64,000 nucleotides of DNA from Mizuhopecten yessoensis (GCF_002113885.1 NW_018408382.1:127693-191692), one strand, 5' to 3'; shown: positions 1 to 64,000, counted from the first letter of the stretch. A program made the numbers and translations. Notes: a model not told the origin generated them from the letters alone.

Positions 1-134
1 AGACATTATAAAGCTATAAATTCTCTAGCAATTCACATCACATTATTCTGAAGCTTTCATTGGAAATTAAGATATATAAGTAGCATGTCCACTTTGTTCT
101 TTAGACTGACTGTAATAAAAAGCTAGATTTATAC

Positions 135-657
135 CTGTAGGTGCTGATCCAATCACTACGGGAAGTAGGCCGGAGTAAATTCCTCGGAATCCACCAGCCT
201 TCCAGAAACCTTGTGGACTCTGTAGGCGGGTCTTGACGGTATCCAATGGAAACAGCGACAGATCTACAGACACACCAGCTGATGCTCCAGCCTATCACAG
301 TATAGAAAAGTTATACCTACATCCAACTACTCTCTACTCCAGCAATATTAGAAGTTTAACATGGCGAGATACCTTTGACAAGCACATATTAAAGAACTGT
401 CCTACATGCCAATAAATTGTTTGACCCTGTATTTTTTTTCTTTTTGCACACAATTCTTTTTTATATGCAAACCTTTATCTTTTTTGCAAAGGTTCAAGTT
501 TTAAATTGTAATAAAAAATCAAAATACTATTTCGAGAAAATAATAGCATACATTATTTTCAGTCAACCAACCCAATAAATATAAGATGAAAATAAAATAA
601 ATTACACTTTACTAAGATACTGACCAGTAAGGCCGCCTTGAAGTTAGTCTCGGTCAT
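135..657 (-). CDS. SLC25A26: Mitochondrial S-adenosylmethionine carrier, coding exons 1-2 (625-657, 135-291); the gene continues off the left edge
   Basis: Exon 1 [11 protein letters not shown] (33 nt, donor GTCAGT) joins exon 2 [52 protein letters not shown] (157 nt, TAG acceptor, GTATAA donor). It has the carrier signature PxDxxKxR and closely resembles the SAMC N-terminus as I recall it. Confidence 0.93.
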
Positions 658-1709
658 GTTGAAAGTGTGGTAGGCCGGTCATATACAGCTTACATCTCTC
701 ACAATCTGTAAACCAACAATGCACGGATGTGATGTCAAGTTGTCAAGAAGATCATCGAGTCTGATTGACCCCATACATTTGTTATTACAGTCTGCAGTGT
801 CACAGACTGCTCTCGAGGTGCATACCCAAACACAGAACATATAAATTATCGCTGTCGTCACTGAAACGCAGGTGGCCTAGCTGGGGGTAACAAGTGGAAT
901 GGAGTTTTAATATCTGACCTGAAAAAGATATCTTGTATCTGAAACGAGCGTGTGTTAACTTCAGTGATCTTTGGCAGTGGTGTACAGTTTCCTAGACTAT
1001 TTAGAGTACAAGCCCACATTCTACCAGCCCACCTACGAAAATTTTCATTAGTCTGCCTACTATCACAAAATGTATTATTCCTATACCTATGGAATTGCAC
1101 ACTCCAGCTTTGCATGTTTCACCTTTACCTGTGCTTGCAGTACGACTGTGTCCTGGTTAGACTTGGATAAGATAAGTACTGTCAATTTTGACATCTAAGT
1201 TCTCACACAGCATAAACATGTATACAGTATACGTACTTCAGATATGTTTTATCGAACAGTCACAACTGGTGAAAGCAGGATGCATCTCCTACTAACTACT
1301 TCATAAGTGTATGGAAAGATTGTACACTTCCTGTGAGGTTTCCTACTTAAATTGATAATATTGCGTAACTACAACTTTCCAAGTATACTCCGAACATTCA
1401 TGCATCATGAGGAAGTTTTTAATGTATTTTAACAAATGTTTTCGGCACATCGTATACTACCAGCTTAATAATGTTGAATTTTTAACAAGCAGGTCTAATG
1501 TAAAATTGATATAAGGTTGAATATGATGATTGGTCAGGCACCCTTGTATTGTTATAATATCTATATTGTATTCAGCATTATCGATATATTAAATATCTGC
1601 TGTCTAAGAAAGTAAGAATTAAATTATATGAATTGCTTCATTAGAGTCTGTGTTGACTGCATATATGTGTAATAAGTGCGGAAAATCCCATCAATTTGAT
1701 TTGGACAGG

Positions 1710-2294
1710 TGTAACAGGAGAGGAAAAATGCATGACCTGTCCGGGTTTTGGAACTCAGGACCATCCAAACTCTAGATGGATGCTCTACCAATTGAGCTAC
1801 CTGGTCGCAGATGATTGATCCAGTCCAGTTGCGCTACATTCCTCCCTCCTTTTTTTAAAGTCTTCGCCCCAGGCCCCGCTTGCACGAAATTTCTTAATTC
1901 TTAGTTCTCAATTTTCAAACTAAGTACGTTCTTATCTGAGAAGTTCTCAAAATTGGCTTTCTCAAACACGTTCTCAAATATTTGAGAACGTTCTCAACTA
2001 AGAACGTATTTTAAGTTAAGCATATACTCAAAGTTAAGCATTGAGGACTGAGTTAAGAAGTTTCGTGCAAGCGGGGCCAGAAGACACAGTTATTTACAAC
2101 CCAGGTTTGGGTATCTAATTACCAAGTGTACACCAAATGCTTGAAACAAGGGTTGGTCACAGTCACCACTGTAACAGGAGAGGAAAAATGCACAGCCAGA
2201 CCGGGGTTCGAAAACCCGGGACTCTCCAAACTCTAGACGGATGCTCTAACAATTGAGCTATCTGGTCACTGATGATCGACCCTGTTCCGCTACA
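1710..2294 (-). mobile_element. Complete non-autonomous LTR element (TRIM) with tRNA-like Pol III promoter in its LTRs (Helenus-like)
   Basis: Two ~125-bp LTRs (2170-2294, 1710-1838) with TG..CA ends. On the minus strand the 3' LTR has A-box GTAGCTCAATTGGTAGAGC and a B-box-like GAGTTCCAAAACCC; the 5' LTR has similar boxes. PBS TGGTGACTGTGACC follows the 5' LTR, PPT AAAAGGAGGGAGGAA precedes the 3' LTR, and TSD CAGG lies at 1706-1709 and 2295-2298. Confidence 0.85.
1873..2077. mobile_element. MITE, PIF/Harbinger-like, nested in the TRIM internal region
   Basis: TIR GCCCCGCTTGCACGAAA...TTTCGTGCAAGCGGGGC with a 3-bp CAG duplication on both sides. Confidence 0.75.
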
Positions 2295-2630
2295 CAGGAT
2301 TTGAACCCAGAACCCTCCAATTACTCTAGCTGGACAACTCTACCAGTTGAGCCACCTGGTCACTAATGATCAACGGGCCAGTCCAGTCCTATTAAATATA
2401 AATAGTCTTTGATGCCCCTAAGAAGAGACAACTAAGGTTTGTATATCCTCTTGCAAAAGCATTCACCTGGCACACTTGAAACAAGGGTTGGCAAGCTCAC
2501 CAATTTTGTATTGATGTAATAGGAACAGAAATATGCACTACCAGTCACTGGGATATCAAATCCAGGATCCTTCCAACTCTAGACATACAGACAGTCAGAC
2601 ACTCCAGTCTACCAACTAAGCTACCTGCGT
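2295..2630 (-). mobile_element. Older degenerate copy of the same tRNA-LTR TRIM family (target of the younger insertion)
   Basis: Diverged LTR segments at 2299-2392 and 2516-2630, plus the internal motif TTGAAACAAGGGTTGG shared with 2141-2156. Confidence 0.65.
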
Positions 2631-3762
2631 ATACCCTTAAAGTAACAGACATAAAATTGATCATCACTGACTTAAAGTTATATATGAAATAACAATTTAA
2701 TATACTGTGTCAGCCGAAAGTACGATAACTTTTAGCCTGCAGCTCATTTACAATTTTCTTTAAATCTTAGTTGAAAATCTCAGCAATACATAACTTCACC
2801 TCATAGAAATACATACTTTCAAAAAAGTAATTAAACGAAAATCTTTTATTTTTTATTTTTTGAAAGATTTTTTAACAGTACATAATCAATACATTTACAA
2901 TTCAGTTTTCCATACACATACACACACTCATTCCATTTCTAGTCATTAGCCAAAGTTCAACACTATATTAAAGATACATATTTTTTTGTTATGTTCTATG
3001 TAGTTTTAAATAGTGTAACTGCATATAATTGTGATATTTAAAGAAAAAAATCAATCTATACTTGAATTCATGAGTAAAGTCTCTCATTATTGTTATTTTT
3101 ATTATAATATTATATTAATATTGCCAGGGACTTTGACCAGTTTTTGTAACTATATATCCATATACATATGGGGCAAAGAAGTAATATATGGATATTGTAA
3201 ACATTTACAAGTAGAGTATAGATATCACAAAAAATCTTTTTACCAAACAACAGGGGGGTGGGGCCAAAATTATGAGGAGGGAATGGAGTTTTTCAAGCAG
3301 AACTGTCTGCAAATCAGATTTGAACATTTGACCTCAAAGGACCTTGACATATGTTTTAATTAAAGTTATTCATAACTACAAGAAGTAATTACAGATCCTA
3401 TTAACCAATTAGTGCCAGCTAGAATCTGATGAAGCTTGATTCAATTGAAACTATTAATATTGAACTAATGGAGTCAGCCAAAAAAAGTTCAAGAAATTTA
3501 TCTTGAATGACCTTGACCTTTTAGTTTTTAATAGTCAAAACCCTACTTGCAGGTGGGTGTTTGCATGGTGTAATGATGTGGCCTTTCTTTTATGAAAAAT
3601 GTCAAAAGCTGTTACTTCTTTTAGATTGTGTTCAAAACATGTACACTGTAAATGTATTTATATATAGTCTATATGTACTGACCTTTGACCTTTATATATC
3701 GAACTAGTCGACTCGTACAATATCGTTAATCCATAGATGAATGAACTGCCAAGTTAACCAAC

Positions 3763-3984
3763 CTGACGAGAATCACTTGATTTTTCTGTGTCGGAGGTAC
3801 ACCACAAATATTTGTAAATTCTCGAAATCCTTCGCTGACTCTGGTAAAACGTGTATATAAAATGTGTGTATACCAATCCACGTGTGTTGAGAGACTGGCG
3901 AACAGGAAGTACACAAATTTAAAAGTCTGTCATCTGCGCATGTTCTGGAAGCTACCACAACGTGCTTCTGAAATATATGTCAAC
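3763..3984. promoter_or_regulatory. Probable bidirectional promoter between the SLC25A26 5'UTR exon and the Lys-rich gene
   Basis: CpG-richer segment with TGCGCATG (NRF1-like) at ~3935 and CACGTG at 3879. The plus-strand ATG sits in CAACATGG context at 3985. SLC25A26 coding exon 1 has an acceptor at 706-707, which implies an upstream UTR exon; a candidate minus-strand donor is at 3761-3762. Confidence 0.5.
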
Positions 3985-6900
3985 ATGGAACTCGAGGTAG
4001 ACGAAGCATCAAAATCACTGGTAGCCTCGTGGTTTTCCGATGAAAGCTTCGACGCAGACCCTGATGACACACCATCTAAAAAGTATAAGTCTACATTCGC
4101 AACCAACGATTTATAAACATGACGCGAATACGTAAAAACACGAAACTGTAGCATGGGGATATGATGCTTTTTTTTGGGGGGGGGGGGGGGGTTACACGTG
4201 TTTTTGCCTGACGTTAATATAAGCATATAAAACGTTAAACAGTAGTACCCGCAAAGCAAAATAAGCTTTTTTATTCTGCACTGGGGATTGACTGTCATAC
4301 CACATATATTCAGTGCTATTGTACATATATGGTAACGGGCTGTTTCGACCTACATCATAGGTGTTTGAAGTTCTGACTGTGAATTGAGATAAAAATCATA
4401 TAGAAAAAATAAGGGTATTACTATATAAAAAAAAAGAACTTCTTTTTTTATGTAGTAATACCCTAATTTTTTTATATGATTTTTATCTCAATTCACAGTC
4501 AGAACTTCAAACACCTATGCCTACATCCCATTCGCCCTAGGTTGTTTCGCCCTAAAAAATATATTTATTTATACACTAATATAACTAATGATTAATATTT
4601 AAATATATCAACTAAAGTTATCGATGACATTGGTGTTAGACATGCGCATATTTCATGTAAAGTATGTGGTGAGAGCGGAGTTAGCTTTTCACAGCTGCCG
4701 TTTGTCACACTCGCTTAAAAACAAGACAAACACATTGTTTTATGAAATTGATTTTAATGATATGGAAGACTAAACAAAAAAATTGTGACTTAAAACTACT
4801 AAAATCGAAAGAAAATACAAACAATGTTTCGCCCTAATATTTTTGTTTTAGGGCAAACAGGATTTCGGGCCAAACAACCCAGAACCACATATTATACTGT
4901 ATGCCTATATAATTAACATTTGGATGTGAGCTTGTCAGTTGGCATGTTCTCATGGGCAATATGAACAACGACGAGGCAAATCCAACATGAAGTTCTATTG
5001 CACTTCATTGAATTTGCCTTTGTCTTTGTCCAGTTGGCATTCACCATGCCCATGAATGCCAACTCACTCAGAAAGCACTTCAAAACTTGTGGTGTGAACA
5101 ATGTAATGAGCAAAAGATCAAAGCTCAGAAATGTGGCCTCCAATAATGACTATGTATTATAATCTGCTTTTCACATGCGCTGCCTGTTACAGTACATTTT
5201 AAACAGTTGAGGTCTGACTCATTTTTTTCTCCTTTCATAGATTCTGCTTTAATCTGTTTTGCATAAATACTCTGTAACTTCTTGAACCTTTCAGGGTTTT
5301 CCCTTTCAACTATTTTGCTTCTCTATCAAGTTATCTTATTCTATTATCTGTGATGCTAAAGACTAGTCTTGATAGTTGTGTTCTTTGGGTTTTTTTTGCC
5401 TTCATGAAACACGTATAAATATATTGTATTTCCTTTTTACTCTACAGGAAGAAGAACAAGAAAAAGGCAAAAGTTGAAAAAACAGAACCTCCAGTTGTAA
5501 AGCAGAAATTAATCAATGGAAGCAAACAATTTTCCTCGCCCTCTAAAGAAACAAAGTCCGCAAAGAACATCAGCAGTGTGGCATCATTTGTGGAGGAAAA
5601 ACTGAAGAAAAAACTGAAAAAGTCTAAACATATTAAAGATGATGAGAAAAAGGGTATGCTTGTAAATGTTAAAACTCTTGGCATGAGCATTTCGTGTGTT
5701 TTGTGAGACACCATTTGAAGTGGTCATTGTTACCTTTAAATTTTCGCTCTACGGTAGATTTTCAATCTACTTCAGTTTTAAAATCTATAGCGGAGTTCCT
5801 GTATTTAGCTCACATGTCACAGAGTACTTGTAAGCTTATTAGCCAGAGTTTCCTCTGGCCCTAACACCAGACTTAGACATTTTGGCTTAGATGTCTGGTG
5901 TGGGGCCAGAGCGCACTGCTTTATGAAAATGTGGAATTCTCCCGACACCGTTTGGTATCGGGGAGTGACTAATCAACAAAAAGATGCGGTTCAAACAAGA
6001 AGATATATAAAAAGAAGTCTGAAGATATATATATCAATAAATAATCCATTTATTGATATATGTGAGGTATGTGTTGTGACATAGTAGATTTTTGTTATTA
6101 GCACCTCATAACTCTCTACCAAGCGGTGTCAGAGAATTCCACATTTTTATATAGCAGTGCGCTCTGGTGTGAGGGCCAGAGGAAACTCGGGCTATAAGCT
6201 TACATGATGGTGCAGCATCTGGTGCCACCTCTTTGTTAAGGTCACATGAAACAACGTTTCATTATCATGTGACCCATCTATTGAGGTCACATTTGTTTAT
6301 CTCTTCTTTTGTTTCCCTTCTGAAATTGTTACATTGTAGAATGGTAGTCTGCATCACACATTAAAAATATTGACAAGATTGCCATCAAAAGAGCAGGATC
6401 ACATCAGCATTTACTGATGTTCTGATAAAGTCTATGGAAAAGAAAATATTAGTGATTAGGGATTCATACGTGTTGCTTTGCAGTAGCTTAACCCTTTCAC
6501 CCATATGTAAAATTCTTCCAAGCATTGATCTGGATGAGTCCATTTTGGTCTCCAGTGGTGAAAGGGTTAAAGCTTCATACAATGTCACAGAATATCTTAC
6601 TTTTATTATGATTTCATGAAAGTGATATGATCTTTTTGTGATTTCAGAAACGGAGATGAAATTTACAGGTATGAAGAAGAGTAAGTCGTCTACAGCTGCT
6701 GACAACAGTGAGGAGGAGGAGGAGGAAGAGGAAAGTAAAGCTGCGCTTGTTGGAAAGAAGTCCCCCAGCCAGTCTCCAATTAAAAAGCACACAGCAGAGA
6801 GTATACAAGAAAAACTCAAGGATGGTACCATATCAGACAAGGCAAAGAAGAGGCTAAAGCAGAAACTTAATGCTCTTTTAAGCAAACAGTAGGTATTAAA

Positions 6901-9900
6901 CTGGGACCATGTTAATGTGTGCACGATCTTAAATAATTACACAACGTAACAAAAGTAAGCACATAGCTACAATATAAAACTGTAGTATTAGTGTTTAAAT
7001 GTTGCTTAGAAAATGTTCTGACAAATGATATTGTCTGTACTTTGCAGTAGCTATTACTGTTTATATAGTTTCTTATGTAGGCTGTGATACATACACAAGG
7101 AAACTCACAACACACAATTTCAATTCACACTCAAAATTAGTTGTCTCACTTCAACTGAAAAATTGTGTTAATTGTTGATGCTATAATTAATGACACACCA
7201 AATACAGTTATCTCTATAATTTACCTAGCATGCATACCGAACAAAATTACCTCAACACTTAAAACTTTGAAAATATCTTACCCATTTGAATATTCATGAA
7301 TCGGACAAAAATGTTATATACCTGTTATATTATTTCTACAATGCAGAAAAATGACACTATCTTATCAGAAAAAGAAATTTTATAAAGAAGCATTCGAGGA
7401 ATCAAATCAGGAACATTTCGGACCAACCAAGTTGAAATATTCTACTTCAAGCAAATTTGTTTAATTTCAGTCAGAAGCCTATTATTTATACAGTTATGTT
7501 TACATTTTTTTTATGGTATCTACCGAAATTTATTGTTTAGAACAGAGGGGAGCAAGTCTACTGAAAACCAAAATAGAAAAAACAACAGTCACACAAAAGT
7601 TGAGAAGAAAAATAAAGTAAAAGCAAAGGAGGGTAAAACTGTATCTAAACTAGTGAATGGAGACGATGTCGAGGGAACCAACGCCAAAGGAGATGGAGCA
7701 ACTGAGAAGAAAAAAAGAAAAAAAGGTACACATAAATCAAACATATTAGTTTTACCATTGTTCTAGCTCAGATTTAGATAAAGTTTCTAGTGTCACAGCT
7801 GAAAAGATATATCAGTGATTAACTATTTGTCGCTGACATCATAAAGTGACAATATTCATGCCTTTGTTTAATTACCAGATATCAAACGCAGAGGTTCCAA
7901 ACTAAATTCACTAAGATGGAATCTCATTTGCTCCTGCATCTTTAGTAAATCTTCAGATTTTACTGATGTCAATACATTCACGTTTAGGTATCACTGTTCT
8001 TCTCTTGAATTCTAATTCTCAGCTTTAACTATAAACGCAAATGAGGTAGTCAGTAGTCAGTGTTTGGGCCCACGAAGAAAGCCAACTGTCAGGAAACATG
8101 GAACAAAATTCATGAACTTTGATAATAACAAAACCTAAATCTGTGTAATAATTTGTTAATTATAGGACTTTTAAAACATTTGTTAATTATAGGACTTTCA
8201 AAACTTAAATTTACATGCATTAGTTATTATTGTATTTAAATTTGATATGAGAATTAACAGTTTTAAAACGTAAATCTATTATGTTATATAGAGAAGAAAA
8301 TAATGGAAAAAAAGGAGAAACAACTGGAATCAGATGACACAACAGAAGCAAAGAAAACAGAGAAATCAAAGCCTAAAAAGAGACCAAAGGAAGAGAGTTC
8401 CTCTGATGAATCAGATGATGATGATGATGATGTTCAAACAGTAACGAAAAAACCAAAGGTCAAAATGTCAGAAGATTCTGGTACCCCTGACCGTTCCAAA
8501 CACAGCATAGTAACTCTGGAACAAAGACTGAAACTCGCGTCTTCACAAGTAACTCGTAAAAATATCAGGAAGAAGATCGCTGAGCTGAAAGGGCAACAGT
8601 AAGTTAACATTTGTTACAGAAGGAAATGATCACCGAGATAATTTTTCAGTATTAAAATTTTAGAACCGATAGAAATTAAGAACTACAGCTTGAATAAGCT
8701 TAGTTCAATACGATTAAAAAAAAGTATGCTTTGGAAAGTATACATGACAAATAATATCCAATTGCACAGATAATTATACTTCAGACTGAGAGGAGGCTAT
8801 ATTTGATATTTTTGACATGATTGAAAACAAAAAACAAGTATGTTTTATTATATGACACATTCAACGGGGTGCTGAGAAGATACGTGTATCAAAAGCAGAA
8901 AATATAGATTTCGAGGATTAACAATATGAAGATCAATATTGTGTTTTATAAGTATTTCACCACTAAGGTTTTAACTAGCTCATACATGATACATATATAG
9001 AGAATAATACATGTCTTTTTCCATATCATACCCAGTATCACCCCGAGACTGCAATATCAGCCTGAGGGCTGATATTGGTCGAAGGCTGATACTGGGTGTG
9101 ATATGGAAAAAGGCATGTTTTATTCTGTTTATTACATACTTACTAATAAAAGCTACTATCTTATTATCAATTTTTCTTTTTAAATATTGAAAAACAAAAA
9201 AAATCCAAAATGGGTGTGAAACGGGTTTTGCGGGCTGATACAGGTTTTGGGGTGTGATACGGCGGGGGCTGATACGGCTTTTGGGGTGTGATACGGCGGG
9301 GGCTGATATGGCTTTTGGGGTGTGATACGGCGAGGGCTGATATGGGTCGGATCAATTGTGTCGTATCGCATATACAAAAAAAATGTATTTATTAGTAAGT
9401 ATGTAATAAATATGTATATCTTAAATACTAACTGTTAATCGTAAGCTACATTGCCGATATTTTAATTTATTTCCAATAGTTCCTTCTTTTATATTCTACA
9501 TACACTGTATACCAGGAAACTGTTACAATAAATTTGCCCTCTTTATGGAGGGCGAAAGAGGCGAAAGTTCAACTACAGCAAAAATATCCCAGTATATGGT
9601 TAGGGTATATGTATGTTATACATATGTAATTACAATTGTTGGCATGCTTTGTGTGTTAAGGCAATCCCGGTCTACCCCGACAACTGTTGGAAGGGAGATG
9701 ATGGACATGTCGTCCGACAGCAGCGAATCGGAAGATTCTAGTGGTCCCATGAAAACGGCTACAAAGAAAACAAAGTCGGTCAAGTCTCCTGAAAACAAAT
9801 CTCTCATTGATAAACTGAAGAAGATGCACAGTTCATCACTAGAAAAGTCTGTCAATAGTACCCCTAGCACGCCAGGTAATATAACGTGGTCCATCACTAG

Positions 9901-12900
9901 AAAAGTCTGTCAATAGTTCCCCTAGCACGCCAGGTAATATAACGTGGTCCATCACTAGAAAAGTCTGTCATTAGTACCTCTAGCACGCCAGGTAATATAA
10001 CATGGTCCATCACTAGAAAAGTCTGTCAATAGTTCCCCTAGCACGCCAGGTAATATAACGTGGTCCATCACTAGAAAAGTCTATCAACATTACCTCTAAC
10101 ACTAGGTAATATTACGTGGTCCATCACTAGAAAAGTCTGTCAACAGTACCTCTAGCACGCCAGGTAATATAACATGTTTAACTGCCCTCGTAGACAGCAG
10201 GGGATAAACATTTCTGACCTTCTTTAGGTAGAAAAGTTTGAAGGCCGTTCAATTCAAAGTTTAATATTTCACTGTAGTTATGCTGCAATTCCCTAGTACA
10301 TGTACATGAAACTCGGTGTTATCCACTGAACAAATCAACGCCACAAATTTGAAAGGGAAGATGAAATGTATCATAGTTTATTGTAGGGTTCTCAAAATGG
10401 ACAAATGTTCAGGAACTGGTTATTCGAAAAAATCTTTGGACTGAGTTTATGGTTAATCAGTCAAAGCAGTAATTTTAACTGTTTCATTCAAGTGTGTACT
10501 CATTAGATAGGTGTCTACAGTTTTTATGTCCAACCTGTCTAAGCGACTTCTACTTTTCAAAGTTGGCATTTCACAAATTTGCATTCTGGCCCCCGTTAAA
10601 GTATAATTTGTATGGTGCTTGCGGCAACTCTTTGTTGATCTCGGCTATCAAGTACAATAATGAAGCTCAAAGCCTACAGTTTAGTCTGAGTACTGTCTGT
10701 ATTTATGATTTAAAAAGTATCCATCTGCTCTTCAAAAGAAAATGTGTAGGTCTAAGCCAGGTAAACATGGGGCTCCTTACTTGGTAATATAATGTTGGAC
10801 TGGTTTAGTCTTCTGACCAAGTAACTGGTTAATTGTTGACAACCCTAGTTTATTGTTAAGATGATTATGCAAGTCTTTTAATAAATATGTCATTTTGAAT
10901 ACATGTTTGTGCTAACCTTATTCACCTGCTCCAATATTTCTAAGATAGCCTTAATGGGAATGTTTTGATACAGCCAGCTCTAAGAAACGATCAGCAGAAG
11001 ATGCAAGCATGGACAATGACTCGCCAACAAAATTGAAAAAAAAATCCAAAGTCAAGGTTGAAGGGGATGATGCTACACAGAGCCCAGAGAGGAGTTTGGA
11101 AGAACGACAAAACTATTTTGTTCAGAGACTTGAAGACAAAAGCCTTTCTACAGCAACAAGGAAGCGAATTCGGAGGCAAATATTGAAACTAAAAGAAGCA
11201 CAAAGGTAAATCTATAGCAGTATCATTGTTTTATGAAACTCTAGCTCATCTCAGATTTTGCTAAATGTCACATATCTAAGAAAAGCCATCTTTAGTGCGC
11301 AAATAACAGTTTGTTAGATTTCAAACTAGCAATCCAATTTTGCTTACTGGTAACCTTAGTGGAAAAGATTAATGGAAATGATCAGTTCATGGTCCTTTAT
11401 ACCAAATCTTGTTATTTTGGGGTCTATTTGAAATCTGATATGGCTGCCATTTCAAAAATCTATTAGGAATTTACACTCATGCTTAGTTTGTACGAAATTA
11501 ATGGAATTATCAGCACATGGTCCTGGCAAATTGTTTATATTTTGGAGCCAATTTTAAAACCAATATGGCAATTATGGCAGTCTCCTTGAAATTGTGTTTT
11601 GAAGTTAAGCACAAAGTCTACTAAAACAAATTTGCTGAAACTTGGAAATGAATTTTGGTTATTTCCAAGCTATTCTGAAAGTTGGCCAAAATATTATTGT
11701 GAAGTGTGTCTCCATCATTTCTCCATTAAAGCTGACAGTGCGAGTTAAAAAGCTTTAATTGGGATTTTAAAAAATGTATATTTTTTTCTGGTTTTGAGAT
11801 CCTCCCCATCTCTCACGACTATCGTTTCTAAGGAAGTGCCGACGTTTTTGTTTGCCCTTGCTTGGTAATGAGTATGGGTCTTGCTGGGTATAAAAAGCGC
11901 ATTACCTGTCAAATCGGTTATCATTCTACAACTGACCGTTTTGTGATTCAATGCACGGCGCACCCTGATCGACATCCGATATCAAAAATCAAACGCACTT
12001 ACCTGAAGACTTTGAAACACTGCCAAGCTGGTTGTTACTTATGGCACTTTCTCGAAATAGCGAATCCAAAATAAACATCCAAATATCATCGGTCTTTCAC
12101 GTGCTTAGAACTGCACCCGCACACGAAAACTTTATTATGAACTCTTAGTCTTCATCGTGAAGGCGCTTTACTAGCATTAAGCAGGTGCAAAATGCAACAC
12201 TCCCATGTTTGTATCTTTCAGGGCTGTTTCTTTTGGGTTTTTGGGAGAGAGAGAGGGGGGGGGGGGTGCAGGGATTATTTTTTACATATTTTTAATTGGT
12301 CGTATTTTACTATTATTTCCACTTTTCTTAGATAAATGATATCTTTGATGTGTTCCATTTCAATTTTATTCAACTGATCTGATATGTTGGATCAAAATCG
12401 TAAAAGTGTTCTATTTATGTAAAATAGTAGTGTCACCTTGAGCACATGTTTAACAAATGAAAACCGGTTTGACAGGTTACCAAGCAAGTACATTCTAGAA
12501 TGTCGCCACTTCCTTAGATACGACAGCTGGAAGAGATTGGTACTCAGGAAGATCTCAAATCCAGAAGAAAAAAACACTTTGTTTTAAAAAATCTCAATTG
12601 AAAGCTTTTCAACCTGCACTGTCAGCTTTAAATAAAGTCATAATTTTCATGTGAGCATAACCTCTTCTTGATTTTGTTTGTATTTATATGCAAACAAACA
12701 CAGAGTACTCACACAATGGGTATATCTGTAGGATCTCTGGGTCTCGGTATAGTATGAGTCAACATATAGTTATCATTCCATGATTCACATGTACTTTTAT
12801 TTGGGCCCTACTGAATATTTCACATTATAATTCACATTTGTAAGCACAACTCCTCCTCAATCACTAGTTGTATTTGTTTTTGTAACTTGACACAGTAAAA

Positions 12901-14355
12901 GTTTGTCTTATGTGGACGGCGGAAAGAAAGGAATTTCGACTATTTTTCCTCAGGTTATGGTATATTCTTGTGAGCTTGCTAACAGTTTCTCTAGTGTGAA
13001 GTTTCGTTCTATTAAAATCAATAACATATTTAAAGACCAAGGTTTTTCTTATACTATTTCAGCAATTAATTTTGCTTTCAAAACTTCATGCAAGTTTGAT
13101 GGAAAGCAAACTGTTTATTTCGGCACAATTCTCCAGCAAAGTTGTATTGCATTATTGTAATACAAACTGAAGGAAAACAGTTTATATCTTTAACTTTCTC
13201 CCATGTAAAAATTGTGTTTAATTGATTGATTTTCAGTTCAGGAACAGAAGTCTCTACAACAGTAAAGGATACCAAAACAAAAAAGGCAGATAAAAAAACA
13301 AAAGTAGCTAAAACAAAAAAAGCAGATGAAAAAACAAAAGTAGCTAAAACAAAAAAGGCAGATTCAAAAACAGTGGTAGCTAAAACAAAGAAGCCAGATT
13401 CTCCAAAAAAGAAAGGCAAGAAAAAGAAAGAGGAAAAAGAATCAGATGATGAAGATATGGTGAAGGAAAGTGAAGGATGGGAGACTGATGAGAACTCGGC
13501 TGTAGAAAGTGTGTCAGAGGAAGCCCCCAAAAAACAGAAGGTAAACCGTTTGTTTCTTAACCCAAATATTGCTCACAATCAAATAATAAAGGTTCTATGT
13601 TTTTGTTACATGTTAATGCTTGTTGAAACAAAACAAAAATGAAAGTTTAAATGATTTGTTGTATCAGTTGAACAGAAAAAGTATCAAATACATACAGAAC
13701 TAAGAAATCTAAGAAAAATGGTCACAGGTAGATTCAGATATATATCTTTTTCTTCTACTTACAGAAAGCTAAGGAGGGACACATAAAAAAACGGGTAAAG
13801 AAAAGGAGTAAACAAAAGAACATCAAGAAGGACAACAGACCAGACCATCTGGTAAGCTTTCACAAAATGTTTTTTATTTAAAATAATGTTTCCATATTAA
13901 TTTCATTGTGTATCAAACATAAAAAATACAAACTTGACTAATAAGATCATGAAGTCATAAGCATGTCGGTCTTACAAGTATGTGTTGTTTATATTGGTTA
14001 CCGGAATCAGACACAGTGCTTCATCATGTGTTAATACTTTCAAGAAAACAGTAAATTGTGTACTGAAATTCCATATCATTGGGAAAACAATGAATTCTGT
14101 ATTTAAACCTCATACCACGTGGAAAACAGTATATCCTGTACATAATCTACATACCAGTAACATCGGGAAATTCTTTATTTACTATTCAAACTCCATACCA
14201 TTGGGAAAACAATATATTCCGTACTTAAAATGTATGCATGTTATGGATAAAAATGAAGTCTGATCAGAGTATAATCTGGATTTCTATGTTTTCTGCTTCA
14301 GAAACCACCTCACTTAAGAATGGCAGCTAAAACGGGATCAGATGACTCGTCCTAG
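3985..14355 (+). CDS. Uncharacterised 642-aa Lys/Glu/Ser-rich, probably nucleolar or RNA-associated protein, 10 exons
   Basis: Exons 3985-4082, 5448-5653, 6648-6888, 7541-7725, 8292-8598, 9661-9875, 10974-11205, 13237-13540, 13765-13851, 14302-14355. All introns are GT-AG and all phases are compatible (1929 nt). The protein starts MELEVDEASKSLVASWFSDE and ends ...KKRSKQKNIKKDNRPDHLKPPHLRMAAKTGSDDSS*. Exon 1 is the least certain. Confidence 0.8.
4331..4886. mobile_element. MITE with subterminal TTTCGCCC repeats, carrying a nested foldback element
   Basis: GGTAACGGGCTGTTTCG...CAAACAACCCAGAACC form imperfect inverted termini. Confidence 0.5.
4356..4519. mobile_element. 164-bp near-perfect palindrome (foldback MITE, P-superfamily-like ends)
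   Basis: CATAGGTGTTTGAAGTTCTGACTGTG...CACAGTCAGAACTTCAAACACCTATG, flanked by the 7-bp direct repeat CCTACAT. Confidence 0.75.
5840..6194. mobile_element. Non-autonomous DNA transposon, Academ-like
   Basis: TAGCCAGAGTTTCCTCTGGCCC...GGGCCAGAGGAAACTCGGGCTA termini with long inner inverted repeats. The flanks TAAGCTTAT and TAAGCTTAC form a 9-bp TSD with one mismatch. Confidence 0.7.
6488..6570. mobile_element. Tiny TTAA-flanked MITE (piggyBac-like ends)
   Basis: TTAACCCTTTCACC...GGTGAAAGGGTTAA. Confidence 0.55.
9010..9410. repeat. Interspersed element with a hairpin, inverted repeats and an internal ~35-bp tandem repeat
   Basis: Palindrome at 9010-9118; inverted pair TTATTACATACTTACTAATAAA at ~9129 and ~9388-9409; repeated GGGTGTGATACGGCGGGGGCTGATA. 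Confidence 0.6.
9834..10175 (+). repeat. 58-bp tandem repeat (6 copies) spanning the exon 6 / intron 6 boundary
   Basis: Unit CATCACTAGAAAAGTCTGTCAATAGTACCCCTAGCACGCCAG|GTAATATAACGTGGTC at 9834, 9892, 9950, 10008, 10066 and 10122. Confidence 0.95.
11726..12631. mobile_element. Kolobok-like MITE (TTAA TSD), copy 1
   Basis: TTAA-AGCTGACAGTGC...GCACTGTCAGCT-TTAA; homologous to 59636-60325. Confidence 0.8.
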
Positions 14356-15479
14356 CTATAATTTAGACAGCTCTTGTGAAAATTACTGAGAATTCTTACT
14401 GTCTCCGTGGAAAAATTGTCCAACATGAGTATTGGCTGTGAGACCTACAGAATTATGCTGTACGTGAGGTCCACTCTCACTAGAAACAACTAGGTTACCT
14501 GAAAAATGTGTTCAAGATTCTGCCTGAACAGATCTCTGTATTAATGGATTTGGTACAAAAAAAATGTTTTGTTTTACAATTATGTGTTATTGAGACAATG
14601 GGTGATGGATATCGATGGGAGTGTAATAACAGATAGCTAAATGTCTATTATCTACCACATCCTTATCTGAGGTGAAGTGATCAAGAAAATTGGCATCTAT
14701 GTTGAAGGAATTTAAAGGGATTACATTGCCAGAAGACAAAACAGTATATCTTCCTCACATGAAATTCTTTCCTGTCAGGTGTCCGTCTTGGTATCCCTCT
14801 TTAGATCTTTATTACCTTATGTGTTCTGATCACAACAAACATTGCTAGGAGTAGTCCTAATTATCTGTATGGTTGTATTATTGTTCTATATTTGTATAAT
14901 GTAATATGTCTTGCTCTGGTAGTAGGGGAACAGGAGGGCAATAAGTGTAGTACAGTGTGATCAGCCAAATGATGAAATCACAATTAAGTTCAAGATACAC
15001 ATCAATCATTTTTAATATGATTGAAAATTAGCAAAAAAAATTCTTACTTTTCGAGTAAATTTTATTTGCTTACGGTGTATAAAGGCAATTTGTACATGAA
15101 GATGTATTTGTTTTCTTCCCTTGGTGGGATTTTTAGACAGATAGGCTGGACAATGACTATGTTGTTATTGAGAAAATATTTTTAGAAAATTTGACTTGAA
15201 GCAGCAGATTCTGGTAAATTTTACTGGTGTACAATGTATAGAGAGAACTTGTTAATTGAGATCATGTTTGTTTTCTTCATTTGATAATCTTTATCGACAG
15301 CTACGTCTGATAGTGATATTGTTATTGAGAACACGTGTTAAGAAAATAAACTTGAATAATTGGATTACGGAATATGAACGTGATTGATCAATTCCGTGAT
15401 TTCCAGCCTTACTTCTTGTCAATATAGTTTTATCACATAATGTACTGTGTTATACAGTGAATATACCCATATCATATTT

Positions 15480-15820
15480 TTTGCGTATTAACCCATGTAA
15501 TATGACCTATCAGCCTTTGCTTGGTTGTAGGTTTCAATTGTTTCAATTTTGACGTCACGCCTAGGACACGTACATGACGTCACAGAATTACGCACTGGAG
15601 TCAAAATGGCGGCTTTTTACTTTTCAAGGTTGCATGAAAATTATCGTTTAACACGAATACATGCCACAAATCTTTATTATGTGATAAAAAGAATCTTGCA
15701 CTCGTTTTCATTTCATATAAAATTTATGAAACTCGTCACAAATTTTTTCATTTTCGCTACCCAGAGGCTCGTTTAATTGAAAAATCTCATATGAAATGGA
15801 AACTCATTTAAGATCCTATA
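15480..15820. repeat. Interspersed repeat fragment with internal hairpins
   Basis: TGACGTCA palindromes and a TTTTCATTTCATAT / ATATGAAATGGAAA inverted pair ending in GATCCTATA. It resembles non-autonomous elements common in molluscs; family not assigned. Confidence 0.4.
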
Positions 15821-16776
15821 CACATACAGAAAGAAATGTACACACGTCAACAGCATTATGCATCATCAATTTGTATATATTAATATATAATAATATGATA
15901 CATGAAGTGGATTGGAGAGAAGTAATTTAGTGATGTTGTATCAGCTGAAACCTGTTAGCATAAAAAGGGTTTGGATGGAGATATCGTACACATTATAAAA
16001 TGTTAGTGATGAGAAGTACGACCAATATGTTTAGATTTGTTAAATAAGTTAACATCAGGTATTGTATTGTCATGTTAAATTATGCCATAGACATTGCTAT
16101 GTACAACCGATGTCAAGATTCAGTACGAGCATGTTAAAGCCAGGGCCTAAGTTCCTAAGGGCCGATTCAGGCTTGTGGATTGAAGGTAGGTTGATAATGT
16201 GAAGTTGCTGAGGATGTTCCCACGCAACAATATAATTGATATCCATCTCTTAATTCCAGAGAAATCCTCCAAACCAATATGATCAAATTTTGGCCCAAAC
16301 CCTCAGCTCCTTCATTTGAATTTTTTTTTTAATCATCAGTGTCTGCTCCTGGCCCTGCCCATAGGGACTGAGGATGAAGAGATGAAGATCGAAAGCCACC
16401 AGGTTCTACTCTGTTCTTGTTTCATAATCTCTGGGTCATAACTTCAAAATAGCTTTGATCCCCACCCCCTTAACCATATATGCAATTGCTGGTCATGAAA
16501 AGAATAACACAGATATGCTACTTTCCTTGAATCTTACTTGCAATTTTACTTTTATTTTAAAAAATACCATGCTTGCTTAGATATTCTGTGAAGACACACA
16601 AAATCATGTTGAAGATTAAAAGGAATGGTATGAGTGTGTAGTCATTGATATGAAAGAATGATTATATCTAGCTCCTTTAGTGTAACAGGTTCTTGTATGT
16701 TTGGTAAAAATGAATAAATGATCCTATATTGCTATATTTGATTTTATCAGTTTATTTTCATTTATTTAGTAAAATA

Positions 16777-18340
16777 TTATAATATGACTAACTCCCTATC
16801 AATGAGGATCGTATTATGGCTTACCAACTCCCTATCTATGAGGATTATATTATGACTTACTAACCCTTTTGGGATCATAGTATGACTTGCTGTATCCCTA
16901 TCTATGAGGATCATAGTATGACTTGCTGTTTCCCTATCTATGAGGATCATAGTATGACTTGCTGTTTCCCTATCTATGAGGATTATATTACGACTTACTA
17001 ACACCCTATCTATGAGGATTATACTACGACTTACTAACTCCCTATCTATGAGGATTATATTACGACTTACTAACACCCTATCTATGAGGATTATATTACG
17101 ACTTACTAACTCCCTATCTATGAGGATCATATTATGACTGACTAACTCCCTATCAATGAGGATCGTATTATGGCTTACCAACTCCCTATCTATGAGGATT
17201 ATATTACGACTTACTAACATCCTATCTGTGAGGATTATATTATGACTTACCAACTCCCTATCTATGAGGATCATATTATGACTTACTAATCCTTTTGGGA
17301 TCATAGTATGACTTGCTGTATCCCTATCTGTGAGGATCATTGTATGACTTGCTGTTTCCCTATCTGTGAGGATAATAGTATGACTTGCTGTTTCCCTTTC
17401 TGAGCTGATTGTAGTATGACTTGCTGTTTCCCTTTCTGTGCTGATTGTAGTATGACTTGCTGTTTCCCTTTCCGAGCTGATCGTTGTATGACTTGCTGTT
17501 TCCCTTTCCGAGCTGATCGTTGTATGACTTGCTGTTTCCCTTTCCGAGCTGATCGTTGTATGACTTGCTGTTTCCCTTTCCGAGCTGATCGTTGTATGAC
17601 TTGCTGTCTCCCTTTCTTAGCTGATCGTTGTATGACTTGCTGTTTCCCCTTCTGAGCTGATCGTTGTAGACTTGCTGTTTCCCTTTCTGAGCTGATCGTG
17701 GTAGACTTGCTGTTTCCCTTTCTGAGCTGATCGTGGTAGACTTGCTGTTTCCCTTTCTGAGCTGATCGTTGAATGACTTGCTGTTTCCCTTTCTGAGCTG
17801 ATCGTTTTAGACTTGCTGTTTCCCTTTCTGAGCTGATCGTGGTAGACTTGCTGTTTCCCTTTCTGAGCTGATCGTTGAATGACTTGCTGTTTCCCTTTCT
17901 GAGCTGATCGTTTTAGACTTGCTGTTTCCCTTTCTGAGCTGATCGTTGAATGACTTGCTGTTTCCCTTTCTGAGCTGATCGTAGTATGACTTGCTGTTTC
18001 CCTTTCTGAGCTGACTGTAGTAGGACTTGCTGTTCCCTTTCTGAGCTGACTGTAGTAGGACTTGCCGTTTCCCTTTCTGAGCTGACTGTAGTAGGACTTG
18101 CTGTTCCCTTTCTGTGCTGACTGTAGTAGGACTTGCTGTTCCCTTTCTGTGCTGATTGTAGTAGGACTTGCCGTTTCCCTTTCTGAGCTGACTAGTAGGA
18201 CTTGCTGTTTCCCTTTCTGAGCTGATTGTAGTAGGACTTGCTGTTTCCCTTTCTGAGCTGATTGTAGTAGGACTTGCTGTTTCCCTTTCTATGAGGATCA
18301 TGGTATGTCCTGCTGTTTCTATGATGATCGTAGTATGATT
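16777..18340. repeat. ~36-bp minisatellite (~43 copies) with a sequence gradient along the array
   Basis: Left units are TTACTAACTCCCTATCTATGAGGATTATATTACGAC and right units are TTGCTGTTTCCCTTTCTGAGCTGATCGTTGTATGAC. Confidence 0.95.
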
Positions 18341-19417
18341 TACAAACTCTTTATCTTTGAGTATATGTATTTACTTATAATTACAAGGCCACAGGGTCAT
18401 ATATAATCGTTGGCTCTAATTTTATTTATCGTCTGATCGCATTCTTCAACGAATTTAAAAAAAATGAGAAATACCCGTTAGTTTCTTACAATGAATAAAG
18501 CGCTTATAGTAGTAACCGTACCGTATTCAAAAGATAAAACCAGATCAAGATTATTGAAAACCTTCCTACAGATAAAGGAACTAACCCTACTAGGGGCTGA
18601 GGGCGTTTTAAAAGGTCAACATTTGCTAATTTGCTTTAAATGACAACCTATCTGAAACTAATGGGCAGGTTTTTACCAAATTTTGTTGGATACATCCTTT
18701 GTGAATGTGTGAATATAAGCGAAGTGGCTTACATTCCAGCGAACTCGGTCAAACTACAGAGTCAATTTAAACCTAGTAGTTCAGCAGTCGAAGGCGACTG
18801 GGATATTTATATACTTACCTGAGCAGGTTTTGGACTTTTCTTTTCGTCATCTGAGAACACCAATCCGTTCTGTTCTCTGTACCTTACTCTGTCGGTTATG
18901 TCGACCTATGTACCAGTCTTCATTGGATTTTGGCTGTTTCGAGAACATTTAACCCCGAACAGAGATTTCTAGACTACCGGATATCTAACACTGGTTTGTG
19001 ACCAACATTCCACAATTTGACAGGACGCTGCTCATTTCGAATAATCCAACAACACCAAATATCATTAATGCGTTTTATATGTAAAAAGTATTTTATTTTG
19101 AAAGCGGACAATTCAATTCGTTTCGATCGTCTGCACATTTTCGTCGAAAGTACAGTACACAAAAAACGACATTTTCTTCGGGTTGGTAAAGAATGATTGT
19201 ATGTGGGCTCATATAGTACAATCAGTGAAATGCTTGTGTTACGTGTCGATTAAGCTGAACTTTCATGTGCAGCATGACAAATAACTCACCAAATTGGTTC
19301 TGCTATGCTTTGTTTTAAACACAGACAATGCTAATCAGTAAAGGATGCAACCGAAAGAACATAAAATTCTATTAATCACACCTTATCAAATAAATGTAAT
19401 ACGTTATTATTTCGTAT

Positions 19418-20558
19418 TTACTTACAGTTCTTATCTACACAGCAGGTGTACCCAGAATTACACGTCAGGTCAGTGGTCACTTCCTCGTCATCATGACACA
19501 CGTGGACGGTACCAGAAAGGCGACACTCCCCGGGACCTTTAACTTCGAGTTGTCCAACTTTTGCCTTAACACCACAAGTACCAGATGGAATGCAGCATTT
19601 TCGGTTCCCGGTGCACAACACGTTTCCAACAAATAGGTGATTTCCAAGGTCGCAATTATCAGAAGTGCAGAACCCTGTACTTTCACACAGGGTTGAATTT
19701 GCTGGTGGAGCCGCTACAGCTACCGTCTGAGTCTGGACGACTATAAACATGTTTAATAGTATCGGTATTCCAATGCTTTGGAGTGATTATTTGCTCAACA
19801 TTACTGCCGAAAATAGGTTGTTTTCCGCAGCTAAAAAGTACCTTATTTTCCCAAAATGACCAAAACCCTGAGGAATATATTTCCAATTTCAATACAAATC
19901 ATTTTATATTTTCCAAATTCATCAAGGAACAGGCTGTTGTAACCAAAATTTTGGTAACAAAAACACAATACTATACTATTGTGTTCAAAACAACGAACGT
20001 TAGATGAATAAAAGATTTCATCAGAGTATTTTTTCAAAACTGATTTGAAATACCATTGATCAACTGTTGGAGAAAGTTTTAAAATGTAAGCTTTAAACCA
20101 GACAGAACCTGCTGCAGTCGTAATTAATTATTTATGTATATCCTCTCTTGAAATGTCAATGAATTCAAATGAACAGTCGCAACACTCTACGGTTAAACAA
20201 AAACAATTATCGATCTTGATATCTTACCTGAAGGTGACAGCGCTACTACTGGCGGCATGTACGGGTCGCGTATGACGCCTGTAGCAACCTCAATACCAGG
20301 TGCTGAATCTACTACCGTGTGGTGGTGGTTGTGTATTGCACTAGCACCTGCTGCAATAACAGTCCCAGCTGCTAAGCCCAAACCGGCCCCTATTGCAGTT
20401 TCAGCTGCAGCTTCTGCAAACAGCTCCCCAAACAAAGATCCAAGCCCAAGTAGAGCTGCCGCGAACTGTCTCTTCTGCTTCTGTTCCGTTTCGTCTTTAG
20501 CCAGGGTTATACTAAGTGTGGCTACCACCAAGCAAAAAACAAGGGTCTGTTTCTTCAT
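19418..20558 (-). CDS. Secreted big-defensin-like precursor with two tandem beta-defensin-like modules, copy A (intact, 217 aa)
   Basis: Coding exons 20228-20558 and 19418-19740, phase-1 intron (TCAG|GTAAGA...TTTATAG|). Signal peptide MKKQTLVFCLVVATLSITLA, pro-segment KDETEQKQKR, Q-initiated Ala/Gly hydrophobic region, HNHHH, P/V/T linker, then C-X5-C-X4-C-X12-C-X5-CC and C-X16-C-X8-C-X11-C-X5-CC-X4-C. Gene structure is high confidence; the family call is inferred. Confidence 0.85.
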
Positions 20559-20870
20559 CTTTAACTGTAATAAGTAAATATTTGGCTGTTTAGAAATTCA
20601 TTGAGAAAATCTACAGCACGGCCGCCGTTTTCGATAAGTGATAAGTTCAGTTATAAGTTATTTTTGTTAGATGATCGTTATACTAGTATACCAATTTAAA
20701 CGATTGTAAAATTGCCTTTCTTGTCTACATGAAACACTAAATCGAGTTCGATTTCCTTATCACCCTTGATCTCTTGTTCCTACTTATGATACTTATGTCT
20801 GCAACTGGAAAGTACAATATTCATATTAATGTATAACAAACCTTTCGTGTGAAATATTCAAATTACAATC

Positions 20871-20874
<4 letters not shown>

Positions 20875-20922
<48 letters not shown>
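20875..20922. repeat. (GA)n microsatellite in intron 1 of copy A
   Basis: About 24 consecutive GA units. Confidence 0.98.
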
Positions 20923-20927
<5 letters not shown>

Positions 20928-21713
20928 CATCCAAAATTAAACTTAAAGCAATTAAAATACAATTTCTAAATCGTTTCAAGTTTGGAAGGTGGAGGGAACA
21001 GGCAATGATGATTTTATCATGTTGACTTTTTTCTGCAATAGGAATTGTTCAATATTCCAAGGGTGGTTATATTGCAGAAAGTTATATAGCAAATCAGGCG
21101 CTTGTTCAATAAAATTAGGCTCTCGAGCATACTTCATTTCAAAATTCACGAGAACGAAGTGTACGGTAAAAAGGCGAGATGGTAAAGTGGTGATGGTTAC
21201 ATCATAAAATAACAAGAAACTAGAATATCGGTAAATAGTATTTCAAATTTATGGATATTGCTGTTCCAGACTATAGCTATCTGCTTGGTGTAATCGTGAA
21301 AATGTTCCCTGCTTTCTTAACAAACTGTAATAATAATTATTCTTTGGACTGCATACCGGCGAGTCGTACCCCTTCACGTTTGTTGACTGATTTCATACCA
21401 AAAGAGACAGAAGTACCTGTACTGAAAGGAGATAACAATGAGTGTTATACAATACGGAAACACATGTAATCTAGTGATGCTACTTGTTCCTAACTGATGC
21501 TTATAACTGTGCATTCTCACCTAAACAGCATTCTGCAGAGAACTTGTGAAGGTACCGGTTCTGAATGTATTTTACACTGCCTTATATAAAAATCATAACA
21601 CATCTTTCATTAATAAACTTTTAGTGCTGCATTTTTTCCCAGAAAAATAACCAGTCAAATTAAATTTCCTCTTATCATTACTTCTTAAACCATCCCGAAA
21701 TATGAATACTTAC

Positions 21714-21960
21714 TGTGTACACGTGTTCCTCCTATTTAATATTCCTCGTATCAGTTTGAGGTTCCCTCTCTTTCCCTCGCTTTATATAGTGTTAAAGAGG
21801 AAGAGAATTTTGAAATCTGTAACACAACGTGCTAAAAGTACGTGTGAACTAAAACTATCTGTGAATGTGTTAGTATATCTCGAAGTGGCATTCTGTGATA
21901 TATCCATTTGTGGGTGATAACGATGGGAATCAACCATATGTAAGTGTTTCTACTACCTTG
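21714..21960 (-). promoter_or_regulatory. TATA promoter and non-coding exon 1 of copy A
   Basis: Minus-strand TATATAAA at 21781-21788 and donor ACA|GTAAGT at 21712-21713. The block is homologous to 32089-32420 and to the reverse complement of 35095-35353. Confidence 0.7.
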
Positions 21961-22662
21961 ACAAGTTTCGATCGGAATATGACTTTGCCGTTCATTTTAC
22001 TAGATTTTATAGCGGTAGGTTAACTGTTGATAATAAGCAATCTGATCAAAATCATCTGTTACAGATGTTCAGGCGTAGTACGAAGTTAACGGAGCCATTT
22101 AACAGATGATTTTAATCAGATTGGATAAGAAGGACTTTTGAATGAAAAACAAGACTGTCTTCATTATTTTTTCATCTTTAGATATGTTCGAATAGTTTAT
22201 GAGAGTATCCACGCTGGCTTATATCTAAAGATGATTTTCCCGTTACGTTCAAATAAAGACATTATTTGACAATTTAAGTAACAAAGTCAAGAATGTCAAT
22301 TTAAGACTAAAATGTAAGTTGTTGGTTTATTTGAAAATCATACGGGATGTATGAATGCGTGAAAGAGTGAGAATCTTTTCTTTGATAATGTTGTGTTTAG
22401 AATTGATTGGACGTTTAATATACTACAACCTAGGTATTGATCAACAACCAGGAATTCAAGAAGGATAACAGCTGCCTTAAAAAATAACACGACATTTGCA
22501 ATGTCCATATTGTATACACCCATATGTACAATAAATATATGTGTATGACTTTTCATATAATAGCAATTAAGTGCAAGATATAAGATGCAGGGTTCGATTT
22601 ACAGAAGAGCGGATCGATTTCAAAATCCTAAATATTTGCGTAATGTTGTTAATGTGTGAGCT

Positions 22663-22740
22663 ATTTTTATACGCCCGTCGTCCAACTGGTCGTATATTGG
22701 TGTGGGCTGCTCCGTCCGTCCGTCCGTCCGTCCATTGGTT
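22663..22740 (+). mobile_element. 5' end of a Helentron-derived (HINE/DINE-1-like) element
   Basis: TTTTTATACGCCCGTC...GGTCGTATA inverted pair followed by a (GTCC)n microsatellite. Confidence 0.55.
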
Positions 22741-23552
22741 CTCCAATTTTATTAAGCTACTTGGTTGCCTCATATCCTGAATGCTTTGAACAAGTTCTTA
22801 AATCATTTAAACGCTTTTTGGCAGAATGATACCTTAAATTTGTTCATTGCCAAATAAGGGCATTTCGTCCATTTTTTTTTTTTAATTATTTGTTTAATTC
22901 CTTTCAAATGCAGTATGGTAATACAAAACCGAAAACATGTTTAACATATATAACAGGTTTTGTTGTCACGTTCAACTTCTCATACCAACACTCCTACCTC
23001 AAAGCCAAGGTTTTAGTTTTAGTAATAACAACATTGACCACGACAGTGTAATTCTGAGTCACAAAATAGCTTGCACCATAAACACAGTAAATGAATGGCA
23101 AGGGCACAGTCACCAACAAAACGGTGACAGTAAACATATTTATATCATATGTCACTACCTGCTTCCAATATATCAATACCCTCCGAGGGTCTGACGGGCG
23201 TATCATGCTTCCGATCGCGGTGCTCTTGTTAATGTTTTATTCGTCAATGACATCGGTTACTCACAACGTTTACAAGAAACTAGAATAAATCCGAAATCTA
23301 GTTTGTATTCTTAACTAATGAAGTACAAATGTAACTAGAAAGTCTAGGTTTGTTTTGATCACAAATAGGAATTGAAAACGTATTTTGCGAGCTTTCGAAA
23401 ACGTCTGTTTCCTTTGTCAAGCAAAGAATGTAAATGACCGATGTCTCGACTCTAAACTGCTGACAACAACTCACTAAGGCACATTGGGCCGAATCAGTAA
23501 AATCAGCTGTCAAAAATTATAGAGACATCTCGCCCAATTGCACGCTAATACT

Positions 23553-23870
23553 TCAGGCAGTTCGTGGGGGTGAGGGTAACATGTTAACCCATTCCGCCCC
23601 CTTAGTGGAGTTTAAACTGGGGTCAACAAGATGGCTTGGCTGGTGGCCCCCTTTGTCTCTGTTCATTGAATCCTCTTCCCTCCTAACCAAGATGAATTCT
23701 TTGATTTTCCTGACTTTCCAGTTGTCCTCCCTTTCAAGCACTTTCGAGTTGTCCCAGTCCATGATGTGGTTGTGTGTGTTAGCATGGTCTATAATGGTTG
23801 ATTTATTGTATTGTTTCTCCGATGATTTCCTTAATTTCTAGTGTAGATTTGCTGTTTTTTGGCATTCCTC
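23553..23870 (-). mobile_element. Penelope-like element, GIY-YIG/C-terminal fragment
   Basis: HIMDWDNSKVLEREDNWKVRKIKE...MNRDKGGHQ matches the typical PLE C-terminal motif. Confidence 0.75.
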
Positions 23871-25592
23871 TTTGTATTCAAAATAAATCTGGCCTTTATT
23901 ATTGATACCAGACTGATGAATCTTATTCCAAATATAAGAAAGTAGCTGTTTTCCGTCTGAAAAATCCTGATTTTACCCAACTTTACGTTATTATTGTCAA
24001 ATTCGCAAAAGAAGGCACAAATCCATTTTCAAGTTCAAGTGCCTCGCAAGAAGCGAAAAAAGCTTCTTATTGAATGATTGTAGTAGTATATAATGTTCCA
24101 ATGTAGCATGTTCAGATTTATTACAACAGTCAATTGATTTTTCCGGAATAAAGGGCTATGAACTGTGTTTTGTTTATCCATTTTCTAGGTCACAAAGGTC
24201 AAAATTGTTACAGTCTTTTAACAATTTCTTTAGATTCTTGAGATTAAGTCTTCACATGAAATCAGCATTTGATTTACAAAAACTGTTTCAAGTCATCTTC
24301 GCAGTAGGATTAGCGGAACATTCTGACGGGTTTTAAGTAGATTTAGAGGTTAACTGGAGGTTTTTGTTTGTCCGCTAGCAAATCTTCAAATACATACAAA
24401 AGTAAATACGGCTACCCTCATTCGACAAATGAAACCAATCCTTCGAATCGCTTGTTTACTGAATTAGTTGCGGGGAGGTTTTTGGAAGAGCGTTGTTCTG
24501 TTAGAATAGTATGACACGCACGCGCATGACCTATCGTCCAATTTCCCATGGTTATTAACCAGCAAAAAGTGTCGTTAAATTGCAAACGTGGTAGAATTGT
24601 CCTTAAACTTGCTTATATGAAAGGCTGTCCAGTTTTCACAAATACACGTGCTAAACCCACTCCTGTACAGGAGTCAAATGTGTTAAAAAGTCCCAAACGA
24701 CTTATTCTGAAAGACTTTAAGGTCTAGATAATTAAAGGAACAGGTGAGAACGGGTTTGTCCAGCTGTGTTTGTATCTTGACGTGGATGGTTCTATGCTTT
24801 GTCTTTCAAACACGTCCTCTAACCATTCAGTTATATACTGTTTTGATCCGCCTTTTTTGGGAGCCGAAGTGGGGTTTAGCTTCATTTATACCAAGTATGA
24901 TTTTTTTCTCTCACGTTAATAGAACATTATTCCATTGATAACGTAACCGGGTTACCGCTTTTTAATATCGGTCTCAAACCCCTTTTAATTATCAACTTTT
25001 CTTTAAGTAAATGATAGTTTTGAGAGATCTAACGATGTTTTTGATCACCATTCCTCAATTTATAGGGATCAACGAATATTGCAGCTCGGGTGATTGTTGC
25101 CCTTAACACTTTTTGTTGCATAACTAACAACAACAATCAACAAGTATAAATCAAAGCGTTTATATATGCCACTTTATTTCTTTAACATTTCAAATATTTC
25201 TGTCTGCAATTTCGTCGAAATTTCTAAAAATAAAAAGGTATGATTATTGTACACAAACTTCAAAACATTTTCTTCAAGTAGGTAGATAAGTGTTATATAC
25301 AGGTTCATATAACTCAACCAGTTATAAATAATTATGTGCGATGTTTTGATGACTAGTACGATTTGTACTGTCACCTTCATCAGATAAATGACAAGTATAG
25401 CATATTTACACTTGTCAAATGTGTATGAGGCAATCGCCTAGACAAGTCGATTCACTTTAGTGTGCCACATGACGATCAAATCAACGTAGACAATATAATA
25501 AGTACATGATACAATGGAAAGGAAAACGAAAGAAACATTCTATTATGAACACCTAATTAAATGGATGGAATATATCACAACTATGTGAATTT

Positions 25593-26345
25593 CTAGTAAA
25601 TTTGGTAATCATTTTTGACCCGGACACTCTCATCAATAAAGACTAAAAAGTTCATTAAGCCATTACACTTACAGTTTTTATCTACACAGCAGGTGTATCC
25701 AGAATTACAGGTCAGGTCAGTGGTCACTTTCTCGTCATCATGACACACGTGGTCGGTAACAGGAAGTCGACACTTCCCGGGACCTGTAACTTCGAGTTGT
25801 CCAATCCTTGCCTCAACACCACAAGTACCATTTGGTATGCAGCATTTTCGGCTCCCGACGCATAACACGTTCCCAAGAAATAGGTGATTTCCTAGGTCGC
25901 ATTTACCGGAAGTGCAGTAGCCTGTACTTTCACACAGAGTTAAATTCAGCGGTGGAGCCGCTACAACTACCGTCTGGACACCAGTCAGAGTACCAGTATG
26001 GTCAATAGGCTTGACCACTGTAACGTGATATTTAATAATACTGATATTTTATTGAATTGTGATTATTTGCTATGGTTTATACATTATACAGGTATAATTG
26101 GTTACTTGTGAATATGTTTTTCTTGAATATCTAAGGATTCAATGAGCAGTCGTAACTTTTTACTCTAAAACGACGCAAATAATTTTCTATCGCTATGAAT
26201 GGCATCCTACCTGCAAGTGTTGGTTTTACTGCCGTGTGAGGGTGATGGTGTATGGCTGACTCGATACCTGCTGCTGCAAGACCAGTCCCAGCGGCTACGC
26301 CCAGACCAGCTCCTATTGTTTCAGCTGCAGTTCCTGCAAATAACC
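25593..26345 (-). pseudogene. Big-defensin-like copy B: intact exon 3 plus 5'-truncated exon 2
   Basis: Exon 3 (25593-26017) keeps all 13 Cys of copy A and reads on into a C-terminal extension. 26211-26345 encodes FAGTAAETIGAGLGVAAGTGLAAAGIESAIHHHPHTAVKPTLA with donor G|GTAGGA. The signal peptide part is absent. Confidence 0.8.
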
Positions 26346-26559
26346 GAACAATGATCTTTTCCTGAGCAAATCAGCCAGGAGTCTCTTTTATGTTTATTTC
26401 ATTATAACGGTATTTGAACATGACAGATATACGTGCATTTACAATTTCATTTCGCAAAATAATAGATAATTATGCATGTTAAAGTAAAAGCCACAATGTA
26501 AATAGGTATGACTCATCTGCATGTTTATTCAAATTATTTACACGCTGGCTTTGTTTGAC

Positions 26560-28480
26560 AAAACCGCTTTCTTAAACTTACTCTTACTGATTTTAGGTCT
26601 GACAACATATCTCGGACACATTGCAGTGCCCTTTGAAAGTGATCGCTTTTGTCAACCTGGCAATCTCCACTATTTCTGTACAGGAAAGACCCATTACTTG
26701 TGCCTCTGAGGTCGAAGCTGCCCTTGTAACATGATCACTGAACTCATGTGCATCAGGTCTAGCTAGGCCCAAGAGTCTTACCAACCAACCTGCAACAGCC
26801 TAGCTACCAATGGTTTGTGTGGATCAACGTAGCGCAACAGGCGCTGGTGCCAAACAGTAATCAAACATTTCCTCCGTTGTTAGAATTCTCTAAGTAGCAT
26901 TTGAGGACTTTGACTACACAGATCTCAGGTCCCGCCTTCAACGTCTGGAATAACCCCTGCAAAGGGGGCTGGCCCTTTTTAGCGATTTTAAAATCGAAAT
27001 ATTCATCAGCTTCTGACAAGTAACGTTTGTCCATCGCACACAGTTCGAAGGATCTGCTGGCTGAATCGAAGACCAAAAGAATATTATTTTCAGTGTCAAC
27101 ATTTCATCAGTCAACGATTGATTAGAACCGATATCTTTCGTATAATCCAACATCATATTCTCATCCCAGGTGGCCACATCACAGAGAAGTAGGGTCTTGT
27201 ACATATCATCAAAAAAGGAATTGCGGATCAACGACAGTTCAATGTCCTATAACTATAACTATCCCGTTTCTAAAAGCATTCTGACAAATAATTTACAATC
27301 TCTATCGTTCTAAAACTTCGTCTGACAAATCCATCCATCAACTCCTCCAGAGATACTATGGCCTGGTATGATTTGTGGACTAAAAGTAACTGTATCTGTG
27401 ACAATTTTTTAATATCGATAATGGAGGGATGCTGGAGTGATGATGTCAAATGATCCAATATTTTTTCCAACTGTCTGGCAGGTGTTTCTCTCAGGACTAC
27501 TGTTGTCTGACATTTCTTTCTGTGTGGCAGCGACAGACATCTCTACCGAGGTGACAAGGTACCCTAAAACTCTATTATGTGAGGGCACATACAAACTTCG
27601 CCCAGTTTACGAAGAAGCCAAGACGGTCTAATTACAATGCAAACCAATTGAGATTCCTCAACAACCCTTGCTGACACTGATTGAGGACTATCATACCCTC
27701 CAGGTTAGTTACCGGTGTTATTCCAAGACGTCTTTGAAAGGGGTTTACGAGTTGGATGAAGAGTCGAGGAGCAGGGAGGCACTGCTTGGAACTCGCACCA
27801 TGTGTTCCCCCAAACAAACTTTAGAAATTCCCTGTGACTGAGGAAAACAGACATTGTAAAGTAGATATCTTTCAAATCCAATTTTATCGTAGGTCCCCTT
27901 TCTCATCGGAGAATTGTGAGATTTGTTATGCCTCCATCGTGTAATGTTAACATACCACTGGGCTGAAAAACTACTGGCCACAATCAGCTACTAGTTTGAT
28001 TACTTGTTTCTCTTACATACCCACTATCTCCAAGGAGTTTGCATCCATGTTTGTTGTAGGAAATGACCTCTGCACTGGAGGTTGTAAAAGAGGTATCTTA
28101 ATGACAATGTATATATCAAACAGGTTTTGTGTAAGCAATTATCAGTTACTTTAACCGTCATCCTAATTGAAAGTTGACTTACAGCCCAGCATTGTCACCG
28201 CCTAGTAAACCAGATTTTGATCGATCGATTTTTTTGATGGCTCTGGCAAGAGGTTTTGTACGCCGCTTGTTGCACTATACCTTCCTTACCATTGTTGACT
28301 TTGAAGGTGACCGACTTACCTTTTTTCTTTTCCAGTTGGCCAATGTCTTTTCAATGAGAGCATTATCAGGGATGAACTCTGAGAGCTTTTCCCTACACAG
28401 GTGATCTCGTCTAAATCTTATGTATTTGCAAATTTGTTTCGAATTGCCTATTCTAGCACGGAAATCGTGAATATGCATAA
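26560..28480 (-). mobile_element. Degenerate DIRS-type (tyrosine recombinase) retroelement remnant
   Basis: Frameshifted fragments WDENMMLDY..NQSLTDEMLTLK, ASRSFELCAMD and FSDHVTRAASTSEA resemble DIRS YR motifs. Boundaries are approximate. Confidence 0.7.
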
Positions 28481-28929
28481 CGATATCTTAATGAGGTTTG
28501 CGAAATGAAATCGGATTAATTAAGCATTTTGGATCAACATTTTATGGGGAAATATTGCTTTGGGTTTATATAGTGCTTTACAGTTAATAAAATATCGTTG
28601 TCAGTTTAGATGTATGGCGTGATTAGAGGGTATACTTATATTCCAAAAAGGACACATGAATATTGGAGGAAAAGGACATCTTTCAATATTTCAATGCTGT
28701 ACAATTTCCAATAAAATTAATGTAACATAATTTTGTTTGTTACTATAATACTATTGTTTCTTGTTCGGAATTACAATGTGTACCGAAAGTGGTATTTTTG
28801 ACAATAAGATTACACAATCCTTTGTCCATTTTACTCTTAGTATGAATATTTCAATGTCAGTTGGTATGATATTATACATTATTAAACTTTATCGAATAAA
28901 GCTTGTATCATCAACTTGATGCAATTGAA

Positions 28930-29214
28930 TAAACTATTTCAACGTATAAAATGTGCAAGTGTTTGTTGCAATGTTTTTACTGTCATCACCCCCTCTGGAG
29001 GTGCTACTTGCATCGATACCTGCAGCAAGACCAGCGCCCAAACTTGCTCCTATTGCAGTTTCAGCTGCAGTTCCTGCAAAAGCCCTCCGAGCAAGGATTC
29101 AAGCAAAAAAGCAAACTGTCTCCTTTGCTTCTGCTCCGTTTCGTCTTTTGCCAGGGTTACACTAAGTATGGCTGCCACTAAGCACAGAGTAATGGTCTGT
29201 TTCCTCATCGTTTT
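28930..29214 (-). pseudogene. Big-defensin-like copy C: exon 2 with a frameshift and lost donor
   Basis: ATG at 29208 gives MRKQTITLCLVAAILSVTLAKDETEQKQRRQFAFLLESLLGGL. A 1-nt deletion in a T run follows; the restored frame reads FAGTAAETAIGASLGAGLAAG. The paralogous CTTGCA|GGTAGG donor region reads CTTGCACATTT. Confidence 0.75.
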
Positions 29215-32088
29215 CTGAAAAAACAGAACAGCGAAAATCAAAGGTGAGGTCAACATTTGGCCCCCACTTTGATTTCTTTTATTCTTTTGCCATATGTAGA
29301 TACAAAAAATTTATCAATAATTGCATAAATAATTATTCATAATTACTACTGATAGCCGTAGTGAACCTCCTTGTATAACAGCAGGTTGAGTATTGGTATA
29401 CATGGAGTAAGCGTAGCGAAACTTATAATTAGAAAAACATACAAATTTTCACCACATTTAAATTATAACCAATATTGTAAACTTGCCTATATATAGTTAT
29501 AATGGTAGTCTATATTTCAAACTTTCCATACATATATTATCTCTACAGAATCATTTTTATGTAATATAAAAACCGGTAAAGTACTTTGTGAGCATGCCAA
29601 ACAAGATCAATGCCCAGTTTAACATAATCATGGAGATTTGAGTATCAATGTTAATTATGGTAAATAACGTCACATGTTCTGTTCTTGTATCATACCAAAT
29701 CACTTTATTATATTACGCATGTTTTAAAGTTATGTGCAGCAGTAAGAACTCATAAATATGTATCCTGCCAAAGTAATCTTTCCTCCGGAGAGTTACTTAA
29801 GGTTGACATTGACATATAGACAAAGATATGCAATTATAAAAAAAAAAACAATAAAATAATCTTAATAGTAAAACTATTTTACACTTTATTATACCCCCCG
29901 CAACGAATCAGCTTGTCTGTCCGTCTTTCTGTCCGTAGAAAAAAATGTCCGGACAACTTCTTCTAAAGAAATGGACCAATTTCCACGTAATTTCTTTTTC
30001 AGTCTGACCCTTTTTTTCCGGAGAAATGGCCCTTTGTTGAAAATACTTGTCCTCCACAACTCCTCCAAAACTATGGGGCCAATTTCAACGGAAGTTTACA
30101 GATATGGTAACTGCCCCCTGACATTGTGCATCCAAGTAGTATGTTTTCATTCCGACCCTTTAAAAATGAGTTGTGGCCCTTTGTTGAAAAATTCTTTGTC
30201 CGCCTCATGAACTACTGAGCCGATTTCAATGAAAGTTTACAGATAGGGTAATAACAGGAAGTATGCCAGTGACATATATACTTAAATAATTGCTGGTGGG
30301 AGAATATGGATTGATTTGAAATGCTTTGCTTTCGTTAGCCTTTAGCTTACAGATCTGGTTAATATAGGAACGGGGATATTGCTCATTCATTATATGACAA
30401 AATATGAAAGAATATTATTTTACATCGTTAACTCTAAACAAATAAAGCAAGGAAAGATATACTTGTCTTAGTCCCCATACAAAAACAATATTTTAGCACA
30501 TATGATTTTTGTGACCTTGAACGAAGATCAAGGTCATCAACGTTTACAAAACTTCAATCCATTCACATGAACAACCTACTTGCCAAATATCAAGCCTCAA
30601 GGACCTTTGGTCATGAAGAAACACAAGTTAAAGAAAAAGTGGAAAGAAAACTTATTTTGAATCAAAAGTGTTATATGACAAATTTACCGGTTGTCAATAT
30701 TTTTGAAATTCCTGATGTTGAAAGATATAACAAGTATGAAAAATAGACTCGGTTTAGAACTATGTATGTTAACGTGTCAAAAATGGAAATTCTCTCACAT
30801 ATTTTTCTGCTTTAATCTTCAATAAAAAGAACACTTCTTTCTTGACACACGATGATTATATAATTTTATAGTAATTGTGTTATTTAAATGCTCTTGGAGG
30901 AATTATATTACCGCACTTTTAACACCCACACAGGTGTAAGTCAATGAGGTCCCATTTATCATAAAATGAATTCTGGAACTAACTGTTCTTGATTTAAGCT
31001 TCCTAAACCCATACCTTTTTGGATTTATCTTGTTTTGAAATTCCAAGCGGGGCCGACGATAATGTTAAATCTCCATAGGCGTTGACTGTACCTTTCGCTA
31101 GAACATGTGGTTGGTGCGTCATTGTTAGCACTTCTTAGTTTTCCTTTTTCTTCCTTTTCAAAACCCCGTCCACACTTAATGACCATCTGAATTGTTAAAT
31201 ACTACTCAAATGTGACCACTCCTACCACATTGCTGTACACATAGCGAAAAAAGTGTGCATTGAAAGGAGGTGTTATCGTGTGCTTTAAAACTTTTAATAA
31301 ATAAGATTTTCGACCAATTACGAGATGTTTGTGTAACTGTCATTTGAAGTCGAGTTTACTGCCACCGGCGATCTCTTGTTGACAAAAATGATCTGATTAC
31401 CTATGCTTACGTCGGCAGCTGGAAAGTAAGAGGCATTGGGTGACAATACTCTAAACCATTAATGCGAAATTACCGAAAAACAAATAAAAGCAAAACTAAA
31501 CACCAATATGATCCAAAGCTACGGAAATTTATAAGAAAAAAATGTTTTCACAATTATGTCAACTTTTGTATCTGAATAATATAACTTTTACATGACAACA
31601 AAATGTTTTGCATATGATACACTTAAACTTATCAAGAATAAAGATGGATTTTCACTGAAATAATATAAGACATTATTCCTTTTACTGGATGAACCAGTCT
31701 AGGGCAGCGTATTCTGGCCACTACATAGATACGTTTATCTTGTACGTAAAACATACTATCTTGTACGTACAACTTATGATACGGGGATCCTAAAGCTGCA
31801 AAAAAATATGTGCTGAATGGAGATAACATGAGAGTAATGTTAGATAGAAATATACATACACTTGTATGTTATTTAGTTTGCAGTGTCAACTAAACAACAT
31901 TTTGAAAAGCATCAGAGGGTAATATTTTTCACCACACCCTATATTATTTCCATTGCATACCTTATACTGATAAATCTTTTGTGTTGCAGTTATTGTTTTC
32001 CGCAAAATAATACAAGATATACCACTGAGGTTACTTCTATGCATTACCTGCTTAAACGAATCTAAAATTGTGACAGAACAATACTCAC

Positions 32089-32420
32089 TGTATACACGTA
32101 ATCCTTCTACTAAATCGTCGTTCTGTCGTCTAAATTTGAGGTTTTTGCCCTTCGCCTCGCTTTATATAATACTAAAAAGGAAGAGAAAATTGACATCTGC
32201 GAGATAATTTAAAACGTTCGAAACATAACCATCTGTGAATGTGTTTGTACTTCCATGGCCATTACATATTAAAAAACTAAAGTATTGTTCTGTGTACGAT
32301 AATGTTGGGAATACAACCATATGCAAAAGGGCTCATACTTCCTTGACAACTTGTTGTTTTTGATTTTGTTTTCGACGCGAATAAGACTATGAAAGGGTTC
32401 TTAACTATTTCATAGCGGTA
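32089..32420 (-). promoter_or_regulatory. TATA promoter and non-coding exon 1 of copy C
   Basis: Minus-strand TATATAAA at 32161-32168 and donor ACA|GTGAGT at 32087-32088; aligns with the copy A promoter. Confidence 0.65.
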
Positions 32421-32799
32421 AGGGTCACAATGAAAAAAAAAAGAAATTAAATGAAAATCAGGAATTAAATTAGAAATATGTCTGATTGCATTATTTGCAT
32501 CATTATTTATCTGGACCTATTCACTATACGTTTGTATTCGGAGATAAAAAAAAAATCACAAAGACAGTTGTACGTTTGAATAGTTCCATAATATTGACAA
32601 ATTATGAAGTAAATCAGTAATTTTAGTGCAAAAATGCAAAGGCGGCGCTTCTTTTGAGAGTTCGTTAATTAAATTACATTGGTAGGTTTAAAACCACTGC
32701 CAGATCACTTTCGTTTCCAATTACAATTTTAATAATCATTCCATTATTTTTTCATGCTGAAAGAAAGCACACGTGTTGCTTTTATTAAAGAAAGATAGA

Positions 32800-34030
32800 C
32801 TTTTCCTTTAAAACGCTACTTGTCCTTAACGGCAAAAAAGATTTTAACTAAATTTGGTCTGGAGCATTCTCCTACCGTAGGGATTAAGGGATTTTATGCT
32901 TATTTAGTCTGGAGCATTCTTGAGCCAAGGGGACTTAATTTTGAATAAACGGTGGGTGTGGCCCTCCTCGGGGCAGAGCGGCTGGCCCAATAGGGGAAAT
33001 AGAGGTAAAACCTTAAAAATCCTTCTTCTACCATAGGGATTAAGGGATTTCGTCGCAATTTAGTCTGGAGCATCCTTGGGCCCAGGGGACTCAATTTGTA
33101 TAAACAGTGGGTGTGGCCCCCCTGGGGGCAGAGGGGCGGGGCCCAATAGAGGAAATAGCGGTAAAACCCTTTAAAGTCCTTCTTCTACCGTAGGGATTTA
33201 AACATTTTATTCTTATTTAGTCTGGAGCTTCATTGGGCCACTGGGACTCAATTTTGTATTAACGGTGTGTGTGCCCCTCCTTAGAGTAGAGGGGCGGGAC
33301 CCCATAGGGGAAATAGAGTTAAAACCTTTAAAATCCTTCTTCTACGGTAGGGATTAAGGGATTGTATCCCTATTTAGTCTGGAGCATCCTTGGGCCAAGG
33401 GGACTCAATTTTTTTATAAATGGTGAATGTGGCCCCCATTGGGGCTCAGGAGCTGGGCCCAAAAGGGGAATCATAGCAAATTCTTCAAAATTCTTCTTCT
33501 TCTGTAGGAATGACAGGATTTTGTCCATATTTAGTACGCAGAATCCTTAGGTAAAGGGGAACCAATTTTGTATAAACGATGGGTCTGACCCCCCTGGGGG
33601 CAGAGAGGCGCGGCCAAATAAGGGATATAGAGGAATAACTTTAATTTCCTTTTTCTTCCGTTGGGATGAGGGTATTTTGACCAAATTTGAACAGTAGCAT
33701 CATATTTGGAAGGGAAATCAATTTGTATAAATGGTGGGTTTGGACTCCCTGGGGCCAGAAGGGCGGGCCCCTATAGGGGAAACATAACAAATTCTCCAAA
33801 ATCCTTCTTCTACTATAGGATTGTCAGGATTTTGATTAAATTTGGGATGAAGCACCCTTGGGTGAAGGGGAACCAATTTTGTATAAACGGTGGGTCTGAC
33901 CCCCCTTTTGGCAGAGAGGCAGGACCATAGAGGAAAAATAGCTTTTAAATCCTTCTTCTTCTGTAGGAATGACATGATTATGTCCATATTTGGTCTAAAT
34001 CATCCTTGGGTGAGCGATACAGGCCCTCAA
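32800..34030 (+). mobile_element. Helentron-derived (HINE) element with an internal ~160-bp satellite-like array
   Basis: About 7-8 diverged units containing TTTAGTCTGGAGCATC and AAATCCTTCTTCT; ends in GGTGAGCGATACAGGCCCTC, typical of the 3' end of these elements. Confidence 0.75.
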
Positions 34031-35094
34031 TATTTCTTTACTAATGTATTTTTGATTTGATTTCATATCTTGTTAACCATATTTTCTGATAGTTCATTCG
34101 GTTAAATAACCTGCATTGTGCACCTTCTTGTATAGTCTTTCTCAACTTTGACATTACTCACGTTAATATGAGTAACACTACGGATTGTCAAACATGATTA
34201 TGGTTGCCTTGGACATAGGAATACCTACAGTAAATGGAACATTTCTAGATTTTTTCATTTTGAGTCTAACCAGTTTTTGTTAGATAAATAGCAACATCAT
34301 AGATGAAACATATACCAACTATTTCTAGAAATTTTGCTGTAAAGCTGATAGTTGAGATTATAACTCGCCAATTGACATCATATTGCAAATAAGTGCGACT
34401 TTTTAGATATTCTTTTCGGTTATTCGAAACTAGACTTTTATAACTTACACAATTGTACGAAAAAGTTATACACATATAGGTATAAATAGTGTAGGCACCA
34501 TTATTATTCAATGTCCTCAATATGTTTACACCAAAGTCGTTCTATTTTTGACATATCACAGTTTACTAACTTGAACTCCTGTCTTTGATAATTACAGAGA
34601 TTGCAATTTATTTTACTCCTACCCATGCTAGATATAACACCAAGGCTGTAATTTGTGTTCGAAAAGAAAGCGTTTCTTACCCTCTAAAGTATCTATTTAA
34701 TCTAAATGAAACATCAAAGAAGCATATTTCACTAATTGACATATTCATTAATCCCGTGTATTTTTTAACGAACCCCAATCCGTACTTTTTAACGATTAAT
34801 TTTCTGACATGTGTGACTTGCCGAATTATATGTATTTATTTACAAGCACCCAAATTTGTGGAACAGGACTAAAAAATAATTGGAACATACAGAAGTTATC
34901 AGTTAATATCAAACGGTATCCAAACATAATTATTGTAATTTTTGTTTTTCATTAATATAATCGTTATTGTCAATACTGATCTCATCGCCATAAAACCTAG
35001 TAAAATAATCGCAAGTGTCCAAACTCCAATGTATATATATGCGGTTCGAAAATTTTCTGATACCATTTAAAATTATCAAGGAAGTAGAAACACT

Positions 35095-35353
35095 CTACAT
35101 ATGGTTGTATTCCAAACGTTACCGCCCACAAATGGATATAGAACAGAAGGATACTGTTTCTGTAGTGCACGGGATTGGTAATGGTCAAGGTAGTACAAAC
35201 ACATAAACAGATGGTTTTATTTCGAACGTGTTTACGAGCACTTTATCTCGAGGATGTCAACTTTCTCTTCCTTTTAAATACTATATAAAGCGAAAATAAG
35301 AGAATTGACGTCAGACTGAGACGACGCTTTTAGTGAGAGAAATACGTTATACA
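35095..35353 (+). promoter_or_regulatory. TATA promoter and non-coding exon 1 of copy D
   Basis: TATATAAA at 35282-35289, TCAG initiator-like site at ~35311 and donor ACA|GTAAGT at 35354. CATATGGTTGTATTCC at 35098-35113 is shared with the other two promoters. Confidence 0.7.
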
Positions 35354-36318
35354 GTAAGTTTTGTACTACCATGCTCTATTGTACGTTTAAGGGGGTAATG
35401 AATAGAGAGACTTTAATGATGCATCTTGCGCTATTTTAATGAGAGAGAAAACAAGACTATATTTACTGCAACACAAGACTTTAACAATGAAAGGAATATA
35501 ATGAGAAGTCTATATATAATTATGTGAAAAATAACACATACAAAAACTGTTTTTACTTACACAATTTCCCAGCAGAATGCAGAATACATGTACTTAAAGA
35601 TTACACATAATTTTCATTGTATAACTATCATTGTTATCCCTTTACGAGACTTGTACTTTATGTTTTGTTTCGTGACATTGTTGGCAAAAAGTAGTGTTTT
35701 TGTGTGTTAGATTAGATATTAGATATTATATATGTGTATTAGATATGAAATCAGAAACATCAAATGTGCTATGTGATAACTCATTCATATGTTAATTGAT
35801 TTCTGTTATTTTTAATTCAAAGCAGATTATAATTTTATGATAAACAAGCATATATACATTGTCTGAAACGGAAAAAATATTCAATGTCTTTTAAACACTT
35901 TTAACAACATTCTAGTTATTTTGTAACTGTAACCATCTTCCTTTTTACTCTCCAGCCTTTTTGCATCCAGTCGGTACTCTTCGTTTTCGTGAATTGTATA
36001 TATTAAAGAAGTATTTGATTTTTACCTTAATTTCTTCATTATAAGTACACAAATGTAGCTAGGAATAAGGAACAATAATTATTTACTACTGGTGTATTGA
36101 GAAAGGAAGTATAATGGCTAAATGCTCTTATCGTCATTTTTTTTAAAACGGTGTCTGGTTGGGAAACGAATACAAGATACAGTCAATAGAAATTGCGACA
36201 ATATAATTACAAAAGATACCCATCTCTTTGATTAGGTAACATAATGTTACTATACTTCCTTATATTTTCGTCAATTGCATTATGTAAGTATTTATATTGT
36301 CAATATTTTAAAACAAAG

Positions 36319-36495
36319 CGTAGCCGAACCGACTTGATAGTTATTCTGCACATTAAAGTGTAGCCGAACCGGCTTGATAGTAATTCTGCATATTAAAATG
36401 TAGCCGAACCGACTTGATTATAGTTTTTCACATTAAAGTGAAGCCTAACCGACTTGATTGTAATTTTGCACATTAAAGTGTAGCTGTACCGACTT
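36319..36495. repeat. ~39-40-bp tandem repeat (4-5 copies) in intron 1 of copy D
   Basis: Unit GTAGCCGAACCGACTTGATAGTTATTCTGCACATTAAAGT. Confidence 0.85.
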
Positions 36496-36917
36496 GTTAA
36501 TTTCATGGTCATCTCATATGCTTTACTGGTCATTTTTTCTAATTAGTCATCGAAACGTCACACAAACTTTTAGCAATCTACTAGTGTATTATCCCTACCA
36601 CAGCATAATGACAAATTATCAAGGGTAATTCCGCGTAAATTAATTGACATATTGCTTTTCGACAATTAGAGGTGTAAGTTTTCAAAGCTGGCAATGAAAA
36701 TGTTTAAGAACTTTCCCTAATACATGTTTTTTCGCTATGTACATACAGCAGTGTGATAAGAGTAGTCACGTATGGCTAGTAATTCAGGTGGAATTGTAGA
36801 GGGAGAGTGTTTTTAAAAAATCTGACAAGGTCAAAGGTTACTAAAATATGATAACAAAGGGATTAAAATATTCAAGCAAAAAAAGTTTAATCCCATTGAT
36901 TTTATTACAGAAAAAAG

Positions 36918-37659
36918 ATGAAGAAACAGACCCTTGTTATTTGCTTGGTGGTAGCCACACTTAGTACAACCCTGGCTAAAGACGAAACGGAGCAGAAACA
37001 GAAGAAGAGACAGTTCGCGGTAGCTCTGCTTGGGCTTGGATCCTTGTTCGGAGAGCTATTTGCAGGGGCTGCAGCTGAAACTGCAATAGGGGCCGGTTTG
37101 GGCTTAGCAGCTGGGACTGGTATTGTAGCAGGTGCTAGTGCAATACACAACCACCACCACACGGTAGTAGATTCAGCACCTTCAGGTAGGATTCAATTCA
37201 TCACGATAGAAAGTTAGTTGTATTTTTTAAGAATACAGAGTAGAGATGTTTGTTTTAATTTATAGACGTAAAGATCAGGTATATATTACGCTCATAAATA
37301 ATGATGTTTGTTGCATGTAGCAAGATAAACTCGTTCAAAATGAATTTTGTTTTTTCAAGTTTAAAAAAAGAGCTTACCAGCGATATTTCGAATGATGTTT
37401 GAAATAGTAGAATACAAAAAATAACAATTGAGTTTTTTCTATAAATAGGATTAGATTTATTGCGCTCGCGTGTGAGTTTGTAAATATATTAATGAAACAT
37501 TTTACCGACCACACATTTGTTACTGCATAACTACAGTATATCACATTTACAGTCGTTCAAACCCAGACACCAGCTCCGCCACCAACCCTGTGTGAAAGTA
37601 CAGGCTTCTGCACTTCCGGTAAATGCGACCTAGGTAATCATTATTATGTTGGAAACGTG
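36918..37659 (+). CDS. Big-defensin-like copy D (open frame, truncated by an assembly gap)
   Basis: Exon 2 (36918-37185, phase 1) is nearly identical to copy A. Exon 3 starts at 37553 with VVQTQTPAPPPTLCESTGFCTSGKCDLGNHYYVGNV and then enters Ns. Confidence 0.8.
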
Positions 37660-37821
37660 NNNNNNNNNNNNNNNNNNNNNNNNNNNNNNNNNNNNNNNNN
37701 NNNNNNNNNNNNNNNNNNNNNNNNNNNNNNNNNNNNNNNNNNNNNNNNNNNNNNNNNNNNNNNNNNNNNNNNNNNNNNNNNNNNNNNNNNNNNNNNNNNN
37801 NNNNNNNNNNNNNNNNNNNNN
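37660..37821. other. Assembly gap (162 N)
   Basis: Run of n characters. Confidence 1.
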
Positions 37822-38855
37822 ATAATATACAACATTTATATAGCGCCCTATATAATTTGTAAAATTACTCTAAAGCGCTTTACAACATATGGATAATAGT
37901 AATGGTTATCATTGTGAAAACAAAACACAAAGGCTTACAATCACTTTTATATATTTAAGCAAGCAATGTGCACATAATTGAACAAATAAAAGGGTGGTAT
38001 TTACATGACGGCTTTGCAAGGATTCTAAAACGCAGACGTGAAAAAGTGAGTTTTGATGTTCCTCTTGAACGTGGCCATGGTATTTGACTTTCTAATAGCA
38101 GATGGTAAGCTATTCCACAACGTAGCCGAAACCCTCCCAAAGCTTCTGTTTCCGAAGGTCACAGTACGAGATTTTGGGACTCGCAACAAAGATTCTAACT
38201 CCGACCGCAGTGATCGTGACGGTTGATACAGGGTAACAAGCTCCTGTAGGTACTGAGGAAATGTTCCATTCAGTGCCTTGTATGTGTACACCAGAAATTT
38301 GTACTGCGACCTGTATCGTACAGGTAACCAGTGCAACGTGTGATGTGCTCTCTTTTTCGAGTACGAGTAACTAGCCGTGCTGCAGTGTTCTGGACCCTCT
38401 GCAGACGGCTAGTTAGTTTGTCAGATATACCACAGAGCAGGGCGTTACAATAATCTAACCGAGAGGTAACAAGTGAATGAACCAAAATCTTGCATGCATC
38501 TGCAGTTATAAACTGCCGAATACAGCCGATGTTCCTGATCTGGTAGTAACAGGATTTGGCAATAGCGTTCACTTGTTTCTCCATGTTCAGTGAACTATCT
38601 AAGTATACCCCCTATGTTTTTAACAGCTGGAACAGTCTCAATAGTTCTGGCACCGACCTTGAGCTGGAGAGCTATTGTTTGCTGACACTTTGGGGAAAAG
38701 ACAATTAGTTCCGTCTTTTCCTGATTAAGCTTAAGCATGTTGGTGTTCATCCAGATACTGATATATGTCAGACAAGCTTCCAGACTTTCTGAGGCTGTAT
38801 TCCAACTGCCCTGTGGTTTGATGACCATGTAAATCTGTGTGCCATCGGCATATCA
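37822..38855 (-). mobile_element. L2-clade LINE, 5'-truncated (RT C-terminus and 3'UTR)
   Basis: WMNTNMLKLNQEKTE, LVTSRLDYCNALL, LQRVQNTAARLV, HWLPVRYR. The 3' end has the L2-type GTAAAGCGCTTTAGA...GGCGCTATATAAAT motif. Confidence 0.9.
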
Positions 38856-39479
38856 ATCGATGTCGAATAGGTACTGTGCTGTGTTAGTAAATATGTCAAA
38901 CAACAGCCTCACTTTGAAAGGACAATGTCACACACAACAGTGTGAACTTCTGAACAAAACTTTCCATAAGGTTCATTAACCGTTTACATAGAACTGAACA
39001 TTTCATTCTTGCTTAGAACCAATAAAAATGATGCGATTTCGGCTCGATTTTTCGATTTGGTCACCATTTCGTACATTAAAGTATAGCTGGCTCGATTTGT
39101 CTATTTGACTGTGATCATGCACTTATTTAACACATGATATGCTTTACTGGTTATCGTATTAGTCATCGAAACGTCACACAATCAATTTTACTGGTTGAGC
39201 TATATTGACCCGTATACAAACTATACTTACCAACCTGAAGAAAATGTTTCGAAATGTCTATGTTAATGTGGGGTTTTTTTCTTTTCAGAAATTTCAACAA
39301 ATGTAAGGACGATCGGAAGCATCTGAATTGTCGCTCTTAAGAATAAAAGAAGACATAACTACTAAATGCATTGATTTATACTTAGTGTTGTAGGGTTCTT
39401 TGGTGTGACGTAACACTAGCAGTTGAGACTATCCACTGCGTCACCCAACTACCCTGAGGTTGTGTTAAGTTTAAACCTT

Positions 39480-41291
39480 ATTTTATTCATGTCAATTAAC
39501 ATGTACAATTACAAAGACATTTCATTATGATGATTGGGAAACAAGTACTATTGTACTTATACATAGTCCTTCTCATCGTTCACAACAATCTTAGCTGATA
39601 ATACATGTACAGTATATAACTTTGCAGTGATAGCCTAAATATGTACATAAGAAACTGTTTAGAAGGAAAGAAAGAACATGATACATATATTAGGGATAAA
39701 GAAAATAGTTAATTTTAAATGATATCTCAATGTAGTTAAATTCTAATTGCTTGTAAATCTTCTTGTTGATTTGATAAAATTTTGAGTAGCAGTACCTTTT
39801 TATACACAAAATAATACATAAGGGATTGTCAACAAGATTTCTGTCAAAAAGATGACGTTTTAAAGAACTGCATCCGAGACGTAGTCTAGTATGATATATT
39901 TGACATTGTCTCGATCCTACATAATAATATTCAGGGGGACGTTTCTTAGAGTTTTGGTCGAGATAGGAAAACGAATCTCATACGGAATATTATTCTCAGA
40001 AGAGAATCTGATACCTGCAAAATCGTTACCATGCCTAGTGCTGTAGTTATGCATTTTAGGCATGCTAGGAGGTACAAGCTTGGAAAGATAATCAGGAGTG
40101 AGACGATGAAGCATTTCAAAAATGTGTGTCAATTTATGTTTTTATTTTATTTATTTCACATAAATGTTCCCTTCTGGTTTCTATATACAACTTATATAGG
40201 TTTGTAAGTTTTTTAGCACCACATAATATTCTCGCTGCCTCCTGGTTAATTTTCTCAAGCTTATTTACATATCCAATAGTTATATTGTCCCAGACGACGT
40301 CAGCACATTCCAAAATAGATCTTATAAATGTAAAGTCTTATATTTGTAAACTTTTTCTATCAAGGGTAAAACATGTTTTCCGAGAAAGGTTTATTTTCAT
40401 CGTCACCTTGTTGATAATGTCATCAACATGCATAGACCAACTACAATCTTCAAACAGTGTAACACCTAAATGTTTGTGGCAGCTCACATTTTCTATTGGG
40501 GCATTGTTAAGATATAGTAAAGGATGATTGGGAGAGTCATTAATTAGTCGTTCAGCTGCCAAGAAGGGCGTATCAACTATAATATAAATCGAGGTGTCGT
40601 TAGCGAAAAGCTTAATTACAGAGCCAATATCAATAACAATATCATTTATATAAATTAAAAACATAAGAGGCCCTAATATCGAACCTTGAGGAACACCAGC
40701 CTTGATATCTGCCAATTATGATTCCACTCCATTAATTATAACGTTTAGTTTTCTGTTTGTTAAATAGTTTTTGAACCATTGAATCTCTTTACCGCCTAAT
40801 CCAATATTAATAAGTTTGTATATAAGGCTTTTGTGCCACACATGGTCAAATGCCTTGCTTATATCACAAAACAAAGTTCTTACTTCTTTTCCCGAGTCAA
40901 CTGCCCTTCTCAAATAATTTGTAATATCCAATAATTGATTTACTGTGGAATCGCCGGGGCGAAATCCAGACTGGCATTTTGTAACTTAATTATACTCATG
41001 AAAAAAAAATTGTGAACATACACCCCTCCAATAATACTTAAAAGAGAAATAGGGCGATAAGTGTTCACGTCATTCTTTTCGTTCTTTTTATGTACATGAA
41101 TAACATAAGCTATTTTCCAAGAGTCTGGAAATATGCCAGTTTGTATAGGTTGTGTGTACACACAGAAAACAGAAAACAAAATAGGTATAATTAACAGGGT
41201 GGAATCATACTTGGCAGATAGCAAGGCTGGTCTTCCTCAAGGTTTGATATTAGGGCCTCTTATGTTTTAAATTTATATAAATGATATTGTG
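39480..41291 (-). mobile_element. CR1-group LINE remnant (reverse transcriptase)
   Basis: YRPISLLS, DISKAFDHVWH, GVPQGSILGPLMFLIYIND, FANDT and HKHLGV, with stops and frameshifts. The 3' boundary is approximate. Confidence 0.9.
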
Positions 41292-44200
41292 TTGTACAAA
41301 TATATATGTTGTTTAACAGACTAAGTATGAAATCAGCCTCACCAGACTAAATTTTCAACAAAGACAAACCGATAACAAAACTGAGAATAAGTAATCATAC
41401 CCGAAAGATCCAAACGGGCAGAGCTAAAGAATACTCGACAACCCCGTCTTGTAAGAACTGTAACAACACACTAGAATACGAAGTACATTTCGTTTTTGTT
41501 GTATGTACTACTCCGACACTAGGAAATTATTTTTGAAATAAATATGACAATTACATCATTAACTGACATGCACAATTTACAAAGGATATCATCTAATGAG
41601 CCAATATCTTTGCAATGTTTGGGTCTCTTCATTAAAAAGTCTTTTGAACTGAGGACAATGGATTTACAAAGCATGTGCTTAGTATCAAAATTATGCTTAT
41701 ATATAGGTACAATATGTTTGTATTCGGCTTATTTGCAGTTATATCCATATCATGTAATCTTGTTTGGATGCGAATTGCAGTAAAAGTTTAACTGAAATAA
41801 ATATAAATTTAAATATGTTCGTATTGTGAAGTAGCTAAAATATGTCATTATATTTATTTTTCATATATTATGTATTTTTTCAAAGTTGGAGGAAATAAGG
41901 AGAATAACAACCTGCAGTAGTTGGGCTTTAATTGATTCACCGAACAATACGATGTATAGCTTACCTGTATTGACTATATACCTGTACGCTTACCTGTGAC
42001 CACTTATACATGTACGTTTACCTGTATCTGTATGTATACACGCGTCTGTAACAGGGGACGTAAATCCTATATACAAAACCTGATAGGAGTTTAGGGCTCA
42101 ACGGCGCTGTTGCTATGCTGTTTGTTGTCAAAACGCTCCGACTCAATAACCTATAAATATACCTATATATTCTCTACTGAAGAGTGCTAGCCGTGTACTC
42201 GGATTTTTTTTCTTCGTAATTCTTCAGCGAGGAGGACCATGACAGAGGAAGGTGGGTCTGAATAACACCATTGTACTATTAACTCTTACAAACAATAATC
42301 CATTTTTACCTTTAATGTAAAATTCATGAGTAAACAATGACTTGATTGTACCGTGGCCGCTATCTGCCCGGAACATCTAACCCGTAATGGCCCGGGATCT
42401 CGTGAAATCGATATATGCTTACACTGTAGTGCTAACACTCCCAACAGAGTGTCTTGGAATGTGAACACTCCAAGATTTTCCCAGCTACAAATTTGATTTG
42501 AGAAGGGTTTGTTTAATCTGTTTCTTATATTAAATCTCCCCGATCAGGGTGACATGAGTGTTGGTGTTTATGTTGTATGGCTCAATACACATTTGACGTA
42601 ATTTCCTGTACCACGAACACACGGCTGTCTGTCCGCCGGTGTTTACCGATCTCGGAATGGTTTATTTGTCCATCAATCACACATAAAGAGAAGTTTCGAC
42701 AGCACAGTCGGGCGAAAGTAAAAGGATCAATGTAAACTCGTTTTTTTTTAATTGTGCAATATTTCGGCACACCGCTACGTATGTTTTTGCCTAGGGTACC
42801 AATCAACTCAGCCATAGGATTTAAAATATGAAATTATTCAATTGGCCTGCTTCAAATGTATTAATACACTGGGAGAACTAGAGCAGAATATCGGTATTCG
42901 ATTGCTTTGTAGGAACATCACACTGTGGGATGCCAACACTCCATTGTCAACTTCTTGCATCACAAATCAATCTGACTTTAAGTTTGTACATACAGATTAG
43001 ATAGTACTAAGAAACTGTTTCGAGACCTCTTAACAAATATATAGAAAGCAATATTTGAACAACGGTTCAAAGTATGAAGACTCAATGTGTTGGATGGTAC
43101 ATGTACTATCATTAGTGGCTACAAAGGCCTATCTCCGCCCTATCCTTTTTAAAATGCCGTGGAATCGTCAAACTTGAACAGTAAACCTACATTTTGCCAT
43201 TTCCCCTTTCGTATTCCTTGCAATGCCGAGGATATATACGTACATTGACGAAACCAACCCATATATGCACAGGGACACATGTCAAATATAAACCGGAGTC
43301 ACAGCATATATACTACTTTATTATTACTGTGACGCCCATTTATGTTATAGCATGTAGCGCGCCCCTGTGTATACAAGTCTCTACACGGGACATCGTATTT
43401 GGTGTCATCGACGAATCAGAAGACGCTTGTCCTTCTGGAACGCAAGGTCTTATTCTATTTGTACTTTTTCAGTGATCTCCATGTAAATATTTTGCCATGA
43501 TTTAATCGATTTTGATTCCAAATACAACTGTGTTGACAATTTGGTATTCTCTTGGTTTTTTTCCTCAAAAGTTTGGTTTCATATTGAACTCCCTATCTTG
43601 TGTTGTCTTCCCTCCCGTTTTGGCGTTCTGTTGCTGACTTTGTTTTCCTTCAAGGAATATTTTCTTCGTGTTAAAATGATGAGCTCGTGTTATAGAACAA
43701 TGAACCTTCTTCCCAAGGGTATTTGGTATTGTGGAAGAAAAGTTGCTCTTGATGAAGAACGATTAAGTCGAAATTATTAAATCAGCAAAACTGGGGTCTG
43801 AAACGTCCACTTATACCCACGGTATATGTCAATGGAATCATCAGGTACAGCCTGGCGAAACAGATGGTTTTGGCATACCCCGTGTACGACTCTATTTCTA
43901 ATACCCCGTGTACGACTCTATTTCTAATACTTAAAACCAGATTACGTTTACTGAGTTATATGGAATGTGAACAAATTAATTAAATCTCTCATTTCAACTA
44001 TAAATATTGATTTTATGTTAGTTATTGTTCATGCTTTTAAAGATCAATAAATCAACTTCGGGATATTGGTTTCGCTTCAACCTATAGAAGTTATGGATTA
44101 TGAGCTTTCTAACTAAATAATGCAATTAGTCGATTTCAAAACTCATGTCTTTGAAGCTTTTCGTGAATTCACATGTAGTAATCTTTAAATCCACCAGGCC

Positions 44201-45012
44201 CGTTTGTCCACAACAGTTAATGGATTGTATGCCTCCTACAACATCGCTGGCCGCGATGATGGAGATTACATAGATTATTACAGTGTCACAGAATGTCCCG
44301 TACATTTACTGTTTCACTCAAAGCTCGCCGATACGATTGTATAAAATCAATAAATGTCTGATAAACTGGTTTCCTATGTTATTTACGTAAAAATATGTAC
44401 ATTTTAATTAATACTGAAGACGAGTATTGACACGAGACCAATCACCACGTCGATTACAAACACAGAGCGGCTGTACACCCCTTGACAGAGCAGGTCTGTC
44501 TCGCTGTCGCCAAGGCGCCTCTTGTTAGTATTGATAGGCGCTCCATCAACAGTTGTCTGCTCACTGAGGACCACGTATATGTCTTAAGCCACTTCCACGA
44601 CGGATTTACGTAACTATTTTGAAGACAACGGATTCTTTTTGTAAAGTGAACGTGTTTTCTGGATCTAAATAAGTGATTTATTGTGTGAATTTTGATCTGA
44701 GTGGACAAAATCTCCATTCACGGTATTCTGACCAGAGAATCTTTGTGGAAGTCATTCTCTCCATAGTCGATAAGTGTATGACGAATAGGTTGGATTTTAA
44801 TGAATTATTTTTGTGACGTGAATATATATTAGCCCATATCGTCTATTTCTCGTCCATTTCTCGTTGTTGGATTGTACACTCCAAAGGTACCCACGGACAA
44901 TATTCTTTAAAATATAAAAAATATGCCGGGCCCCCGAGATCCAAAGAAAAAGAAAAGTAAGTCGTTGTCGTTGACTTTCAATCGTAAACACGTAACTTCG
45001 GCTTATAAAGTT

Positions 45013-45460
45013 AAAAGAGGCCCTATGGGCCTTAATCGTTCACCACGTATGTTATGCTGTGGGCAAATGAATCTGCATGAACGTTTAAAGTAGGTCAAGG
45101 TCAAAGCATTTCAATAAAGTTGATATAAAACAAACGAATACTAACGGATTCATTTGCTCTTTATAAAGTTAAAAGAGGCCCTATGGGCCTTTATCGTTCG
45201 CCACGTATGTTGAACGTTCAAAGTAGGTCAAGGTCAAAGCATTTCAATAAAGTTGATATAAAACAAACGAATACTAACGGATTCATTTGCTCTTTTGTAA
45301 CCTTGACATTGGGTAAAGTACACTCATCCAAGCGTGCTCGTGGCCGAATGTCTTTACATTAGGCCTCATGGTTAATAGAAGAAGTTTTTAATGTATAATG
45401 TTGGAGAGGACGGAGGGACGGTCGGACGAAAGGCGCCGCACCATCCAATAAGCTCACATG
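45013..45460 (-). mobile_element. Helentron-derived element end, tandemly duplicated (~160 bp x2)
   Basis: AAAAGAGGCCCTATGGGCCTT hairpin at 45013 and 45171; GGAC-type microsatellite remnant near 45410. Confidence 0.55.
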
Positions 45461-45975
45461 TGTTTCGTGCCAGATGCTATCAAATTTATTTTTCGGAAGA
45501 TGCTGGTTCAGAGTGAAGTTGAAATTTAACAATACTGAACTTGAACGGAAATATCTAATGAGAGGCTATAGATTTAACTATTGATGGCAACCCTTTGTTT
45601 TAACTTCTCCTCGGGTTCTGTTTGTTTGCTTTAGTGTCAAATGGATCTGCTATTCTGTCCTGGTGTGTTTAAACCGCAGTATTATTCATATTTATTTCAT
45701 TACAAAAGCCCCGGCGGTGATTTGTACAGCCATGACAAGTTGTAAATTTATTCGGAGTAAGGTAATCCGATAGTTGATTTATTCACCTTAAAATAATAGT
45801 ACATTTCTAGATTATTTGTAAACCTTTTAAAAACCCACCCCAACGTGAATGGGTGTCTGGTAGTTATAGAACAAACCCAACCCCGTCACAGTTGGTATTT
45901 AGTTCTAGAATACACCTATCAAACCGAACTCTCGCGTAATACATATTGCTATAGATTTAACAATAGGTACCATTT

Positions 45976-48119
45976 TACAACACTGGGTATTTACTAGTCC
46001 TACAACACTGGGTATCTACTAGTCGTACAACACTAGGTATTTACTAGTCCCACAACACTGGGTATTTACTAGACCTACAACCCTGGGCATCTACTAGTCC
46101 TACAACACTGGGTATTTACTAGTCCCACAACACTGGGTATCTACTAGTCCTACAACACTGGGTATTTACTAGTCCTACAACCCTGGGTATCTACTAGTCC
46201 TACAACACTGGGTATCTACTAGTCGTACAACACTAGGTATTTACTAGTCCCACAACACTGGGTATTTACTAGTCCTACAACCCTGGGCATCTACTAGTCC
46301 TACAACACTGGGTATTTACTAGTCCTACAACACTGGGTATTTACTAGTCCCACAACACTGGGTATTTACTAGTCCTACAACACTGGGAATTTACTAGTCC
46401 CACAAAACTGGGTATTTACTAGTCTAACAACACTGGGTATCTACTAGTCCTACAACACTGGGTATTTACTAGTCCTTAAACACTGGGTATTTACTAGTCC
46501 CACAACACTGGGTATCTACTAGCCCTACAACACTGGGTATTTACTAGTCCAACAACACTGGGTATCTACTAGTCATACAACACTGGGTATTTACTATTCC
46601 CACAACACTGGGTATCTACTAGTCATACAACACTGGGTATTTACTAGCCCTACAACACTGGGTATCTACTAGTCCGACAACACTAGGTATCTCCTAGTCC
46701 GAACAACACTGGGTATTTACAAGTCCTACAACACTGGGTATCTACTAGTCCTACAACACTGGGTATCTACTAGTCCTACAACACTGACTATCTACTAGTC
46801 CTACAACACTGGGTATCTATTAGTCCTGCAACACTGGGTATTTACTAGTCCTACAACACTGGGTATCTACTAGTCCTACAACACTGGGTATCTACTAGTC
46901 CTACAACACTGGGTATCTACTAGTCCCACAATACTGTGTATTTACTAGTCCCACAACACTGGGTATTTACCAGTCCTACAACACTGGGTATCTACTAGTC
47001 CTATAACACTGGGTATTTACTAGTCCTACAACACTGGGTATCTATTAGTCCTACAACACTGGGTATTTACTAGTCCCACAACACTGGGTATTTACCAGTC
47101 CTACAACACTGGGTATCTATTAGTCCTACAACACTGGGTATTTACTAGTCCTACAACACTGGGTATCTACTAGTCCGAAAAACACTTGGTATTTACTAGT
47201 CCGAAAAACACTGGGTATTTACTAGTTCTACAACACTGGGTATTTACTAGTCCCACAACACTGGGTATTTACTTGTCCCACAACACTGGGTATTTACTAG
47301 TCCCACAACACTGGGTATTTACTTGTCCCACAACACTGGGCATTTACTAGTTCTACAACACTGTGTATCTACTAGTTCTACAACACTGGGTATTTAGTTG
47401 TCCCACAACACTGGGCATTTACTAGTTCTACAACACTGGGTATCTATTAGTCCTACAACACTGGTTTTTTACTAGTCCCACAACGCTGGGTATTTACTAG
47501 TCGTACAACACTGGGTATTTCCTAGTCCTACAACACTAGGTATCTACTAGGCCGAACAACACTGGGTATTTACTTGTCCCACAACACTGGGCATTTACTA
47601 GTCCCACAACAGTGGGTATTTACTAGTCCCACAACACTGGGTATTTACTAGTCCTACAACACTGGGTATTTACTAGTCCGAAAAACACTGGGTATCTACT
47701 AGTCCGAAAAACACTGGGTATTTACTAGTCCGAAAAACACTGGGTATTTACTAGTTCTACAACACTGGGTATCTACTAGTTCTACAACACTGGGTATTTA
47801 CTAGTCCTTCAACACTGGGTATCTACTAGTCCTACAACACTAGGTATCTACTAGTCCTACAACACTAGGTATTTACAAGTCCTACAACACTGGGTATTTA
47901 CTAGTCCTACAACACTGGGTATCAACTAGTCCGAAAAACACTGGGTATTTACTAGTCCTACAACACTGGGTATTTACTAGTCCTACAACACTGGGTATCT
48001 ACTAGTTCGAAAAACACTGGGTATTTACTAGTCCTACAACACTGGGTATCTACTAGTCCTACAACACTAGGTATCTACTAGTCCGAAAAACACTGGGTAT
48101 TTACTAGTCCTACAACACT
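45976..48119. repeat. 25-bp minisatellite, ~85 copies
   Basis: Unit TACAACACTGGGTAT(T/C)TACTAGTCC. Confidence 0.98.
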
Positions 48120-48252
48120 CGCGTGTTTCTTTTATATCAAAGAATGTCAGGATCTTTTGTGTCTGAACCCTGTTTTCTTGGTGGGATCCTCTTGAGTTTA
48201 TCACGAGTTTACATACTAAATCTAATTCATGTGTTATATTTGCCGTTTTCAG

Positions 48253-48638
48253 TGGCGACAGCAACGAAGACGAAGGAGTCTGCAGTGCTGAAGGACAGCA
48301 GCCTCGCCATTCTGGCCAAGGAGATCGGCCAGGAAGACCTAAATGGACTTGTGTTGACCATGTACCTTAACGTCCCAAACACAGACATTGTCAATATCGC
48401 CAACGGTGCGTCTGAATGTGGACTCGTAGACGCTAACGAATCACTGCGATCAGAAACAACGCGCAAATGTCTGATACACTGGAAGAACATGCGCGCTGGA
48501 GTAAAGGAGCGGGAAAAGGTGAAAGAATTGGACAGAGCACTGAAGGAACTTGGGAAAGCAGAAATCGCCGACGTTGTGTCAGAGCGACACTCAAATAACG
48601 CCGATTTGACGCCTGATGCTTTCTCTAACCTTGGTTAA
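48253..48638 (+). CDS. Death-domain-containing protein, terminal coding exon (candidate start exon 42239-42251)
   Basis: Acceptor TTTTCAG at 48251-48252. The exon encodes LKDSSLAILAKEIG...LTMYLNVPNTDIVNI...KCLIHWKN...LDRALKELGKAEIADVV, a death-fold pattern (LxxW, LxxALxxxGxxxIA), and ends LTPDAFSNLG*. Confidence 0.75.
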
Positions 48639-50293
48639 AGGAGGCTTTAAAACAGACTTTAACACATTACATCGACCGCCACATTTCGTTTCTACTTTTA
48701 TATCGACACTATTTTAATCCAGTGAATGGTAAGGTTATGTGCTTCTAGCGTAATTAAGGATGTATGTTATCTAAATGAATCTCCTTTCCTAAAGCGTTAG
48801 ATTTTTTGAAGTGTAATTTGGACTATTTTAATTAACTGACACACATTAGCAGGTATCCAACAAATGAACTGCTTTAAAAACAGCTGAGGATAGTTTAAGA
48901 CAACTAGGGGAGATAACCCCGCCACAAATAATATCACATGTATACATGTTTCGACACCAATGATCTAGGTATTACTGTTTGTGATGTAGATCTGTTATTA
49001 ATAATTTGTGTGTAAGGTAGCCTGTGATTTGAATATGTACATGTGTATAACAACAAACACTTCATTTATAAACGTTGAACTAGCTGATCCGTGCTAGCTG
49101 GAAAGCAACTAACTTTGATCACAAATTACCAGAAGAATGTATGCAACTTTAACTGCCAAAATATCTTGTTCTTGGAAAATGTTTAAACAAAAAACTACTG
49201 GATCAATATACCGATACTCAAAACATACGAGTTAATTTGTATTGTATTCATAATTGTAATATTTTCATAATTAAATATTGAAAAGATATTGTATTTAGTT
49301 ACGTTTTAAATATATTGACTTACGGGATGAATCTATACCAATTAATCGCTCACCGGGCTTAGTGGAACAATAATTTAATTATTTCCAATTTGTACATGTC
49401 TTCATGTCCGATAAATTACCTCTGACCTACTGGGAATGAATCCTTAGGATTCGATACACAATGAAGCAGTCCTATCCGATTAACACTTTCTGGATGACTC
49501 CTATATTGTATAACACCAATCCTAGATTGAAACATCATGAGTACGCAAGACCGAGCCAACAGAGGAAATCATGCTAGCCAGTGAGTCAGAGGGGCGAAGG
49601 ACGGGATCTCAATAGGGGAAATATTGGTAGTCCTTTAAGATCCGACTCCTTCAGTACCTGTAAAGGGATTTTAACCAAATTACCTCGAAGAGTATCTATT
49701 GGCCACGGGATCACAACATCATGAAGTTTGTTCAAATCCCCCGATGAGGTTGGCGACAAAACATGAATTTTGGTTTTTAAAACTGTATTTCTCAAAACCA
49801 ATCGAGATCCTCACTATATCACCACATACTGTGCTTCCAGGATTGGCCCAGGAGTCCTACCTCGCCACAATGGACCTAGTCCTCAATCATATCTAGGGAT
49901 GGCAGAGATCCCCACTTACGTATATATTTGTTTGGGATGAAGAGACGAATACATCCATGCTTCCACGAATTGACTCAAAAATCTGGCCTAGCCAATGGGG
50001 ACTGAAAATCCTGTTCATGACATAGAAACAGTTTTGATCCACTTATGCTACAATAATTGCCTCAGAGTCCTGTCAACCCCTGGGGACTTCACTTATTCCG
50101 TGTTCATACTAATTAAAATTAAAGACCCTTGGAACACTAAAGATAAAAGGTATTTCCACACCGTCTTCGTCTCCCGGTCCATAACGGATACATGTATATA
50201 AAGATTCCTTCGACTTTTTCTATTTATTGTACTCTTTTGACATACCTGTATCTTATTTGTCTGCCTGTTATGATAGTAGTGCCACCTTCACCT

Positions 50294-50525
50294 GGGCCCG
50301 TATTCAGGAAACCGTTCTCATGCTCAAGCATGACGTTTTAGTCACGTGACACGGTCAAAAAGTCAATTGTAATAATTTAAAATGTATGTTGCAGTTAATC
50401 TTTGCAAAATTCATCCAAATCATTGACAAAATGTGATTTTTCATTAATTTATCACTGTAACAGAAAATGTGACTTGAGCACAGATTCCAAGTTTGAGCAC
50501 GAGAATGGTTTCATGAATACAGGGC
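50294..50525. mobile_element. Harbinger-like MITE
   Basis: GGGCCCGTATTCAGGAAACCGTTCTCATGCTCAA / TTGAGCACGAGAATGGTTTCATGAATACAGGGC inverted termini. Confidence 0.65.
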
Positions 50526-50892
50526 AAGGACTAAATAATTTCCATACCACAAATGCCTAAGGTCATGTGTTTCCAATATTTATATTGACATTAACTTTCC
50601 ACAGGGAAATGTAATTATAAAACTTTATATATGGATGTATTGTGACTAGAGCCTGTGGCACGCCACTCTCTGCTTCCCTTCTCCAAGGTCACTGACAGGC
50701 GTTTTGAAAATATATTTTGTCGGAGCAATAAGCTTTGAAATGCTCAACTTTTACCAACCTTCACGACTTAATTATAATTTGCCTGTGTACTTGGGATCAT
50801 CCATGTAAGTACTGCTAAGGTGTCCGCGAGTAAGTCATTCCATCTGGTGCTTGTTGCAGCAACCACAAAGCCAATAACTACATTTATAATTT

Positions 50893-51245
50893 GATAATAA
50901 TTCGAGGTTCTTATATACCGCTTTATCACGACCTATGAATAGTTCATAGGTCGTCTCAAAGCGGTTCACAAATTATTATCCGTGGTTATAGGGCCTTTGC
51001 AACCAGCCAATACCTTTCTCAACTCCCTGGGGAGCATACAGCCGGTGCTACCATTTGGTGCTCACAGCTTACAATTCAACAGTTCTAGCACTGCCCAACC
51101 ACATACTCATTTACAGCTGAGTAGACTAGACTGGATCAAGGGGAGTAAGGTATCTTGCTCAAAGATACAACACAGTGCAGTAGCGTGACTCTAACCCACA
51201 ACCCTTTGGTCAAGAGCCCGGCATTCTACCACTAGACTTCCGTGC
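50893..51245 (-). mobile_element. tRNA-derived SINE with a conserved central domain
   Basis: tRNA-like head at ~51185-51240, central motifs TACTCATTTACAGCTGAGT and CTCCCTGGGGAGCATAC, and a TAA-repeat tail. It resembles bivalve Meta/Deu-type SINEs as I recall them. Confidence 0.65.
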
Positions 51246-52240
51246 CTCCTACAAAGTGGAATATAGACGTCACCCATCAACAATATCAAGGTCAGACGTG
51301 GGGGTCAAAGGTTAGGTTAGTCCTGCTTGTCTAAGCATTTATTTTTCAATGGCTGGATATGTTAAAAAGTACAAGGATGAATTCTGACTACATGCATGTA
51401 TGGTGTTTATTCTGTAGTCGACAGGTCAAGGTCACGGACAATCCAAAGGAAAATGTACACTATTTTTCTTTCTTTTAACAAAGTTTTGGAGACAATCTTA
51501 TAAGAGTATATAATTGTAGGTAATTACTGAATTTGAACCAGTGTATGCTATAAAGTATTTAAATATTCTTCACACAAGACTGATGAAACAAGTCTTGTGG
51601 TTTTCATTTGAGTAAAATCAAAACTGATGGACAAGTTTAATTAATCTCATAAGAAACAGACACATATTCCAGAACACTTTCATCATATAGATCTATAAAT
51701 TATAAATATGAGATTTAACATACATTCACAGTGATGCTATTTTATTTGCATGATTTTACATGAAAGTCAACATTTAGATACAATTTGTATAAACATGTCC
51801 CTTTATTGGGTAAAAGCACCAACTTTTTTAGGATGTTTGAATATTTTTTTCTCTTTTAAAATTAAGCAATATACATAACAGCAGGAAAAAAATGGTAATC
51901 GTCAGGAAAGAAAATCTAAGGTATTTCATCTTTTTAAACAACATATAAATGCAATCATTGATTAAATACTGCCCTCAAATGAAATAACTCAAGTGTTTGC
52001 ACATGTTTGATCAAGACCTTGGGGAAAACAACCCACAATATTCTACTACACTGCAGGACTTTCTCAACTATGCTATTACACACCCATAGCTGTACTCATC
52101 ATGTCACAAGGTGAAATTGAATTGTCAGCTAATTAATGAAATAATAATTATAAATGGGATAGTTCTAATCCAAATATAGATCTGTTTGGTCACAGCCGCA
52201 TAAATCTATTGAAGATATAACAATATACAAGTTTTAAGCA

Positions 52241-52327
52241 TTAACTCACCCTTGAAATTTCATAATGAACTATTCCAACCTTTGAAATGGAAGAGTTCAA
52301 AAGTGTCTTTAGGGGTGAATGAGTTAA
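52241..52327. mobile_element. Tiny TTAA-flanked MITE
   Basis: TTAACTCACCCTTGAAA...TTTTAGGGGTGAATGAGTTAA. Confidence 0.45.
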
Positions 52328-53855
52328 TGGGCAGCTTCATATAAATCTACCCTTCGATCTTTAAATGAGCCTGCCGTGTAGTATTTATATAATCTGGAGT
52401 TAAGTTACTATTAAGCGCATACATAATCATGTGCAAGCTTAATTTTTTAATAAACATGATATTCTATCCTCATGGAAAATGATGACACATTCTTTGTTTA
52501 CCTATTGTACATATATAACAACAGTGTATCTATAGGTTATTACAATGTTATTATTAAAACACGAGATATGAAGATTATTTTTCCAATACTGTATGCGTGT
52601 ACCAAGAAATACTAATGCTTCTGTTACCAGGCTTCATCCACACAGAATGAGGCTGGCAATAAATCACACAGTTGTGATATGGTACATATAGAAAATGATT
52701 TTCCCACCACATCATGACTGCCCATTACTTAATCAATAAATAAAGGAATGGCACATAATTAGCTAGCTAAAAGTATTTCTTATCATCATTATGGAGATGT
52801 CAGATCATTTCTGTCAGGAGTTGTACTATCTACATGTATATCAGATCAGAGCCGAAGAAAGTAGCAGACAGAATGCAGAAAGGAAAAATGATTGAATGGG
52901 ATAAGGATGAAACTGGATTGATGAAAACATGAAAAAGATAAATGCACATGTCATTTTGATGTAACCAATATGGGATACCACAGTACAGGACAGTTATATC
53001 TGTGTATATCAACCATGAGACTGCAGACCAAGACTTTCATAATCTCCGAAATCAGAGACACTCCTATTTCCCCTACACTCTTGGAATTCCCCTACACTCT
53101 TGGAATATGCCATGACAAAATCAAAGACTCTGTACACAACATTTTATGGATGATACAAGACTAGTTCAATTCTTTGAAGTACATTTGTACATATGATATA
53201 ACAGTTAAAATTAATCTTTGAAGGTACATGTAATATGTATCAACCAAGTGACTGGAAAAGTTTGTTTTATACCTGAAACCAATCAAACAGCTAATATATA
53301 CTGTGTGAGGGTGTGGAGAAGATATGTGTATCAAGAGAATCAAAGAAGCCTTGGATTTTGAAGATGGATATTCCTTTATATTAGAACTAGACAAAGAGTT
53401 AACAGATATCCATATATAACTAGTTATATTACAGAACAAACAATAGATGGTACAATGTCATAGCTCCTTTGTCATAAATTATAACCAATCCATTTGAATA
53501 CATTAATGGCAAGATAATATAAATTTGATCGAAATAATATCTGCTATACAAGTAACATTTGGTTGTACTTGTGTTAAAAAATAACAGCTTTCATCAGCGA
53601 ATAAAATAATAACAACATTGATTCTGTTATGCATAAATAGACACTCGTGTGCCAGCGATATAAATCTACCCCGTTACTCATATCAGTGTTGTACGTATAC
53701 AGATAACACAATTAACTGACAGCATGACGTTACGTTTTCTAGTATTATCTAATTGTGAGGATAAGCATTCATAATTCAACATAACACTTGATTCTAGTGC
53801 ACAGTGTTACAAGAAAGAGAAAATGGCTGGTCTTTGAGCCAAACCGGGACTTTCA

Positions 53856-54560
53856 CACACACCATACGGATGCACTACTAATAGGGCTACCGGGTTGCCA
53901 GGGATAGACCCAGTCCAGTTCCACTACACACACACCATACGGATGCACTACCAATAGGGCTACCGGGTTGCCAGGGATAGACCCAGTCCAGTTCCACTAC
54001 ACACACACCATACGGATGCACTACCAATAGGGCTACCGGGTTGCCAGGGATAGACCCAGTCCAGTTCCACTACACACACACCATACGGATGCACTACCAA
54101 TAGGGCTACCGGGTTGCCAGGGATAGACCCAGTCCAGTTCCACTACACACACACCATACGGATGCACTACCAATAGGGCTACCGGGTTGCCAGGGATAGA
54201 CCCAGTCCAGTTCCACTACACACACACCATACGGATGCACTACCAATAGGGCTACCGGGTTGCCAGGGATAGACCCAGTCCAGTTCCACTACACACACAC
54301 CATACGGATGCACTACCAATAGGGCTACCGGGTGGCCAGGGATTGACCCAGTCCAGTTCCACTACACACACACCATACGGATGAACTACCAAAAGGGCTA
54401 CCGGGTTGCCAGGGATAGACCCAGCCCAGTTCCACTACACACACACCATACAGATGCACTACCGGGTTGCCAGGGATAAACCCAGCCCAGTTCCACTACA
54501 CACACACCATACGGATGCACTACCGGGTTGCCAGGGATAGACCCAGCCCAGTTCCACTAA
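53856..54560. repeat. 73-bp tandem repeat (~10 copies) derived from a tRNA-like LTR
   Basis: Unit CACACACCATACGGATGCACTACCAATAGGGCTACCGGGTTGCCAGGGATAGACCCAGTCCAGTTCCACTACA; the last two copies share an 11-bp deletion. Confidence 0.92.
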
Positions 54561-55106
54561 ACACAGAAATAGTCCTTCCACAAAGCATTTGTCATTTACA
54601 GAATAACATGATATCACAATTTTGATCCTGGTTTTGAAATGTGCACAAATATACTAGCAGCTAATCCACGGTCATCTGTTTCTTATAGCAGGTATATAGT
54701 GAAGCACATTGTACTGCCTGTTCCACTAAACCTGGGTGAATACAGGAATCACCACTGCAAGTTTATGTACAGCAGTCTTATTGAACACCCTAACTCAGCT
54801 GCCTTCGTTCCCATGAAATGACTGGATAAATGGAACAACTTTGAGCAGAAAAAACTAAAACTCTGTCTCCATATATACTTGTTGGATAGTGGAACAATCG
54901 GTGTAACTTTGGATTATGGGGCTCAACTCTGTATTGTTCGTCGCTGATCATACAAAAATAATAGTATGAAAGTGAAGAGTAAGTTCACCAATGTAACATA
55001 CTCTGTAATTCAATATTGCAATAATCCCACCAGGATAAAACGAAATCACTTTCCCACAGTTTAAAGACAGGGACAGGACACTAAAAATCTCAACAACGTA
55101 TCCTCT

Positions 55107-58100
55107 TCATCCGAAAGTTATCTGTTGTGATATCTGAAAGCAAAGTAGATGACATTTCATATGTTGAATAAAGTAACCAATATTGTATCACAATTTGACA
55201 GCTGTGGGAACCGTAGGTCAACAGTCAAATAGTGTTTTTTTGTTAATTTGAAACTTTTTACATGGTCCGATATAAAATTCTTGCTAGGCACTTTAAAAAA
55301 TACTGATATTCAGAGAAGTAGTGTTTCGAGTCACCAGCACTTTTAACATCCTTTACATATCGTAATAATAAACACAATATTAATTCTCATGTTGATTCTC
55401 ATGTTTGACATGAATCATGTGTCAAGACTTGTAAAATGCTGTATTTTCAAACTTTCATATCAATGTAGATATATATTTTATACACACACTTTGTAAATAT
55501 CATCCTGATATGTACTATTCCTTGACTTGAAAGCTTACCTGGTTTGGAGGATATGTACGTACTATTCCTTGACTTGAAAGCTTACCTGGTTTGAAGGATA
55601 TGTCGCTGTGTATATTACGTTCTGTTGATCTGTTGCCAAGATATTGCTTTGTAATGTGTGGGGATCTGTTAAGTAATAACATCATAATTAAGTTATTAAC
55701 AATAAATGTAGCAACTCAAAGTAAACATTCCACTCTTTACAGTGCCATCATGTTAAATGCTACTTCAACACTGCAGAGTTTCAACCACTGCATTGTCTTT
55801 TGATATAAAATTAATCAAAAATAAACTATAAGTGTCTGTAGATAAGAATGCACCTGCTGCCATGCAATTAGAGCCAATTTTTTAATCTATAAAATAGAAA
55901 TGGTGACCTTGACCATTTGGTTCCTGAAATTCAAACTCATTCAAAGTATTCTTATACCTGCCCTTAGATTACACTTATAAGTTTGATCAAAATGTGTAAG
56001 CATTCACTAAAGCTTGAGTGATGCAATCAAAATGGTTGACATATTTGTATAGCTAATACTGGTGAGCTTGGCTTTGGAACCCGACACACTTGGTGGCCAC
56101 TTTGTTTTTACTATCAGTCTTTTAAAATGAAGCATGCATAACATGGCAAGAAAATATTTGTGGGGGAAAAAATCACTGAAAAAATCCCAATACAGATTAC
56201 AGATGTAATAACACACTATTTAATAAGACATTACTTACTGAAACTGTCTTCTGAAAGATCTTCTAGTCTACCTTCCTCTGGTAGCTGTCCTGACTTGTCA
56301 CCTTTAGCAGACTGGAGGATGAAAAAAACAAATAAAAAATGTAGTAAACACTGGTATATTTAGTACACACAAGATGAATATAACAAACTGAATACAAAAA
56401 CGTTCTTAACACTGTATTCAATCTACCATGAAGTTAATCTGTTTTGATTGGAATCATTCTAAAATATCATTCTAGATTGATGTTACTCGAGACTCCAGGA
56501 AATAGCCAAAATCTTGGCAAGGACTTACCAAATATGATTGAATATCAAAAATGAATATCAAAAATGATTTTCAATATTGAAGATGAAATTCTTTTGACTA
56601 CTGATTTATATTTCTTGTTTTCTCATAAAGTTCATGTTTAAATAGATATTATAATACAGTGACAATTAACATGGTATATTACTGTGTAAAGACCGACTTA
56701 CTTCTCTGTATTTTTGAAGGTATAGTTTCAGTGGTTCAACATAACTGTCGAAACCTAAGGTTGACATTGCAAACAAAATGTCTTCTCCGTTAATTGTCTT
56801 CCTCTTTTCTTGGTGACATCTCTCACTAGCTCTTCACAATGTTAAGGTTTCCACTATAATATTTACAATACACGTTACTATGACACTTCCCTTACAAGAA
56901 CCTACCAAAATCCTTTTTTATTCAGTGCACTGTATGAATGGCAATATACCCTGGTATATACAATAAGGTTGACTGTTACAATAAGGAATGATGACTTACA
57001 AGACAAATAAACATACAAGGAATTTGCAGGAACTTTATATATATCTATATTGTCTTGAATCTCCTCAATTCTATGTCTTTGTCCAAAAACTGAAGGAGTT
57101 TAAACTATTAAAGTTCATGGTTTTTCTAAACACACAGAAATTTAAACATTTAAACGTTTAGATAAGTCTGAGGCTCAACTTTACAAATTTAGTTGCTTAG
57201 AAATATATCATTTTAGTTTTTAATTTAGCTATGGTATCAAAAATGACACACCAGTAGTCTAAATAACAAGTCTGTTTTATCATTGATCAATAACGCAACT
57301 TAAATTATACAACTTAATTTTTATCAGTATCATAAATATAAACTGTATATGCTAATAAAGGGAGATAATAGATATTTTCGATTTAAACAAAGGATACTCG
57401 CTGGTAATGAAACTGATGAACTCTGACACACATTCCTGAACACATTCTTTGGCATCTTTTGCAATCTAAAATGAACAAGAATACTGCATACTATTAACAC
57501 CACATGTGTCTACTTTAAACTTTCAAACGAACAAATATTATTTTTCAAAAGTTAACTGGGACAGCATCAATATCAGTATATTTTATTTTATTTCACGATT
57601 CTGAATAATAGTAAACAGTTAATGGATTGTTATTTGCAAAATATGAAAATTCATGTATGTTTTCATCCAATTTGACACCAAGCAGTTTCTTTAGTTATTT
57701 ACTTGCATTTTGAGAAGCAAGAGTCTGGACTAATGAGTTTAAACATTCTCTACCCCTGACTGTGTTTGGTCAGATTTTGGGATACTTACTTTACCAGACT
57801 TTGGAATTGATTTCTTCATTATTCTTGCAACATTTGCGATGGGAAGAAATCTGTCCTGTAAAAAAATAAAAATAAAATACTGTGTGTCAATAAAACTGTC
57901 AAAATGATAGCAATTCTGTGGACTGTATGATACAAGACTTATTATCAGAATTTGTGAAGTGATGAAGACAAGACATACATTGTACAACATATTTTATCAA
58001 ATGCCTGAAAACATTATTATTAAGTGTAATGATGCGAACAATGTCTCGGAAGATACTATTTAATGGTCCTATACAGCTTGTGATGCAGATTTGTTATCTG

Positions 58101-59027
58101 ACCTGTTCTCTTAGGGGTTCATTATCTCGGGGTTCGTCGTCATTTTCAACTGACTGTAATGTCTCCTCTCCATCTGTGGATGAAAGAAAATTTAAAATCT
58201 CAATTAGTTTTGATATTAGCAATAACAATAACATAATCAAGCAGCGTATGACACAAACAGTGAACTTTGGGACACTTTAATATCAGTATCCAAAAATATC
58301 ATAATCAAGTAGTGAACGTCGACACAAAGTGAACTTTGGGACAGTTTAATATCAGTGTCCAAAAAGTTTATAATCAAGTAGTGAAGGATACAAAGTGAAT
58401 TTCTCAGTGTTTGAAAAAGCGCTGTGTATATTGAAATTTCAACTGTCCATGTCAACCCCAGATGTTAGTTCCCCTCCCCCACCCCCACCCCCTTCTCTTT
58501 AGCCTATCCATCATCTGGATCATTACAGAGACATGGACATTTTAACGCTCCTCCTCCATCTCCTCCTTTCGAGATTATATAATTAGTTTGATCATTCACT
58601 TCAATCTTATTGTGATACCATTAAATTACAAATCGATATAGACTTAGTGAAATATGTTTACTTACTCGGAGGATATTGGATTGCCCTTTTGTTCAATAAT
58701 GTTGATGTTCATGTGATAATGATGTAATATTTCTTACAAGGATACAAGAGTAGAACTTCTTTATAGCGATAATATTAAAACATGTTCATTAGTAAATAAC
58801 TATTTAACCTTACTGTATACCCATACAACTGTGCGCCAATATGTGAAATGAAAGCCAAGTGTTTTACTTTAATGCATATGTGCCATAAATCACCTCAATT
58901 GAAAACTTAAACAGTCATCCATGTCGATTATGAAATGTTATAACCTACCATCCTGTAGTGGAACTGATCCTGAAAACATGGAGTCCCCAAGGCTATCCAC
59001 AGCACTGTCTCCTGAGTTACCATCCAT
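55107..59027 (-). CDS. NFYB: Nuclear transcription factor Y subunit beta (197 aa, 8 coding exons)
   Basis: Exons 58949-59027, 58103-58173, 57790-57855, 57398-57465, 56702-56831, 56239-56311, 55586-55665, 55107-55133 (594 nt). Histone-fold core [91 protein letters not shown]. Confidence 0.97.
56832..57397 (-). other. U12-type (minor spliceosome) GT-AG intron in NFYB
   Basis: 5' splice site GTATCCTTT; branch point CCTTAAC 9 nt upstream of the intron 3' end; no polypyrimidine tract. Confidence 0.9.
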
Positions 59028-59084
59028 TGTAGCTCACCTAGAAGGAAAAAGAAAATGGAGGTAGAAATTTAAGTGAGTGTTGAA

Positions 59085-59434
59085 AATTGCAGAACTGAAC
59101 TGCATCATTCACCTACGACCAGGTAGCTTGATTTGTTTCAGAGCAACTGTCTAGAGTTTGGAGGGTCCCAGGTTCAAATTTCGGTCTTGGCATGCCTTTT
59201 CCTTTTCCTATGGCAGTGGTGCCTGTGACCAAACCCTGTTTCAAGTACTGGGCGAATGCTAGGGAGTTAAAGTCTTAGAAAACAGAGGGAGGAATGTAGC
59301 AGAACTGGGCTGAGTTGACACTCAGCACCCAGGTAGCTAATAATAAGCTCAATTGGTTAGAGCGCCTATCTCAAGTTCGGATGGTCCAGGGTTTTAATCC
59401 TGGTCTAGTCATGCATTTTCCCATTCCTGTTACA
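59085..59434 (+). mobile_element. Second tRNA-LTR TRIM (Helenus-like), degenerate, in the NFYB 5'UTR intron
   Basis: LTR ~59085-59215, PBS TGGTGCCTGTGACC at 59217, PPT AGAGGGAGGAA, and LTR 59295-59434 (TGTAGC...GTTACA). Confidence 0.75.
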
Positions 59435-59635
59435 CTAACAAACCTACAATAATGTTTGCTAAATAAATAAAACCAAACATAAATAAGTACAAGTATTATA
59501 TGAAATACAGACACTGTATTTGTCCTTATTAATAAGCAATGTCAGTATTTAGCATTATGAGAAATTTAGAGCAATTTCAGAAGCTTTCAAATAGGCACTT
59601 TACAAATATTTAAAGTTAAATATGGAAAATTGTTG

Positions 59636-60325
59636 TTAAAGATGACAGTACAAGTTGAAAAGCTTTTAATTAAGATAAAAAAAAGTTTTGAATTTATTAT
59701 TCTGGTTTTGAGATCTTTCCCATCTATTCCGACTATCGTTTTCTACAGTGCCGACATTTTAGTTTGCCCTTGCTTGGTAAAGAGTATGGGTTTCGCTGGG
59801 TATAAAAAGCGCATTACCTGTCACACGGGTTATCACTATACAACTGACCGTCTTGCGACTCAATGCACCGCTTTCACACTGTTTTCACACAGGATGTTAT
59901 TACAAGTTGGATAACTAAAAGGTAGGCATTAGCGTTAGTCGTATGTTTGTTTCGTTCAGGGCTGTTTGAGGTTGTTGTTTTTTTTAGGGGGGGGGGGGAT
60001 TGTGCATTAGATATTTAATTGGTCGTATTTTACCATTGTGTCCACTTTTTTTAGATAAATGATATCTTTGATGTGTTCTATTTCAAATCTATTAGACTGA
60101 TCTTATCGTGAAAGTGTTGTATTTATATAGTATAGTAGTGTCACTTTGCGTACACATTAAACAAATGATAACCGGTCTGACGTGTAATGCGCTTTTTATA
60201 CCCAGCGAGACCCATACTCGTTACCAATTCAATGCAAGCGAGTACATTCTATAACGTCGCCGCTTCCTTAGGTACGACAGCCGAAAAAGACTGAAAGCTT
60301 ATTCACTTGCACTGTCAGCTTTTAA
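59636..60325. mobile_element. Kolobok-like MITE, copy 2
   Basis: TTAA-flanked; same TIR and internal sequence as 11726-12631. Confidence 0.8.
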
Positions 60326-60552
60326 AGGGGAATCGGGATGAATCAGACAAGAAAACTATATCAGGGATATCGGTGCTCATCTAATAAGAACAAGTTACTT
60401 TTCATAGTTTTATTTAGTAGATAAAGATATTTTCATTAACATCATCAGTTATCAATGGCATTAATAATCATAGCCCCAAAAAGGTGAAATATTATCTTTT
60501 AAAAATTGAATGTTCAGAACGGCAGGCAAAATGCTAGAGCATTCTAATATTA

Positions 60553-61609
60553 CAGTTGTTACGGCAGTAGCGGATCATTGTCTATAGCGGATCACTCGGA
60601 AAACTAAATCTGTTAACATTAAAATGAGCATAGCTAGACGGAAATTAAATGTACAAACTTGTTAATATAGTTTTATTCTTGAAAGTAAAAACTGAAGATT
60701 TAGTGTAATTAGTAAATTAACAGCAAAATCACGAAAACATTGTTTTGTCAATACGATGCACACCTAGTGGACGCCATGTTGGAAAACGGCCGGTTCAGGA
60801 AAAAAACAGTTTTTTATTTCAAACCACCATATTAGCCAAATGAAATATTGTTTTATGGATGAATTACGTTGTATTGTTTGTGGAAAACTCAGTGTTCTGT
60901 TAGGTAACAACTGTTTACAAATATGAGCGAGCTTTTTCCGAACTGTGTTTTTGTGTCTATAGCGGATCAGTGTTTCGTGGTACGCACGCGTATGAACATA
61001 ACTGAACGTGCACACGCGATTTCGAAAATTGGAAGAGCAGAAGAAGAAAACATTGTGATCCAGATCAAGACAACAGGTAATTGTGTAGTTGCACAACAAA
61101 ATCACCCTTTATTCGCCCCAATATATTAACATGTCACATGATTATTTTGATACCAAAAATAGCATGTTTACAATATCAAAAGCATGGCAAACTTGTTACT
61201 CTACCTTGAATCGGGCCATTAATTCTCAAATCCATATTATCATTGACCAAAACATGACTCCAAAGCACATCATTAAACTCCAAACGAGTACCGAATAATA
61301 AAACCATGATATTTGTAAATAAGCGTATCAAACTCTCACTGAATGAAAAGTTGACTGGGTGTGACGTAGCAATCGAGCATCACCATCAGAGGCCCACCAG
61401 GGGGCGCGATCCGTTAATAGACACAAAAACGGTAGGCTTTGTTTTGTTAATTTTGTTTTATATGGTCAATGTTCATACATTATTTTAATATGACATGAAA
61501 GGATATACTTTGTAGATTCTATAAATATACCATGTTTGTGGTAACCCTGTTCTCAGAAATTGTGTGGATCGTTTTTTCGCCGAGTGATCCGCTACTGACG
61601 TAACAATTG
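60553..61609. mobile_element. Non-autonomous TIR element (Tc1/mariner-like ends)
   Basis: CAGTTGTTACGGCAGTAGCGGATCA...TGATCCGCTACTGACGTAACAATTG, with internal TAGCGGATCA repeats. Confidence 0.7.
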
Positions 61610-62092
61610 ACTACATTGTATAGTTTTCCAGATCTTGACTAATCTTCCCTAATTTTGTTAATGAATAAAACTGTAGTGAAACTTGGGCAGGTGATTTACT
61701 GCATAACAGGTATAGCTCAGTTTGTTATGTATAGTTACGTAGTTTTTCTCACTATTTTTATTCTTATCCCATATTAATCGTTGCTAGCCCCGTGATCTAA
61801 GCTACAATGTTGTGGACTTCAAATTTCCCCCTATGTTTAATACAATCCATGAAAAGGTCTGCATGATTTGGTTTCTTTTAAAAAATAAATGACTTGTAAA
61901 GCTAGTCAAGCCAAAAACAAATCCAAAGCAGTGGCACGGGATCATTTTATGGAATTACTTGTTTTAAATTTTACAAATATTGACATAACTGGCCTAGGAT
62001 AGTATGATGGTTTTACTTTTAAGTTACATTTGTAAGGATACATGTGCTTATTATTACTATTATAACCCATTATATACCCAGGAATGACTTAC

Positions 62093-62410
62093 GGTTTCAA
62101 GGCACAGTAACGTACGTACACCATTCGATGAACATTATAAATTACTTTCAGTTTGATTGGCAATCATTATAAACCCAGCGATCTGATTAGGGATGACCGT
62201 AAAATTAAAGTAGTCTTTTATCGACATAATTAATTGATCAAATGAAATTACATCAGTAGGTGGGCTTTCCTCTTAAAACATAAGCAATCAGCCATAAAAC
62301 GTAGACTTCATTCCACGGTGACGATCAGGACATGGTTATCGTAACGGAGGAAATTTATATTTCACACGGAAATAGCACTTTTTACAACAACACAAAAGAA
62401 ACATGGCGAC
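62093..62410. promoter_or_regulatory. Probable NFYB promoter and UTR exon 1, divergent with a possible plus-strand gene
   Basis: Minus-strand donor CC|GTAAGT at 62091-62092, CCAAT box (ATTGG) at 62156-62160, and AACATGGCG at ~62400-62408. Confidence 0.5.
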
Positions 62411-62435
62411 TCATATTGAAGTCTACCTTGAAACA
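62403..62435 (+). CDS. Possible first coding exon of an unidentified gene (MATHIEVYLET...)
   Basis: Strong AACATGGCG start context about 300 bp from the putative NFYB exon 1. No clear donor found and the product is not recognised. Confidence 0.3.
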
Positions 62436-63399
62436 TGCGAATATTGGCTGTACATATTTAATTTTCCATTGAATTATTCGCTTGTATGTCAATTCAAAAT
62501 AATCGCACGTGTAGACCATTGGCCATTAGGATACTATCAACAAACCTCTGTGATTGAGAAGAACTTGAGAAATTGGTTGGTCAATGCAGGAGCCAGTGAG
62601 ATTTCAGAGACTGCCAGCCACTCAGCAGAGAATGTGACATTCGATGGCTGTTAAGTTGACTGTCTTGCCCTACAGAATCTTTTAGCAAATTTAATAAATT
62701 TGCGGATACATGAATTATTTCAGGTATCATACGAGAATCACATATGTTATTTTTTGCAGTCGTACAATTAATTGTATTACATACCGGCTATAATAAACAT
62801 GTAAATGACATTAAAAATTACTTCATGACGTATTTGTTTAATTAATGTAACAGCCTAGCCTGCTTGCGTTTTTGTACACATTAGGAGCCTTGAAATATAG
62901 GTCTATTTAAAACAACTTTGTTATTGTAATCAAATCAGCAGGTTAATGATGTATCCAAAATCAACTTAAAATAATCACTATTTGAATGATTATGAAGCAA
63001 AAGGTAAACCGGTCGAGCAAAGGATGATAGAATAAATATTGTCCATATATCAATGCGCTGGTTCCGTCGAACATAAAACGGAAGTGACGTATTTTTGGGA
63101 AATCCCTTGTCAAAACCCATGAGTGACCTGCTAAAATGCATATTTACGTAAAAGTCTTGAAAGGAAACGAAATAGAAGTAGCAGTAAGTATGTTTTAAGG
63201 CTAAACATGAGCTGTTTTCACTTAAACGGTTTATTGTAAAGAAACCAAAACCATGATAATAAGATAAGCACGTTTCATACCGTAACACACGCAAAAAACA
63301 TGACCATGAATAGCAGGATCAACTGTTACACCGTCAACAACATTGGATATCATTGTCACCAGATATTAGATACACACAGTACACTATGAGTGTTTTAAA

Positions 63400-64000
63400 G
63401 CACATGTAATTAAAACCATGATAAAGAAAAGAGACCGTCTTTATAAGAAATATCAAAAGACTGGCAGTCAAATACAAAACCAACTGAGGCATACTTATTG
63501 GAACTTCATAGAAGACATTGTCTCTCCCAAAGCTGATACCAATTAATTCAATCTTATGAAAAGGTTCTGGACTTAAATAATGCCCAAAGATAGCATTTTT
63601 TTACCAGTCATGTGGATAAAGCTAACATCCAACACTGACAATTTCAGTTATTTCTATTTCTGATAGTTCTGATTAGTTCAAAAACATTCGACCAAGACTA
63701 TCCAATATATGGTATTATTACCCTGAAATTTCTCATTTCCACATAACAACTAAGGGTATTGAAAAGCTACTCCTCAAGCTAGACAACAAAGTTGCAGGAC
63801 AAGATCTCATCAAGCCTTAAGTCCTCAAGAAGTTAGCTACTGAAATATCTCTCATCCTCTGCCTCATCTTCCAACGATCCCTGGTTACCAGTCACGCTCC
63901 ATCTGACTGGAGGACGGCAGATATTGCCCCTGTATATAAGAAAGGCCCAAAATACAACCCAGTATATCTGTTGCAAGCTATTAGAGCACATCATTGTCAG
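63400..64000 (+). mobile_element. Degenerate CR1-group LINE ORF2 fragment
   Basis: Decayed KRDRLYKK, KRFWT, ITTKGIEKLLLKL and IFQRSL...PSDWRTADIAPVYKKG motifs. Confidence 0.8.

Follow-up and report, generated by a model that had tools for sequence, protein, structure and literature searches.

A cluster of four related genes in the genome of the Yesso scallop (Mizuhopecten yessoensis) raises the question of what kind of protein it encodes, and in particular whether this protein can be regarded as a relative of the big defensins in which one six-cysteine array has become two. The window, i.e., the whole 64-kb stretch of DNA that was analyzed, was searched by tblastn with both coding exons of copy A, and the four paralogs of the initial annotation (copies A, B, C, and D) were all located where it had placed them. 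A weak exon-3-like match at 34803 was considered as noise, while an additional exon 3 of the family can be found on an unplaced M. yessoensis contig. The gene comprises three exons. Exon 1 is non-coding; exon 2 codes for a signal peptide, a charged prodomain of about 10 aa ending in KR or RR, a hydrophobic Gly/Ala-rich region of about 50 aa and a conserved His cluster; exon 3 codes for a variable Pro/Thr linker followed by 12 conserved cysteines, arranged as two C-C-C-C-CC arrays. The junction between exons 2 and 3 is in phase 1 in copies A, B, and D as well as in a gene from Argopecten irradians, and exon 1, the TATA box and a GTAAGT/GTGAGT donor can be aligned among copies A, C, and D and the Argopecten gene. 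The three-exon, phase-1-linked layout with a non-coding exon 1 that had been claimed is thus observed in the paralog alignments and also in RNA contigs. The description as one domain per exon has to be dropped, since a single exon carries both Cys modules.

Copy A, on the minus strand, is intact. Its TATA box (TATATAAA, 21781-21788), aligned to those of copies C and D and of Argopecten, is immediately preceded upstream by a conserved TTCTCTTCCT block. The non-coding exon 1 spans 21714-21757, its 3′ end (21714) being given by reads and its 5′ end being placed about 30 nt past the TATA box. Exon 2 (20228-20564, ATG at 20558, phase-1 end) and exon 3 (19418-19740, stop codon at 19420-19418) are both delimited by RNA contigs and translation. 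The order of elements in the exon 2 product is signal peptide, prodomain ending in KR, Q-started Gly/Ala-rich hydrophobic region, HNHHH His cluster and linker, and the exon 3 product continues with a Pro/Thr/Val linker, Cys module 1, Cys module 2 and a tail ending in NCK. The resulting 217-aa product is identical to RefSeq XP_021367521.1, named only "uncharacterized protein". A GenBank model of 397 aa (OWF43568.1), in which copy A is extended into a minisatellite, is taken as an annotation artefact.

The other three copies are found in various states of decay or truncation, and exon-by-exon reading bears out their initial description, with B and C broken and D truncated by a gap. Copy B, on the minus strand, has neither start codon nor signal peptide, its 5′ end being missing: of exon 2, tblastn recovers only the 3′ half in degraded form (26211-26346, with a phase-1 donor after 26211), and tblastn together with translation recovers an exon 3 (25668-26017) in which all cysteines are kept and whose frame stays open to 25593 because TGT replaces the TAA of copy A. 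Copy C, also on the minus strand, retains a TATA box (32161-32168) and a non-coding exon 1, together spanning 32089-32168 with a donor after 32089 according to the promoter alignment, and an exon 2 (29018-29214, ATG at 29208; tblastn and translation), where a frameshift past RRQFA limits the reading frame to 52 codons before a stop; tblastn of the copy A exon against the window did not reveal an exon 3 for this copy. Copy D, which corresponds to XP_021367566.1, lies on the plus strand with a TATA box (35282-35289) and non-coding exon 1 aligned over 35282-35353 (donor after 35353), an exon 2 (36911-37185, ATG at 36918, phase-1 end; tblastn and translation) that is shorter than that of copy A by 22 codons at its 3′ end, and the first 35 codons of exon 3 (37553-37659), which run into the N run at 37660-37821. 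Such a pattern of tandem duplication with decay among copies agrees with the birth-and-death evolution proposed initially.

The cluster gene is real, spliced and very highly expressed in some samples. The 20228/19740 junction, singled out in the initial annotation as the one to look for in RNA, is present in RNA contigs X1 and X5 from two studies, and exon 1 is joined to exon 2 (21714 to 20564, with GT..AG ends) in contig set X1. Spliced ends of the copy D type are likewise present among the RNA contigs, and contigs in X1, X2, and X5 join the 3′ flank of copy B (25194-25299) to the end of an A-like exon. Because a spliced transcript exists, the objection that none of the copies yields one falls away. 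Word depth over the exons is 4,000-14,400, up to about 14,400 in X1, vs. 25-45 in the surroundings. The raw RNA run X20 has zero reads on the gene, which means only that it is not expressed in that sample. Abundance this extreme and this sample-specific (from a depth of about 14,400 to none) is also what favors a very different reading, according to which the product would be secreted as a structural or matrix component of byssus, shell, periostracum or mucus, its Gly/Ala-rich stretch being silk-like, its His cluster cross-linking via metal ions and its Cys-rich end via disulfides, with any likeness to big defensins convergent.

Several features of the protein bear on this choice. The prodomains end in QKQKR|Q in copy A, KQRR|Q in copy C and KQKKR|Q in copy D, where the bar marks the presumed cleavage site, while the Argopecten prodomain ends in KKKK-Q, devoid of Arg. 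Past the KR site, 187 aa remain, with 12-13 cysteines, and the mature copy A protein is predicted to be anionic (net charge -7.7, pI 5.2), as is the Cys part itself (pI 5.4). The His-rich ends of mussel byssal collagens cross-link via metal ions, and the anionic charge, the Gly/Ala-rich region and the conservation of the His cluster would suit a matrix role. Moreover, copy A read straight through has 13 cysteines (6 + 7) past the signal peptide, an odd count that would leave one free thiol. A possible donor (T|GTAAGT at 19426/19425), which is conserved, overlaps the last Cys codon of copy A, and the Argopecten RefSeq model splices at its counterpart. In the Argopecten product the number of cysteines is even (12), which speaks against the matrix reading, as do the small size and non-repetitive sequence of the protein and its prodomain with a dibasic end, typical of processed peptides. 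As for the two modules described initially, each with GxC and a terminal CC, both arrays do carry G-x-C at the second Cys and end in CC, but the straight-through count in copy A is 13 and not 12.

The family was compared with the big defensin of the same genome. The canonical M. yessoensis gene (My-BigDef) was found elsewhere in the genome by means of short degenerate patterns derived from the published peptide; a PF14862 scan of the whole genome returned two places, both false. Big defensins consist of a hydrophobic N-terminal domain with a β1-α1-α2-β2 fold and a C-terminal domain with six cysteines, spaced approximately C-x6-C-x3-C-x13/14-C-x4-CC and paired Cys1-5, Cys2-4, and Cys3-6; linker length and charge vary among them, they are soluble, and they are held to be ancestral to vertebrate β-defensins (PMC7203481; Gerdol et al., 2020). 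Canonical big defensins and the scallop family share a signal peptide, a short prodomain ending in KR or RR, a Gly/Ala/Val-rich hydrophobic N-domain, a variable flexible linker and a six-Cys array with G-x-C at Cys2. In gene structure, they also agree in a non-coding exon 1, an exon 2 whose ATG lies 6-7 nt from its start, and a phase-1 intron immediately ahead of the Cys part; in My-BigDef, this intron lies 8 residues before Cys1. The precursor and gene layout claimed to be of big-defensin type therefore agrees with the canonical gene as read here and with its published description, and this equality of exon layout and intron phase within one genome further argues against a matrix protein. In contrast, the hydrophobic domain of the scallop big defensin gene is interrupted by an additional phase-2 intron, absent from the family, and the family has a His cluster that canonical big defensins do not have, a mature size of about 187 aa vs. 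about 85 aa (80-90), a pI of 5.2 vs. 9.8, and several copies where scallops have been described with a single, little-varied one (PMC7203481).

The hydrophobic domain is similar in composition and hydropathy, with a G+A+V fraction of 0.49-0.60 in the family vs. 0.56-0.58 in My-BigDef, although shuffling gives no significant similarity between the two beyond composition (p 0.04-0.4). Considering its small-xxx-small spacing and a Kyte-Doolittle 15-residue maximum of 1.7-1.8, one could imagine a membrane-anchored protein, in which about 45 aa, rich in Gly and Ala, would fold into a glycine-zipper hairpin in the membrane with the Cys-rich part displayed on the cell surface; an FtsX-like permease match is weak and falls short of significance (E 0.18). 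However, the My-BigDef N-domain is at least as hydrophobic (maximum 2.19) and big defensins are nevertheless soluble (PMC7203481), two or three conserved Glu interrupt the stretch in the family, and a single span would leave the disulfide-rich domain in the cytosol, so that an anchor appears very unlikely.

In the Cys part, module 1 (spacing 5/4/12/5 then CC in copy A) has nearly the same size and order as the Cys domain of big defensins (6/3/14/4), and both exhibit G-aromatic-C at Cys2 and the pattern GN(V/L)..C..G..KCC.P. Their sequence similarity is weak, with a BLASTP E of 0.013, an hhalign E of 5e-4 at a probability of 32%, and a z of 2.5-3.2 (p ~0.01-0.03) against shuffles with the cysteines fixed. 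The second, larger array (16/8/11/5 then CC) is outside the big defensin range and is not significantly similar to the canonical domain, which has one array only. The two modules of the family have in common only their Cys order, G-x-C and x11/12-C-x5-CC, and their mutual alignment scores are at the level of shuffled sequences (z -0.06 and 1.8); an initial hhalign comparison of the two was set aside, as it matched only over residues common to both alignments. The initial view of a big-defensin N-terminus fused to a double β-defensin is consequently upheld in part: the layout, the two arrays and the weak similarity of module 1 speak for it, but no significant match was obtained for module 2 or the hydrophobic domain, nor in Pfam or the PDB. 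That most of the protein has no significant sequence link to defensins is again in favor of a matrix protein, which on the whole we nevertheless regard as unlikely.

A Pfam scan with the pieces of copies A, B, and D and with full proteins gave no match to Defensin_big (PF14862) or Defensin_beta, even at E 10; this negative is weak, because the Cys exon of the true My-BigDef itself scores 16.8 bits on PF14862, under the 25-bit cut-off. Searches of the PDB with single sequences and with profiles returned nothing beyond chance level (e.g., RhTx and BoR11), and neither half of the protein had a usable match in an ESM Atlas feature search. The AlphaFold2 model of the 98-aa two-module Cys part is unreliable (pLDDT 42). 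Module 1 modeled alone gives an all-β mini-domain (pLDDT 78.6) with short strands around Cys2-Cys6, and this 38-residue model had no match, or merely generic β fragments, in Foldseek PDB, VIA-align wide, VIA second look and Atlas searches.

Two six-Cys arrays per chain with a short conserved tail past the last CC also recall the tick carboxypeptidase inhibitor, whose two β-defensin-like domains present a C-terminal tail to the enzyme. The family could accordingly consist of disulfide-rich proteins that bind a non-antimicrobial target, e.g., as protease or carboxypeptidase inhibitors, toxin-like proteins or signaling ligands, with the hydrophobic part serving as pro-region or anchor, and its acidic charge, unusual among membrane-attacking peptides, would be consistent with this. 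Yet no inhibitor or toxin family is matched in Pfam or the PDB by sequence or profile, and the tail is not alike between genera (VDKN(CK) vs. IPKQ). The hydrophobic region and the His cluster are conserved to the same degree as the Cys part, so that a disposable pro-region is unlikely. Comparison between genera gives a dN/dS of 0.13-0.17, and such strong purifying selection on the Cys part would fit a fixed molecular target; even so, a binding protein of this kind seems quite unlikely to us.

The values just given show the family to be under purifying selection across genera; between paralogs, dN/dS is 0.28-0.45, and no diversifying selection is seen in dN/dS. In searches of 1.84 billion representatives and 5.8 billion clusters, its sole relative outside M. 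yessoensis was one protein of Argopecten irradians. The corresponding gene has its exons arranged alike, with the phase-1 intron kept, and retains the full set of 12 cysteines, the promoter block and exon 1; its flanks share no synteny with the window within reach. Long proteins with Tudor, He_PIG, LRR or bacterial Ig repeats, listed by an exhaustive HMMER search, are composition or repeat artefacts and not relatives. Literature searches with the identifiers of the loci and their proteins, as well as on byssal and Cys-rich proteins from scallops, yielded no description of the family, and no scallop shell or byssal protein paper so found names the loci, a further point against a matrix role. 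The claim of a lineage-specific family has thus held so far as these databases and publications go.

Taken together, the explanation we favor, at a probability of roughly 0.4 for the whole, is that of a tandem family restricted to scallops (Pectinidae) and coding for a secreted, processed two-part protein, which would have branched off from the big defensin lineage, diverged and gained a second Cys array, and would act as an extracellular host-defense effector. A convertase would cut past KR to release the Q-started mature protein; the hydrophobic domain may mediate membrane contact or self-assembly, as the big defensin N-terminal domain does; the disulfide-locked C-part would provide stability and target binding, and the His cluster may be a pH or metal switch. 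Simple cationic attack is not to be expected, because the protein is anionic. It is somewhat doubtful, though conceivable, that the family represents a third, hitherto unrecognized architecture of the big defensin/β-defensin lineage, namely a hydrophobic domain of big-defensin type with two six-Cys defensin-type domains in one exon, anionic, with a His cluster, expanded in tandem in Mizuhopecten and acting as a very abundant host-defense effector whose mechanism is independent of positive charge.

The family is separate from the scallop big defensin. It exists in several copies and is very highly expressed; its precursor and introns are laid out alike, but its Cys part is doubled and its charge negative. 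It is also a candidate immune or secretory marker for aquaculture species (Yesso and bay scallops). If homology holds, it would illustrate a new route of defensin diversification, by domain gain as opposed to the domain loss of non-canonical big defensins, and would offer a natural test of the role of the hydrophobic domain when joined to a non-cationic partner. If homology fails, an abundant orphan family of secreted proteins still deserves a function.

With regard to other known systems, the tick carboxypeptidase inhibitor consists of two tandem domains of β-defensin fold with three disulfides each; it is not a membrane-attacking cationic peptide and is devoid of a hydrophobic N-domain. It has in common with the scallop family two small disulfide-rich domains in tandem; the PDB searches gave no match by sequence. 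Crustaceans have type II crustins, which combine a Gly-rich region with 12 cysteines, including a WAP domain, and which resemble the family in their signal peptide, Gly-rich hydrophobic region, 12 cysteines and two CC doublets. However, the family proteins have no Pfam match to the WAP domain (PF00095), and the spacing x11-C-x5-CC around their second CC does not fit the WAP core x5-C-x5-CC-x3-5-C-x3-4-C. Compared to the avian double-β-defensin AvBD11, which is cationic, the family has both arrays in one exon, an anionic protein and much longer first loops in the second array. AvBD11 and the family nonetheless share a single polypeptide with 12 cysteines in two divergent six-Cys arrays of defensin type (PMC9138766), a resemblance that would be convergent.

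The initial annotation described four paralogs, one intact (A), two broken (B and C) and one truncated by a gap (D), and all four were recovered in place, B, C and D by tblastn with the two exon products of copy A. On the minus strand, exon 2 of copy A (110 codons) carries its ATG at 20558, closes at 20228 just before GTAAG, and is followed by an intron of 487 nt (19741-20227) and by exon 3 (19740-19418), which continues in phase 1 from exon 2. The resulting reading is identical to RefSeq XP_021367521.1 (217 aa, "uncharacterized protein LOC110459533"), the public record that served as query in full-length searches. Copy B, also on the minus strand, keeps an exon 3 at 26017-25668 (81% identical in tblastn) with all cysteines and a TGT at the site of the TAA of copy A, together with the degraded 3' half alone of exon 2, without a start codon. 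In copy C (minus strand, exon 2 ATG at 29208), a frameshift past ..RRQFA leads to a stop at codon 53, and an exon 3 was not found. This is probably a dead copy, yet its ORF (29052-29208), which encodes a signal peptide, a prodomain ending in RR and a Leu-rich peptide of 22 aa before the stop, is shaped like a short linear secreted peptide. On the plus strand, copy D has its exon 2 at 36911-37185; its exon 3 begins at 37553 and is truncated by an N run at 37660-37821. This copy corresponds to XP_021367566.1, and its intron 1 contains, at about 36310-36500, 4-5 tandem units of about 50-60 nt (gtagccgaaccgacttgat...). A single further piece exists in the rest of the genome, namely a complete exon 3 with an exon 2 tail on the 1.2-kb unplaced contig C73508 (524-823 and 1188-1244, minus strand). 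This exon 3 (L003) is 88% identical to copy A at the protein level and was taken in as one more family member, not as fill for the gap of copy D.

Regarding transcription, the predicted junction 20228/19740 was seen in RNA contigs from two different studies (coded runs X1 and X5), in which precisely 19741-20227 is missing, bounded by minus-strand GT..AG ends. One X1 contig additionally skips 20565-21713, which defines a non-coding exon 1 of copy A with its 3' end at 21714, so that a spliced transcript including this upstream joint is present. The exon 1 donor, GTAAGT, follows 21714, and a TATATAAA box lies at 21781-21788, both on the minus strand. Intron 1 of copy A also carries a (CT)n microsatellite of about 70 nt (20865-20933) at which reads break off. 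Word depth in X1 is about 4,000-14,400 over the exons, whereas the intron and flanks stay at 25-45; in one raw RNA run (X20), the gene received no reads. Loose RNA ends match the exon 2/3 junction and exon 3 letters of D type, and an RNA contig covers the exon 3 end and 3' flank of copy B, indicating that several family members are transcribed. The commonest RNA contigs deviate from the copy A sequence at a few positions, some common to B and L003 and one to neither, and hence stem from alleles or additional copies that match A to at least 95%. Many RNA reads and contigs also fall on 22060-22130 and 23390-23730, continuing on both sides into unrelated sequence; these stretches probably represent dispersed repeats whose transcripts come from other loci.

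The 3' end of exon 3 can be read in two ways. In the RefSeq model of the Argopecten irradians locus (L011), splicing occurs at ..CAA T|GTAAG, with the stop codon completed as T|AA by a fourth exon, so the product ends ..CCIPKQ with 12 Cys. The last Cys codon overlaps this conserved T|GTAAG(T) donor (19418-19430 in the window; 11490-11500 and 12310-12318 in L011), and exon 3 of A, B and L003 likewise ends in TGTAAGT. Left unspliced at this site, copy A ends ..NCK-stop with a 13th Cys. The high X1 depth stops short of 19300-19417, which fits either splicing at the donor or a diverged allele. A GenBank model of 397 aa (OWF43568.1) uses the donor and then enters a minisatellite at about 16.8-18.35 kb; it was taken as an artefact. 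This minisatellite (about 16780-18352, minus strand), with units of roughly 33-45 nt and an open frame, is appended in that model as a repetitive tail of copy A and accounts for the AT-skew dip at 16-18 kb.

The precursor layout proposed from the sequence holds in copy A, where a signal peptide (1-20) and the prodomain KDETEQKQKR precede a Gly/Ala-rich hydrophobic region that begins with Q and has 2-3 conserved Glu, exon 3 being joined in phase 1. Also present are a conserved cluster of His residues (HNHHH, HHHPH or HHH) and a Pro/Thr/Val linker whose length varies widely, from 16 aa in Argopecten through about 22 in D to 48 in A. Exon 3 does encode two six-Cys modules, each with a terminal CC and with its second Cys preceded as G-x-C; the spacing is C-x5-C-x4-C-x12-C-x5-CC in module 1 and C-x16-C-x8-C-x11-C-x5-CC in module 2. 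The protein past the KR site is anionic, with a net charge of -7.7 and a pI of 5.2; for the Cys part the pI is 5.4. By analogy, the family may act in host defence, a role weakened by the negative charge, although charge is also variable among big defensins (PMC7203481). Rival readings take the product for a matrix or byssal protein, for an inhibitor or ligand, or for a membrane-anchored protein.

The view of a lineage-specific family, restricted to scallops, is borne out by an exhaustive HMMER search of 1.84 billion representatives, which retrieved, besides the two records of M. yessoensis itself, a single protein from Argopecten irradians (XP_069134806, 191 aa, 61% identity across the Cys part) and nothing else related. 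The other rows were long repeat proteins, rejected as artefacts. Word-indexed searches with exon 2, the copy A protein or the family profile return the same three proteins, and no paper in the searchable literature names these loci. L011 has the same layout as in Mizuhopecten, with an acceptor 7 nt before the ATG, a phase-1 end of exon 2 and an exon 3 with 12 Cys. About 300 nt upstream, a block aligns with the promoters of A, C and D and contains TTCTCTTCCT, a TATA box, an exon 1 of roughly 45 nt and its donor. The TTCTCTTCCT block (21795-21822, 32163-32199 and 35253-35287 in the window; 9679-9718 in L011) precedes the TATA box by about 15 nt, is kept among the paralogs and the Argopecten gene, and resembles a putative ETS-type site, with a GGAA core on the opposite strand. 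Between genera, dN/dS is 0.13-0.17 at saturated dS, and comparisons of paralogs give 0.28-0.45, values that mark a coding family under constraint.

Descent from big defensins, to which a probability of roughly 0.4 can be given, is suggested by several independent layout features together with a weak similarity of module 1. Compared with the Cys exon of the canonical M. yessoensis big defensin (My-BigDef), module 1 gave an E value of 0.013 in BLASTP (as a single comparison) and of 5e-4 in hhalign (probability 32%, 17 columns). In 3,000 shuffles with cysteines fixed, it stood out in all four members (z 2.5-3.2, p 0.013-0.026). Module 2 reached p 0.024 in copy B alone (0.11-0.64 in the other three), and the hydrophobic domain gave p 0.04-0.4; the two modules have no detectable mutual similarity. 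The proposed fusion of a big-defensin-type N-terminus to a double beta-defensin is partly supported, through the layout and, weakly, through module 1. No Pfam match was obtained for the family, a weak negative since the My-BigDef Cys exon itself scores no more than 16.8 bits on the big-defensin profile PF14862. Structurally, the model of the 98-aa Cys part was poor (pLDDT 42). Module 1 modeled alone (pLDDT 78.6) shows short strands at Cys2, Cys3, mid-loop, Cys4 and Cys5-6, as would fit a small beta-sheet domain of defensin type; searches with this very small model in Foldseek, VIA-align and Atlas brought up no meaningful match.

The My-BigDef gene was missed by a whole-genome PF14862 scan and was found through short degenerate patterns from the published peptide (supplement of PMC7203481). 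Its three coding exons extend over about 12 kb of contig C3747, a different contig from that of the window (about 224302-236564; pieces L014, L013 and L012). The first has an acceptor 6 nt before the ATG and a phase-2 end, and encodes the signal peptide, a prodomain ending in EKR and the beginning of the hydrophobic domain; the middle one supplies the remainder of that domain and has a phase-1 end; the last begins 8 residues before Cys1, with loops of 6/3/14/4. These phase-2 and phase-1 introns are as described for the scallop big defensin (Gerdol et al., 2020; PMC7203481). When compared exon by exon, the new family differs from My-BigDef in having no phase-2 intron. Both have in common the ATG position, the dibasic-ended prodomain and the phase-1 intron, as well as the composition of the hydrophobic domain (G+A+V of 0.56-0.58 in My-BigDef versus 0.49-0.60 in the new family).
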